64,000 nt of DNA from an uncultured Gemmatimonadales bacterium (GCA_963844035.1 CAWJMT010000004.1:160001-224000); one strand, 5' to 3'. Positions 1 through 64,000 are shown, counted from the first letter of the stretch. Numbers and translations: made by a program. Notes: a model not told the origin generated them from the sequence alone.

Positions 1-70
1 TGGCGGCCAAGATGCCGATGATCACCACGACGATCAACAGCTCGATCAGTGTAAAGCCCTTGCGGTTCAT
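1..70 (-). CDS. pilA: Type IV pilin, copy 1 (5' end only, runs off the window edge)
   Basis: Reverse complement of 1-70 reads MNRKGFTLIELLIVVVIIGILAA, a class III signal peptide identical to the two complete copies; not in the ORF track. Confidence 0.93.
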   Translation of the reverse strand, partial: MNRKGFTLIELLIVVVIIGILAA

Positions 71-145
71 CTCAGTACCCCATTGAACGTGTGGATCAAC
101 GGCTGTGGAGCAGGTGGCAGAGTGCCAACTCGTGATCCACGTGAA

Positions 146-160
146 GCAAGGGCCATGCTC
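146..160 (-). promoter_or_regulatory. Degenerate sigma54 -24/-12 element for pilin copy 1
   Basis: Minus strand GAGCAT-GGCCC-TTGC, 76 nt from the ATG (same spacing as copies 2 and 3) but AG in place of the conserved GG. Confidence 0.4.
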
Positions 161-294
161 ACGAGGTCGAATTTTGCTAAGGCGTTGCGGGTGGTCGCGA
201 TAGGATACTACGGCGGGGAAAAGCCCTACATCCTGGGCTCTCAAAAGCGGGGTCTTGTGCGACCGATTCCGCTAATTGCGGTACCGAAAGTCTC

Positions 295-322
295 GGAGCG
301 GCGGGGTTACCCCCGCCGCTCC
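295..322 (-). terminator. Hairpin terminator after pilin copy 2
   Basis: GGAGCGGCGGGG-TTAC-CCCCGCCGCTCC perfect 12-bp stem about 20 nt after the stop codon. Confidence 0.75.
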
Positions 323-344
323 GTGATGCGTCAGACTGAGAACC

Positions 345-761
345 TTACTGGCAGACCGGCGCGCCTTCCGGCGACGCGGCCGAAGCCGGAGCAGTCGGCG
401 TCACGGCGCCGATGTAGATGCCGCAGCTCTTCGACGTGTTGGTGTTGGTGACGTTCGTCGTCCAACCCGCCTGCGTACCAGTACCAGTCGTTACGGTGCC
501 CAGCGTATTGCCGGTCGTCGTACAGAACGAGACCGAACCCGCCGGCGCCGGATTGGCGCACGAAATGGCCGTGGTGTACTTGATCGAGTCGGCGAAGTAC
601 GCCTCCTCGGCGGTCACCAGGTTGCGCAGATCCGACTTCATGGAGGCGATGTACGCCTTTTCCTTCGTGTTGGCGAACTTCGGGATCGCGATGGCGGCCA
701 AGATGCCGATGATCACCACGACGATCAACAACTCGATCAGCGTAAAGCCCTTGCGGTTCAT
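345..761 (-). CDS. pilA: Type IV pilin, copy 2 (138 aa)
   Basis: MNRKG|FTLIE prepilin cleavage/methylation motif, hydrophobic helix, 4 Cys, Thr/Ser-rich head domain. Confidence 0.95.
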   Translation of the reverse strand: MNRKGFTLIELLIVVVIIGILAAIAIPKFANTKEKAYIASMKSDLRNLVTAEEAYFADSIKYTTAISCANPAPAGSVSFCTTTGNTLGTVTTGTGTQAGWTTNVTNTNTSKSCGIYIGAVTPTAPASAASPEGAPVCQ

Positions 762-837
762 TTCAGTGCTCCTGGGAACGTGTGGTTTTCAACGGCGGTG
801 AAACAGGTGGCAGGGCGCCAACTCGGGGCGAGGATAC

Positions 838-852
838 GCAAAGGACATACCT
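838..852 (-). promoter_or_regulatory. Sigma54 -24/-12 promoter for pilin copy 2
   Basis: Minus strand AGGTAT-GTCCT-TTGC (GG-N10-GC), 77 nt from the ATG; IHF-like CAACGGCTTA just upstream; PilR-like activator nearby. Confidence 0.65.
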
Positions 853-988
853 CAGGACGTCGAATTCGCTAAGCCGTTGCACGTGAGGGCTATGCGGCCC
901 AAGGGTGGGGGAATGCCTTACGTCCCCGGTCTCCAGGACACGGGCCTTGTGCCATCTATCTTGCCAATTGCAATGGCTCAAAACGCGA

Positions 989-1015
989 GAGCGGCGGGGT
1001 TACCCCCGCCGCTCC
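989..1015 (-). terminator. Intrinsic terminator after pilin copy 3
   Basis: Same hairpin as 295-322, followed on the minus strand by CGCGTTTT. Confidence 0.75.
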
Positions 1016-1037
1016 GTGATGCGTCAGACTGAGAAGC

Positions 1038-1454
1038 TTACTGGCAGACCGGCGCGCCCTCAGGCGACGCGGCCGAAGCCGGAGCAGTCGGCGTCACGGC
1101 GCCGATGTAGATGCCGCAGCTCTTCGACGTGTTGGTGTTGGTGACGTTCACCGTCCAACCCGCCTGCGTACCAGTACCAGTCGTCACCGTGCCCAGCGTA
1201 TTGCCGGTCGTCGTACAGAACGAGACCGAACCCGCCGGCGCCGGATTGGTGCACGACACGGCCGTGGTGTACTTGATCGAGTCGGCGAAATACGCCTCCT
1301 CGGCGGTCACCAGGTTGCGCAGATCCGACTTCATGGAGGCGATGTACGCCTTTTCCTTCGTGTTGGCGAACTTCGGGATCGCGATGGCGGCCAAGATGCC
1401 GATGATCACCACGACGATCAACAACTCGATCAGTGTAAAACCCTTGCGGTTCAT
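1038..1454 (-). CDS. pilA: Type IV pilin, copy 3 (138 aa)
   Basis: Start taken at MNRKGFTLIE (ATG 1454); differs from copy 2 at 3 amino acids. Confidence 0.95.
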   Translation of the reverse strand: MNRKGFTLIELLIVVVIIGILAAIAIPKFANTKEKAYIASMKSDLRNLVTAEEAYFADSIKYTTAVSCTNPAPAGSVSFCTTTGNTLGTVTTGTGTQAGWTVNVTNTNTSKSCGIYIGAVTPTAPASAASPEGAPVCQ

Positions 1455-1524
1455 TTCAGACGCTCCGGTTGACGGTGACTTCGTTGACCAGCCAAAAAGC
1501 GATTGCGATGGGGTCAGGGACGGG

Positions 1525-1539
1525 GCAAAGCTCATGCCC
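1525..1539 (-). promoter_or_regulatory. Sigma54 -24/-12 promoter for pilin copy 3, inside a 10-bp inverted repeat
   Basis: Minus strand GGGCAT-GAGCT-TTGC, 71 nt from the ATG; overlapping IR GGACGGGGCA (1518-1527) / TGCCCCGTCC (1535-1544); IHF-like ATTCAGTGACTTA upstream. Confidence 0.7.
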
Positions 1540-1679
1540 CGTCCGGAAAAGTCAGCTAAGTCACTGAATTACAATGTGTTAACGTGTGACCAGAAAGCTC
1601 TGGTCACATAGCAAGCCCTTGGCAATTTGCGGGTATCAGCGAGAAATTCGCGAGATTCTGGCGCCTGCAAAAAACTGCA

Positions 1680-3206
1680 CTATTGCTGGTGCAAGTATTG
1701 ATCGTACCACGATTTGTCCCACGGAAACCAGGTTCCGGCCGTGTCCGCCAGCGCGCGCGCTCGACCCCGGTCACCCCGCCTGAGCGCTACGACGAACTGA
1801 GCACGAAGCGCCACGTGCTCCCGCACGAGGAGGGCGCGAGCCTGCGCCGCCAGCGCGCGCGCCTGCGCGGTGTCCCCGAGGCCGGCGAGATAGAGGGCGT
1901 ACGCGGCGTTGAGGTGCGGATCGCCGTTGAACAGTGAGACGGCCCGTGCATACTCGCGCCGGGCCGAAGCGGTATCTCGCATCCCGGCAAGGACCGCGGC
2001 GGCCGATGCGTGTGCGCGGTACGACTCCGGGTGATCGGCGAGCAGCGTGAGCAAGAACGCGCGGTTGTCGCGCCACGCTCCGAGGCGGATGAACGAACCT
2101 GCGCCGAGACCGATAGCGAGAATCGCGAACGCGATCCGCCGGTCCGGCGCGCGCCCCAGCGCACGATGGCCAGCGACCACCGCATATCCCGCCAGCACCG
2201 AGACCAGCAGCACCGCCATGTAGAGGTTGCGCTCCGCCAACACGACGCCGGATGCGAACAAGAGATTGGAGGTTGGCAGGCAGCACAGCGCAGTCGCGAG
2301 TGCGGCGAAACTGAGCGCCGGCCAGCGGCGCCGGCACGACCAGGCCAGACCCGGTACTCCGACCACGATCGCGGCGCCGGTGACGGCGGCGAGTGAAATG
2401 CCGGTGCGCATCGGGAGGACTTGAGGCCCATAATCCGTCGACAGCCCGATCGGCCACACCAGTAACCGAGCGGCGCGCGCGATCGCGGGGAACGCCAGCG
2501 CGAGGCGCTGGCCCACTCCCACCCCGAGGAACGGTGCGGCGACATCGACCGAGGCGGCGGCTCCAATCTTCGCCCACAGCGCGAGGAACCCGACGGTGAC
2601 GACGGCCAGTGCCAGGTAGAGGCCCGCCGGGTAGCGGCGCGTGCCGGGGGGCCGCAGCCAGTCGTCGATCAAGACGACCATGCCGGCCACGACGCCGTGT
2701 TCCTTGCTGAGCATCGCGACACCCGCGCACGCGACGGCGACGGCCCACGAGCGGCGGCGGGCGCTCACCACGGCGCCCAGTATCCCCACGGCCGCGAGCA
2801 GCTCGGCGCGGCCTACGACTCCGGCAACCGCTTCGACATGGACCGGATGCAGCGCGAAGACGAGGCCCGCCGCGAGCGCTGCCGGCTCGGGTAGCCAGCG
2901 CGCGACGACCAGCACCACCAGGAGCGCGGCGACGCCGTGCCACAGCGCGTTCAGGAGATGGAACAGCCAGGGTCGGCCCCCGGCCAGCCACCAATCCACG
3001 GCGTAACTCAGAATCGTCAGCGGACGGTACAGGCCCCCGGCGTTGGGCGGCGGCCAGTAGGGACGGCTGAACCCGTGGACGGCCTGAGAGAGCGAGTGCA
3101 CGGTGGGATTGTTCGCGACGATGAGACGGTCGTCCTCCACGAAATCGTGGCGCACCGTCGGCAGGTAGAGCGCAGCAGCAGCCGCGAAGATCAGCCAGCG
3201 CTTCAC
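1680..3206 (-). CDS. TMTC-like GT-C protein O-glycosyltransferase with C-terminal TPR-like tail (paralog A)
   Basis: Motifs FVEDD..I..NP, LYRPL, HPVHVEAVAGVVGRAELL, LSKE, AERNLY; many TM helices; start GTG 3206 (MKRWLIF). Confidence 0.8.
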   Translation of the reverse strand: MKRWLIFAAAAALYLPTVRHDFVEDDRLIVANNPTVHSLSQAVHGFSRPYWPPPNAGGLYRPLTILSYAVDWWLAGGRPWLFHLLNALWHGVAALLVVLVVARWLPEPAALAAGLVFALHPVHVEAVAGVVGRAELLAAVGILGAVVSARRRSWAVAVACAGVAMLSKEHGVVAGMVVLIDDWLRPPGTRRYPAGLYLALAVVTVGFLALWAKIGAAASVDVAAPFLGVGVGQRLALAFPAIARAARLLVWPIGLSTDYGPQVLPMRTGISLAAVTGAAIVVGVPGLAWSCRRRWPALSFAALATALCCLPTSNLLFASGVVLAERNLYMAVLLVSVLAGYAVVAGHRALGRAPDRRIAFAILAIGLGAGSFIRLGAWRDNRAFLLTLLADHPESYRAHASAAAVLAGMRDTASARREYARAVSLFNGDPHLNAAYALYLAGLGDTAQARALAAQARALLVREHVALRAQFVVALRRGDRGRARALADTAGTWFPWDKSWYDQYLHQQ

Positions 3207-4705
3207 GGCTCGTCGAAACGCCTTCACCCGTGCGAGCAGCGAGTCGGCGGTCGCGGTGTCGCCCCGCGCCAGCGCGCCATTCGCTTCGTAGCGGTAGTAG
3301 TAGGCGCACCGATTGCAAAGCTCCTCCAGGCGACGGAGCATCGAATCGGCGAGGGCCGGACGCCGGAGCCCGAAGGCCGCATCGGCACCCCACACATACA
3401 CCCAGGGGAACCGGTCGTAGATGGCGGTCGAAGCGCGGAATGCCTCAATCGCCTTCTCGTTCTGACCCTTGCTCAGGTAGACGCCCACCATGCGCGCCGG
3501 CCCGTCGTAGGAGCGGGGTGAATCTTCCAGCTCGCTCAAGATGACCGAGCTGGCATCGCGCCAGATCGGCACCCGGAGTCGCGGTGCGCACACCGCCGGC
3601 CAGTACCAACACCACCGCCACCAGTCGCAGGCGCGCCGGCGCCAGATCCTTGAGCCACGCCCCCGCCGCCAGCGCCAGCCCCGCCGACGGCAGATACAGC
3701 GTCCGCTCCGCCACGAGAATCCCCACCGGAAACACCAGATTCGCCACCGGCAAGAGCGCGATCGCGATCCACCCCAACCCGAACGCTTCCACCCGCCGGC
3801 CCCGCCGCCAGGCCAGCGCCAGCAGCCCACCCCACACCGCCACACACAACAAGCCCAGCGCAAACCGCGAATCGAACGGCGTGGTGACCAGGGTACGCTC
3901 GGCCGGGGAGTAATCCACCCGCAGCGTCAGGGGAAACACCAGCAGGCGCGCTACATCGGCGAATGCCGCCACCGCCGTCAGCCGGATCTGCCAGGGCGAG
4001 GCCCAGACGAACACCGGCGCGATATTCTCGATCCGGGCCAGGGGGTGAAGGATGGTGTGACGGGTCACCGCGTACACCGCGGCGACGGCGACCCAGCTGG
4101 CGGCGTAGGCGAGCATGCGGCGGCGAGACGGGCGCTGGAAGCCCAGCATCCAACCCCACACCACCAGCCCCGGCACCACCGCCGCGTTTTCCTTGCTCAA
4201 CAGCCCCGCCACGAGCGCCGTCGCGCTCAACGCCACGCTGTCTCGCCCCAACGCCGCATACACCGCCAGCAGCGCGAACAGCGCCGCCATCAACTCGGCC
4301 CGGCCCACGATGTTCGCCACCGCCTCCACGTGCACCGGATGCACCGCGAACAGCAGCCCGCTCGACCAGCGCCGCGGTGTCGCCGCTCCAGCGCCGCACC
4401 AGCCCCGCCACCAGCACGCTGACGCCGGCGTGCCACACGATGTTCATCCCGTGGAACCAGCCCACGTGCCCGATGGACCAGTCCAGCGTGAAACTCGCGA
4501 TCGCCAGCGGCCGGTACAGCTGTCCCCCGAGCTCGCGCGGCCAGTACGGCAACACGAACGCCCGCCACACGCCGCTCAGGTCGTGGACCAGCGGGTTGTA
4601 GTAGATGATCGGGATGTCGTCGAGCGCCCAGCGGTTCCAGATGGCCCCGAGGTAGACAACCACCGCGCAGGCGGCGACGGCGAGATACAGACGTCTAGCG
4701 GTCAT
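3203..4705 (-). CDS. TMTC-like glycosyltransferase paralog B (apparent frameshifts near 4364 and 3578)
   Basis: MTARRLYL start at 4705; WALDDIPIIYYNP, LYRPL, HPVHVEAVANIVGRAELM, LSKE, AERTLYLPS spread over three ORF-track frames; 3' end uncertain (reads in frame into paralog A as assembled). Confidence 0.78.
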
Positions 4706-6210
4706 GGCGTGCGGCGACACTCCTTTGGGCGCGCGCGAGCAGCGTATCGGCAAATGCGGTGTAGCCCCGCGCGAGGGCGGCCACCGCTTCGTACTGATAG
4801 TAGTGCTCGCAGCGCACGCATGCGCGCTCGAGGCGCTGCAATAGTGAGTCGGCTACGGCAGTCCGGCCGATGGCGAACGCGGCCTCTGCACCCGTCACGT
4901 ACAGCCAGGGGAGCGTTTGATCGTAGATCGCCGTCGACCGCTCGAAAGCCTCGAGGGCGCGTTCGGGTTGATGGCTGTTGAGGTAGAGCGTCACCATCTT
5001 CGCGGGCCCGTCGTAGGAGCGGGGCGAATCCTCGAGCTCGCTCAGGACCACCGAGTTCACATCGCGCCACACCGGCACCCGGAGCGCGGTGCGCACACCG
5101 CCGGCCAGTACCAGCACCACCGCCACCAATCGCAGGCGCGCCGGTGCCAGATCCTTGAGCCACGCCCCCGCCGCCAGCGCCAGCCCCGCCGACGGCAGAT
5201 ACAGCGTCCGCTCCGCCACCAGGATCCCCACCGGAAACACCAGATTCGCCACCGGCAAGAGCGCGATCGCGATCCACCCCAACCCGAACGCCTCCACCCG
5301 CCGGCCCCGGCGCCAGGCCAGCGCCAGCAGCCCACCCCACACCGCCACACACAGCAGGCCCAGCGCAAACCGCGGATCGAACGGCGTGGTGACCAGGGTG
5401 CGCTCGGCCGGGGAGTAATCCACCCGCAACGTCAGGGGGAACACCAGCAGGCGCGCTACATCCGCGAACGCCGCCACCGCCGTCAGCCGGATCTGCCAGG
5501 GCGAGGCGCCGATGAACACGGGCGCGAGGTTGTAGATCAAAGCGTTGTCGCGCAGCACCGTGTGGCGCACCACGACGTAGGCCGCGGCGACGGCGACCCA
5601 GCTGGCGGCGTAGGCGAGCATGCGGCGGCGGGACGGGCGCTGGAAGCCCAGCATCCAACCCCACACCACCAGCCCCGGCACCACCGCCGCGTTCTCCTTG
5701 CTCAACAGCCCCGCCACGAGCGCCGCCGCGCTCAACGCCACGCTGTCCCGCCCCAAGCGCCGCGTACACCGCCAGCAGCGCGAACAGCGCCGCCATCAGC
5801 TCGGCCCGGCCCACGATGTTCGCCACCGCCTCCACGTGCACCGGATGCACCGCGAACAGCAGCCCGCTCACCAGCGCCGCGGTGTCTCCGCTCCAGCGCC
5901 GCACCAGCCCCGCCACCAGCACGCTGACGCCGGCGTGCCACACGATGTTCATCCCGTGGAACCAGCCCACGTGCCCGATGGACCAGTCCAGCGCGTAACT
6001 CGCAATCGCCAGCGGCCGGTACAGGCCACCGCCGACCTGTGGTGGCCAGTACGAGGTGAGGAACGCCCGCCACGTGGCGCCGGGAGCGTGGAACAGCGGG
6101 TTGAACAGGACGATGGGGTTGTCGTCGAGCGCGAAACGGTTCCACAGGGCGCCGACGTACACGATCGCGGCCGCGGCACCCACCGCGAGGTAGAGCCGCT
6201 TAGCGGTCAC
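4695..6210 (-). CDS. TMTC-like glycosyltransferase paralog C (apparent frameshift near 5757)
   Basis: MTAKRLYL start; FALDDNPIVLFNP, LYRPL, HPVHVEAV, LSKE, AERTLYLPS; ORFs 4702..6210 and 4695..5756 joined. Confidence 0.8.
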
Positions 6211-7714
6211 GGTTCACGGCGAATACGGTCCGGCCGCCCGGCCAGCGGCGGACGATGGTGAGCCACCCCGGGTAGGCGCCGAGCAGGGTATCGAGCTCCT
6301 TGGCGGAGCCGCCACCGAAACCCGCGAGCAGGACGTGCGTTACGCCCTGACGCTCGAGGTAGGCGCGATGCTCGGCAGGGGTCGGGTGGATCTCCGTGGA
6401 GCCGCGGTACCCATAGATATAGAAGGGGACGGCGGGCTGCCGCGTGTACAGCCAGACCAGCGCTTCGTCGTCGGTGGCGAGCACGCTGCCCGGTGGCAGG
6501 GTCCGCACCCAGGGCAGCAGCTCTCGAAAATTGGCGGAGATCTGCGACGCGGTGAGCCCCCACCAGCGTCCGGCGAAGCCGCGCGCCTCGCGCCACCCGT
6601 ACCCCGCGACCATTGTCAACACCACGATCACCACGGGGAGGCGAAGCGCCGGGCGCTCGAGCAGCGCCAGCGCCCCCGCAGCCCACACGAGCACCAGCCA
6701 CGGGAGCACGGCCCAGAGGAACCGGTCGGGAGGGAACGGCCAGATGGCGAGAATCGCGAAGTAGCAGATCAGGGTAAAGCCGATGGGTGAGCGGCGCACG
6801 ATGCGGGTGAGGCCATACAGGCCGATGGCGAGCGCGACGGCGCCAAGCAGATAGTAGAGCGGCGCCGGCAGTCCGCCGAACACGAGATCGGCCAGGGGCC
6901 GCGGCAGGTCGCGCGCGCTGGCGCGAAACACGCCGAGGCCCGCCTGCTGGACGGTCTCGAAGTAGCTGCCGTAGTTCATCGCCAGGGCAGGATCGAGCCC
7001 GCCCGAATGCCGCACCACCCACGCCCCCCAGCCGGCAGCAGCCACCACCACGCCGGCCACCGCGGCAAGCACGTCCACCCATGGGGCCCGTCGCACCAGG
7101 ACGAGATACAGGGCGATGCCGGCTCCCGCGGCTACACCCAGGGAGCGGGTGAGCAGCGCGAGCGCCGCGGCCAGTCCCGGCAAGCGCGGCGGAAGTGGTG
7201 GAAGACCAGCGCGGCGGAGGAGTCCCCGGCCAGGATCACGGCGGCGGCGAGCCAGACTCCGAAGAGCGGCTCGGCGAACAGGACACTCTGGATCGCGAGC
7301 ACCGGCATCGACAGCGCGCTGGCCGCGACGAGGGCCGGGGCAAGCCAGGCGGGCGCGCGGTCGCCCAGCAGGTTCGCCCGGACGGCATACCAGGCCACGA
7401 GGCCGGCGCCGATGGCGCCGAGCAGCAGGTTGAGGATCTTGGCCGCGAACGCGGCCGTCTCGACCGACAACGTTGCGAACAGCGGGGCCAGGAGCAGCGG
7501 GTAGAGGGGCGGATAGTGGATTGCCGCCGGAGCGCCGGGGAGATGCGGATGCACGTAGCCCAGGCCTTCGCCGAGGGCGACGGCGAGCCCGGCATACAGG
7601 CCGTCGTCGTAGAAGACGCCGACCAGATCGTGATTGAGAGTGAGTGCACCGCCGGCGAGCACGACCATCCCGACGCCGAGTGCCGGCGCGGGCGGGGGTC
7701 AGCGCCTGCGCCAA
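6200..7714 (-). CDS. GT-C fold integral membrane glycosyltransferase (ArnT/PMT-like); frameshifted, start approximate
   Basis: GVFYDDGLY acidic loop motif, [10 protein letters not shown], multiple TMs, DRFLWAVLP; pieces in ORF 7132..7668 and the 3' part of 6200..8344. Confidence 0.65.
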
Positions 7715-8407
7715 TCCCCGGCCGGCGGGAAGAGGTTGTAGCGCAGGATGTGAAAGAAGGCGGCGACTCCGTCCTTCCAGGTGATCTTCTTCCCTTCGGC
7801 GTAGGTGCGGCCGCTGTAGGAGATGGGCTGCTCCCAGATGCGCGCCCCGACCTGCGCCAGCCGCGCGGTGATCTCGACCTCGAATCCGAACCGGTTCGCC
7901 GTGAGCGGCAGACGCTTCATCAGGTCCGTGCGCACCAGCTTGTAGCACGTCTCCATGTCGGTGATGTTCAGGTTCGTGAACATGTTGGAGAGGAGGGTGA
8001 GAGCCTTGTTCCCGACGTAGTGCCAGAAGTACAGCACGCGGTGGGGCCCTCCCTGAAAGCGCGATCCGAACACCGCATCGGCCTTTCCGTCCAGGATCGG
8101 CTTCAAGCAGGCCCGGCAGGTCGGCCGGGTCGTACTCGAGGTCCGCGTCCTGGATGACGATCACGTCACCGGTGGCCCGCGCGATCCCCGAGCGGATGGC
8201 GGCCCCCTTGCCGCGGTTCACCGGGTGGCGCTCGAGGTGGTCGATGGTGCGGGCCTCGTGCAGCCGTTCCAGCACCGCCGCCGACCCGTCGCGCGACGCG
8301 TCATCGATCGCGATCACCTCGAGCGAAACCGGAATGGCGCGCACCCGCTGCCACCAGGTGCTCGAGCGTCGCCGCTTCGTTGTAGACGGGGATCAGGACC
8401 GAGAGCT

Positions 8408-8411
<4 letters not shown>
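7699..8411 (-). CDS. GT2 polyprenol-phosphate glycosyltransferase (DPM1/GtrB-like); frameshifts near 8345 and 8108
   Basis: [64 protein letters not shown]. Confidence 0.88.
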
Positions 8412-9798
<1,387 letters not shown>

Positions 9799-9802
<4 letters not shown>

Positions 9803-11461
9803 GCGGCCTCCTCTTTGCGGCGGGCGGCGGGGAAGTGCACGATGAACGTGGTCCCCCGGCCCGCGGTAGTGTCCACCAAAACCAGGCCGCGGTGCGCCTC
9901 GACCGCGCGCTGCACGATGGCGAGCCCGAGGCCCGTCCCTCCCGTGCGACCGGTGACGAACGGCTCGAACAGCCGGGCCCGAACGGGCTCGGGGATCCCC
10001 GGCCCATTGTCGGTGACCCGCAACGAAACGGGATTGTCGATCCCCGCGCCCCCCGGCAGGTCCTGCAGCGACGAGCGACCGGTCCGCACCACCACCCGGG
10101 CGCCGGGGCCCGTCGCCTGAACGGCGTTCAGGAGCAGGTTCGACACGACCCGGTGCAGCAAGTCCTCGTCGCCCTCCATCGCGGTGACCTCCCCTTCCAG
10201 GGTGATCTGCGCGTCCGCGGGGCAGTCGGGATGCTCCCGCACCAGCCGGATGGCCGCGGCGGCCACCTGATGCAGATCGAGCGGGCGGCATTCGGTCACG
10301 CGCACCCGCGAGAAATCGAGGAACTCGGACAGCAGGCGCGACAGGCGATCGCTTTCCCGGACGATCAATCCCGCCAGGAATTTTTCGTCTGGATTGGTGC
10401 GCGTGGAGCGGGCGAGCTGCTCCACCGATGAGCGAATCGAAGCGAGCGGATTCTTGATCTCGTGCGCCAGGCTCGACGACAGCTCGGCGACCGCCTCGAG
10501 ACGCTGCGCCCGCAGATGCAGCTCGGCGAGCCGTTTGGAATCCGAGATGTCGGTGAAGATCGCCGTCACGCGCGGCGGGCCGTCGGCGTCCAGATCCAGC
10601 GTGGTGGTGGTGACGCCGATCAGAAAGGTCCGGTCCGGCGCGCCGCACGGTCGCCTCGACCCGCATCGCGCGCACGCCGCGCCGCGCCGTTGCGGTGACG
10701 GCGGCCCAGAACTCCGGCGCGATGCGCGCGAATTCCGGCATGATCGGCCGGGAGCGCCAGTCGCGCTCCCGGAACCCAAAGATCTGCTCGGCCGCCGGAT
10801 TGCAGTACAGCAGCACCCCGTCGCCGTCGATGGTCACGATGCCGGTGGGAATGTTGCGGAGCACGTCCGCCGCTTCGAGCCGCACCTGGCGCAGCTCGCC
10901 CGCCAACGCCTCGCGCTCGGCGCCCATGACGGACACGCGGCTCGCGAAATACGCCGTCACCGCTGCCACGGACGCGAACAGCGCCAGCTGGATGGCCGTG
11001 TCCGGGGTCGCGGTCGTGTGGTGGCCGAAGAACACGTCGGCGAAATACACGATGCCTGCGAGCAGCGTCACGAGGCCGGTGCTGGCCGGCGGCATCAGCA
11101 CGGCGCTCACCGCGATCAGCGGCACATATAAGGAGGTGAAGTCGCTCTGCGGCCCCCCGGTGATGTGCACGACCGCGGTGATGAGCGCCGTGTCGAACAG
11201 CACCTGGCTGTACAGGAAGGTCAGACCCGGCCGGCGATTCCGGATATGGGTGTGCCAGTAGGAGGCGATGGTCACGACCACCGCCGCCACGAGCATGAAG
11301 GACGTGACCAGGATGTCCGACGGGGCGACGACTTTGAACTTGAGCGCGGCGCTGAGGTAGATCGCGACCGCGACACACATCCGCCCGACGTAGACGGCGC
11401 GGAGTAGCGTCTGGGGAGTCGGAATCGCCGACGAGGTTGAACGGGCGCCGAGCCAGCGCAC
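9799..11461 (-). CDS. pilS: Membrane sensor histidine kinase with PAS domain (PilS-like); frameshift near 10640
   Basis: N-terminal TMs with HITGG..SDF, PAS region, LAHEIKNPL H-box, DNGPGI and GTGLGL G-boxes. Confidence 0.82.
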
Positions 11462-11612
11462 GGACGCTCCTTCCCGGCCCGCCGGAGCTGGCGCTCGGCG
11501 AACCTAGCTAAACGAAAGCAATGTAATCAGTTATCTTGGCGACCGCGGACTGTTCGAGGCTGGACGCCGGGTAATTATTGGAGTTGGTGTGGCAAAGTGC
11601 AATAGCGGCGGC

Positions 11613-11765
11613 TCACGCCGACGGGGGGGTGGCGGGAGCGGAGGTCCCCTGCGCTTCGCGCTGCCGTTTCACGTGCTTGGCTTTGCCTTTCTTCCGAAGG
11701 CGGGTATTCCCGTACGTGCCGCGGTGGATCTTGCCGCGTTTGCTGCGGAGGTCGCCCTTGCCCAT
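11613..11765 (-). CDS. thx: 30S ribosomal protein THX (bTHX)
   Basis: MGKGDLRSKRGKIHRGTYG matches the bTHX signature (MGKGD..T.RGKI..GTYG); GAGG RBS upstream. Confidence 0.88.
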   Translation of the reverse strand: MGKGDLRSKRGKIHRGTYGNTRLRKKGKAKHVKRQREAQGTSAPATPPSA

Positions 11766-11872
11766 CGTGGTCCTCGTGTGAAGGTAAGTAGCGAGAAAGG
11801 TACTCCACGATCCATGGTGCAACCAGCCCGCCTACTCCGCACCCTCCGCGTCGCGATTAGATTGCCCTCCCT

Positions 11873-12559
11873 ATGAACTGTCATGCCTGCGGTACTCAGC
11901 TCGCGCCCACGGCGCGGTTCTGCCACAAGTGCGGTGCGAAGTTGCGCGGCGATCAGGCGACCGGCTGGCGGGCCGGGCTGCCCTGGGCGCTGGCCGGTAT
12001 GGCCCTGGGAGCGCTGATCGCCGTGGTCGGGCTCAAGTTCACCGGCAAGAGCGCGGCGGCGGGGGCTCCGGAGGCGACCATGCCCCCCAGGGCGAGTGCT
12101 CCGGGAATGGGCAGGCCCCCGGACATCAGCCGGATGACGCCGGAGGAGCGGGCGACCCGCCTGTACAACCGCGTCATGACCCTGCACGCAGCCGGCAAGG
12201 CGGACAGCGCCGAGTTCTTCCTCCCCATGGCCCTCCAGGCCTACGGGATGCTTCCCACGCTCGACGTTGACGCGCACTACCACATGGGCGTGTTGTACCT
12301 GGCGGGCGGTGACGGCGCCGGGGCCCTGGCCCAGGCGGACTCGATCGGACGCCGGGCAGCCACGCATCTGTTCGGGTTCGTGCTGCGCGCCCAGGCGTTC
12401 GAGCTGCAGCGCGATCCCAAGCGCGCGCAGCAAGCCTATCGCGAGTTCCTGAAGAACGAGAAGGCCGAGCGCGCGCGCGCCCTGCCGGAGTACGTGGACC
12501 ACGCGCAGAACCTCGACTCGTTCCACCAGAAGGCCGCCGAGGTGGCTGGCGGAGGGTAG
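11873..12559 (+). CDS. Zinc-ribbon, single TM and helical/TPR-like domain protein
   Basis: CHAC...FCHKCG, a hydrophobic segment, then a helical repeat-like region. Confidence 0.75.
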   Translation: MNCHACGTQLAPTARFCHKCGAKLRGDQATGWRAGLPWALAGMALGALIAVVGLKFTGKSAAAGAPEATMPPRASAPGMGRPPDISRMTPEERATRLYNRVMTLHAAGKADSAEFFLPMALQAYGMLPTLDVDAHYHMGVLYLAGGDGAGALAQADSIGRRAATHLFGFVLRAQAFELQRDPKRAQQAYREFLKNEKAERARALPEYVDHAQNLDSFHQKAAEVAGGG

Positions 12560-12567
12560 ATAGCAAA

Positions 12568-12595
12568 CAGGCCTCCCGATCGTTCCGGAGGCCTG
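12568..12595. terminator. Hairpin between convergent genes (pilC terminator)
   Basis: CAGGCCTCC...GGAGGCCTG 9-bp stem, followed by TTTG on the minus strand. Confidence 0.6.
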
Positions 12596-12620
12596 CGCTC
12601 TACCCTTCCCTCTTCCCGCT

Positions 12621-13826
12621 TTATTGCACCGCGTTCACCATGTCGAAGATGGGCAGGTACATGGCCACCACCATGCCGCCCACGATCACGCCCAGCACCA
12701 CGATCATGATCGGCTCCATGAGGGAGAGCAGTGTGCTCACCGCGGCGTCAACTTCCTCGTCATAGAAGTCGGCGATCTTGGACAGCATCTCGTCCAAGCC
12801 GCCCGTCTGCTCGCCCACCGCGATCATGGAAATGACCATGGGCGGGAACACCTTCGATTTTTGCAGCGGTGCGGCGATCGTCTCACCGCCCGCGATCGAC
12901 GCGCGCGACTCCATCACGGCGTTGTGGATCACCTGGTTGCCGGCCGTGCGGGCGGTGATTTCGAGCCCATCGAGAATCGAGACGCCGGACGAAATGAGCG
13001 TACCGAGCGTGCGGGTGAACCGGGAGACGGCCGACTTGCGGATCACGTCGCCCAGCACCGGCACGTTGAGCATGAAGGTGTCGATCTGCAGCTTGCCGGG
13101 CTCCGTCTGGTAGTAGCGGTTGATCCCGAAGGCGGTACCCCCCATCGCGCCGAGAATGGCCCACCAATAGTGCTTCAACAGGTTGCTCAGCCCGATCACG
13201 ATGCGGGTCGGCAGCGGCAGCTCGAGGTTCACCGACGCGAACATGGCCTGGAAGGTGGGAATCACGAAGATGAGCAGCACCGTGATGGCGATCGCGGCGA
13301 CCGACAAGATCACCACGGGGTACACCATCGCCCCCTTCACCTTGCGGATGATGGCGTCGTTTTTCTCGAGGAATTGCGCCAGCCGGATCAGAATCGTGTC
13401 GAGAATACCGCCCGCCTCACCGGCGGCGACCATGTTGACGAACAGGTCGCTGAAGGCCTTGGGGTGCTTGCGGAGGGCGTCGGCCAGGGTGTGCCCGCTC
13501 TCGACGTCGTACACCACCTGGCGCGTGACGTCGGCCAGGATCTTGTTTTCGGTCTGGTCGGCGAGGATGCCGAGCGCCTGCACCAGGGGAAGTCCCGCAT
13601 TGATCATCGTGGCGAACTGCCGCGTCATGATCACGACGTCGCGCGTCTTGACCCCGCCCCCGAACTTGAAGCTCAGCTTGAACTCGCGCGGCGCCTGCCG
13701 GACCTGCACCACCACCATGCGGTTCTTGCGCAGGTGCGCGATGACGTCGTCGCGGCTCGGCAGGTCGATCTTGTCGTTGACGAGATCGCCCTTCAGCGTG
13801 CGTGCCGTGTACTGGAAGACTGGCAT
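12621..13826 (-). CDS. pilC: Type IV pilus inner-membrane platform protein
   Basis: TRQFATMINAGLPL, AGEAGGILD, VGEQTGGLDEML, AMYLPIF. Confidence 0.95.
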   Translation of the reverse strand: MPVFQYTARTLKGDLVNDKIDLPSRDDVIAHLRKNRMVVVQVRQAPREFKLSFKFGGGVKTRDVVIMTRQFATMINAGLPLVQALGILADQTENKILADVTRQVVYDVESGHTLADALRKHPKAFSDLFVNMVAAGEAGGILDTILIRLAQFLEKNDAIIRKVKGAMVYPVVILSVAAIAITVLLIFVIPTFQAMFASVNLELPLPTRIVIGLSNLLKHYWWAILGAMGGTAFGINRYYQTEPGKLQIDTFMLNVPVLGDVIRKSAVSRFTRTLGTLISSGVSILDGLEITARTAGNQVIHNAVMESRASIAGGETIAAPLQKSKVFPPMVISMIAVGEQTGGLDEMLSKIADFYDEEVDAAVSTLLSLMEPIMIVVLGVIVGGMVVAMYLPIFDMVNAVQ

Positions 13827-14984
13827 AGCTGGCTCCGGCCGCGCCTAGCGGCGCGCGGCGACCTTGGATTGTGGAGGGTGAGTGCCGCCTGCGGCAGCGC
13901 CTCTCGCTCATCAACCGGTGGCTCGCCGATCATCTTCAGGAACTCGTTGGGATTGGACACGACCCGGAGGCACTCGTCCTTGGTCACTTCGTGGTTCATG
14001 TAGAGCTGGTAGAGCGAGTCGGCGAGCGTCTGCATGCCGTACTTCTTTCCCGCCTGCATGGCCGACTCGATCTGGTGGACCTTGTCGTCGCGAATGAGCG
14101 CGCGAATGGCCGGCGTGCACACCATGATCTCGGCCGCCATGACCCGCCCCCGCCCCTTCGCCTTCTGCAGCAGGGTCTGCGTGAGCACGCCCTCGAGCAC
14201 GAAGGCCAGCTGCGCGCGGATCTGCGACTGCTGGTGCGCCGGGAAGATGTCGATGATGCGGTTGATCGTTTCCGCCGCGGAGTTGGTGTGCAGGGTGGCG
14301 AACGCGAGGTGCCCCGTTTCGGCGATCGTCAGCGCCGCCTGCGTCGTCTCCAGATCGCGCATTTCGCCCACCAGCACGACGTCGGGGTCCTGGCGCAGGG
14401 CGTACTTGAGCGCGGCCGCGAAGCTGTTGGTGTCGGTCCCCACCTCGCGCTGGTTGACGATGCAGCTCTGGTGGCGGTGGATGAATTCGATCGGGTCTTC
14501 GACCGTGATGATGTGACCCTTCATTTCCTTGTTGATCTTGTCGATCATCGCCGCCAGCGTCGTGCTCTTGCCCGAGCCCGTCGGCCCCGTCACCAGCACC
14601 AGGCCGCGCGGCCGCTCGGCGAGCTTGCGCCACGACGCCCGGGAGACCGAGGTCGTCGAACGTGCGGACGTTGAAGGGGATTTGCCGGATCACCAGCGAC
14701 ACGCAGCCGCGCTGCTTGAAGCAGTTGCCGCGGAACCGCGCCAGGTTCTGGATTCCGAACGAGAAGTCCAGCTCGTTCTCGGTCTCGAAGCGCTTTTTCT
14801 GCGTCTCCGTGAGAACCGAGTAGGCCAGGGACAGCGTGTCCTTGGGCGTCATCACCTCGTCCGTGGACGCGTTGCCCATGTCGCCGTCCACGCGCAGCTT
14901 GGGCCGCTCGCCCGCCACGATGTGCAAGTCGGACGCGTCTTTCTCGATCATTTCTTCGAGCAGCGCCCGCAGATTCACCGTCAT
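13793..14984 (-). CDS. pilT: Type IV pilus retraction ATPase; frameshift near 14625, true stop possibly near 13845
   Basis: ASDLH, GPTGSGKSTT, ALRQDPDVVLVGEMRD, AIRALIRD, GMQT. Confidence 0.92.
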
Positions 14985-16696
14985 CCGGCCGTCTCCTTCA
15001 CGACTTCTTCGAGGGAAGTAATGCCCCGCTTGACCTTCAGCATCCCGTCCATGCGCAGGGTGAGCATGCCGTCTTTCACCGCCTGTTGCTGGAGCTCCTC
15101 GGTCGACCCGCCTTTCAGCACCAGGCGCCGGAGGTTACTCGTCATCGACATCACCTCATAGAGCCCCTGCCGGCCCTTGTAGCCGGTCCCGCCGCAGGTA
15201 TCGCACCCCTGGCCCTTGAAGAAGGTAAGCTTGGCCGCGTCGGCGAGGGGAATCGAGAGCGCGTGCAGCTCGTCATCGGTGTATTTGTGCTCGGTTTTGC
15301 ACCCCGAGCAGATGCGCCGCACCAGCCGCTGCGCCACGATCAGGTTCACCGCGCTCGCCACGTTGAACGGCTCGATCCCCATGTCGATCATGCGTGTCAC
15401 GGTGGACGGCGCGTCGTTCGTATGCAGCGTGGAGAGCACCAGGTGGCCGGTGAGCGCGGCCTTGATCGCGATCGACCCCGTCTCCATGTCGCGGATCTCA
15501 CCCACCATGATGATGTTCGGGTCCTGCCGCAGGAACGCCTTCAACGCGGCCGCGAACGTCATCCCGACGTCGTTCTTGACCAGGACCTGGTTGATGCCCA
15601 TGAGGTTGTACTCAACCGGGTCCTCGGCGGTCATGATGTTGACTTCGATCGTGTTGATCGTCGACAACGCCGAATAGAGCGTCGTGGTCTTCCCGGAGCC
15701 GGTTGGACCGGTCACGAGCACCATCCCGTACGGATTCAGGATGGCCTTCAGCAGTTCTTGCTCGGCTTTCACCTCGAACCCGAACTTCTTCAGGTCGAGC
15801 GTCAGGTTGCCCTTGTCGAGAATCCGGAGCACGATCTTCTCGCCGAACAGCACGGGGAGCGTCGACACGCGGAAATCGATCACGCGCACGCCCATCTTCA
15901 GCTTGATGCGGCCGTCCTGCGGCACCCGCCGCTCGGCGATGTTCAAGGACGCCATGATCTTGACGCGCGAGGTCAGCGCGGCCCGCATCTTGATCGGCGG
16001 CTTCATGACCTCCTGCAGGGCACCGTCCACGCGGTAGCGCACGCGCATTTCGTGCTCGAACGGCTCGATATGGATATCGGAGGCGCCGCGCTTGACCGCG
16101 TCGGTGAGGAGCCCGTTGATCAGCTTGACCACCGGGGCGTCGTCCGCCAGGTCCTGCGCCTTGACGTCGTCATCCGTCGACTCCTCTACGACCTCAAGGT
16201 CCTCGGCGGCCTCCACGCTCCGCAGCAGGTTTTGCAGCTGCGCGTCCGACTGCTGGTAGTGGCGGTCGATGGCGTTGCGCAGCGTGTACTCCCCGGCGAT
16301 CACCGGGAACACGTCGCACCGCGTGATGAACTTGATGTCCTCGATGGCGGCGACGTTGTTCGGATCGGCGATCGCGATCGTCAGCGTCCGGCCCTCGCGC
16401 TTGAGGGGGAGGACGGTGTGCTTGATGGCGATATCGGGGGGGAGCAGCTTCAAAATCTTGGGATCGACCTCGAACCGGGAGAGGTCGACGGCGGGCATGC
16501 GATACTGGCGGGCCAGCATCTTGGTGACCTCGGTCTCTTCGATGAACCCGAGCTTCACCAACGTGTAGCCCAAACGCATCCCCGAGCTCTTTTGGTCGAG
16601 GAGCGCTTTCTTCAGCTGGTCCTGGGTGATGAGGCCCTCGCGGACGAGGATATCACCCAGCTTGTCCGTGGTGGCCGCTGCGGTCGCCGTATGCAA
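14981..16696 (-). CDS. pilB: Type IV pilus extension ATPase (start approximate)
   Basis: MshEN-like KLGDILVREGLIT, ASDIHIEP, GPTGSGKTTT, LRQDP, CxxC/CxxC zinc motif. Confidence 0.95.
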   Translation of the reverse strand: MHTATAAATTDKLGDILVREGLITQDQLKKALLDQKSSGMRLGYTLVKLGFIEETEVTKMLARQYRMPAVDLSRFEVDPKILKLLPPDIAIKHTVLPLKREGRTLTIAIADPNNVAAIEDIKFITRCDVFPVIAGEYTLRNAIDRHYQQSDAQLQNLLRSVEAAEDLEVVEESTDDDVKAQDLADDAPVVKLINGLLTDAVKRGASDIHIEPFEHEMRVRYRVDGALQEVMKPPIKMRAALTSRVKIMASLNIAERRVPQDGRIKLKMGVRVIDFRVSTLPVLFGEKIVLRILDKGNLTLDLKKFGFEVKAEQELLKAILNPYGMVLVTGPTGSGKTTTLYSALSTINTIEVNIMTAEDPVEYNLMGINQVLVKNDVGMTFAAALKAFLRQDPNIIMVGEIRDMETGSIAIKAALTGHLVLSTLHTNDAPSTVTRMIDMGIEPFNVASAVNLIVAQRLVRRICSGCKTEHKYTDDELHALSIPLADAAKLTFFKGQGCDTCGGTGYKGRQGLYEVMSMTSNLRRLVLKGGSTEELQQQAVKDGMLTLRMDGMLKVKRGITSLEEVVKETAG

Positions 16697-16717
16697 CTCG
16701 TTGAAATTGAACGACCT

Positions 16718-16746
16718 AAAATAGGAATCGGTGCTGGTGCGGTCAA
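16718..16746 (-). promoter_or_regulatory. Sigma70-type promoter for pilB-pilT-pilC
   Basis: Minus strand TTGACC-N17-TATTTT in an AT-rich gap just upstream of pilB. Confidence 0.65.
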
Positions 16747-17162
16747 GGCGGCGACGCTCTCGCCCCTGAAAATGTGACGAAAGGACGCACCGCCTCGAGG
16801 AGGCGGGGACCGACACCGGGCACGCTGTCCAGTCGCTCGAGTCGGCCGAACACACCGTGCTCGGTGCGCCAGGCGACGATCCGCTGCGCGACTGACGGGC
16901 CCACCCGCGGCAGCCGCGTGATCTCGGTCACGTCCGCTCGGTCCATGTCCACTAGGTCCCCCGGCGCGAGCGGCCGGGCGAGCCGCGCCGCGGTGCGCGC
17001 CACCTGTTGCAGACCGCTCGCGGATCCGTGCTGGGGCGTGTCGACTACGGCGACGAGCTGCACGTCGCCTGGTGCGGCGGCGCGCGGCGCGAGCATGTAC
17101 CGCACGCCGGCACCAGTCAGCGCCAGGAGGCTGAGGAACAGCGCGGCACGGCGGTCGTCCAT
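16743..17162 (-). CDS. comEA: ComEA-family helix-hairpin-helix DNA-binding protein
   Basis: N-terminal TM, VDMDRA..EITRLPRVGPSVAQRIV...LDSVPGVGP double HhH. Confidence 0.85.
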   Translation of the reverse strand: MDDRRAALFLSLLALTGAGVRYMLAPRAAAPGDVQLVAVVDTPQHGSASGLQQVARTAARLARPLAPGDLVDMDRADVTEITRLPRVGPSVAQRIVAWRTEHGVFGRLERLDSVPGVGPRLLEAVRPFVTFSGARASPP

Positions 17163-17265
17163 GGGGAGCGACGCTAGCACGGCGAACGGTGTGGCGGTGG
17201 GATCCGGAATTGCGCGGGAGGGGGCGAAAGACAGACGCTGACGAGTCGCTACGACGCCAGGTCGC

Positions 17266-17340
17266 CTAGCGCTAGCGCTAGCGCTTGGCGTCTAGCGTCT
17301 TAGCGTCTTAGCGTCTTAGCGTCCTAGCGTCTTAGCGTCT
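17266..17340. repeat. Short tandem repeats: (CTAGCG)x3 then (TAGCGTCT)x6
   Basis: Six octamers at 17293-17340 (one TAGCGTCC variant), preceded by palindromic TAGCGCTAGCGCTA. Confidence 0.9.
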
Positions 17341-17341
17341 T

Positions 17342-18238
17342 CTACCGCACCAGCGCCACCGCCACATCCCCGACGATCTGCAACGACGCCGCTGACACCT
17401 TATCGATCGTATCGTCGGTCGTGTGCCAGTACGGGTAGTCGAAATCGACCACGTCGATCGCGTGCACGCCCGCGCGCTGCAGTGCGACGTGGTCGTCGAT
17501 CAGCGTGTGCTTTACGCCAGGGAGGAACGACCGGCCGTACCCCAGCTCGCGCGCGATGCGCCACACGCGATCCACGACCTCGGGGGCGACGGCCTGCGAG
17601 TTGCCCTCGTAGTAGATCTCCAGGTTCTTGTCGGCCACCATGTCGAACAGCACGGCGAACAACGGTGGGTATCCGGGCGGCTGGTGCGCCGCGAAGTAGC
17701 GCGACCCAATCAGCGCCTCGGTCGAGTCGGAGAAGTTGCCGTAGTCCTCCCCGTCCACGAAGAGCAGGTCCACGCCGAGCCCTGGAGCCTTGGCCTTGAG
17801 CGCGTCCGCGACGCCGAGCAGGACGGCGACCCCGGAGGCACCGTCGTTGGCACCCGGCACCGGCAGGCGTTGGGCGGCACGGCTGGCGCTCTGGTCCGCG
17901 TGCGGCCGTGTGTCCCAGTGTGCCAGGAACAGGACGCGCTCGGCGGCCTGCGGGCGGAACCGCGCCAGGAAGTTCCGCAACCGCAACGTCTCGCCGCGGC
18001 GCGTCCGGTGGACGAACGGGGTGACGATGACCGTGTCCGCGGTGGCCTGCAGCCGGGTGAGGATCCAGTCGCCGGTTTGCTCGTGCGGCGGCGTATTGGG
18101 AATGCGGGGGCCGAAGGAGACCTGCTGCTGGAGGTAGGTGAACGCCCGCTCGCCGTCGAACTCGTGCCGGCGCGCTCCGGACCCCGCCTGGCATGCCAGC
18201 AACGGCAACAGGCAGGCGGCCCATCGAGCGCCGATCAC
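17342..18238 (-). CDS. M28 family peptidase / glutaminyl cyclase-like lipoprotein
   Basis: Lipobox LLAC, AHWDTR, GANDGASG, DGEDYG, DMVAD, DDH, WHTTDD. Confidence 0.88.
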   Translation of the reverse strand: MIGARWAACLLPLLACQAGSGARRHEFDGERAFTYLQQQVSFGPRIPNTPPHEQTGDWILTRLQATADTVIVTPFVHRTRRGETLRLRNFLARFRPQAAERVLFLAHWDTRPHADQSASRAAQRLPVPGANDGASGVAVLLGVADALKAKAPGLGVDLLFVDGEDYGNFSDSTEALIGSRYFAAHQPPGYPPLFAVLFDMVADKNLEIYYEGNSQAVAPEVVDRVWRIARELGYGRSFLPGVKHTLIDDHVALQRAGVHAIDVVDFDYPYWHTTDDTIDKVSAASLQIVGDVAVALVR

Positions 18239-21200
18239 CGGATCTGCCCCACGCTCGTCGAGAGATTCACGAACGCCGTGATCACGAGCTGCGCCGTCTT
18301 GTGGTTCGTCTGCCGGTCGTCGTTCACCACGTAGCCCATCTGGAACCCCGCGCTGAGGGAAGGGGGAAAGTCCGTGTCGAAAGTAACCTGGGTCTGGGTC
18401 TGACGGCTGTCCACGTAGGGAACGCACGTCGCCTGCCCGGCCGACTGGAGGCACACCGCGTTCCGGCTCGTCGTGTAGTGCGCCGTGGCGCGAATCATGT
18501 TCTTGAGCCGCGCAATGCGCGCGGGCGGGCGGAACTGAAAGTTGAGGCCGGCACCCGCCTGGTTGCGGGTCGTGCGGAACAGGTTGCCCGCGTTGATCGC
18601 GTCGCTCGTGATCTCGGTGAGGTCGAACGAGGTCAAGACCCCCGCCGGCCAGGTGACGGCGATCGACGGCGAGATGTTTCGCTCGGTCGTCTGCGATGAC
18701 GCCGCCCCCGGGGTCCCGCTGAACACGAACTGCGCGCTGGTTGCCTCGCGACGCCGATAGGTGAAGCGGGCGGTGAACCCGCGGATCACCCGGCCGACCG
18801 ACGTACGCGCCGGTGTCACGTTCCAGCTCGCGACCGCGGAAGGCCATTCCACGCTGTTCGTTTGCAGCGGGACCTGTTCGTCGGCGCGCAGCAACCAGGT
18901 CACGCCCCGGGTGTGCTGGTAGTTGGTACTCACGCGCAAATTCAGGGGGAGCAGCAGGGTGGCGGCGGCGTTGACGTTCAGGTTGTCGGACGCCGACCCG
19001 GCCGGGACACCGCTCTGGCTGAGAAAGCTCCCGAAGCCACCGGTGGCAAACTGGTAGCCGAGCGAAGGAACGAAGGGCGCGTCGAAGTAGGTCGAGCCGT
19101 AGGAGCGCCCGTACGAGACGTCGAGGTTCGCCAGGCGCCCGAACAACCGGGCGAGCGAGGCGCTGTCCCCGAACACGCGCTGACCGAGGCGGCGGGCGTC
19201 GAGCTGCGCACCCACGTCCACGCGCCGGGAATTGGTGAAGGCGACCGGCATCGCGAACCCGGCACTGTCCACGATGTCCGGGACGGGAGCACGCGCGTTC
19301 GGGTCCCGGTTGAACGTGAAGAAGGTTGCCAGGGTGAACCGCGGCCGCAGCCAGGTCACGAGGCGCGGGGTCGCGCCGAGGAACGTCGTCAGGTCCCGCT
19401 GCCGCTCGAACCCGGCGTCCCGCCCCAGGAAGCTGCCGCTCTCCTGCTGGATCAGCTGCCCCATGATCGTCGAGTCCCCGTAGTCGCGGAGATCGCGCAG
19501 CGACGCGAGCGACATGCGCAGCTGCAGGCCGGTGAGCGGCACGAGATCCACGTTGCCCGAGTTGCGCCACACTTTGCTCTGGGAGATCGCCGGGGCCACC
19601 AAGGTGTCGGAGTCCCGCGCGATCGGGACGGCGTAGGTGGAGCGCGACCCATCGGACCCCGCGAGGCTCGACTGGAGCCGCAGCGAGGTCGGGGTGATAC
19701 GCACCGGCCCCAGGTACTTCTTGGCGGGCGCGAGCGCGTAGTCGATGTTGCCGACATAGCTCGAGGCATTCGCGAGCGACAGCTCCGTACGCCCGCTCCC
19801 GCTGGTGGCCCCTCCCGACAGGCTGACCGGGTCCACCAGGTGCCGCAGGAGGGGGTTGGAGGAGCGTCGGATGTGCCGCAGCGACAGCGCGTAGCTCGTC
19901 GCGGCGCTCTGGGGCGTGCGCAGCCCCTGCAGCTCGGCGGTCTCGATGTCGGTGCCCCCGAGGTAGAACGGCGCGCTGGACGTCGTCACGTGGCGCACCG
20001 ATAGCGGCATCGCGATTCCCCAGCGCGTCGGGCAGGAACCGACTGAGCTGGACGGTCCCGGCCATCATGAGGGCGTTGTTCGTCGCGTAGCTCGGGTCTT
20101 CGGTGAGCTGGCGGAACTGGCCGTCCCGCCGTGAGTAGTTGAGCGTGAAGTCCCCGACGTTGGCTGCGGAGAGATTCAGATCGACGGCCTCGGCGGTCCC
20201 GACGTCCTGCACGACGTCGGTCAGGCGGATGTCGTCAATCCACAGCTCCGCCTGGTCGATCACCGTGCGCTCGTCCACGCGCCAGATCCCCCCCGCGAGC
20301 TCCTGGACCGCTGCGAGGTTGGGCGGCGCGGTGGCCGGGTCCCGCACGTGCACGATGTACTCCCCATCGCACATCACGTACGCGGAGTCACGCGGCACCA
20401 GCGTGGAGTCCGGGCACCCGGCGTACACCTGGGGCGGATCGCCCAGCAGCCATGCCTGCTCGATGCGCGCCCGCAGGGCAAGCCAGCGGCTGAAATCGAC
20501 CACCACCTCGGGCTCCCAGGTGGTCGTGCGCGCCGGGACGTGATAGAAATAGAAATTGTCCTCGTTCTTCCCCACCTTCACGTAGAAATGCAGATCCTCC
20601 TCCTCCCACCCTGCACCGCGGCCCCGGGCCCACACGCGCAGCTGACGGTACTTGAGGAAATTCTTGTCACCCACGGTGGTAAACTGGTTGAACGCTTCGG
20701 CGCGCTGACCGCGCACCAGCCCGCTCGCCAGCAGGCGCAGCGAGCGCTCGTTGATCTGGGTGCTGCCGATCTGGACGTTCGCGTCCACGCGTGACGCCTC
20801 GTCGCCGACGCCGGGCGGCGAGGTGTAGCCCAGGTCGCGGTTTTCCGTGCTCACGACCGACGCGGTCACGTCGCCCACGCCCGTGCCCTCGCTGCCCGCG
20901 AGCCCGGGGATCGGCGTCGCGGCGCGCTTGAGCCAGGTCGCCCCCACCAGGCGCACCCGGGAGAGGCCGAAGAACACCTGGGGGTCCGGCTGGCCGGGCG
21001 GCGCGGTCTGCGGCGCGACGACGGTGATGCGCAGGGCCTGGACCTGGCGCGGCGAAGGCGTGCCCTGGAGCAGCGTATCGGCGCGGAACGGGATGCGGTA
21101 CAGGCGCCACCCGGCCGACCCGTCGGGATTCCCCAGGCTGTCCAGCACGGGAACCATCCCGCCGTCGCGCACGTAGAGGGCATCGTCGCCGATCGGAAAC

Positions 21201-24200
21201 ACGTAGCGGACGAAGCTCTCCGCCGTGCGCACGCCCGCCGCGGAGTCGAGCTGGAAGTCGCCGTCCAGATCCTCGCTGTCGATGGCGTCGTTGTTGCGCC
21301 CGCAGCGTGATCGGAGGTCCCCGAAGGCATAACTCGTGAGCGCGCCGTTCGTGGCGGCGCTGCATAGCGGGAGGGTGTCGACGCCCGAGCCTTTCCCGGC
21401 GTCCCAGATCCCGTCCACGACGCGATCGCTGAGAATGCCCACGTCGTTGACGGCGGCGCTCCAGGAGCGGGTGAGCGCTTCGGATTCGGTGTTGAGGCCG
21501 CCGCGGCCCGCCTCGCGGCGGCCGGCGTAGGTCGTGTCCCCTGCGGGGCTGACGGTCAGGGTTTCGGGCACAAACGCCGCCGCGTCTTCGAACACCGATC
21601 CGAAATCGAGCAGCAGCGCGGTGTTGTTGGCCTTGGCCGTGCGATGGTTGTCCTCCCACACCCAGAGCTCGAGGTATTCCACGCGCGACAGATCGATTCC
21701 GGTGGGGGAGAGCACCTGCGTGATGGAACGCCAGCGGGGGCCGTCCCGGTGGGGACGCACCCAGTTGACCGCACCGGTGCGCGAATTGGCCAGCCCCAGC
21801 ACCGTATCGGGCTTCATCATGATCCAGAGCGCAGGCTCAGCCGATTGCGTCTGCCCCACCGTGACGATCGTCGGATCGATCTGCTGAGCGTAGAACTGGA
21901 TCGGCGTGCCGTTCCGGTTGAAGGGCAGGCTCTGCCACGTGAGCGCCGCGGCGTTGCCGGTGTCGAAGGGGACGGTCGCGAACCCGAACGGCTCGGCGCC
22001 GCGGGTGGTCGTCGGCTGGCTGCCCCAGTGCCAGCCGTTGTCCACGAGCGACACAAAGCGCCCGGCCTCCGCTTCGAAGTCGTCGACAGACGCTTCCCCC
22101 AGCCGGTTGGGGCGCGGTCGCGACAACGCCGCCTCGGCCGAGACGTTGAGGAACGAGGGCGCGTCGGTGTGGATGCCCGGGAGCGCGTCGAGCAGGCGCG
22201 TGATCCACGTGGGCTTGAAGTGCAGCTCGGTGGTGATCCCACCGATGAAACTGGACGACGGCTCCGAGCCGAGCGGCGGCCGGGTGAACGCACTCTGCTG
22301 CCTCTGGAACAGGCCGGTCAGGTTGACGTTCCCACGCTCGCCGAGATCGTAGCGGGCGGCGATGCCGTAGATGGCCGTGGGCGCCACGGCAAAGGCCGCG
22401 CGCTCCTCGAATTGGGCCCGCACCTGCGTGCTGCCCGCGGCGAACAGCGAATCGGCGCCGATGAACAGTACGGTGCCCGACGGATAGTCGATGGTGTAGT
22501 CGGTGCCGCGGGTGAGGAGCCGGGTGCCCACGTAGATCCGCTCGCTCCCCTCGCGAATCTGGACGCTGTTCAGCTCGAGCGTGCCGCGGTCTCCGGCCAG
22601 CGACACGTTCGCGTGCGCGCGCAGGCTGAAAACCGACGGCGGCGCCTGGGTGGCCAGCAACGTGACCGGTGTGCGGTACAGCGAATCGTTGCGCTCCGTG
22701 GGCCCCAGCAGGGTGGAGTCCGCGAACGGGGTGAGGTGCGGGAATACGACGAAATAGTCCCGTACCGGCGCGCCCTGCTGCGGGTCGCGCGCGCGCGGGA
22801 AGACCCGGTTGTACTCGTCCAGCACCGTGGCGTCGGACGCCAGCGCGAGCCCGAGCCGGGCCAGGTAGGTCTCGTCGGTCGACACCGTCCGCTCGCGCTG
22901 GTTGACCGTCAGCGCGAGGCGCACCGATTCCCGGATGATTTCGCTGCCACCGATCCGGTAGGCGCTGCGGATCTCGAACCGGAACGACGGCAGGGCCGTG
23001 GTGACGCCGGGACGGGGATCGTAGACGAGCCGCAGCGTGTCAACGACGGTCGGATCGGGGTTGGCCACGATCGGGAACGTCCCGACGCACGGGAGGGTCG
23101 CGCTGCACCCGGTCTGCCCGACCGGGACGTAGGACACGGCGAGGTAGTCGTTCAGGTCCAGACGGTTGGCGAGCGCGAACCATACGCCGCTCGGATCGAC
23201 GTAGTAATCCTTGCCCTCCTGCAGCACCTCCCACTGAAACGGACCGGCGCGCTGCACCGAGCAGTCCACCGCTTGCGCCGGTCCCACGCCGCACGCCGCG
23301 GCCCGGACGCCGCCGATGTTCTGATTCGCTACCGAGGTGGGAGACACGGCCCGCAGGCGGTACACCCGCAGGCTGCCCACCCGGAGCGCCGGGGGAACCT
23401 GCACCGGCGACACGTTGAGCACGTCGACGGCTGGATAACCGGCGATGGCGGCCGGGTCCACCACGAAGAAGAACCGGCCGGGCTCGTAGTCGAGGTCGCG
23501 CGCCACGCGGTCGACGGGCTGCGTGTTGGTCTCGCCGATCGTGTAGGTGCGATCCTGCACGATGCTGCCCTTCTGCTGCGCGAAGATCCCGCGCAGCTCC
23601 AGCGGACCGATCTGCGCGACCCCCTGCACGCCGAAATTGTTCGCCGGGATCGCCGCCGTGATGAAGCGGGAGCGCGGCATCTGGAACGTCACATTGCCCA
23701 CCTCCACACGGCGCACGACTTCGTCTTCGAGTCCTTCGTACCACACCTGAATGTTGTTGTTGGCGTCGAACTCGCGCTCGCTGTCGAAGTCCACGCTCAC
23801 GTGCAGGCGCTGCGCCACGGTGCCGCCGGTGCGGATCGCGTATTGCGGGTTGGGCGTGATCGTCGGGAATCCTGCGTTGCAGCCGGACAGCGCTTGCTGT
23901 TGGTCGAACGCGGTGCACTGCAGGTTGCGGAACTGATCGGCCTTCATCTCGAACCGCAGGTTGAGCTGCATGCCGATGTCCGCGTATTGCCCGAGCGGTC
24001 CCGGGCGGCGCAGGGGCGGAGCGGGAAGCGGCGGTGCGGCCCCGGTGTCGGCAGCCAGCAGAACAACGGGCGCGGGGGTGAGGCCGCGCGACAGCGTCGC
24101 GCGCAGGCGCGTTTCCCACGCAGCCGCGACGAGGGCGGGTGTGGTCCGGGGTCCGAAACGTCCGCCGGGCGCGAGCGCGGCGTTGTGTGGGGCCCCGATG

Positions 24201-24322
24201 GGGGCAAAGCCGAACCCGGCGCTGAACCGCGGGACCGTGTCGTCCGCAGCTCGATCCTGCGCGTGGACCTGGGGTACGACGAGCAACAGGGCGAGAAAAC
24301 CGGCCAGGGTGGGTCGCCGCAT
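18235..24322 (-). CDS. sprA: T9SS outer-membrane translocon SprA homologue (~2000 aa; frameshift near 20010)
   Basis: Signal peptide; SprA-like blocks DFDSEREFDANNNIQVWYEGLEDEVVRRVEVGNV, FAQQKG, DYTIDYPSG, SEDLDGD, WRLYRIP, NERSL, LWIDDIRL; beta-strand-rich C-terminus. Confidence 0.85.
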
Positions 24323-24325
24323 CCC

Positions 24326-24354
24326 TTGTAGAGACGTGGAGGTGCGAATATAAT
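24326..24354 (+). promoter_or_regulatory. Sigma70-type promoter for lptF-lptG
   Basis: TTGTAG-N17-TATAAT; implies lptF starts at GTG 24368, not ATG 24353. Confidence 0.6.
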
Positions 24355-24367
24355 GGCGCGACCGACC

Positions 24368-25927
24368 GTGCGCATCCTCAGCCGCTACCTGTTGCGCCAG
24401 CACATCCCGCCGCTGGTGTTCGCGCTCGCCGCGCTCACGAGTTTTCTGCTGATTCAGCAAATCGCGAAGCAGCTCGGAAACCTGGTTGGCAAGGGTCTCC
24501 CCCCCGGCATCATCATTCAAGTGTTCGCGCTGTCGATTCCGTTCATCGTCGCCACCACGCTCCCCATGGCCGTGCTGGTGGCCGTCCTGTATGCGTTCAC
24601 CAACCTCGCGGCCGGCAACGAAATCACGGCCATGAAGGCCGGCGGCGTCAGTGTCGGGAAGTTACTCGCGCCTGTGCTGGGTGGCGCGACCTTCGTGGCC
24701 TGCATCGCGTTCGTGTGGAACGACCAGGTCCTGCCCCGCTCGAATCATTCGCTTCGCGTGCTGCTGATGGACATCCAGCGCAAGAAGCCCTCGTTCACCC
24801 TGAGGGAGCAGATCATCAACGAGGTGGTCGGGGGCCAGTTCTTCCTGCGCGCCGCGCGCATCGATCCCGCGACCGATAAACTGAAGGACGTGACGATTTA
24901 CGACCTGGAGGATGCCGAGCGCCGCCGCATCATCAGCGCCGACAGCGGGCAGATTGCGTACACCCCCGGCGGCAAGGACCTGTACCTGACGCTGCGCGAC
25001 GGCGACATCCGGCAGGTCGATCGCACCGACCCGACCCACTTCAATCGCACATTTTACCGCGCGAATCGGATCCGCGTCGCCGGCATCGGTAACACGCTGG
25101 AACGCACCGAGCGTGACACGTACCGGTCCGATCGTGAGATGAGCGTGTGCGAGATGCAGACGGTCGTACGGGAGACGTCGCGACGATGTGAGGCACGCCA
25201 GGCGCGAGCTGACGCGCACGGTCCGCAACGATCTGCGGCGCCTCGCCGGGCTCTCGCCCCTGGAGATCCCGCCCGATCCAGGCGGGCGATGCGACGCCGC
25301 CCGGCGTATACTGCCGTCTGTTGCCCCACCTGACCCGCTGGCTCACGCCCGACTCCGCGCAGGCGCAGACGCCCGCGCGGCGCCCGTCACCACGGCACCA
25401 GGCACAGCAGCGCGCGTCACCACGGCACACGACACCGCGCCCCCGTCGCCGCAGGCGTCCACAGCGGTCACCGACACGCCGCCCGCTTTTCCGCGGGTAC
25501 GCCCGGACATGATCACCTCGGGTGTCGTCGACCAGCGCGCGGGCCCGGATCGAGGTGGCGCAGGACCGGCGCGCGATGTACGAGATCGAAATCCACAAGA
25601 AGCTCGCGTTGGCCGTGGCCTGCATCGTGTTCGCTCTGCTCGGCGTGCCCATCGCGATCCACTTTCCCCGCGGCGGGATCGGGCTCGTGATCGGGATGAG
25701 CCTGGGCGTGTTCACGGTCTACTATGTCGGGTTGATCGGCGGGGAGGAGCTGGGCAATCGCCGCGTGGTGCCGCCGGTGCTCGCCATGTGGAGCGCGAAC
25801 GTCCTGTTCACGATGGTCGGCCTGGCGGCGCTCGCGCTGACACGGCGTCCCGCTCACAGCATCGCGGGGCTGAGGTGGAGCGACCTGCTCGACGTGTGCT
25901 GCGCCCATACGCCGGCGCCGCCGATGA
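24368..25927 (+). CDS. lptF: LptF/LptG family permease (LptF-like), several frameshifts
   Basis: MRILSRYLLRQ, LPMAVLVAVLYAF..L...NEITAMKAGGVS, YEIEIHKKLALAVAC. Confidence 0.85.
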
Positions 25928-27017
25928 AGACGCTCGACCGCTACGTATTGCGCGAGTGGGTCAAGATCCTGGTGCTGGCGGAGGTGGGGTTCCCGCTGGT
26001 CGTGATCATCATCGATCTGACCGACAAGCTGGGACAGTATCTGAGCCGCGGGGTGGCGAAAGCAGGCGCTCGCCCTGTCCTACGTGTACTACCTGCCCGA
26101 AGTCATGTTCCTGGTGCTGCCCGCGGCCGTGTTGTTCGCCACCGTCTTCACCATCAGCCCCATGGGCCGGCACTCGGAGATCACGGCGGCGAAGGCGTCG
26201 GGGGTGTCGTTCTTCCGGCTGGCGCGACCCGTGTTCGCGGCCGCGGGCGCAGCGGTCGCACTGGGCATCCTGCTCGGGGAGATGGCCCCCGTCGGCACAC
26301 TCCGCCGGGCCGAGCTGCTGGGCAATCGGCCGGTGCACTCGACGGCCACGCGGTCGAATTTCGTGTACCGCGCGGACGGCGGCTGGGTGTATGCCATACG
26401 GGCGCTCGATATCGGGTCGGGTCTGATGCAGGACCTGATCATGGAGCAAGAAGGAAGCGGACCCGAATTCCCCACCATCGACGTGGCCGCGTCGCGCGCC
26501 ACGTACGACACCAGCAAGAAAGCCCGACGGTCGCGGCGGCTGGACGCTGCGGGGTGGCGCGGTGCGCTACCTGCTCGGGCCGACGCGGGAAGTGGCGTTC
26601 ACCTTCGATTCGCTGCGGATTCGCGCGCTCAAGGAGCAGCCCGTCGATCTGCTCGCCGAACCCAAGGCTCCGGACGAGATGCGCTACGCCGAGCTGGGGC
26701 GTTACGTCGACGCGCTGGGCCGCACCGGGTCCGATACCAAGAAGCTGCGGGTCGAGCGCGCGCTCAAGCTCGCGGTCCCATTCACCTGCATCGTGGTGGC
26801 GCTGTTCGGGGCACCGCTGTCCATCGCCGGCCCCCGCTCCGGGACCGCCTGGGGCGTCGCGGTCGGGCTCGGCACCACCCTGGTGTTTCTCGTGCTGGTG
26901 CAGCTCACCAAGGCCATCGGCGCGGGAGGGGTGCTGCCGCCGCTGGTCGCGGCGTGGCTACCGAATGTCATGTTTGGGAGTGCCGCGCTTTGGCTCCTGA
27001 AAAAAACGCGCACGTAA
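25924..27017 (+). CDS. lptG: LptF/LptG family permease (LptG-like), frameshifts near 26065 and 26560
   Basis: MKTLDRYVLRE, HSEITAAKASGVS, PDEM...ELGRYV, AAWLPNVMF. Confidence 0.85.
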
Positions 27018-27044
27018 CCCGGGGCGTTACGCCCCGGGCTCACG
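27014..27044. terminator. Palindromic hairpin between convergent genes (REP-like or bidirectional terminator)
   Basis: GTAA-CCCGGGGCG-TTA-CGCCCCGGG-CTCAC. Confidence 0.55.
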
Positions 27045-28402
27045 CCTGGGGCGATGCCCCCATCGCCGCCACAGGTAGTAGACGGGAACCCCGCTCAACA
27101 CCACCGCCACATCGAGTCCGAACAGCAGCGGCTCGGAGACGAGATAGTTGCCGAGCAGGAACAGCGACCCGATGAGAAACAGGATGGGGACCCACGGGTA
27201 GCCCCACGTCGAGTACGGGCGCACCAGCCCCGGGCGGCGCCGCAGCACGAACACCGCGGCGAGGGCCAGCGCATAGAACGGCCAGATCCCGATGATGAAC
27301 TGGTCGGCGAGCTCGGTGAAGGTCCGCACCAACACGAACACGACGCCCAGCACGGCCGCGAGCAGCACCGCGTTCCCAGGCGCGCCGGTCCGCGGGTCCA
27401 CGCGCGAGATCGCGCGCGGGAACAGAGCCGTCCTCGGACATCGCAAAGAAAATCCGCGGCGCGGTCATCATGGCGCCGTTGAGCGTGCCGAAGGTGCTCA
27501 CCGCCACCGCGGCGGAGATCGCCACAGCGCCGGCCGGCCCGACGAGCAGGTTCGCGGCATCGGCGGCGACGAGCTCGGCGTGTTTCATCTGCTCGATCGG
27601 GAAGAGGTGCAGGTACACCAGGTTCGCGCTCAGGTACAGCACGACCACCGCCCCCGTGCCGAGCAGCAGCGCCAGCGGCAGGTTCCGCTCCGGGTTGCGG
27701 ACCTCGCCGCCGACGAACGCCAGATCGGCCCAGCCGTCGTATGCCCACAGAATCGCCACCATCGCGACCAGGAACGGCGACAGTCCCACGGCGGCGCGCT
27801 GCGAGAACATGCCCCCCGCAGCGCCCGTATCGCCCCCGAGCGCGAAGCCCAGCGCTATGAGCAGGGCGAGCGCCGCGACCTTGAAGACCGTGCTGAGGTT
27901 CTGCAGCAGCGCGCCGCGCTGGATCCCGAAATAGTTCACGGCGGCCACGACAGCGACGTATGCCGCCCCGAGCAGCTGCTCGGCGCGCACGGGGAGCCCG
28001 CCCACGGGGGCCGCCGGATCGAGGCCGAGCACCCGCAGCGTGTAGGCGGAAGAAGTGATTGAAATGGCGCCGTAAGCGCCGGGCCGGAGGATGAGCAGCT
28101 CCGCCCAGCCGAACAGAAACGCGGGGAGCCGGCCGAACCCTTCACGAATGAAGACGTAGATCCCGCCGGAGCGGGGGAACAGCGCAGCCAGCTCGGCGTA
28201 GGTGAGCGCACCAGCCAGCGCGACGGCCGCCGCCTGCCACCCAGCCCAGCAGGAACAACGGCACGTCGTCGACGCGCTGGGCGATGGACGCCGGGGTGCG
28301 GAAGATGCCGCTGCCGATGGTCGAGCCGATCACGACGGCGACGGCGCTCCACAACCCGAGCCGCCGCGGCAGCCGGTCGCCCCAGCGGTCCGGTACAGTC
28401 AT
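27040..28402 (-). CDS. APC-family amino acid permease (LAT/SteT-like), frameshifted; 3' end approximate
   Basis: IGSTIGSGIFRTP, LWAYDGW, EVRNPERNLP, RPYSTWGYP. Confidence 0.88.
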
Positions 28403-28431
28403 AGGGTGCCCGAATATACATTTCCCGACCT

Positions 28432-29299
28432 ATGACGCGACGCTTTACTCAACTTGCCTGGGCCGCCGCGACGGCCACCTATCTCCTCATCATCCTCGGC
28501 GCCATCGTGCGCATCACCGGCTCGGGGATGGGGTGCGGCGACCACTGGCCGCTCTGCAACGGCAGCCTGCTGCCACCGCTCGACCTCCCGACCATGATCG
28601 AGTACGGCCACCGGCTCGCGGCGGCGGCGGTGAGCGTGCTGGTGGTCGCGCTGGCGATCTTGGCCTGGTGGGCGAGGAGAGGAGTCTCCGGAATCCCCGC
28701 CCTCACGGGCGGGGCCATCATGCCCAGGGTCAGTCAGCGCGCGGCGATGGTGAGCTACGGCGCGGTCGTGTTATTGGTGATTCAGATCCTGCTGGGTGCG
28801 ATCACGGTGAAGCTCGAGCTGCCGGCGTGGACGATCATCCTGCACCTCGGGACGGCGATGCTGCTGCTCGCGGCGCTGCTGGTGGCAGCGCGCTCGACCC
28901 CGCTAGCCCCACCCTCACGGGTGGGGCCATCGCGCGCGACGCTCGGGGCCGCGGTGCTCGGGTTGGCGACGGTGCTGATGGGCGCCCTCACCGCCAACAT
29001 GGCCGCGGCAACGGCGTGCCAGGGGTTCCCGCTCTGTAACGGCTCGTTCATGCCCACGAGTGGGCTGCAGCACATCCACTGGACGCACCGGCTGCTCGCG
29101 TACGCGCTGTTTGCTTATGTGATATGGTGGGCTGTGCGCTCGCGGGTCGCGTGGTGCGTGGTACGTGGTTGGGCTCGTGACGCTCCAAGTCGTGGTCGCC
29201 GCGGCGATGGTGCTGCTCGCGCTGCCCCCCGCGCTCCAGGCGGCGCACGTCGCCGTCGGAGCGGCGGTATGGGCGGCCCTCGTGCTCGCGGCGTTGTGA
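28432..29299 (+). CDS. ctaA: Heme A synthase (COX15/CtaA), frameshift near 29170
   Basis: GSGMGCGDHWPLCNG, IEYGHR, second C...PLCNG, HWTHR. Confidence 0.88.
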
Positions 29300-31042
29300 G
29301 CGTTCCCTCGCCGCGCGCGGTCGCGTGGCTGTGGCCGCGGGTGCGGCCGTATCGCTGGAAACTGGCGCTGGCGCTCGTGTGTCTGGTCGCGAGCGCGGCG
29401 GTCGGCCTCGCGTTCCCGCAGATCGTGCGACACCTGCTCGACGCCGCGTTCGTCCGTCACGACCGGGGCATGCTCGACCGGATCGCCCTGTTCTTGACGG
29501 GTCTGTTCACCCTCCAGGCGCTTTCCAACTTCGCGCAGACCTACCTGCTCACGGCCACGGGCGAGCGGGTGGTGGCGAAGCTGCGCGAGGACCTGTTCAC
29601 CCACCTGGTGCACCTGTCGCCCGCGTTCTTCGCCGAGCGGCGCACCGGGGAGCTGGTCTCCCGACTCTCGGCCGACGTCGGCGCGATCCAGAGTCTCGTC
29701 AGCTCGCAAATCTCCGAGTTCGCGCGCCAGACGCTCTACCTGGCGGGCGGGATCACGCTGCTCACGATCACCAACCCGCACCTGATGGCCACGACGCTGG
29801 TCGTGGTGCCGTTCGTCGTGGGATCGGGGTGGTTCTTCGGCCGGCGGCTGCGGCGCGCCAGCACGCGAGTGCAGGACAGCGTGGCCAACGCGACCGCGGT
29901 GGCGGAGGAAGCGTTCAGCGAGATCCGCATCGTGCAGAGCTTTGCCCAGGAGACGTGGGAAGCGGCGCGCTACGGGGCAAGCATGGCGGAGGTGGTGCGG
30001 ATCGCGGTGCGCCGCGCCGCGACGCGCGGTGCGTTCTTCGCCATCATCATGTTCGTCACCTTCGGCGGCACGGTGGCGGTGCTGTGGGAAGGCGGGCGTC
30101 TGGTGCTCGCCGGAGTGGTGACCGCCGGCACCCTCGTGTCGTTCCTGCTCTACACGGTGTTCATCGGGGCCGCGGTCGCCGCCCTCGTCAGCCTGTTCTC
30201 GAGCTACCAGGAAACGGTGGGCGCTGCGCGGCGCGTGTTCGAGCTGCTCGAGACGCCGCCCACGGTCGCGGATCCCCCTGCTCCCCGAGCGCTGGCGCGC
30301 GCCGGTGCGCGGCCTCGTGGCGCTCGAGCATGTCTCCTTCCGCTACAAGCCCGACCTGCCGCTCGCGGTGGACGACGTCTCGCTCCGCATCGCACCGGGA
30401 GAAGTCGTCGCGCTGGTCGGCCCGTCGGGCGCGGGGAAGACGACGCTCGCGAATCTGCTGCCGCGCTTCTGGGACGTGACGGCGGGGTGCATTACGCTCG
30501 ACGGGAACGACATCCGTACGCTGCGCCTCGCGGAGCTGCGCGGCGCGATCGGCATCGTACCGCAGGAGCCGACGCTGTTCAGCGGCACCGTGACGGAGAA
30601 CATCGCGTACGGCCGCACGGGGGCCACGGAGGCCGAGATCGTCGCCGCGGCGCGGGCGGCGCACGCGCACGAGTTCGTCGAGCGGTTACCGCAGGGCTAT
30701 GCGACGCTCGTGGGGCAGCGGGGCGTGAAGCTCTCGGGAGGCCAGCGCCAGCGCGTGGCGATCGCGCGCGCGTTGTTGAAGGATCCTTCGGTGTTGATCC
30801 TCGACGAAGCGACCTCGAGCCTGGACGCCGAGAGCGAAGGGTTGATCGAGGAAGCGCTGGAGCGGCTGCTCAAGGGGCGCAGCACGCTGATCATCGCGCA
30901 CCGCCTGTCCACGGTGCGCCGCGCGAATCGGCTCGTGGTGCTCGATCGTGGTCGGGTCGTGGAGGAAGGCAGCCACGTGGACCTGCTGGCGCTGAACGGG
31001 CTGTACGCGCGGCTGTATCAGCGGCAGTTCAAGGACGACTAA
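29296..31042 (+). CDS. ABC exporter, fused TMD+NBD (MsbA-like), frameshift near 30305
   Basis: TGELVSRLSAD, GPSGAGKTT, LSGGQRQR, LILDEATSSLD, IAHRLST. Confidence 0.92.
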
Positions 31043-31722
31043 GGCCCGTCCGGCAGTCGCGACGTCCAGTGCCCCTTGCTGTCCACCTCGACGGTGTCCG
31101 CGGGTCCTGCGGTCAGGCCGAGGTTTCGCTCAAATGCGATGCTGCGATTGGACACCCATCGTACCCCGTGGGGATTCCACCGTCTCGACCCCACGCTCCA
31201 TTCACGCCGCAGCGTATCGCCCTCGGCGATCCACACCACCAGCCCCGAGCTGTCGTTCACGGTGGAAAATGGGGTGATCAGACGACGGCCGTCCGGCGAC
31301 GGAATCGGGATATCACTCACGGTCTTGCTCCATCCCCGAACCTCGTTGAGCAGGCCGATGGCGCTGCGTTCGTAGTACTGCACGAACAGCACGTAGTACC
31401 CGATCGGCTCGAGGATCCCGAGATAGTAGAACGCGACCCGCTCGGCGCCGCGGGAGATCGGCTCGAACTTCCGATAGGTGCCGCCCTGCAGCCGCAGCTC
31501 GAGTTGGCCTCCATCCCGTTTTACCCGGTTCCCGCTCAGCGCGATCTGTCGCGGCTCGAGGACCCGCGCACATTCCTCGGAGTTGAAAATCTCCTTGCAT
31601 GGCCCCTCCTCGCCCGGAGCGACCGGCACCGGCACCTGTGCCGACACGCCGCTTACCAACTGCACCAAGGAGAGGAAGAGGACGAAACCGGGGGTGCAGC
31701 TAGAAATCCAACGCATCCGCAT
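31039..31722 (-). CDS. Secreted hypothetical protein
   Basis: Signal-peptide-like N-terminus (FVLFLSLVQLVSGVSAQ), PSPDG beta-propeller-like motif; overlaps the stop of the upstream GWxTD gene. Confidence 0.55.
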   Translation of the reverse strand: MRMRWISSCTPGFVLFLSLVQLVSGVSAQVPVPVAPGEEGPCKEIFNSEECARVLEPRQIALSGNRVKRDGGQLELRLQGGTYRKFEPISRGAERVAFYYLGILEPIGYYVLFVQYYERSAIGLLNEVRGWSKTVSDIPIPSPDGRRLITPFSTVNDSSGLVVWIAEGDTLRREWSVGSRRWNPHGVRWVSNRSIAFERNLGLTAGPADTVEVDSKGHWTSRLPDGP

Positions 31723-32308
31723 ACGCGTCGTTCCCCAGCAGCTGGCGCCAGTTGGCCCGGCTTGGCTCTCTGGGATCGTTCGAATAGACCAGGACGTAGT
31801 TGCCGAACCCCGTGATATCGACAAAGCAGTACTTCCGGGGCCGCTTGTCCCCCTGCGTGTACTTCCAAACGGTGAAGGGGAGGTTGAGCCCCAGACCACG
31901 GCGGGTCAGGGTGATATCGGGGGGGCCGTACTCGAGGTAGATGCGCCCGCGGTCGGTGCGCCACCCCGGGACGTCGCCGGCGCCACCCTCGGAGAATTTC
32001 TTGTTGACCGCTCCGATGCGCGCCGTGTACTGCTCCAGCGCCTCGTTCTTGGGTGTGTTGGGGGTAGGGTCCCGCCGCGCCCAGAAGCGCCGCAGGTATT
32101 CCCGCTTTTCGGGCTCGGTCAGGCTCGGGTAGGTCCCCTGCTCGTCTTCAAACATGAGATAGACGACCGGCCCGTACAGGCTATCGAGCTGGATCTCCGA
32201 CGCGGTCTCGAAGCGATCGCGCGCGCGCGCGGCGTTCGCCTGCGCCCAAGCGGCAGGCGCGGCAACGACCAGGGTCAAGAAAGCGAGGGTAAGGCGACGG
32301 ACAATCAC
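31700..32308 (-). CDS. GWxTD domain protein (single domain, signal peptide)
   Basis: FWARRDPTPNTPKNE, GWRTDRGRIYLEYGPPD, VWKY. Confidence 0.88.
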   Translation of the reverse strand: MIVRRLTLAFLTLVVAAPAAWAQANAARARDRFETASEIQLDSLYGPVVYLMFEDEQGTYPSLTEPEKREYLRRFWARRDPTPNTPKNEALEQYTARIGAVNKKFSEGGAGDVPGWRTDRGRIYLEYGPPDITLTRRGLGLNLPFTVWKYTQGDKRPRKYCFVDITGFGNYVLVYSNDPREPSRANWRQLLGNDAYADALDF

Positions 32309-32374
32309 CAGCTAGAGACCCCAGGCAAGGAGGGAGGTTCCCAAAACACGCCGCGCCCGCTGCAGGAACACTGA

Positions 32375-32399
32375 GCCCCGGAGCAGGTTCCTCCGGGGC
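32375..32399. terminator. Hairpin between the lipoprotein and the second GWxTD gene
   Basis: GCCCCGGAG-N7-CTCCGGGGC. Confidence 0.45.
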
Positions 32400-32427
32400 C
32401 AGGGCTCAACGCGGCCTCCCGCCGGAA

Positions 32428-33524
32428 TCAGGGCCGCGAGATCGTCGTTATGTAGTTCTTTGAGGTCGCACCAGCGTAGTTTTCGATCACGAAATAGTGC
32501 GTTCCCGCCGTGTACTTATGGTTCGCGGTCGCCTGCGGCTTGGCGCCGGTCGCGCCGCCGCCGCCGTCTTCGAAACACGCTGCTCCAAAGTTGGCGAGGG
32601 TGCTGTCGGAGCAGGCATAGATGTCGATGTCGGCAGCGGTGGGCAGCGTCCCTTCCCAGTCCGTGGTGAACTTGTACGTCGCGGTGTCCGCCAGCGTGAA
32701 CTTATACATCATGCATGGGCCGCTCGACCCAAATGCAAGCACGCCCTCCGGGCACACGGCCACATTGGCCGGCCCGGCCGTGGAGACCATGATCGCGCTC
32801 TTCCCCGCCGCGGGCAGCAGCGTCGTGATGTCCGGAGCGGTCTGCCACGACGCGTCGCCTGCCCACCGGTTACCCGTTTGGGTCACCGACACACTGGAGG
32901 GCAATGTCGACCTCGAGCCCCGGAATGAACGTCGTCACGACTCCCGCGATCGTCAGGGCACCGGGATCGGAGAATGGCGTGAGGACCTTGATGGAATCCG
33001 CGTTCACAAAGACGATGGTGCCCGGCACGTCCCCCCCGAAGGTGACGGTGACGCTGTGCCGGGTCGAACTTGAGCAGCGGGGTTGCGGAAATCTTCAGGG
33101 TGTCACCGCCCGCCGGGGTCGCACTGGACAGCGCGCCGTTGAACACGACCGGCACCACGTTCACGGTGACCGTACCCGTGAGTCCGCTGCCCGTCACCGT
33201 CAGCGTCGTCTGCCCCGGGGTCACCCCGGTGGCGATGAACGCTTGCGTAGCCCCATCCGGGAAATGCCGCGCCGTGTCCACTTCCACCGTGGCGACGGCG
33301 CTGTTGCCGGAGGTCGCGGTGATCGTGACGGGCACCGGGTTCAGCTGGTCGTCACGGGCCACGACCACGACCGCCACGGTCGCCGCCGGGTCGAGGAAGG
33401 CCACCGTCGGCGTGATCGAGAGAATAGTCGGTCCCGTCCGGAGCTCACTCGTCGGATCACTCGCGCACGCCAGGGTCGCCAACGCGAACGCCGCGCAGAC
33501 TGCTCGCTTGTGCTGTCGCCTCAT
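32428..33524 (-). CDS. Lipoprotein with Ig-like domains (frameshifts near 33058 and 32905)
   Basis: RBS GGAGAG, lipobox TLAC, Big_2-like SGNSAVATV...ATGVTPGQTTLTVT, beta-rich C-terminus with a Cys pair. Confidence 0.7.
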
Positions 33525-33557
33525 GGTCGCTCTCCACGCCGTTGTGGTGATCCGCAT

Positions 33558-34931
33558 CTAGAAGGTCGATATGTCATGGACCGCGTCGGAACTCAACGTG
33601 CGAGCCCAATCCCCCGGGGTGCGTTCCAACCGGTCGTTGGAATAGATCAGCGAGTAGTGCCCCAAACGGGTCCGGTCGAGGAACACGAACTTGAGACTGC
33701 GTTCCCGCGTGTATTTCCAGGCCTCCCACGGGAAATCCGCCGCGCTCTGCGGCATCCGGCGGACGTCGTCGGGCTCGCCGTAGCGGATCAAGACCCGCCC
33801 CCGATCGGTCCGCCATCCCGGCACCTCCGCCCCGCCCCCTTCGCGGAACCGCCGGTCGGCCTGTTTGATCCGTTCGTAGAACCCGACCTGGGTCTCGTTC
33901 TCCGGTGTCCCCGGGCTCGGGTCGCGGCGGCGCCAGAATTCGCGCAGGAACCTCAACTTGCCTGGCACCGTGAGCCCCGGGTACACCTGCATCTCATTCC
34001 CCTCCGCAATGTAGACGAGCGGGGCGAATAGCGAATCGAGGCGCGCCTCTGTCGCGTCGCTGAACATGTCAGGCGGCGGCCCTTCGCCCGAAGTTGCTGC
34101 GGCGACGAGCCGCCCGGTTTCGAACCCGGTCATGCGGAACGTGGCCAGCCGTGTCACCGTGTCCCCGCCCGCACCGATCGCGAGCCCCAGCGAGTACGTC
34201 CCGGGCGGCAATCCTGACAGGTCGATCGAGGCGGCGATCCGGCCGCCGCCCGCGCTGACAGCCGAACCGGTAGCGGGCGTCGCCACGACCAGGCGGCCAT
34301 CGGCCCCGATCACGCGTAACAGCCAGGGCACGGTTCCCGCGCTGTCGCGGTACACCTCGCAGTAGTACCACAGCACGGCCCGGTCGGGCGTGAGGGCCAG
34401 GTCGGGCGCACTCGCGATGAACAGGTTGCCCTTGCGCACCTCTGCCGGGCCCGCGGTTGTGTCCGCCCCGTTCGCGGGCCGGATCCCGTAGGCCAGCAAC
34501 AGATCCGACGCTCCCGGCCGCCCGCCGAAGCCCGTGACCGGCAGGTCCACCGTGTCCCGCGCGCCCGAGGCTGAATCCTCCACGGCGATCTGCACGTCGT
34601 ACCGCCCCGGCGCGACGGCGAAGGCGAACGGCTCGACGCTTTCCGCACCCGGCGTCCCGGTTTCCTGCAGCGGCACACGCCGGGTCCACGCATCGCGCAC
34701 CAGGGTCGTCCCGCGTTCATCGGTAACGCGCAACTCGATCCGGTACGCGGCGAACCCGCCGAGACCGCGCGTCACGCTGTTCAACATCCGGTGCGGCACT
34801 CGTACGAAGCCGTTGACCAGCGTCCGGTCGCCCCGGAAGAACCGGGTGACTTCACCCACCACTCGGGCCTGTGGTGCCGGCTGTTGCGGCGAGCCGGCCA
34901 GGACGGCGCTCAACAGCATCCAGAAGAGCAA
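33558..34931 (-). CDS. GWxTD domain protein with N-terminal beta-sandwich domains
   Basis: Signal peptide, PGRYDVQIAVED and PPGTYSL Ig-like motifs, FWRRRDPSPGTPENE, GWRTDRGRVLIRYGEPD. Confidence 0.9.
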   Translation of the reverse strand: MLFWMLLSAVLAGSPQQPAPQARVVGEVTRFFRGDRTLVNGFVRVPHRMLNSVTRGLGGFAAYRIELRVTDERGTTLVRDAWTRRVPLQETGTPGAESVEPFAFAVAPGRYDVQIAVEDSASGARDTVDLPVTGFGGRPGASDLLLAYGIRPANGADTTAGPAEVRKGNLFIASAPDLALTPDRAVLWYYCEVYRDSAGTVPWLLRVIGADGRLVVATPATGSAVSAGGGRIAASIDLSGLPPGTYSLGLAIGAGGDTVTRLATFRMTGFETGRLVAAATSGEGPPPDMFSDATEARLDSLFAPLVYIAEGNEMQVYPGLTVPGKLRFLREFWRRRDPSPGTPENETQVGFYERIKQADRRFREGGGAEVPGWRTDRGRVLIRYGEPDDVRRMPQSAADFPWEAWKYTRERSLKFVFLDRTRLGHYSLIYSNDRLERTPGDWARTLSSDAVHDISTF

Positions 34932-34937
34932 GCGACC

Positions 34938-36062
34938 CTACCAGTTCACCGTGAAGCTCAGAAAGTTGGTGTTTCCCAACGGACCCATGTTGCGCCAGGC
35001 GTAGTCGAACCCCAGGCCAAATCCGCCGCGCTGGTACCCCACGCCGAAGCCGAACGCGATGCCCTGCTGGTTCTCCTTGCTGCTCAACGCCGTGGCGAAC
35101 CCGGCTTCTGTGCCGGGATCGATGTTGTTGGCCGGCTGGTAGGTCCAGCTCCCTCGTCCGGCCACCAGGAACCCCGACTTGCCGATATCCGACAACGCGA
35201 ACTCCCCGCCGACCTCGAACCCGGCCTTGTTGTTGTTAGGCTGGTTGAACTCCGACAGCAGGGTGAAGCGCGTCTGCTCGGTGGACACCGCGTCGACCGC
35301 CAGCGCGACCCGGAACAGCACCGGCAACCCGAAGTCCTTCACCTTGTACTCGGCCGGCTGCGGCTCCTGTGGCACGTCCTCCTGTCCGGGCACCGGATCC
35401 CGCGTCACGCCCACGGCAAGCGGCGGCCCGTTGTACCTCAGAGTCGTGCCGAGGTTTTGAATCACGAACGAGGCGCGGATTGGCCGGCCGGCGGTCGTGG
35501 CGTGAAAGCTCGTGCCGAAGTCCAACGCGAAGGCGGTGGCTTTCACGTCGCCGAGCTTGTCGGAGATGAACTTCGTCGTCGCCCCCACCGAGAACCGATC
35601 GCTGAAATTCTGCGCGTAGGTCGCGCCGACGAACGTTTGCGCGACGCCGTAGGTGCCGCCGGTGCCGTCCGGCTGCTCGACGGTGTATACGGGCTGGTCT
35701 GAGAACCCGAAGTTACCGAGCTGGATGCCGAAGGCGCGCGCCCCACCCGACACCGGAAACGCCAGGCCGGCCCAGGTATAGCGGGTGTTGTCGACATAGT
35801 TGTACGTGGACACCATCGCCCCGGAGTGGTCGAGCTGGGCGGTCCCCGCCGGGTTGTAGTACATGGCGCTGATATCCGTGACCAGCGCTGCGTACGCTCC
35901 CCCCAGGGCGGTGCCACGCGCGCTGGCTCCGAGCAGCAGGAACTCAGCCGACGTCGTACCGTACGCCGTGTTGTCGATCGGGACGCTGACCTGCCCGGCC
36001 AGCCTCCCGGCCAACGGCAGCGCCGCGAGGGCGATGGAGCAGATTCGCAAAATACGCGTCAT
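34938..36062 (-). CDS. porV: PorV/PorQ family outer-membrane beta-barrel
   Basis: AEFLLLGASARGTALGGAY...AMYYNPAG FadL/PorV-type N-terminus, AFALDFG, IQNLG, FDYAW, terminal W. Confidence 0.85.
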   Translation of the reverse strand: MTRILRICSIALAALPLAGRLAGQVSVPIDNTAYGTTSAEFLLLGASARGTALGGAYAALVTDISAMYYNPAGTAQLDHSGAMVSTYNYVDNTRYTWAGLAFPVSGGARAFGIQLGNFGFSDQPVYTVEQPDGTGGTYGVAQTFVGATYAQNFSDRFSVGATTKFISDKLGDVKATAFALDFGTSFHATTAGRPIRASFVIQNLGTTLRYNGPPLAVGVTRDPVPGQEDVPQEPQPAEYKVKDFGLPVLFRVALAVDAVSTEQTRFTLLSEFNQPNNNKAGFEVGGEFALSDIGKSGFLVAGRGSWTYQPANNIDPGTEAGFATALSSKENQQGIAFGFGVGYQRGGFGLGFDYAWRNMGPLGNTNFLSFTVNW

Positions 36063-36083
36063 GGGAACGCTCCCTCTCCAGCG

Positions 36084-39000
36084 CTATTGCGCGAAGTTGA
36101 CGATGGTGAACCGGCCGATTTTCTTCTTCCCGTCGGGCGTCTCGACGTGATAGAAGTACACTCCCGACGCCACGAACTGGTTGTTGCGGTTGCGCAGGTC
36201 CCACTGCAGCTCGGCTCCGCCCGTCACGTCGTTCGCCGTCAGCATCTGCACGAGTATGCCGGACAATGAATAGATCCGGATGATGCACTGGCTCGGCAGG
36301 TTCACGAATCTCAATATCTTGCTGCTGGTGGTCTGCTCGAAGGCGTTGGTGACGTAGTATGGGTCGGGTACGGTATGGATCGTGGCCAGCGCCGAGTCGG
36401 ACGTGACCGCGGCATCGACCGTCGTGCTGGTAAAGCTGGCCCGGACGGTGAGCCCCGGCACGGCAGGCGGCCGGACCTCGCCAGGCTCGAACTTGTAGCT
36501 GCCGACCGTCCCCGTGATGTTGCCGGCGTAGAACCGCGCGTTCCACACGGTGGACGACGGCAGGGTCGCGAGCTGCATCAGGAACCAGTGGCCGTTCAAG
36601 TAGAAGATGAACCCGTTCCCTGTTGGCGCAGTCGCCCCCAACACCGCCGCATTGGCGTAGGTGGCCGACTGGAACACGACGGGCTCGAGCTTCGCGTGGT
36701 TCATCAGTGGCGCCGATACGGTGCACCCCGGGAAACCGCCCAGAAATGCGGGCGCCGGATCAACACACAAGATGTCGGTCCACGTCAGCGTCCCGGTGTT
36801 CTGGTCGGGGGTGCTCGCCGCGGCGAGCCCGGTGAACGACGAATCGTTCAGAAACCCCCAGGACGCGCGGATATTCGACTTGAACGGCACCTTCACATGG
36901 TGCGTCACATCTACCACCGAGTCCACCGTTCCTGCCGTCGCTCCCCAGTAGACCTTGAAGTCTGCGGCTCGGACCACACCGGCGGTGATCCCCTCCATCT
37001 GGCGCATCGGCTGGCTGTTCACCGTGCTGTAGCTCGACGGGTGGAAGATCCCGACGCCTGCAATGGCCCCCGCGTTGCGGGCCAGGTTGGGCTGGACGCA
37101 AGCGGCCGCCACCGGTGAACAGACCAACCCGTTGGGGTCCGCCGTGTTCTCGTTCGCGGCGCCCGCCCACCACCGCGGGCCGTTGAAATCCGAGAGTTCG
37201 GGATCACTATTGATGCTGGCGCGGCCGTACGAGGTGACACGGTAATTGCCCGTCGACCTGAGCGTGAGCCTGCGGCAGCAGCGCGTACGTCGTGTCGCCT
37301 CCGTACGTGCCGGAGAGCGCCTGATCGAATTTGATGGGAGGAAGCAGCTGGCTCGCCGAGTTGGTCGCGGAGAACTGATCCCCCGCGATTGGAATGGCAT
37401 AGGAAACCGTCGGGAAGGGACCGAGCGCCCGTACGTAATACGTAGCGGGGGTGCCACCAAAAACGTCGCCGGGGCCAACCGAGTCGATGATGAGGCGGAG
37501 GCTGTCAGCCTTCACGACCGCGGGGATGAACGCCGGGAATCCAAGCCCGATCCCGTTCGTGGGCGGCATCGGACCGGAGAAGATTCCGGTCGCGTCGAGC
37601 GACGGAAGCGCCGCTTGCGGATTCAGGACGCTGCCGTCGCCGCCCACCAGGGCGAGCGTCAACTGGCCCTGGTCGACCTGCGCTGAGTTCTTGCGGGGCA
37701 CGACCGTTTGCGCCGGCAATTTGCCTTCCAGGGATGCCGCACCAACACCAGTCGATTTGACCGAGTTCACGTCGAACGCAGACACTGTGTAGTAATACGT
37801 GAATCCATTCTTGACACCGTGGTCCACGAAGGCGAACGGGATGCCCGTGTCGGTCAGCGGCTTGCAGGTCTTCTTGATCGCGCAGGTTGTCGCGGTGGAG
37901 CTTCCGGTGACGGCAGTGTCGGCCTGGATCACGAGAATGTCGTTGGTCACGAGCCGGACACGCCCCCCGGGGGGGATCTGCACGAAGGGACTCACCAGCT
38001 GGGACGTGTCCGACACGGTGAACGGATACGCGGTGTCGAACGTCTTCGGGACCTGCAAGGTGTCGTCGACGGCGGGTCGATCGGCGGGCAGCCGGTCTGC
38101 ACACCCAACTCGGGCGCGCAGTTGGGATGCGAGACCGCTCCCGTCCAGTCGATAAACGTGGTGCCGGTCCTGTCGAACTGGGCGACCAGCTCGAGGTCCT
38201 GCGACGTCCGGCCGCGGTAGATGCGGTATCCCTCGACGTCGAACTGCCGGTAGTTCGGGTCGTACAGCGCCGGGTTGAGAGGATCAAAGGTACTCGCGAC
38301 AGCGAAGTACGGGTCGCCTGTCAGTTCAGTCGCCGATGCCTTCCACACGACGGTGACCTCGTTGTCCCCCGGAATCAGGAAGAACGGCGGCGCGTCGGGT
38401 GGGAACGGGAGCAGGAACTTCGCGTCGAATACGGCTTGCGCCACGAGACCCTTCCCGAGCAGCGAGCGCGGCACGACCGCGATCTCGTTCTGCGAGATCT
38501 TGCCGTCCGTCGGCGCGGTGTCGGCGAACGACAGCGCGCCAAAGATGCTGTCCAGCGGCGTGAGCGTCGCGAGTCCCGCCGCAAGCGATTCCGGCTGCGC
38601 GGCGTCGGGACCGGCCGGCGGATAGATGAACGTGGGCCCGCGGGCCGCGATCGCCGGGTGGTCCACCGGCGCCGCGCCGATGTAGGCGACCGCGATCGTC
38701 TGCGACTCTCCCGGCTTCAGCGTGAACGGCCCCGACGACTGGAAGAACCGTACATCGTCGTGCGCCGTGGCGATGTAGCAGACGTGGTAGTCCTTCGGCA
38801 GTTGTCCCGGCGCCTTGTGGGTGTAGGTGCAGGGCGCGTCTCCCAACGCGGTGTTGAGCGTGCCGGACAGGTAGCGGTACAGCTGCGCCGCGTTGCCGGC
38901 GTCGCCGAACGCACCGGCGTTCACCGTGGCGCTGTACAGCACCAGCCCGATCTCCCCGAGCCCGGGATTGGACGGGTTCTTGAGCGGGCTCTTCAGGTAT

Positions 39001-39992
39001 TTCACGCCCACCTCACCCGACGTGGGCGCGAACGGCGGAGCGAAGATCGTGCTGGGGTAGACGAAAGTAGACGCGAACCAGTTGCTCTTGAACGCGATTC
39101 CCATGTTGAAGGGAAGGAATACTGTGGTGAAGTTGGACTTCGCGTCGCTGGCCTCGACGTCCGCGTCCATCGCGAACGCGAAATACCCATCGGTGATCGT
39201 GTAGCCGGTGTCCGGGATCGACACGGCGAACGCGGGGTCGTTTGCCGCCTTGAACCGGGCGCCCAGGATGGCGAGCGAGTCGGCGTCGGGTCGCCCGGCG
39301 TACACGCTCGCCTTGCTGGCCGTGATGTTGGTGACGGTGAAAATCCAGTAGGTGATGTCTTCATTGCCGCTCGGGAAATTCCACGCCAGCCCCCGCTGGT
39401 CCACCAACACGCCGAGCGGATGCGGGCGGCCGGCGTTCTTGGTCGGGTTCCCGTCCCAGTAGCGGGCCCAGGCATCTGCCTGGGACGCCGCCTTGGTGCC
39501 GATCAGCACGGGGGCGTAGAGCGACGTATCGTTCGGGACGTAGGCGTCGCGCGGCCAGTTGCCGAGATCGCTGGCGTCGTTGGATTGCCAAATGAGCGAC
39601 AGTTGTTCGCCGTTCTCGTGGGAGCCGCTCGGGTCCTCGAAGAACGCGGCGGTGGTGTCGCCGGCCCAGGCGAACCCGCTGGCCGGGTCGACGACGCCCG
39701 CGATCTGGACGCCCGACCCGAAGACATATTGGTCGGGTGTCCCGCCCGGCCAGAAGCCGCCGCCCACCGTCGTGGAGCCGTTCGGGTCTACGCACACGTG
39801 CCCGGTGGCATCAAGTCCGCAGTCCCAGCGGTTGACGTTCATCCGCCCGAGGAAGCCGGCGAACAGCGCGTAGGCCCGCCGTCGCGCCGCGCCCGGGACC
39901 GGCACGCCCGTCGCGGCGGGGGCCGTCACGATCACTCCCAGCGCAACCAGCAGCGCGCACCGCAGTCCGTGCGTCAACCAAGCTTTGGACAT
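36084..39992 (-). CDS. Large (~1300 aa) secreted protein with FN3-like region and T9SS-type/FlgD-Ig C-terminal domain; frameshifts near 38058 and 37255
   Basis: RBS GGAGGAG, signal peptide, VTVVW...FDVEGYRIYR and VKNGFTYYYTVSAFD FN3-like motifs, C-terminal IHTVPDPY...IRIYSLSGILV...WDLRN...ASGVYFYHV. Confidence 0.8.
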
Positions 39993-40027
39993 GACCCCAC
40001 TCCTCCGTGAAAAAGAGCGCCGCGTCA

Positions 40028-43000
40028 TCAGAACGACAGCTCCGCCCCGATGCGGATCCTCCGGCCCGGCCCGTAGAACCGGCTTTCCGCATTCTGCAGG
40101 TTGTAGTACGCGGTGAAGGCCGCCGTGTATTCGGTGGGCGTGAACTTCCCGTCTCCGTCGCCGAAGCGTGCTTCGGCCCGCTCGAGCAGCACGCAGTCCA
40201 CCGGGCCGCTGCCGAAGTTGCCGCTGTTGCTGCCCTGCCAGTTGTTGCAGCCGCCGACGCCGAGCGACGTGAAATCCACCGTGTTATCCGGCTTGAGGAT
40301 GCCGGCGCCGTTCGCCTCGTTGATCAGGATCCCTACTTGCTCGTCAACGACCTTCTTACGGAATGTCCCGTAGTTGATGCCACCGGTCTCGAGGAACGCA
40401 TTGACGACGTTCTTGAAATTGATGATGTTGGTCCCCTCAGCGAACAGGGTCCAATCGCTCCGGCCCACCTTCAACCCCTTGGTGATCCGCAGGTCCAGGT
40501 TCTTGAACCACGGCAGCGTCGAGGTGTTCAGCTCGCCGTTCGGTACCAAAAACTGGCACGAAAGCCCGCACCGGCTGTCCAGGGTGTAGCCCTGATCCTG
40601 CGCCACCAGCAACGTGTACGGCAGACCGCTGACCACGCGGAATGTCGCGAAGGCCCCCAGGTTCCGCAGCACGCCGCCGAGTAAGCTGCCCTTCATCCAG
40701 TCGTCGGGGAACTGCAGTGAGGCGGACCCGCTGATGTTGTGCGTGCGGTTGTCATCCGTCGCCTGGATCGCCTGCGCCGGGTCGCTCGTCTGCCCGGTGA
40801 ACGCATTGATCGACCGTCCCGCCAGCGTGGTGTAGCTGAACGGGTCGGAGCCGGTGTTCTTCGCCACCTGGAAGGTGTAGGAGACCGCGCCGCGGAACAG
40901 GTTCGAGAAGCGGCGGTCGAGCCGGACGTCGATGCCCCGCACGTTCCCGAAGTCCGCGTTGGTCGCCGCGCGCCAATCGCCGTTCTCGTAGGTACCCGGC
41001 ACAGACGAGGGTGACAGCGGGTCCGGCAGGTGTACCAGTCGCACGCTCATGTCCGACAGCTTGTCCTTGTTGTAGGCCGCCACGTCCAGCACCATGTCTC
41101 GGCTGAACGCGTGCCGGACCGCGAACTCGAAGATGATGGTCTTGCCGAAGTTCAGATCCCGGCCGTAGGTCTGATTGCGGTTGGTCACGCTCAAGTCGGT
41201 GTTGAGCCCGCGGAACATCAGGTCGAAGTCCGGCACCTGCACCTGGTGGGCGTAGGAAAGCCGGAAGTTCGTGTTCTCGGTGACCGGAAACGATACCTGG
41301 ACCCGTGGACTCCAGGCCGAGTGGACCGGCGCCGGTATGAACTTCGCCGTGGGATTGTAGGGATCGAACGGCGTGGGGTCCACCGGAATTCCCGACGCTC
41401 CCTCCTCCGTGATCGGAGGCATGGACGAGATGCGCCCGGGAGTGTAGGGGAAGCTCGCCCGCGTGTCGTAGCGGTCGTACCGCAAGCCACCGACGATGAC
41501 CACGTCGCCCAAATCCAGCCGGTCTTCCAGGTACCCCCCCCAGCGTACGGGCTTTTCGTGGTACGCGTTGAGCCCGAACGACGAGTTCATGCCGTTGGTC
41601 GCGTTATAGCGCGCCGTGTCGAAGAAGTGGAATTCGCCGCCCAGCTTGACCCGGTTGAACCGGTCCGCTTGCCAATCGAAGTTGGCGCGTCCCTCCATGC
41701 GCGACTCGAGCGACATGTCGAGGGCGTTGTCCAACCCGCTGGTCCACAACGACAACCGATTGCTTTGCGACACGCCGTACGGGTTCATCCGGTAGGGCTG
41801 CACGGAGTTCATGTCATTGTTGTTCAAGTACGGCACGTCGTCCTGGCACGCCCCTTCGCCCGCCGCGACACACTGAATCTGGCGGTCGTCCAGGAACCGC
41901 ACGTCCGTATAGGTCGAATCCTTGATGCGGACGGTATGGGTGGTGTTGAAGTCCACCACGTAGTCGAACGGATGAAGGATGAAGCCGCCAAAGGGGTCGC
42001 GCGACGAGGCCTCCGATTCGCGCGTCAGGGGAGCCGCGATCCGGCGGTCCTTTTGATAGGACAGGTTCACGTCCAGCGCCATCGCCCGCTCGGTGGACCG
42101 TGCGAGGTTCTGCGTCCAGTTCAGGATCGTGGCGTAGCTCGTGGCGCTCGTCCCGGTGTAATTCGCCGGGTTGTAGAGGCTGCTGGCCGCACCGCTCACG
42201 ATGACCTGGCCCAACCCCAGGTTCCGATTCATCTCGTTGCTCGCGAGCCCGAGGAGACTGATGCGCGACCCCGATCCGTAGGTGTATTGCAGCTTGGCGG
42301 TGGCCGTGTTGGCGCCCCAGGCTGAGATCGGCGTTCGCAGCCCTTGGCAGTCGTAGCCGTAGTTGTCGCGGATTTGCGTCGCGGTCGCACTGGTCGCCGC
42401 TCCCGGAGCGGCGCCGTACTCGCCGCAGGTGCCGTTGTACTGCACGAAGCGCGGGACTACAATGGCGGCCGTATCGGTGAGCGCTTCTCCCCAGGTCCCG
42501 GGCTGGTGCACCACCGTATCGACGCCGCTCATGATCCAGATCGGCCGATCGTTCTGCGTGCCGGCCGGGATGTCCATCGGCACATTCACCTGCCCGGTCC
42601 CGCCCAGGTCCGTGGTCGTCATCGACGCCTTCTGTCCCTGCATCGTGCCGGCGACGAAGAACGTCAACCGGCCGATGATCGGTCCACCAAAACTCGCCTC
42701 GAGGCGGTTGAAGCCGACGGCGTCCCACATGCCGACGTCGTCCGTCTGGTAGGACAAGGCCCCCTGAAACTTGGATCCGCCGGCTCTGGTCGTGTAGGCG
42801 AGCACGCCCGACTGGGCGTCGCCAAACGCCGCAGACAGCGCGCCGGTCGTGACCGATGCCTCTTCCACCGCGTTCGTACCGACCGTGAGCGGGCTGGAGC
42901 CGCGCTGCGTGTTGCGGACCAGCACGCCGTCCACGTACACCGCCGCCTCGCCCGGGCGACCGCCGCGCACCGACACGCCCTTGGTCTTGTCGCTCTCCAC

Positions 43001-43504
43001 GACGCCGGGTTGGAGGCTCAGAACTTTGCGGAGGTCATCGACGGGGAGGTTTTGCAGATCGGCGGAGGTGATGGTCGTCTTGGAGGTCACCTGGTCGCGC
43101 GGGACAATCGGGTTGGCGGCAGCCTCGACAGTCACCGCGCCGATCGCCACGGCGGATGCCGTGAGCTTGATGTTGGTGGTCAGCGTCTGACCGCCCAGCA
43201 CGCGAATGCCCGTCACCTCGGATGCGGTGTACCCGATAAACTTCGCCCGGACAGTGTAGACACCGGCCGGGACGTTGTTCATGAAGTAGTAGCCGCGTTC
43301 GCTCGTCAGGGATCCGAATGCTGTCCCGACGAGCGTGACTTGCACGCTCCCGATGGGCGCCCCCGACTGATCGGTGACGGTGCCCTCGATCTTCCCTGTG
43401 GCCTCTTGAGCAGCGAGCGCGGTGATGGCGCACCCGAGCACCACCGCCGACGCGACGCCGATCGCGGATAGGCGCGCGAAAGCGCGACGCACACGATGCG
43501 TCAT
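40028..43504 (-). CDS. TonB-dependent receptor with N-terminal carboxypeptidase-regulatory-like domain (1158 aa)
   Basis: RBS GGAGG; TGKIEGTVTD, LSLQPGV, VRGGR, YVDGV plug motifs, GLRYD, SPR, C-terminal GRRIRIGAELSF. Confidence 0.92.
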   Translation of the reverse strand: MTHRVRRAFARLSAIGVASAVVLGCAITALAAQEATGKIEGTVTDQSGAPIGSVQVTLVGTAFGSLTSERGYYFMNNVPAGVYTVRAKFIGYTASEVTGIRVLGGQTLTTNIKLTASAVAIGAVTVEAAANPIVPRDQVTSKTTITSADLQNLPVDDLRKVLSLQPGVVESDKTKGVSVRGGRPGEAAVYVDGVLVRNTQRGSSPLTVGTNAVEEASVTTGALSAAFGDAQSGVLAYTTRAGGSKFQGALSYQTDDVGMWDAVGFNRLEASFGGPIIGRLTFFVAGTMQGQKASMTTTDLGGTGQVNVPMDIPAGTQNDRPIWIMSGVDTVVHQPGTWGEALTDTAAIVVPRFVQYNGTCGEYGAAPGAATSATATQIRDNYGYDCQGLRTPISAWGANTATAKLQYTYGSGSRISLLGLASNEMNRNLGLGQVIVSGAASSLYNPANYTGTSATSYATILNWTQNLARSTERAMALDVNLSYQKDRRIAAPLTRESEASSRDPFGGFILHPFDYVVDFNTTHTVRIKDSTYTDVRFLDDRQIQCVAAGEGACQDDVPYLNNNDMNSVQPYRMNPYGVSQSNRLSLWTSGLDNALDMSLESRMEGRANFDWQADRFNRVKLGGEFHFFDTARYNATNGMNSSFGLNAYHEKPVRWGGYLEDRLDLGDVVIVGGLRYDRYDTRASFPYTPGRISSMPPITEEGASGIPVDPTPFDPYNPTAKFIPAPVHSAWSPRVQVSFPVTENTNFRLSYAHQVQVPDFDLMFRGLNTDLSVTNRNQTYGRDLNFGKTIIFEFAVRHAFSRDMVLDVAAYNKDKLSDMSVRLVHLPDPLSPSSVPGTYENGDWRAATNADFGNVRGIDVRLDRRFSNLFRGAVSYTFQVAKNTGSDPFSYTTLAGRSINAFTGQTSDPAQAIQATDDNRTHNISGSASLQFPDDWMKGSLLGGVLRNLGAFATFRVVSGLPYTLLVAQDQGYTLDSRCGLSCQFLVPNGELNTSTLPWFKNLDLRITKGLKVGRSDWTLFAEGTNIINFKNVVNAFLETGGINYGTFRKKVVDEQVGILINEANGAGILKPDNTVDFTSLGVGGCNNWQGSNSGNFGSGPVDCVLLERAEARFGDGDGKFTPTEYTAAFTAYYNLQNAESRFYGPGRRIRIGAELSF

Positions 43505-43745
43505 GGGTCTACCCTCCGAATACGTGAAAGCGCTTGGACGACCGACCAACCATTGACGCAACGACGGCACGGCGCTCCTCCATCTAGACGGCCCAGATCG
43601 GAGTGCTAACGGCGGACGGCCCCAAATTCGGGCACCGCACTTTTGCGAAGATGACACCCGTTTGGGGGGTCCGCAAGACCCCATGTTGGGTTGGGACTTT
43701 AGGTCAATCCGGCGCGAAAAACTCTGAGACTTTCAGGGCGCCCCT

Positions 43746-43761
43746 AGCAAGACGGGTGCCT
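43746..43761 (-). promoter_or_regulatory. Sigma54 -24/-12 promoter upstream of the TBDR operon
   Basis: Minus strand AGGCAC-CCGTC-TTGCT, close to consensus TGGCAC-N5-TTGCW, about 240 nt before the TBDR ATG. Confidence 0.65.
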
Positions 43762-43857
43762 CCCTGATTCCGCAACCCGCGAGCGCGAGCAGGACTCGGC
43801 GTGGGACTATAGGATCGTGATGTGTGTCGTGGCGGAGTGTCGCGGCAACACGCTCGA

Positions 43858-45070
43858 TCAGACGAGGAAGAGCTCCTGTTGCGGGGCCGGTGGCGTCACC
43901 TCGGGTCCGGTCTCGCCGAGATAAACGTTCATCTCGCTGCGCATCCCGAACCTGCCGGGAAGGTATATCCCGGGCTCCACCGAGAACCCCACCCCCGGGA
44001 TCAACGTGCGCGTGTCGGCGGTCTCGAAGTTGTCGAGGTGCGGCCCGGACCCGTGCAGGTCCCGGTCGATCGAATGCCCGGTGCGATGCACGAAGATACT
44101 GACCGTAGCCCGCATCGCGAATCACCCCCCGGGCGACGTCGTCCAGATCCGCCCCGCTGACCCCGAGATCCCCGTCCTTGACCCCGCCCTTGCCGTAGCG
44201 CCCGCGCAACACGGCGACCACGGCGTCGCGCGCACGCTGGACGGCGCTCCATACCCGGAGCACCTCGGCATCGGGGGCGCGCCCGGCGAACGCCATCCAC
44301 GTCTGGTCGGCGAACACGCTCCCCTTGGCCGGCCCCGCCCATAGATCGAGCAGCAGGATCTGGCCCATCTCCAGCCGCAAGTCCGCCCCCGCGAGCGGCT
44401 CGTAGTGCGGCAGCGCGGAGTTGCGCTGGAACGCGACGACCGGAGGATGGTCGGTGACGAGCCCGGCCCGCGCGATGGCGTCGAGTACGCGGCGCTGCAC
44501 CGTCGTCTCGCGGACCTCGGCGCCACGGGCTGTTTCCGCCCCGGCCCACCGCAGCGCCTCGCCCGCGATCTCCGCCAGCGCGCCGGCGGCGCGGCGGTGT
44601 CCCGTCAGCTCCTCGGGGCTCCACCGCGCCGCGAACCGCGTCACCAGCCGGCCGGACGAGACGACGCGCGCCCCGAGCGATTCCAGCAGCTCGATGACGC
44701 CGTGGGGCACGCGATCGAGATACGGCACGGCGTCGGCGGGGGAGACTTCCATCGCGAGGGTCTTGCCCGCGACGAGCGATCGCACCTCGGCGTGCAGCTC
44801 GCGCCAGGTGGAGTAGGGCCGGATGTCCCCGGGGAATCCCGCGAGCGCGTGCTCCTCGATCCGATGCGCCACGGCGACCGGCCGCCCGGTGCGGGGCAGG
44901 AACACGAACAGGCGCCGCGTCCCCATTCCCACGCCGGCGTCGCCGAGCACCCGCCCGACGACGGGATTGACTCCCCGAAAGTCGAACAGCATCCAGGCGT
45001 CGGCGCCCATGTCGCCGAGCGAGGCGGCGAGCGCTTTGAGATCGAGACCGTCGAGGGGCTTCGCCGTCAT
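43858..45070 (-). CDS. M24 family Xaa-Pro aminopeptidase (frameshift near 44097)
   Basis: NSALPHYEP, LLDLWA, FADQTW, HRTGHSID, FSVEPGIY, GMRSE. Confidence 0.9.
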
Positions 45071-45672
45071 TGGTGGCGGGGATCGGGTGAGGCGGCTCGC
45101 CACTCGCAGCGAACCGCACCGGACGCACGACACGACGCATGCACCATGGTTCCCTCGAACCCCATCAGCAGGCGGAGCAGCTCGGAGAACGCGGAGGCGT
45201 ACAGGGTGCACGCGGCTCCGTCCGGCGTCGCGTTGACCGCAAAGTTTTCTCGGATCGCCGCGACGGGGACATGTCCTTCGCGGCGCAGCTCGATTCCCAG
45301 CACCGCCCGGGCGGCTCGTCGGGCGGCGCCAAACCCGAGCAGGCGGGGCGCAAGGCGCGCGGCGAGGCGCGAGGTGATGAACAGCCGTTTCACCGCGCGG
45401 CGCGCGACGCGCCGGCCCGCGTCGGCGAACACCAGATCGGCGTCCGGGCGGCGTCCTACCAGGCGCAGCAACGCTTCGACGTGCGCCCGTTCAACACGGG
45501 CGTCGCGCCGCACCAGCGCCTCGTACTGCGCCAGTTGCAGGGTAACAGTCGCGGACAGGCCCAGGCGTTTGCTCAGCAACTCGTCGGCAAACTCGGTCAG
45601 CCCGTCTTCGACCGGCGTGTCGAGGTTGCGAACGGCTTCCAGGACGGCCAGCGGCACGATGCTATGGACCAC
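45067..45672 (-). CDS. Hypothetical protein with V4R-like C-terminus
   Basis: C..Y...F....HASCRASGAVRCEW pattern resembles V4R/BchJ metal ligands; stop overlaps the peptidase start. Confidence 0.6.
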   Translation of the reverse strand: MVHSIVPLAVLEAVRNLDTPVEDGLTEFADELLSKRLGLSATVTLQLAQYEALVRRDARVERAHVEALLRLVGRRPDADLVFADAGRRVARRAVKRLFITSRLAARLAPRLLGFGAARRAARAVLGIELRREGHVPVAAIRENFAVNATPDGAACTLYASAFSELLRLLMGFEGTMVHASCRASGAVRCEWRAASPDPRHQ

Positions 45673-45699
45673 GGAGCGCGAAACCTAGCACCCCGTTGC

Positions 45700-45725
45700 G
45701 GAACTCGGGAGGCCAAGTCCAAGTT
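45700..45725 (+). promoter_or_regulatory. ECF (SigR/SigH-type) autoregulatory promoter
   Basis: GGAAC-N18-GTT ending 10 nt before the sigma factor ATG. Confidence 0.6.
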
Positions 45726-45735
45726 TCGACACCCT

Positions 45736-46323
45736 ATGACCACCCCGCCGCAAAGTCCTCCGCCGGTTGATGAAAAGCGCGCCGGCTTTGAGCGGGAGGC
45801 CTTGGTCCATCTCGACGCCTTGTACCGCGTCGCGCTGCGCCTCACCGGTAACCCCGCCGACGCAGACGACCTCGTTCAGGAAACCATGCTCAAGGCGTAC
45901 CGCGCCTGGCACCAGTACCAGCCGGGGACCAACGCCAAGGGGTGGCTCCTCACGATCCTGCGGCACGCCTTCATTAATGAATACCGCCGCCGCACCCGGC
46001 ACCCCGAAACGGTGGACCTGGACGCCATCGAGCCCTTTGCCGTGCTCGATGACGAACGCCAGGACGACGACCCGCAGGGACAGTTCTTCGACCAGATCGT
46101 GGACGACGAGGTCCTGCGGGCGATCGACGCTCTCCCGGAACAATTCCGTGAAGCGGTGGTGTTGAGCGACGTAGAAGGAATGAGCTACGAGGAGGTCGCG
46201 AACATCCTCGGCGTCCCGATCGGGACGGTCAAGTCCCGCCTGTTCCGGGGTAGAAAGCTGCTCCAAGCGAAGCTCTACGAGTACGCCGTCAGCATGGGCT
46301 ACATCAAGGGAAACCGTACATGA
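45736..46323 (+). CDS. ECF sigma factor (SigR/SigH-like)
   Basis: FEREALVHLDALY, DADDLVQET, GTNAKGWL, GTVKSRLFRGR. Confidence 0.92.
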   Translation: MTTPPQSPPPVDEKRAGFEREALVHLDALYRVALRLTGNPADADDLVQETMLKAYRAWHQYQPGTNAKGWLLTILRHAFINEYRRRTRHPETVDLDAIEPFAVLDDERQDDDPQGQFFDQIVDDEVLRAIDALPEQFREAVVLSDVEGMSYEEVANILGVPIGTVKSRLFRGRKLLQAKLYEYAVSMGYIKGNRT

Positions 46324-46544
46324 ACTGTCGCGAAGCACTGGACCACGTGTACGAATTCCTCGACAAGGAGCTCACGCCCGACATCGAGCGGGAAGTGCGT
46401 GAGCATCTCCAAGCCTGTAAACCGTGCGGGCACCACTTCAATGCCGAAGAGGCGTTCCTCAAGTTCCTCCAAGCCCGCTGCCGTACCGGCTCCGCCCCCC
46501 CTGACTTGAAGCGTCGCATCCTGAACGATCTGTTTGGCGAGTGA
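46320..46544 (+). CDS. Zinc-binding anti-sigma factor (RsrA/RshA-like, ZAS)
   Basis: MNC...HLQACKPC (HxxxCxxC), soluble, 74 aa, coupled to the sigma gene. Confidence 0.9.
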   Translation: MNCREALDHVYEFLDKELTPDIEREVREHLQACKPCGHHFNAEEAFLKFLQARCRTGSAPPDLKRRILNDLFGE

Positions 46545-47224
46545 GATGGTTGACCCCTGACGGCTGGGTGGCAGCCCTCGGCGTGGGTGTCGGGGTGACC
46601 TGGGGCCTGGGATGGCGGGGAGCAACACTGCTTCTCGCTTTTTTCATTTCGGGGAGCCTGTGGACACGGATCGCCACTGGGCGCGGCGAACCCCGCAGCG
46701 CGCGGCAGGTGATCGCCAACGGCGGCGCCGCGGCGCTCGCTGCCCTGCTCGGCTCCTGGCCCGCCGCGGCCGGCGCCCTCGCCGCCGCCGCCGCCGACAC
46801 GTGGGCCACGGAAATCGGCTCGTTTTCTCCGATCCCGCCCCGTCGCATCACCGACTGGACCCCGGTGACCCGCGGCACGTCGGGGGGTATCACCGCGCTG
46901 GGCACGGCGGGCGGCGTCGCCGGAGCACTCACGATTGCCGCGCTCGCACACGTCATTCCGCCCCCCGGTACAGCATCGGGTATCATGGCGGTCGCCGCTG
47001 CCGGAATCGGTGGCATGCTGTTCGATTCCCTGCTCGGGGCCACCGGACAAGGCGTGTATGAATGCCCGGGATGCGCCGCGCGCACGGAGCGCGCCGGCAC
47101 GGTCTGCCACGAGCCTGTGCGGCTGATTCGAGGATGGCGGTGGCTCGACAACGACGCGGTCAACCTGGCGGCAACCGTGATGGGCGCCGGAGCCGGCCTG
47201 CTCGGCGCTCACCTGGCTTCCTAG
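46541..47224 (+). CDS. DUF92 (TMEM19-like) membrane protein
   Basis: RSARQVIANGG, AADTWATEIG, RGTSGGITALG, DSLLGATGQ, DNDAVN. Confidence 0.88.
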   Translation: MRWLTPDGWVAALGVGVGVTWGLGWRGATLLLAFFISGSLWTRIATGRGEPRSARQVIANGGAAALAALLGSWPAAAGALAAAAADTWATEIGSFSPIPPRRITDWTPVTRGTSGGITALGTAGGVAGALTIAALAHVIPPPGTASGIMAVAAAGIGGMLFDSLLGATGQGVYECPGCAARTERAGTVCHEPVRLIRGWRWLDNDAVNLAATVMGAGAGLLGAHLAS

Positions 47225-47252
47225 CCGCTCTCACGATGCGTATGGGTTCCGC

Positions 47253-48479
47253 ATGACGCAGTGGGACGCGGTGATCGTGGGCGCCGGCCCAGCCGGGGCA
47301 GCCACCGCATGTCACCTCGCGGGCGCCGGCGCCCGCGTGCTCGTGATCGACCGTACCTCCTTCCCGCGCCACAAACCCTGCTCGGAGTACCTGAGCCCGG
47401 AAGCGACCCGCTTGCTCGAGCGGCTGGGCAGCGACGTGTTGGGGGCGGTCGAGCGTGCCGCCCCGGCCAGGCTCTACGGAATGAAGGTGATCGCGCCGAA
47501 TGGCGGCGAGATGTGCGGGCGGTTCGCGGCCGACCATGGCTACCCGAGTCCCCGGCCGTACAGCTTCGCGCTTCCCCGGATCACGTTTGACTTGATTCTC
47601 CGCCAGGCGGCGGAACGCGCCGGAGCGGTCGTGTGGGAGGACGCCGCCGTCGAGGAGCTGCACAGCGAACGCGGCGCGATCGACGGAGTGCGGGTCCGCA
47701 CCCGGGGCGGCAAGCGCGACGTCGTCGATGCGCGTGTGGTGGTCGCGGCCGATGGGCTGCATTCACTCGTGGCGCGTCGCCTCCGGCTGGCCCGCCGCTC
47801 CGCTCCCACCCGCATCGCGTTCACCGCCCACGTGGCCGACGTCGCCGGCCTGGACGGCATGGGCGAGCTGCATGTGGGTGACTGCGGCTACGTCGGCATG
47901 GGCCCGATCGGCGCCGACGTGACCACCGTTGCACTCGTCCTGCCGCTCGCGGACCTGCGCCGCCACCCACGCGATGTGCGCGCCAACTTCTTCGCCGAGC
48001 TGGAGCGGTTCCCGGGACTGCGCGGACGGTTCGATCCGCGGCGGCAGGTGCGGGAGGTACTGGTGACGGGCCCGTTCGCACGCTGGTCCCGCCGCTCGGT
48101 GGCGGACGCGGGTGGGGCGCTGCTGGTCGGCGACGCCGCTGACTTCTTCGATCCGTTCACGGGCCAGGGGATCTACAGTGCGTTGCGCGGCGCGGAGCTG
48201 GCCGCGAGTGTCCTGGTCCCCGCGCTCCAAAGCAACGCCCCGTTGACCCGTGCGGTGCTCGCGCCGTACGGAGCGGCCCGCCGGGCGGCCTTCGGCGGCA
48301 AGTGGGTGCTGGAGCGACTGATCTGCCTCGGCGTGGGATGGCCGGCGCTCACCAATCGTGTCGTCTCCCGGCTGGCGCGCCGGCCCCACCTCGCGGATCT
48401 TGTGGTGGGCGCGACGGGGAATTTTGTCCCCGCAGGGCGCGTCCTATCCCCCGGTGTCCTAGCCCAACTGCTCTGGTAA
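47253..48479 (+). CDS. FAD-dependent oxidoreductase (geranylgeranyl reductase / flavin monooxygenase family)
   Basis: IVGAGPAG, FPRHKPCSE, AADG, LVGDAA.FFDPFTGQGI. Confidence 0.88.
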   Translation: MTQWDAVIVGAGPAGAATACHLAGAGARVLVIDRTSFPRHKPCSEYLSPEATRLLERLGSDVLGAVERAAPARLYGMKVIAPNGGEMCGRFAADHGYPSPRPYSFALPRITFDLILRQAAERAGAVVWEDAAVEELHSERGAIDGVRVRTRGGKRDVVDARVVVAADGLHSLVARRLRLARRSAPTRIAFTAHVADVAGLDGMGELHVGDCGYVGMGPIGADVTTVALVLPLADLRRHPRDVRANFFAELERFPGLRGRFDPRRQVREVLVTGPFARWSRRSVADAGGALLVGDAADFFDPFTGQGIYSALRGAELAASVLVPALQSNAPLTRAVLAPYGAARRAAFGGKWVLERLICLGVGWPALTNRVVSRLARRPHLADLVVGATGNFVPAGRVLSPGVLAQLLW

Positions 48480-48482
48480 CCC

Positions 48483-48965
48483 ATGCACGGCGTTGAGTCC
48501 CCGCAATTCCGCCAGCTGCTCGGCCGGTTTGCCACCGGCGTCACCGTCCTCACCACCCAGGCCCCGGATGGCCGCCCGATCGGCATGACCGCGAGCTCTG
48601 TCGCGTCTGTCTCACTCGTGCCGCCGCTGCTCCTGGTGTCGGTCAGCCACGAGCACGACATGCACGCCGCGCTGCTGTCGGCCCAGCACTTCGCCCTCAA
48701 CGTGCTCGCCGCCGATCAAGAGGAGGTCGCGCGCCGCTTCGCCATCGATCACCCCGACCGCTTCAGCGGCATTGGGTATCGGCTCAGCAAGCACGGCGTC
48801 GCTATTCTCGACGGCGTCCTGGCGAGCATCGAGTGCGAGAAGCACGCGGAGGTCCCGGGGGGCGATCACACGGTGGTGTTCGGCCTGGTCGTCGGCGGCG
48901 ATGTCAGCGATCGCAGCCCGCTGCTGTACTATCGCGGCGGCTACGCCAGCATGCACGGCGCATGA
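48483..48965 (+). CDS. Flavin reductase (HpaC/RutF family)
   Basis: FRQLLGRFATGVTV, SVSLVPPL, GGDHTVVFG, PLLYYRGGY. Confidence 0.92.
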   Translation: MHGVESPQFRQLLGRFATGVTVLTTQAPDGRPIGMTASSVASVSLVPPLLLVSVSHEHDMHAALLSAQHFALNVLAADQEEVARRFAIDHPDRFSGIGYRLSKHGVAILDGVLASIECEKHAEVPGGDHTVVFGLVVGGDVSDRSPLLYYRGGYASMHGA

Positions 48966-49681
48966 TCGGCACCGAGCTGCTGGATGACCCGCAGGCCGAT
49001 CCGGCCGCGGTGCGACAAGAGCTGCGCGAAATCGCCCGGCTCAACACCCTGTTCGGCGGCACGCGCGCGGTCGTGGGCGCGCTCGAGCCGATCTTCCGAA
49101 AGGCGGCGTCGGGCAACGGGCAACGGGCAACGGGTACTTGGACGTTGCTGGATGTTGGCACGGGCCTCGGCGACATCCCGCGGGCAGCCGCGGCCGCGGC
49201 CCGGCGGCACGGCATCACGCTCCGCCTGGTGGGCGTGGAGCTCAATCGCGCCGCCGCGGCCGCGGCGGGCGATGTCGAGAGCCGCGATCCGCTGGCGTTG
49301 GTGCTCGCCGACGGGGGCGCGCTTCCGCTCCGCCCCCGCTCGGTGGATATCGTGATCGCGAGCCAGGTGCTCCATCACCTTCCCAGTGAGGTCGCGGTGC
49401 GGTGGATCGCGGCCTTTGGTGCGTTGGCGCGGCGAGCCGTCGTGCTCGCCGACCTGCGGCGTTCACGGCTCGCGATGGCGGCGCTCTGGCTCGCGTCGTA
49501 TCCGCTCGGGTTCAGCGACTTCACGCGGCGTGATGGTGTTCTGTCGTTACGGCGTGGCTACACGCGCGGCGAGTTCAACGAGTTGCTGCGCGCCGCGGGT
49601 GTGCCTGCCGTCGCTCGCTACCGACCCGGGTTTCGAGTAGTGGCCGCGTGGCAACCATCAGACCTGACACCTGACACCTGA
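48962..49681 (+). CDS. SAM-dependent methyltransferase
   Basis: ELLDD...LN...GG N-terminus, LLDVGTGLGD, LHHL, DLRRS, DGVLSLRRGY; resembles the type found beside bacterial type III PKS genes. Confidence 0.85.
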   Translation: MIGTELLDDPQADPAAVRQELREIARLNTLFGGTRAVVGALEPIFRKAASGNGQRATGTWTLLDVGTGLGDIPRAAAAAARRHGITLRLVGVELNRAAAAAAGDVESRDPLALVLADGGALPLRPRSVDIVIASQVLHHLPSEVAVRWIAAFGALARRAVVLADLRRSRLAMAALWLASYPLGFSDFTRRDGVLSLRRGYTRGEFNELLRAAGVPAVARYRPGFRVVAAWQPSDLTPDT

Positions 49682-49685
49682 CACC

Positions 49686-50149
49686 TTGCTCGTCGTAGAC
49701 CGAATCTCTATCCGTGCGCCGATCGCCCGCGTGTTCAGCGCAGCTCGCGATGTGGAGCAATGGCCGCGCATCCTGGCGCACTACCGCTGGGTCCGGGTGC
49801 TCGAGCGGCGGACCGCCACCGAGGCGGTCGTCGAAATGGCGGCGTGGCGGCCCTTCGGGCCGGTCGGATATCCCACCTGGTGGGTGTCGCACATGACCGT
49901 CGATCGCGTCGACGCGAGAGGTCCACTACCGGCACATCCGGGGTATTACGCGCGGCATGGACGTGGTCTGGAGCATGGTCCCGGGCGGCAGGCGGGGTCG
50001 ACGTGGCGGTCGAGCACCGCTGGTCCGGCCCCGCATGGCCGCTGGTGGGCGGCGTGATCGCGCGCGCGGTGATCGGGCCGGTATTCATTCACGGAATTGC
50101 GTCCCGCACGCTCTCGGGGCTAAAACGGTACACGGAGGAGGCGGTGTGA
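49686..50149 (+). CDS. SRPBCC/START polyketide cyclase-aromatase family protein (frameshifted)
   Basis: I.AP...VF..ARDVEQWPRILAHYRWVRVLE, WVS, YRHIRGITRGMDVVW. Confidence 0.8.
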
Positions 50150-51387
50150 TGGAAAGGCGGCGCGTAGTCATCACCGGGGTCGGGGCGGTGACGCCGATCG
50201 GCACTGCGGCAGCCGGGATGTGGGACGGGCTGACGGCACGCCGTTCGGCGGTCCGGGAGATCACCCGCTTCGACCCCACGCCGTACAAGAGCCGGATCGC
50301 GGCCGAGATCCCCGACTTTCGGCCGCAGGATCATCTCGATGCGAAGCGCTCGAAGCGGCTGGACCGGTTCTCACTCCTGGCGGTCACGAGCGCGCAACTG
50401 GCTCTCGACGATGCCGGGATTCGTCCGGAGCGTGAGGACACGGACCGGGTGGGGGTCATGATGGGATCGGCACTGGGCGGCGTCGCGCTGGCCGAGTCCC
50501 AGGTGCCCGATTTCGTTCAACACGGTCCCCGCGGACTCAACCCTGCCCTCGCCCTCGGTGTTTTCCCGGGTGCGGCGAGCTGCAACATCGCGATCGAATT
50601 CGGGGTCACCGGCCCCAACATGACCAACGCGATGAGCTGCGCGTCCGGCACGATCGCCGTCGGTGAAGGGTTCCGCACCATCCGGGACGGGCGCGCCGAC
50701 GTGATGCTGGCGGGCGGCGCCGAGGCGCCGCTCGCGCCGATGACCTTTGCGGCGTTCAGCATCATCCGCGCGATGAGCACCCGCAACGACGACCCCGCGC
50801 GGGCGTCGCGGCCGTTCGACGAGGCGCGCGACGGATTCGTCATGGGCGAGGGCGCGGCGGTGCTGGTGCTGGAAGAGCGCGGCCGCGCGCTCGCGCGCGG
50901 CGCCAAGATCTACGCCGAGCTCATCGGCTACGCTTTCACCAACGACGCGTACCACATGGCGGCGCCCCGCCCCGACGGACGCCAGGCGGCGCGGGCGATG
51001 CGCGAGGCGCTCGCGGACGGCGACGTGGCTCCGGCGGAAGTCGGGTACGTCAACGCGCACGGGTCCTCCACGCCGCTGAACGACAGCACCGAGACGGGCG
51101 CCATCAAGCAAGTGTTCGGGGATCACGCCTATCGCCTGATGGTGAGCGGCACCAAGGGCTACTACGGCCACGCGCTCGGCGCGAGCGGTGCGATCGAAGC
51201 AGCGATCTGCGCGCTCGCCATGGATCGCCGCTGGCTCCCGCCCACCATCAATCTCGAGCACGCCGATCCTGCGTGCGACCTCGACTGCATGCCGCACGAC
51301 GGACGCGCCGCCGCCCCCGAGATCGTGCTCTCCAACTCGTTCGGGTTCGGCGGGATCAACGCATCGCTGGTGTTGCGGCGGGGCTAG
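50149..51387 (+). CDS. Beta-ketoacyl-ACP synthase (FabF / type II KS-alpha-like)
   Basis: RRVVITGVG, SCASG catalytic Cys, NAHGSST, KGYYGHALGA, SNSFGFGGIN. Confidence 0.92.
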   Translation: MERRRVVITGVGAVTPIGTAAAGMWDGLTARRSAVREITRFDPTPYKSRIAAEIPDFRPQDHLDAKRSKRLDRFSLLAVTSAQLALDDAGIRPEREDTDRVGVMMGSALGGVALAESQVPDFVQHGPRGLNPALALGVFPGAASCNIAIEFGVTGPNMTNAMSCASGTIAVGEGFRTIRDGRADVMLAGGAEAPLAPMTFAAFSIIRAMSTRNDDPARASRPFDEARDGFVMGEGAAVLVLEERGRALARGAKIYAELIGYAFTNDAYHMAAPRPDGRQAARAMREALADGDVAPAEVGYVNAHGSSTPLNDSTETGAIKQVFGDHAYRLMVSGTKGYYGHALGASGAIEAAICALAMDRRWLPPTINLEHADPACDLDCMPHDGRAAAPEIVLSNSFGFGGINASLVLRRG

Positions 51388-51433
51388 CGGCGCCCGTAGA
51401 TTGGCGCCGTTCTCTCACTAGGAGGTCGTCGCC

Positions 51434-52108
51434 ATGGCCAAGCTCGTGCGGCCGCTCACGGCTGAATTGATCGGCACGCTGCTGCTTGTCTTCCTGGGTG
51501 CCGGCAGCGTAGTGATGAATGCCGCGACTTCCGGGGGCCTTGGGGCAGTCGGTATTGCGCTGGCTCACGGCGTCGCGATGGCCATCATCGTTTCCGCGAC
51601 GATGAACATCTCCGGCGGACACATCAACCCGGCCGTTACGTTCGCTCTGTGGGTCGCCGGAAAGATTGACGCGAGGACCGCGGGCGCCTACGTGGCAGCG
51701 CAGCTGGTAGGCGCCCTGCTCGGCGCCCTGCTCATCCGGGCGCTCTTCCCCAGCGGCACCGTGCAAGTAACCCTTGGCGGCACCCCTCAGCTCGGGCTCA
51801 GCATCACTCTGATCCAGGGAATCTGGATCGAGTGCGCGTTGACATTCTTCCTGGTCAGCGCCGTCTTCGGGACCGTGGTGTCGCCCGACGCGCCTAAGAT
51901 CGGGGGCTTCGGCATCGGCCTGGCGATCTCGGTGGACGCTCTGGTCGGAGGCAGCCTGACTGGCGCGATGATGAATCCTGCGCGCGCGTTCGGTCCGGCG
52001 CTCCTGGCTGGTGAGATGCACGGTCAGGCGGTGTACTGGATCGGGCCGCTGCTTGGGGCCGCGCTGGCGGCGGCGTTGTGGCGGTGGGTGTTGTTACCTA
52101 GACCGTAG
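51434..52108 (+). CDS. Aquaporin (MIP family)
   Basis: Two NPA motifs: SGGHINPAVT and MNPARAFGP. Confidence 0.95.
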   Translation: MAKLVRPLTAELIGTLLLVFLGAGSVVMNAATSGGLGAVGIALAHGVAMAIIVSATMNISGGHINPAVTFALWVAGKIDARTAGAYVAAQLVGALLGALLIRALFPSGTVQVTLGGTPQLGLSITLIQGIWIECALTFFLVSAVFGTVVSPDAPKIGGFGIGLAISVDALVGGSLTGAMMNPARAFGPALLAGEMHGQAVYWIGPLLGAALAAALWRWVLLPRP

Positions 52109-52119
52109 CCGGCATGTAC

Positions 52120-52147
52120 GTGGGGGCACGGCATGTCGTGCCCCTAC
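52120..52147 (-). repeat. GTAG-type REP-like palindrome
   Basis: Minus strand GTAGGGGCACGACATGCCGTGCCCCCAC, between convergent aquaporin and hemB. Confidence 0.65.
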
Positions 52148-52160
52148 CGAAATGCCCGCC

Positions 52161-53132
52161 TTACAACAATTCCGCAGCGGTGGGCGCGAAATAACTGAGC
52201 ACGATGTCCGCACCCGCGCGACGGATCGCGTACAGCGATTCCCACATCGCCCGTGCTTCGTCCAGCATCCCCCGCTCCGCCGCGGCCTTGATCATCGCGT
52301 ACTCGCCGCTCACCTGATATGCGGCGAGCGGGAGATCGAACTCCTGCTTGGCCCGCCGGATCAGATCGAGGCACGGCATCGCCGGCTTGACCATCACGAT
52401 ATCCGCCCCTTCCTCCACGTCGAGCCGGATCTCCCGCATCGCCTCGTCGGCATTGGTCCCCTGCATCTGATACGTTTGCCGGTCGCCGAACTGGGGCGTG
52501 GAGCCCGCGGCCTCACGGAATGGGCCGTAGAACGCGGAGGCCATCTTGGCCGCATATGACATGATGGGCACCCGCGAATGGCCCGCGGCATCGAGCGCTT
52601 TGCGGATTCCCGCTACGCGTCCGTCCATCATGTCGCTCGGGGCCACGATGTCCACGCCGGCGCGCGCCTGCACGACGGCCACTTTGCCGAGCAGGTAGAC
52701 GCTCGAGTCGTTGTCGACGTCCCCGTCCGAGATGACGCCGCAATGGCCGTGATCGGTGTACTCACACAGGCAGACATCGCCGATCACCAGCAGCTTCGGC
52801 ACCGCCCGTTTCACCGCGCGGATCGCCTGCTGCACGATTCCCTGCTCGTCGTACGCCTCGGAGCCGGTGCCGTCCTTGGCATCGGGAAGTCCGAACAGGA
52901 TGACGCCGCCTAACCCCAGGCGCGCCGCCCGCTCGGCGTCCTTCACCAGCTCGTCCACGGATGTTTGAAACACCCCGGGCAAGGCGGAGACTTCATTGCG
53001 CACGCCGTCGCCATGGCGCACGAATAGCGGCCACACGAGCTGTGAGGGGACGAGGTGCGTCTCCTGCACCAGCCGCCGCAGCTCCGGCGTGCGGCGCAGC
53101 CGGCGCAGCCGGCGGATAGGGAAGGAACTCAT
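52161..53132 (-). CDS. hemB: Porphobilinogen synthase
   Basis: [43 protein letters not shown]. Confidence 0.97.
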
Positions 53133-54061
53133 CGCGCGAGTAACTCTAGTGCGCCCTGCGCTCGGAGCAAGTCCGCGACCGCGACGCCCGTCGCATCCGG
53201 GTTCTCGGAGTCGAACTCGGCGGATGCCGTGATCTGAATCGAGCCATCGGTTGCCGTTACGCGACCGTAGAGCCGACCCCGCCCCCTTCCCCCGTCCCCC
53301 TTCCCCGCCTCTACATATGCCGCGACCGGCGCCTGGCACCCGCCTCCCAGGGCCGCAAGCACGCGGCGCTCCGCTGCGGCGTGGCTCGCGGTGTCCCGGT
53401 GATTGAGCGGCTGGAGCGCGGCCAGCGCGCGCGAATCCCCAACGCGGATTTCGATCCCGAGCGCACCCTGGCCGGGCGCCGGCATCACTTCGAAGGGGTC
53501 GAGGCGTACGGCAATCGCCTCGGAGAGGCCGAGCCGCTCGAGGCCGGCGCATGCGAGCAAGGCGGCGTCGAGGTCGGAGCCTTCCTTCACTTTCCGCACC
53601 CGTGTCGGCACGTTGCCGCGCAGCGACACGACCTCGAGGTCGTTCCGGAGATAGCGCACCTGCGCCACACGCCGCAGGCTCGACGTGCCCACCCGCGCGC
53701 CGGGAGCGAGCTGCGCGATGGATGTCACGTTGCCGTCGCGCGCCACCAGCACGTCGCGGGAATCGGCACGCTCCGGAACGGCGCCAAGCATCAAACCCGG
53801 CGCAAAAGTGGTGGGCAGGTCCTTCAGGGAGTGGACGGCGATATCGACCCGGCCGTCCAGCAGCGCGTCCTCGATGGCCTTCGTGAAGAACCCAGTCCCT
53901 TCGAGCTCCTGGAGGGGACGGCCGACGTCAGCGTCGCCCTGGGTGGTGATGATGACCACTTCGGTCTGGACGGCGTGACGGGCGAGGCGCTCGCGGACCC
54001 ACTCCGTCTGCCAGCGAGCCAGATCGCTCCCCCGCGTGCCGATCCTGAGGGCGCCGCTCAC
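53129..54061 (-). CDS. hemC: Hydroxymethylbilane synthase
   Basis: [40 protein letters not shown]. Confidence 0.96.
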
Positions 54062-54843
54062 GCACCCGCCGGCGGTGTGAAGTGGCTCGCCAGGGCCTGC
54101 AGCAGCCCGGCAGTGGTGTGCTCCACGGCTTCGATGGCGACCGGCAGACCGTACTCGCGCGCCGTAGCGCCGGTGATGGGTCCGATCACTGCAGCCCGGT
54201 AACGATCACTCCTCGCCGCCTCGGCGCCGACACTCTGCACGAAGGAATGCACCGTTGACGACGAGGTGAACGTGATCGCATCGATCCGTCCCGCCAGAAT
54301 CTCCCGTGCGAGGGCCGCGCCGTCCTCGAGCGCCGGCACGGTGCGGTACACGGGGATCACGTCCACCTGCGCCCCCGCCTTCCGCAGCCCCTCGGCCAGG
54401 GTGTCGCGGGCGATTTCCGCCTGAGGGATCAGCACGCGGGCACCGTGCAGGTCACCCTGCGACGCGACCGCCTCGACCAACGATTCCGCCACGTACCCCT
54501 CGGGGAGAAGATCCACGTGCACGCCGCGCGCCGTGAGCGCCTGGCCCGTTGCCGGACCGATGGCCGCGACGCGCGCCGTCGCAAAACTGCCCGCCGGCGG
54601 CATCTGGTCGAAGACGACGGCGACCGCGTTCTGGCTGGTGAAAACGACCCACCGGTACTGCTCGATGCGGGCGAGCGCGGTGCGCAGCGGCTCGAGGTCC
54701 GCCACCGGTTCGATGCGAATGGCAGGGGCCGTGACGACCACCGCGCCCAGCGCCGCGAGACCCTGCACCAGCTCCCCCGCCTGCTCGCGCGCGCGGGTGA
54801 TGACGATTCGCCGTCCCGCGAGCGGCTGCGACGCGTGCGTCAT
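54058..54843 (-). CDS. hemD: Uroporphyrinogen-III synthase
   Basis: LAGRRIVITRAREQA, FTSQNAV, AIGPAT, FTSSSTV. Confidence 0.93.
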   Translation of the reverse strand: MTHASQPLAGRRIVITRAREQAGELVQGLAALGAVVVTAPAIRIEPVADLEPLRTALARIEQYRWVVFTSQNAVAVVFDQMPPAGSFATARVAAIGPATGQALTARGVHVDLLPEGYVAESLVEAVASQGDLHGARVLIPQAEIARDTLAEGLRKAGAQVDVIPVYRTVPALEDGAALAREILAGRIDAITFTSSSTVHSFVQSVGAEAARSDRYRAAVIGPITGATAREYGLPVAIEAVEHTTAGLLQALASHFTPPAGA

Positions 54844-54884
54844 GGCTGGTTGCAATTTCACCGTCCCAAAACCCATTATCAACC

Positions 54885-55465
54885 ATGCTCCGATCCATTC
54901 GCACCGTGCTGGCCCGTTTTGCCCTCGCGTCGTGCGGCGGCCTGCCAGCGACACGCCCCACGCCGGGCCGCCCGCTGGCTGCAGCTAGGCTGCTGGCTGT
55001 CGCCCGTGTTTGCCGAGCCGTTCCCCGCGCTGGTGCACCTGTATCGCGCCCTGGAAGATCGCCTGGCAGCGCTGGCCGTCGCGCAAACCGCCGTCAGCCG
55101 CTTCTCCGGGAACCCCGACGCGTGGATGCTGCTGGGCGAGGCCAGTCAGATGGCGTTTCGCCAGCGTGAGGCGCTCATTGCTTACGAGCAGGCAATCGCG
55201 ATCGAAGAGCGGCCCGACGCATGCATGGCCGCTGGGGAGCTGTATCTGCGCGCCGGCGAAGCCCAGCCACGCCGCCGCCCGGTTCGCCCGCGCGTACGCC
55301 GCGGGGGGCGGCGCCGCGGCGCTGCGGGCCAACGCCGGCGCCCTGTTCCAGGCCGGCGACCTGCGGGCAGCGGACGAAGCGCTCAGCCTGTGGGCGACGC
55401 AGGTCCCGGACGGTTTGGAGCGATTGGCTGGTGAGCGCGCCGAGCTGCGCGGCCGCGGCGCGTAG
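54885..55465 (+). CDS. TPR-like hypothetical protein (frameshifted, start uncertain)
   Basis: PDAWMLLGEA...EALIAYEQAIAIE TPR-like helices spread over several frames. Confidence 0.5.
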
Positions 55466-55469
55466 CGCC

Positions 55470-55571
55470 TCAGCGGTTCCGCGACCGGCCGTAGAGGTTG
55501 AACGCGTACCCGACCAAGATGGCGGCCGCCACGATGTAGGCGGCCACCATGTAACCCTCGTTGTGAGGCAT
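55470..55571 (-). CDS. ccmD: Heme exporter protein D (33 aa; below the ORF-track cutoff)
   Basis: MPHNEGYMVAAYIVAAAILVGYAFNLYGRSRNR: single TM with a basic tail, starting 3 nt after the ccmC stop. Confidence 0.78.
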   Translation of the reverse strand: MPHNEGYMVAAYIVAAAILVGYAFNLYGRSRNR

Positions 55572-55574
55572 CCG

Positions 55575-56240
55575 TCAGGCCTCTCCCAACGCGTCCTGCT
55601 CGGTTGCAACCCCGTACACCTGCATCACGAACCCGATGTACAACACCGTGAACACGACGAATGATGCCAGGAGCGTGATGAGCATCTCCTCGGGCAACGA
55701 CGGTGCGCTGGGCTTCAGCACCACCGGCTGGGGATGCAACGTGCGAAACAGGTACACGCTGAGATGAATGAAGGGAAGCAGCACGAGACCGCAAATCCCC
55801 AGCACCGCGGAGTACCGCGCGCGCAAGGACGTCTCGAGCACCGCGCCCCGCAACAGCAGATAGCCGACGAACAAGAAGAAGAGAAATAAGGTGAGCGTGA
55901 GGCGCGCGTCCCAGGTCCACCACGTGCCCCAGATCGGCTTCGCCCAGATCGGACCGGTGGTCAGCATCACCAGCGAAAACGCGGTGCCCACTTCGGCGGA
56001 AGCGGCGGCGAAGCGGTCGTAGCGGTAGTCGCGCATCAGGAGGAACAGGATGCTCGCGATGCCTACCAGCCCCATCGCCAGCATCGCGGACCATGCCGCG
56101 GGGACGTGCACGTAGAAGATCTTCTGGGCGGGCCCTTGGCTGCTCTCGAGCGGGGTGAACGCCAACGCGCGCACGTACACCCCGGCGAGCAGCACCAGCC
56201 CTACGAGGGTCACCCACCGGCCGCGCTGCGCTGTCGTCAT
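55575..56240 (-). CDS. ccmC: Heme exporter protein C
   Basis: IFYVHVP, WAKPIWGTWWTWDARLT WWD motif, TLHP. Confidence 0.95.
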   Translation of the reverse strand: MTTAQRGRWVTLVGLVLLAGVYVRALAFTPLESSQGPAQKIFYVHVPAAWSAMLAMGLVGIASILFLLMRDYRYDRFAAASAEVGTAFSLVMLTTGPIWAKPIWGTWWTWDARLTLTLFLFFLFVGYLLLRGAVLETSLRARYSAVLGICGLVLLPFIHLSVYLFRTLHPQPVVLKPSAPSLPEEMLITLLASFVVFTVLYIGFVMQVYGVATEQDALGEA

Positions 56241-56917
56241 TCGTTCACCGTCGCGGGAAACAGCATCGTCGCAAGCGCCAGGAACACAATGTCGTACGCG
56301 GCGAGCAACCTAAGCCAGCCCGCCACCTCGCTCAAGGGGCGCGCCGCGAGCAGAGCGGCGGTCACCTGCACCGCCCCCACCAGGGGCGGGATCAAGAACG
56401 GCAGCAGCAGCACCGGCAGCATCAGCTCGGCGAACCGGGTGCGGATCACCATCGCGCTGAACAGCGTGCCCACGGCCACGAACCCCACGGTCGCGAGCGC
56501 GATCACGCCGGCCAGCGGTCCGAGAATGCTCCAGACCGAAACGTCGAAGAAGAGCACGAACAACGGCAGCCCAACGCACTCCACCACGCCCACGAACACG
56601 CAGTTCGCGACGAATTTTGCCAGGTACAGACTCCCGCGGCTGATCGGCGTGGCGAGCAGGGCGTCGAGCGCGTCGTTTTCGAGCTCGAGCTGAAACGCAC
56701 GGTTGAGCCCCAGCATCGCGGCGAACGTGAATGTGACCCAGAGAATGCTGGGCGCGAGGTCGATGGTCGGCACCGAGGTGGGGTCGCGCCCGAAGTTGAA
56801 CACCGTCAGCACCAGGGCCGTGAACACGACCGCCGAGAGGAATGCGGTTCGCGTACGGAACTCGAGGACGAGGTCCTTGCGTGCGATCACCCAGGCGTGC
56901 CGCAGCAGGTCACTCAT
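56237..56917 (-). CDS. ccmB: Heme exporter protein B
   Basis: IARKDLVLEFR, LNRAFQLELENDALD, LPVLLLP; position in the ccm operon. Confidence 0.93.
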   Translation of the reverse strand: MSDLLRHAWVIARKDLVLEFRTRTAFLSAVVFTALVLTVFNFGRDPTSVPTIDLAPSILWVTFTFAAMLGLNRAFQLELENDALDALLATPISRGSLYLAKFVANCVFVGVVECVGLPLFVLFFDVSVWSILGPLAGVIALATVGFVAVGTLFSAMVIRTRFAELMLPVLLLPFLIPPLVGAVQVTAALLAARPLSEVAGWLRLLAAYDIVFLALATMLFPATVNE

Positions 56918-57612
56918 TGCCCACCGCCTGGCGATACGCCGCCGCGATTTCACCCGCGCCGCGCGTGCCGCGCGGCGCAAAGTGCACGAACCGGCCCCGT
57001 GCCTGGAACGCCACGTCGGTCGCGAGCTCTACGCCTTCGTCCACGTTGTGCGTCGCGAGGACGACGATGCGGCCCGCCCCGGTCAGCTCGGCCAGCAAGG
57101 CGCGCGAACTGTCCGGCGGCGGCGAGGTCGAGCCCCGTGAACGGCTCGTCCAGGAGCAGGACGCGGGGGTCGTGCATCAGGGCGCGCGCGATCGTCACCC
57201 GCTGCGTCAGGCCGCGCGACAGCACGCGGACCGGCACGTCGGCCCGGTCGGCGACCCCGAGGCGCCGCAGCAGCTGATCCGCGCGGTCCGCGCGCTGCCC
57301 GGCCGGCACGTCGTACAGCGCCGCCCAGAACAGCAGGTTCTCCCGGACGGTCAGGTGGCCGTACAGATGCGATTGATGCCCGATCCACCCCACCGCGCGC
57401 TTGCCCCCCTCGACCTCCGCGCGCCCCTCCAGGGGCCGGATCAACCCGGCGAGCACACGCAGCAGCGTCGTCTTCCCGGACCCGTTCGGACCGAACAGCA
57501 CGAGCGTCTGCCCTGCGGACAGGCTGAAGGAGATGCCGTCGAGGGCCCGCACGGGCCCGAAGGTGTGCCGCAGTCCTTCAGCGCGCAGCATCGATGCGTG
57601 CGGCGAGGTCAT
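56910..57612 (-). CDS. ccmA: Heme ABC exporter ATP-binding protein (frameshift near 57098)
   Basis: GPNGSGKTT, LSRG, LLLDEPFTGLD, ATHN. Confidence 0.9.
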
Positions 57613-57946
57613 CCATGGCGAAAGGCTTGACCAGATATCCGCTGTGCCCGAGGTCGAGCACGCCCATGAGCGGTTCCATGCTGACGTAGGCAGTCGTCAC
57701 AACCACCGGGAGATCGGGGTGAGTGACGCGGATTTTCTGGAGTAGCGCGACACCGTCGGTATCGGGCAGCCGCATGTCGAGCACCAGCACGTCGGGATTG
57801 AATGTCTGGAGCTGTGACAGCGCTTCGCTGCCGCTGCCGGCAAACGCCATTTCGTAGGTGGTCGCGAAACAGCGGACGTAGGTTGACCGGATCGCGGGTT
57901 CGTCTTCGACAAACAGAACCCTGCGCCGTGCCGTCACGCGCTCCAT
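57578..57946 (-). CDS. Single-domain response regulator
   Basis: VLFVEDE, LDMRLPDTDG, TAY, YLVKPF. Confidence 0.9.
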   Translation of the reverse strand: MERVTARRRVLFVEDEPAIRSTYVRCFATTYEMAFAGSGSEALSQLQTFNPDVLVLDMRLPDTDGVALLQKIRVTHPDLPVVVTTAYVSMEPLMGVLDLGHSGYLVKPFAMDDLAARIDAAR

Positions 57947-58027
57947 GGGGGCGCAATATACGCCGGACTCGGGCGTCCGGCGCAACGCTTCATGAGAGGC
58001 GACGCGCCGCCATGGCGGCGACGCGTG

Positions 58028-58342
58028 CTACAGCGCGCTCTCCAGCTCGAAGAGGTCATCGAGTTTCGTCAGCACCAGCAGGAACCGCAGCTCCTCGTTG
58101 GCTCCACGCAGACGCACGCTGAGGCGCCGCTCGGCCGCTTTGCGCTGGATCAGCATCAGTGCCCCAAGACCCGCCGAGTCCACCGCGCGCGTGCCCGACA
58201 GATCGATCACCAGACGGCCTGCGCCCTCCGGCAACTGATCCACCAGCTCGCCCGCCGCGCGCCGAAACGCAGTCCGTGAATCGAGACCGAGTTCCGCTGG
58301 CGCTGCCAGGACTTTCTCCGTCGGGTGAGGCGTCATCGCCAT
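58028..58342 (-). CDS. STAS domain anti-anti-sigma factor
   Basis: RBS GGAGGAG; IDLSGTRAVDSAGLGAL. Confidence 0.88.
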   Translation of the reverse strand: MAMTPHPTEKVLAAPAELGLDSRTAFRRAAGELVDQLPEGAGRLVIDLSGTRAVDSAGLGALMLIQRKAAERRLSVRLRGANEELRFLLVLTKLDDLFELESAL

Positions 58343-58388
58343 AAGCTCCTCCACAACACCATCTCCACTGAGAGTTGCCGCCTCCCAG

Positions 58389-58404
58389 TGCGACTCCGGT
58401 GCCA
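58389..58404 (-). promoter_or_regulatory. Sigma54-type promoter for the STAS gene
   Basis: Minus strand TGGCAC-CGGAG-TCGCA (GG-N10-GC); IHF-like TCAATCAGTTG about 20 nt upstream. Confidence 0.5.
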
Positions 58405-58554
58405 GCCAGCTAACCTGCGTCGAGTCAATCAGTTGTCAAAGCGACGTGAGCCCCCTCACCAGCTCCCTTTGCCGCAGAGCGAGCGCCCGCACGCAGTTTG
58501 CAAGGTGCGGCACCGTGCTTGACCATCACCTCAGAGGCGTGCATACGTACACCC

Positions 58555-60496
<1,942 letters not shown>

Positions 60497-60500
<4 letters not shown>

Positions 60501-60935
60501 GGGATCCGCGCGCTACGGCCGGCTCGCAGCTCGAGCAGCGCCAGCGCGGTGATGGCCGTGATGAGGACCGCCGAGCCCGACGCACCAGCGGCAAATGGCG
60601 TGGATCACGAACAGCTCGAGCGCGGTGAGGTAGAGCGTGAAGGCGAACCCCAGGCGACGCCAGGACCGCGACCGCGATGTCGAGCCCGCGGCGCGGCACG
60701 CGGGCTGGCTGCACCGCCACGAGGCTCAGCGCCGAACAAGACGGCGTACCCCGCCACCCCGTAGAGCGCTACCGGAAGGCCCAGGAAGTCGGAGTACGCG
60801 GCTGGCCTGGACGGTGTCGCACCCGCCCGTGCCGCATTGCAGCACCCCGATCACGCCGAGCTTGTGCAGCCAGAGGTACAGCGAAACGAATACGCCGGCC
60901 AGCGCCAGAACCGCGATCGCCTGGCGGCGGCGCAC
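60497..60935 (-). CDS. Vitamin K epoxide reductase (VKOR) family protein, frameshifted
   Basis: [14 protein letters not shown] loop Cys pair; reverse complement near 60580-60640 gives [18 protein letters not shown] (CxxC). Confidence 0.85.
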
Positions 60936-61595
60936 TAGTGCTTGCGGGCTTTGATCATGCTGTCCACCACGGCTTTGAAGACGTCCGACGTGGGGAAGCC
61001 GTTGAACTTGCCGCCGTTAAAATAGAACTTGGGTGTGGCGTCCACTCCCAGCCGCGATGCCTTCCTGAAGGCTCTCCGCGATGCGGGCGGCATATCGCTT
61101 GCTGTCCATACACGCGTCGTAGCGCTCGGTGTCGAGCCCGACCGTCTTGGCGAACTCGCGAAACTTCCCGCTCGGATTCCTGCTCTGTGACCACTGGCTC
61201 TGATTGAAAAACAGCTGATCATGCATGTCCCAGAACTTCCCCTGCTCGCCTGCGCACTCTGCGGCGAGCGCCGCGATTTTCGAGTGCTGGTGGCTCTCCA
61301 GCGGGAATGGGCGGAACCGCAGCTGGACCTTGCCGGTGTTGATGAGCTGCGCGCGCACTTCAGGCATCTGGACGGTCACAAACGAGGCGCAGTAGGGGCA
61401 CTGGAAGTCCGAGTACACGGTGATGTGAACCGGCGCCGAGTCGCTGCCCAGCGTGTACCCCTTGAACCCGCTGGCCGCCACCGGTGCCGGGCCGGAGGAC
61501 ACCGGCGACTCCGCCGGCTTGTGCTGGGCTGAATACACCAGCCACGCCGCGCCGCCGACGCCGACCACTGCCAGCAAGACGTAGAAGCCCTTCAT
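60935..61595 (-). CDS. DsbA/BdbD-like thiol-disulfide oxidoreductase (frameshift near 61050)
   Basis: N-terminal anchor, YSDFQCPYC, AAECAGEQGKFWDMHD, GVDATPKFYFNG. Confidence 0.9.
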
Positions 61596-61915
61596 GCCGA
61601 TCCTCCTCGCCAGGGTTGCGCGTCGTCGTCCCCGTCACCAGTGCCGAAATCCAGGTCGCGCGCCCGCCGCTCCGCCTCCTCGACGATCCGCCGGCGTTCC
61701 GCGACTTCGGGCGTGTCGTACGTGAGTCGCACCTCGTAGTGGAACAGCTCGCTGCGCGCGTCGCCGAGCAGCGTCTGCAGCTCGGGAGCCGCATCGAGCA
61801 ACTGGCCGGTCCGGTCGAGGTCCTGGATACGCCGGGCCAGCGCCTGGAGCAGCGCCACGAGGTGCTGCGCGCGCTCGGGGCCGTACACTTGATCTTGATC
61901 GCGATCGTCGATCAT
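61592..61915 (-). CDS. Hypothetical protein
   Basis: 107-aa acidic helical ORF with RBS; stop overlaps the dsbA-like start. Confidence 0.65.
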   Translation of the reverse strand: MIDDRDQDQVYGPERAQHLVALLQALARRIQDLDRTGQLLDAAPELQTLLGDARSELFHYEVRLTYDTPEVAERRRIVEEAERRARDLDFGTGDGDDDAQPWRGGSA

Positions 61916-62068
61916 GTTACCGCCCTTCGGTGAACCGCGTTCAGCCAGCCGTCATGTGATTATAGCACGGTTCGGCAACCTCAGGCCTTGGAAAAGCCTA
62001 CTGGCGTGAGTACATTGTGGCGCTCGTTCACCCGCATACCGATCTGAATCGCGAGGAGATGCCTCTGC

Positions 62069-62338
62069 ATGGGTAAAAAGCGTCCGGAAGCCCGCAGGCC
62101 GACCAACCCCACCGCCTTCGAACAAGCGCGCGACGAACTGTTCTCCCATATCCTGCGGTGCGGGGTCCTCGAAGCGGCACTTGAGCATCAGAACGAGTGG
62201 TTCGACGATACGATCTCCTATCTGCAGGATCGCTACCCGGACCTGGACGACGAGCAGGTAACCGAGCTTCGGGTGCTGGGCGAGCGTTATTGCCGGCCGG
62301 TGGTGGCCCGTACGATGCCTGTGGGCGCGGCGAGCTGA
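62069..62338 (+). CDS. Hypothetical protein
   Basis: 89-aa ORF with GAGGAG upstream, followed by a terminator-like hairpin. Confidence 0.65.
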   Translation: MGKKRPEARRPTNPTAFEQARDELFSHILRCGVLEAALEHQNEWFDDTISYLQDRYPDLDDEQVTELRVLGERYCRPVVARTMPVGAAS

Positions 62339-62370
62339 TCGACGGGCCGCAGGTCGGAACGGAGACGGAC

Positions 62371-62402
62371 AGGGCGCTCGAGCGAGCGCCCTTCGTGTTT
62401 CT
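62371..62402 (+). terminator. Hairpin terminator
   Basis: AGGGCGCTCG-AG-CGAGCGCCCT followed by TCGTGTTTCT. Confidence 0.5.
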
Positions 62403-62417
62403 GAGTGCGACGGGCTG

Positions 62418-62870
62418 GTGAGAGCCGCCAGCACAGGCCTGCCGCCAGATGCACCCCTCCCTCGACCCCCGCCTCCACGAACCAGCCCCGAGCTCGCCCT
62501 GGCTTCCCCTCCACGCCAAGCATCACGGCCAGGTAACCCGCGCTGCGCGCTCCCTCCGCCCCGGCGTACGTCACGCCGACGCCGCCGTAGGGGCGCACCG
62601 CGACCCCCACCGCCATCGAGCACGAACTGCACTGCGGCGGTGGCCCGCACCGCGGGCGCCCCTCCGGCCTCCCCGACGGCGACGCTGAGCGCTTCGCGGC
62701 GGCCACCGGGATGCCGCCGTGCGACACCCAGGTCCGCCCCCCAAAAGTCCTGGTCGCGACCACGCCGCGGGCGCCGCCCCGCAGCTCCGTCACCGTGACG
62801 CGCTGGGCGGCCGCGCCGCACGGGGCTGTGGCGGCGGCTGAGCGCCAACGCCCAACGGGTGAGCGCGTCA
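62418..62870 (-). CDS. Probable small outer-membrane beta-barrel protein (frameshifted, ends uncertain)
   Basis: VRPYGGVGVTY, GWFVEAG, VHLAAGLCWR alternating strands in the 3' part of ORF 62287..63246. Confidence 0.45.
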
Positions 62871-63278
62871 GCGCAGCGTGACGTCGTAGGTGACGGGAAT
62901 GTCGGGGGCGAGTGATGCCACGACCGAGCAGTACTTGTCGAGCGACAGATCGATGGCGCGCCGCGCCTTGGCCTCGTCGGCACCCGCGCCCGCGATGGTG
63001 AAGTGCATGCGCACCGCGGTGAAGCGCCGGGGTTGTTCGTCGCGCCGGGTGCCCTGTACGGCCACCTCGAGAGACTCGAGCGCGACGCGCTGTTTGACAA
63101 GAATCGACACCACGTCGGCGGCCGTGCAGGTGGCGGCGGCGAGCAGCAACAGCTCGACCGGCGACGTGGCGGCCTTGCTGTCGCCGTCCACCACGATCGC
63201 CGGCCGGCCGGGGGCGCCGCCTTCGAACACCATTTTCTCGCGCCACCGCACCTGAATGTCGGACCCGCCCGCCGCCAT
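62868..63278 (-). CDS. OsmC/YhfA family protein
   Basis: SPVELLLLAAATCTAADV, LSLDKYCSV. Confidence 0.9.
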   Translation of the reverse strand: MAAGGSDIQVRWREKMVFEGGAPGRPAIVVDGDSKAATSPVELLLLAAATCTAADVVSILVKQRVALESLEVAVQGTRRDEQPRRFTAVRMHFTIAGAGADEAKARRAIDLSLDKYCSVVASLAPDIPVTYDVTLR

Positions 63279-63280
63279 CG

Positions 63281-63823
63281 TCAGTTCCCCCGCCGTGTGG
63301 TCAGGCCCAGGTACACGCGGTTCCGATGGAACGCGTCCAGCGCGTGATACTCGATGAGCCAGTTGAACGTCGAGCGATAGCGCACTTCGATTCCGAGCAC
63401 CGTGTTGACCCACACCCCGGGACAGCCGGGGTCTGCGCTGCACTCCTTGTGCCCGGCGACGCCGACACCGCCGCCGAGGTACGGGATCACGACCTCGTTG
63501 TCTCCGGCGAGACGGTACACCGCTTCAAAACTTCCTACGTACGAGTCGCTGGTACCGAGGAATCCGATTTCTGCCGACGGCCTGAGGCGCAGGCGATTGA
63601 CGAACAGATTCCCGACGTCCAGTGCGATCCCGAACACGGCTTCTCCATCCCCCGCGAAGTCGGCCCCGCCGCGGACGCCGAACCCCAGCAGTCCGATCCG
63701 CGTGCCGCCCCGCACCTGGCGCTGCACCGGCGGTGGGGGGAATTCCTGTGCGGACAGCGGGACCGTCAGAGTCACGCCGGCCACCAGCAACATGCCGACG
63801 GCGCCGAGCCGCCACGGTTTCAC
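63281..63823 (-). CDS. Outer-membrane beta-barrel protein (OmpA/OmpW-like small barrel)
   Basis: Signal peptide ending LSAQ, FGVRGG, PYLGGGVG, alternating strands. Confidence 0.65.
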   Translation of the reverse strand: MKPWRLGAVGMLLVAGVTLTVPLSAQEFPPPPVQRQVRGGTRIGLLGFGVRGGADFAGDGEAVFGIALDVGNLFVNRLRLRPSAEIGFLGTSDSYVGSFEAVYRLAGDNEVVIPYLGGGVGVAGHKECSADPGCPGVWVNTVLGIEVRYRSTFNWLIEYHALDAFHRNRVYLGLTTRRGN

Positions 63824-63858
63824 TTGCTCCCCCCTTCCAGGACACGTACTTTCACGCC

Positions 63859-64000
63859 GTGGACCTCAATCTGCTCAAGCATGCGGCCATCTTCAAAGAC
63901 CTCGACGAAGGTGAGCTGGCTCGAGTGTCCGAGGTATGCCGCGAGCAGCGGTTCTCCCTGGGACAGCACATCTTCAAAGAGGGCGAGGCCGGCAACCGCC
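63859..64000 (+). CDS. Cyclic-nucleotide-binding domain protein (Crp/Fnr-like), 5' part, truncated by the window
   Basis: GTG start reads MDLNLLKHAAIFKDLDEGELARVSEVCREQRFSLGQHIFKEGEAGNR; not in the ORF track. Confidence 0.85.
   Translation, partial: MDLNLLKHAAIFKDLDEGELARVSEVCREQRFSLGQHIFKEGEAGNR

Follow-up and report, generated by a model that had tools for sequence, protein, structure and literature searches.

A TonB-dependent transporter encoded with a putative type IX-like surface protein and its own PorV/PorQ-family barrel in Gemmatimonadales: a candidate transport system without SusD

In an uncultured Gemmatimonadales bacterium from soil (genome 84% complete), a TonB-dependent transporter (TBDR) is encoded together with a large protein carrying a type IX secretion system (T9SS)-like C-terminal domain (CTD) and a PorV/PorQ-family barrel. 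The order transporter-large gene-barrel is conserved in 130 of the 147 distinct relatives with both flanks, the large gene having neither neighbour in 12 of them and one only in five. For this arrangement we put forward a mechanism to which we give roughly even chances. The large protein would be exported through the nearby SprA pore, would stay uncleaved on the barrel of its own operon and would serve the transporter as a substrate-capturing partner, in place of a SusD lipoprotein; the GWxTD protein and the lipoprotein encoded downstream are probably, at the level of a guess, helpers in assembly or hand-over. The leading guess for the substrate is a glycan or glycoconjugate.

Gene run, transporter and conservation

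The window, that is, the whole stretch of DNA analysed, spans 64,000 nucleotides. All genes named in an earlier, sequence-only reading of it sit where that reading had placed them, in a co-directional run on the minus strand. The features are the following:

40028..43504, minus strand: TonB-dependent transporter, 1158 aa (Pfam, AlphaFold2, Foldseek, motif column counts)
36084..39992, minus strand: large secreted protein, about 1,300 aa (tblastn with the intact same-genus protein; AlphaFold2 model of a homologue)
36084..36380, minus strand: T9SS type A-like C-terminal sorting domain, last 98 aa of the large protein (TIGR04183)
34938..36062, minus strand: PorV/PorQ-family barrel, 374 aa, operon-specific paralogue and predicted anchor of the large protein (NF033709, phmmer, tree)
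33558..34931, minus strand: GWxTD-domain protein, about 455 aa, core member (TIGR04514, 88.6 bits, cut-off 28)
32428..33557, minus strand: lipoprotein, about 370 aa, with a frameshift near 33050 as assembled here (tblastn, lipobox pattern)
31700..32308, minus strand: second, short GWxTD protein, a lineage-restricted addition (TIGR04514, 86 bits, cut-off 28)
31039..31716, minus strand: ORF with a hydrophobic N-terminus (no family match)
18235..24322, minus strand: sprA/sov translocon gene, frameshifted and run into an M28 peptidase ORF (TIGR04189, 444 bits, cut-off 200)

Although the large gene had been read as encoding a protein of about 1300 aa, in this assembly it lies in three pieces in changing frames, separated by two frameshifts; its size and identity are upheld by relatives, where it is a single reading frame (52 such frames of 1230-1400 aa in 79 loci, a set obtained from a single genome-wide locus scan with a close query). 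The frameshifts in the large gene and in the lipoprotein gene are likely caused by sequencing error, because further genes of the assembly (sprA, pilT and lptF/G) are broken too. Related-strain contigs from two runs of one study have one base fewer at 37268, the second shift of the large gene, and a contig from another study has one base fewer at 33054, the lipoprotein shift site, while no related contig row shows such a difference for the first large-gene shift, near 38040-38076.

The transporter comprises a signal peptide (judged by eye), an N-terminal carboxypeptidase-regulatory-like domain, a TonB-box-like motif, a plug and a barrel with large loops. The identification as a TBDR is borne out by matches over cut-off to PF13620 (CarboxypepD_reg) and PF07715 (Plug), by an AlphaFold2 model with a plug and, by our own count, 22 barrel strands (pLDDT 78.8, pTM 0.79), and by Foldseek, whose best matches to this model are TonB-dependent transporters (E 1e-24). 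Column counts show that an EITVxA-like stretch ahead of the plug, which we take to be the TonB box, is conserved, and the genome contains five TonB_C matches over cut-off and two ExbB matches. The transporter is not a SusC, as it reaches 27.5 bits against a cut-off of 368 with TIGR04056 (SusC/RagA). That no SusD-like lipoprotein follows it also holds: the next gene encodes the CTD protein, and PF07980 and PF12771 gave no match anywhere in the 84% complete genome (Bacteroides thetaiotaomicron control positive).

Downstream of the barrel, the GWxTD gene follows in 130 of 134 loci and the lipoprotein gene comes after it in 117 of 127. A lipobox-like pattern is found in 117 of 120 lipoprotein sequences, and the C-domain is weakly PPC-like (PF04151, E 0.004, under cut-off). 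The first reading had also placed a second GWxTD protein and a secreted ORF in the run; both GWxTD assignments stand, but the second GWxTD gene and the last ORF are not core, since the former occurs in just 11 of 104 loci and none of the fetched loci contains a homologue of the latter. This last ORF is probably not part of the system. Soil RNA libraries hold pieces 90-99% identical across the operon (assembled contigs, with no silent stretch as comparison). Promoter and terminator scans of the operon gave matches at or below shuffle expectation, and a plasmid collection contained no match to it.

Across relatives, 142 of 147 loci have either both transporter and barrel or neither of them. A representative search returned 1,480 matches at E<=0.001, none carrying taxonomy. 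Many near-complete genomes do not have the operon. Orphan large genes, with neither transporter nor barrel beside them, have arisen repeatedly (nine changes on the tree, at least seven of them forced), an observation that the first reading had missed; a further three loci have the large gene and the barrel without the transporter, and the pairing between transporter and large protein is therefore not strict. Relatives also repeat the design with other, unrelated CTD cargo paired with its own barrels. In a second operon type, a TBDR, a CTD protein of 1386 aa and a barrel lie beside a GWxTD gene, the tail being all that is shared, and in three loci subtilase-CTD genes are each followed by a barrel, with no adjoining transporter. 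For the genome under study, a one-cargo reading is ruled out by two more ORFs with a signal peptide and a CTD-like end. Unlike in a polysaccharide locus, the scan of 18 recurring neighbours, 11 of them with a Pfam match, brought up no CAZyme family.

Low-rank coevolution analysis of 144 paired sequences gave a top transporter-large protein pair with a z of 14.9; two shuffles reached 12.2-12.4 and five further co-inherited pairs 8.8-10.8, and the signal tracks a two-clade split. Complex prediction with transporter residues 364-860 and large-protein residues 5-503 scored 0.00 in two runs, for which no controls were folded, and counts neither for nor against contact. That the large protein works physically with the transporter is somewhat favoured. 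It may instead be exported and anchored as an adhesin or surface coat, with the transporter, which it would not feed, as a co-regulated partner in structure or signalling. Pointing this way are the fixed position of the operon among housekeeping genes, with no catabolic neighbours identified, the repeated orphan duplicates and the variable middle of the large protein, where column identity drops to 0.39-0.56 at residues 800-1100. This alternative is nevertheless unlikely, given the joint retention or loss of transporter and barrel, the conserved TonB-box-like motif and the same gene order inside an alginate utilisation locus, discussed below.

SprA and the missing type IX components

The sprA homologue that had been noticed about 7 kb away starts about 6.7 kb beyond the run, and its open frames reach about 2,000-2,100 aa in many relatives. 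SprA was detected in 34 of 41 relatives, among them all 21 that have the large gene, and in 79 of 80 further large-gene genomes, whereas in the seven relatives that lack SprA both the large gene and any PorV-family barrel over cut-off are missing too. This co-occurrence fits the proposed route, and export of the large protein by SprA is very probable. The tail itself is another matter. For the claimed T9SS-like C-terminal domain, TIGR04183 gives a score at about its cut-off of 23 (21.6 bits as protein, and 25.5 bits, thus over it, in the genome scan), and a small CTD-like protein persists in three of the seven SprA-less genomes; the tail is therefore no proof of export by SprA.

With the Bacteroidota T9SS, the system shares the SprA translocon, PorV/PorQ-family barrels and type A-like CTDs, all present and co-occurring. 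It differs in the small number of its cargo proteins, of which several have a barrel of their own, and in lacking a detectable motor and sortase, a lack that the first reading had passed over. GldM was found in none of the 41 relatives and none of 401 Gemmatimonadota genomes (with no true positive among the control genomes), and profile searches of the genome itself, run with no positive control, gave no GldL, GldN or PorP. PorU was over cut-off in none of 41 genomes, nor in any control genome, and its 12 weak matches all fall on the model's CTD end. With no PorU sortase detected, retention of the large protein on the operon barrel is probable. Precedents are provided by the uncleaved CTDs of PorA, PorU and PorZ (PMC11285876) and by type B cargo that is anchored by its carrier (PMC10994853). 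In F. johnsoniae, the withdrawal of carrier and cargo from SprA requires the GldLM motor (PMC10994853), yet GldM, GldL and GldN were not found here, which counts against the proposed mechanism.

A PilB/PilT/PilC motor is encoded directly behind sprA. A source of energy for release could be the transporter, which through TonB-ExbBD might help to free its own barrel-cargo pair from SprA, in the manner of the TonB-receptor-like PorF, so that the operon would form a self-powered T9SS cargo module. Such a role would be in keeping with the presence of SprA without GldM across the phylum sample, with the closeness of the operon to sprA, which in many genomes lies on the same strand at a distance of about 10-27 kb, and with the energy requirement of release in F. 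johnsoniae (PMC10994853), and PorF is itself a poorly characterised T9SS component (PMC8754138). It is quite unlikely, however, considering that 13 of the 34 SprA-positive relatives have no match to the large gene, that the subtilase-CTD and barrel pairs have no adjoining transporter and that no NCBIfam match named PorF was obtained, in a collection that may have no such model.

The large protein and its barrel

Beginning with a beta-supersandwich N-domain (about 490 aa), the large protein continues with one interrupted FN3-like sandwich and a variable beta-rich region, and ends in the CTD tail, its best-conserved 100-residue block; no lipobox is seen by eye. PorZ, whose C-terminus the tail also matches (E 3.5e-7), pairs with PorQ. 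Of the FN3-like motifs first proposed, the interrupted beta-sandwich stands, as judged from motifs and secondary structure, but there is no Pfam match to support them. The AlphaFold2 model (pLDDT 85.7) is that of an intact same-genus homologue without the tail. The N-domain is predicted to be a galactose-mutarotase-like beta-supersandwich, by way of its similarity to the N-domain of dextran dextrinase (Z 19.4, rmsd 3.2, 253 aligned). This fold is common to the N-domains of GH15, GH94, GH65 and GH116 enzymes and to aldose epimerases (Z up to 19), and sharing it shows no ligand. In the ESM Atlas, the look-alikes of the N-domain are unnamed clusters (0.93-0.94), with Fidelibacterota and Balneolota as taxa from 2-4 records, while residues 760-1195 gave sub-0.9 matches only; the large-protein profile, searched by sequence against solved structures, gave no match.

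The sequence-only reading had left it open whether the large protein is a lid or an enzyme, and with no catalytic domain detected the second option loses ground. It is very unlikely that the large protein acts at the surface as an epimerase-like or lyase-like enzyme and prepares a polymer for uptake through the transporter: the best structural matches are non-catalytic N-domains and span residues about 9-498 only, the model is predicted to have no (alpha/alpha)6 catalytic barrel, and profile scans found no family match beyond the tail. In favour of this role, aldose 1-epimerases use the supersandwich fold for catalysis (matches with Z 11-14), and invariant polar residues of the N-domain include H162, D247, D249, D335, D384 and R386.

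The barrel, on which the proposed retention depends, was suggested to be a dedicated PorV paralogue rather than a FadL transporter, and its membership of the PorV/PorQ family is sustained. It scores 135.9 bits with the NF033709 PorV/PorQ family (cut-off 90) and below the equivalog cut-offs of PorV and PorQ, and is therefore a paralogue; its best solved-structure match by phmmer is PorV (6h3i, E 0.0013), with no FadL/Toluene_X match in Pfam at E<=0.01. In the tree, operon barrels form one group (support 99), separate from the chromosomal housekeeping paralogue near era, which fits a dedicated barrel. BamG, a 14-strand FadL-family barrel of the Bacteroidota BAM with a homologue in Gemmatimonas aurantiaca, anchors a surface protein, BamH (PMC12611786), but BamH is a lipoprotein. 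Since the operon has a conserved lipoprotein, its barrel might be a BamG-like anchor for it in a unit serving outer-membrane assembly, the tail of the large protein then being no export signal; this is highly improbable, as the barrel is over the PorV/PorQ cut-off, has PorV first among solved structures and directly follows the CTD gene in 149 of 165 loci, and as many near-complete genomes do without the operon, whereas F. johnsoniae cannot do without BamG.

Relation to known systems and implications

Like SusCD, BtuBG, XusAB and TbpAB, the module has a large-loop TonB-dependent transporter followed by the gene of a predicted surface partner, but this transporter is not SusC, the partner is neither SusD nor apparently lipidated, its predicted tether is a second barrel and no CAZyme cluster was found among the neighbours scanned. 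With carrier-anchored T9SS cargo (type B cargo with PorP/SprF; uncleaved PorU, PorZ and PorA; PMC10994853 and PMC11285876) it has in common a CTD protein predicted to be kept on a dedicated small barrel. It is set apart by the type A-like tail with a co-encoded PorV/PorQ-like barrel, by cargo that is unrelated beyond the tail and by a TonB-dependent transporter as first gene. No description of this system was found in the literature searched, which covered few subscription papers.

The published alginate locus of Rhodothermus marinus MAT378, compared here by annotation, has the same order: TonB receptor, T9SS type A domain protein, PorV/PorQ family protein and a hypothetical protein of about 465 aa, then lyases (PMC9530828, Fig. 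2 legend); the word SusD is absent from the main text of that paper. To our reading this parallel is new, as is the pairing of other CTD cargo with its own barrels in relatives. The Rhodothermus genes differ in sitting among alginate lyases, in being annotated as hypothetical only and in size (receptor about 934 aa, CTD protein about 726 aa). The lid role first proposed for the large protein finds indirect support in its linked presence and absence with the TBDR, in the predicted supersandwich N-domain and in this gene order.

A broader proposal, which we advance tentatively and as somewhat doubtful, is that Gemmatimonadota have a T9SS without GldLM or sortase, in which SprA would place each cargo permanently on its own PorV-family barrel. 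The commonest cargo would be a giant TBDR lid, a second solution to the task of SusD that would also be used in Rhodothermus polysaccharide loci, and release would be powered otherwise, the candidates being TonB-ExbBD through the co-encoded transporter, or PilB/PilT/PilC.

The conservation of SprA, barrels and cargo without a detectable motor makes the requirement of GldLM for release testable, and with the Rhodothermus alginate locus the shared gene order can be put to the test in culture and with a substrate that is known. If the proposed mechanism is true, a lipoprotein-free design would join the lidded outer-membrane transporters, and it would account for the display of large capture proteins by the abundant Gemmatimonadales of soil and by other FCB lineages.

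Gene run, assembly and family assignments

The genes that the sequence-only reading had named at 31039-43761 are all present at those places on the minus strand, and the run is real:

40028-43504, minus: TonB-dependent transporter (TBDR; gene calls and family scans)
36084-39992, minus: large gene, for a secreted protein with a T9SS type A-like tail (CTD); three pieces in the present assembly
34938-36062, minus: PorV/PorQ-family barrel (family scan, 135.9 bits against a cut-off of 90)
33558-34931, minus: GWxTD protein (GWxTD family scan)
32428-33557, minus: lipoprotein
31700-32308, minus: second GWxTD protein (GWxTD family scan)
31039-31716, minus: last ORF

Besides the PorV-like nature of the barrel, the scans confirmed the two GWxTD proteins (88.6 and 86 bits, cut-off 28) and the presence of a SprA homologue (444 bits, cut-off 200). 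The transporter is not of the SusC type, as had been proposed (27.5 bits with the SusC model, cut-off 368), and two SusD families gave no match in this genome, which is 84% complete in 39 contigs, while a Bacteroides control was positive. The T9SS-like C-terminal domain stood in the genome scan (25.5 bits) and fell short in the protein scan, where the type A tail reached 21.6 bits, below the cut-off of 23. A length of about 1,300 aa likewise holds for relatives, in which the large gene is a single ORF of 1230-1400 aa (52 cases among 79 loci), but not for the present assembly. Frameshifts are many there, including in sprA and two genes of the run. One base at 37268 is missing from related-strain contigs of two sequencing runs in a single study, and one at 33054 from a contig of a single sequencing run; these sites coincide with two of the three frameshifts in the gene run. 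Fused or broken ORFs at 1680-8344 and 28432-31042 (glycosyltransferases, a pilS/pilR-like pair, and a CtaA-like gene fused to an ABC transporter) are also consistent with an error-prone assembly. Close homologues of the large protein come, nearly without exception, from records titled Gemmatimonadales or Gemmatimonadota.

Conservation of the operon and other barrel-cargo pairs

From the fetched loci 232 large genes were collected, of which 200 are distinct at 97% identity. The order transporter, large gene, barrel is conserved in 130 of the 147 loci with both flanks (distinct at 97%), a count that is not of independent cases because the loci were selected for resemblance to the large gene and are related to one another; twelve others have neither neighbour, three the barrel only and two the transporter only. 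Where the flank suffices, the transporter lies directly upstream in 156/177 loci and the barrel directly downstream in 149/165. A GWxTD gene follows the barrel (130/134) and the lipoprotein follows GWxTD (117/127); the second GWxTD gene occurs in only 11 of 104 loci, and the last ORF has no homologue among the fetched loci. Recurring neighbours comprise M24 peptidase, ECF sigma factor, DUF92, CtaA/UbiA, ABC transporter, amino acid permease and LptF/G; no CAZyme was recognised among the 18 cluster representatives scanned, 7 of which lacked any Pfam match. Of 401 Gemmatimonadota genomes, 106 gave a match to the large gene, among them 97 of the 166 in its own family; with the query used, none came from the 95 and 70 genomes of two other big families.

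Orphan large genes, several in genomes that also carry the full operon, are scattered, with 9 changes, over a tree of 82 sequences that took 60 of 141 full-operon copies. Extra copies without their own transporter or barrel were seen at L253, L255, L266, L267, L064 and L089, some of them in tandem or a few kb from the full operon; such copies could be exchangeable partners.

A second PorV-family gene of the genome lies among housekeeping genes, close to era, prfB and lysS, and in a tree of 26 barrel sequences the operon, housekeeping and second-type barrels form separate groups. A weak PorV-like barrel (43.7 bits) at contig C27:33025-37336, after frameshifted genes with HEFQH zinc-peptidase-like motifs, is a possible third barrel-anchored surface protein. 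Two small ORFs of this genome (G000) comprise a signal peptide and a CTD-like domain, and relatives repeat the same logic, CTD protein plus own barrel, with other cargo:

L100:628-1059 (G000 C3:154927-155355), plus: 143-aa protein of signal peptide and CTD-like domain only (TIGR04183, 24.6 bits, over cut-off)
L101:692-1130 (G000 C35), minus: second signal peptide and CTD-only ORF, behind an smc-like gene
L103:5832-19636, also L105: second operon type, with TBDR, 1386-aa CTD protein, PorV-family barrel, small OMP barrel and 610-aa protein
L107:9961-15304, L111:4848-8209, L114:8834-12231: subtilase-CTD genes, each directly followed by a PorV/PorQ-like barrel; no transporter

The subtilase pairs occur in 3 of 17 regions of relatives examined. 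At the relative locus matching the second CTD-only ORF (L108:7261-9522), a tail 50% identical to it ends a 753-aa subtilase. In the second operon type, which a divergent TPR-GWxTD gene accompanies, the 1386-aa protein shares only the tail with the large protein, and the small barrel matches PorG weakly (E 0.0095).

SprA and the T9SS components

Among 41 genomes, SprA occurs in 34, the large gene in 21 and an above-cut-off PorV-family barrel in 33. The large gene is always accompanied by SprA (21/21), and the seven SprA-less genomes have neither the large gene nor such a barrel; of another 80 large-gene genomes, drawn from the 92 listed, 79 gave a SprA fragment. The 143-aa protein is conserved in 35 of the 41 genomes, including three of those seven, so a CTD-like fold is no sure sign of export by SprA; the protein might serve as a plug, as a spacer or to occupy carriers. 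Searches run without a true positive control gave no GldM in 41 or 401 genomes, and no GldL, GldN, Pfam GldM or PorP in the own genome; PorU was over cut-off in none of the 41, its weak matches covering the CTD end of the model only. According to published work, T9SS may occur in Gemmatimonadetes (PMC11285876), the complete system was detected solely in Bacteroidetes (10.1101/031039), and PorF is listed as a poorly characterised component (PMC8754138).

Behind sprA, on the same strand, lie comEA-like, pilB, pilT and pilC genes, with a divergent lptF/G before it (12621-24322), an order kept in 16/16 relative loci of three families (L277-L292). This neighbourhood might reflect nothing more than synteny, or it might point to whatever drives or employs SprA in these bacteria.

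A putative surface uptake system and its alternatives

In the predicted structure of the transporter (pLDDT 78.8), an N-terminal domain and a plug accompany 22 strands with large loops, and a structure search matched it to siderophore, PQQ and B12 transporters. The last extracellular loop of the transporter (40031-40500; mature-chain residues about 1014-1110) is predicted to form a helical domain, in which two cysteines are invariant and a GxGDG stretch is conserved; the large protein might dock there. In a tail-less homologue of the same genus (pLDDT 85.7), residues 9-498 are modelled as a beta-supersandwich resembling the N-domains of enzymes from families GH15, GH94, GH65 and GH116 (at best Z 19.4 with rmsd 3.2 and 253 aligned; a repeat search agreed). 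Behind it come what we take, by its motifs, to be an interrupted FN3-like sandwich, and then a variable region.

From the observed gene identities, order and co-occurrence, and the predicted folds, we infer SprA export, retention on the operon barrel and a lid role in place of SusD, which taken together stand at about even odds. The large protein would cross the inner membrane by Sec, and its tail would bind the operon barrel inside SprA; since no sortase was found, it would remain on that barrel at the surface, beside the transporter, where the supersandwich would capture substrate for TonB-driven import. In published systems, type B cargo remains on alternative carriers (PMC10994853) and the CTD is retained by PorA, PorU and PorZ (PMC11285876).

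The large protein might instead be an adhesin, although this seems unlikely. In the favoured reading the barrel-cargo pair would leave SprA without detected GldLM; PMC10994853 describes loading onto PorV in SprA as energy-free and cargo extraction as needing energy. That the transporter acts as an energiser is distinctly improbable. Slightly less credit still is given to a surface enzyme: the model has no helical catalytic barrel behind the supersandwich. A BamG-like role is very improbable. BamG and BamH are reported from G. aurantiaca, and Chlorobiota as the sole FCB phylum without BamG/H, and also without SprA and SusCD (PMC12611786).

For the proposed uptake system, a parallel is the R. 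marinus alginate locus, which in PMC9530828 runs TonB receptor, T9SS type A domain protein, PorV/PorQ family protein, hypothetical gene and then lyases; the first three follow the order of the present operon, there as annotation only, the genes being unstudied. Literature searches returned no relevant paper on GWxTD proteins and none describing a TBDR-large protein-PorV barrel system; 10.1101/2025.01.14.632903 deals with other matters. SprA and these family names were already known in FCB genomes, and the gene order had been printed once, as annotation; new are the co-occurrence counts, the pattern of cargo paired with its own barrel, and the Rhodothermus alginate setting, in which the idea can be tested. 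The operon is a real, conserved and uncharacterised variant that unites T9SS parts with a TonB-dependent transporter.
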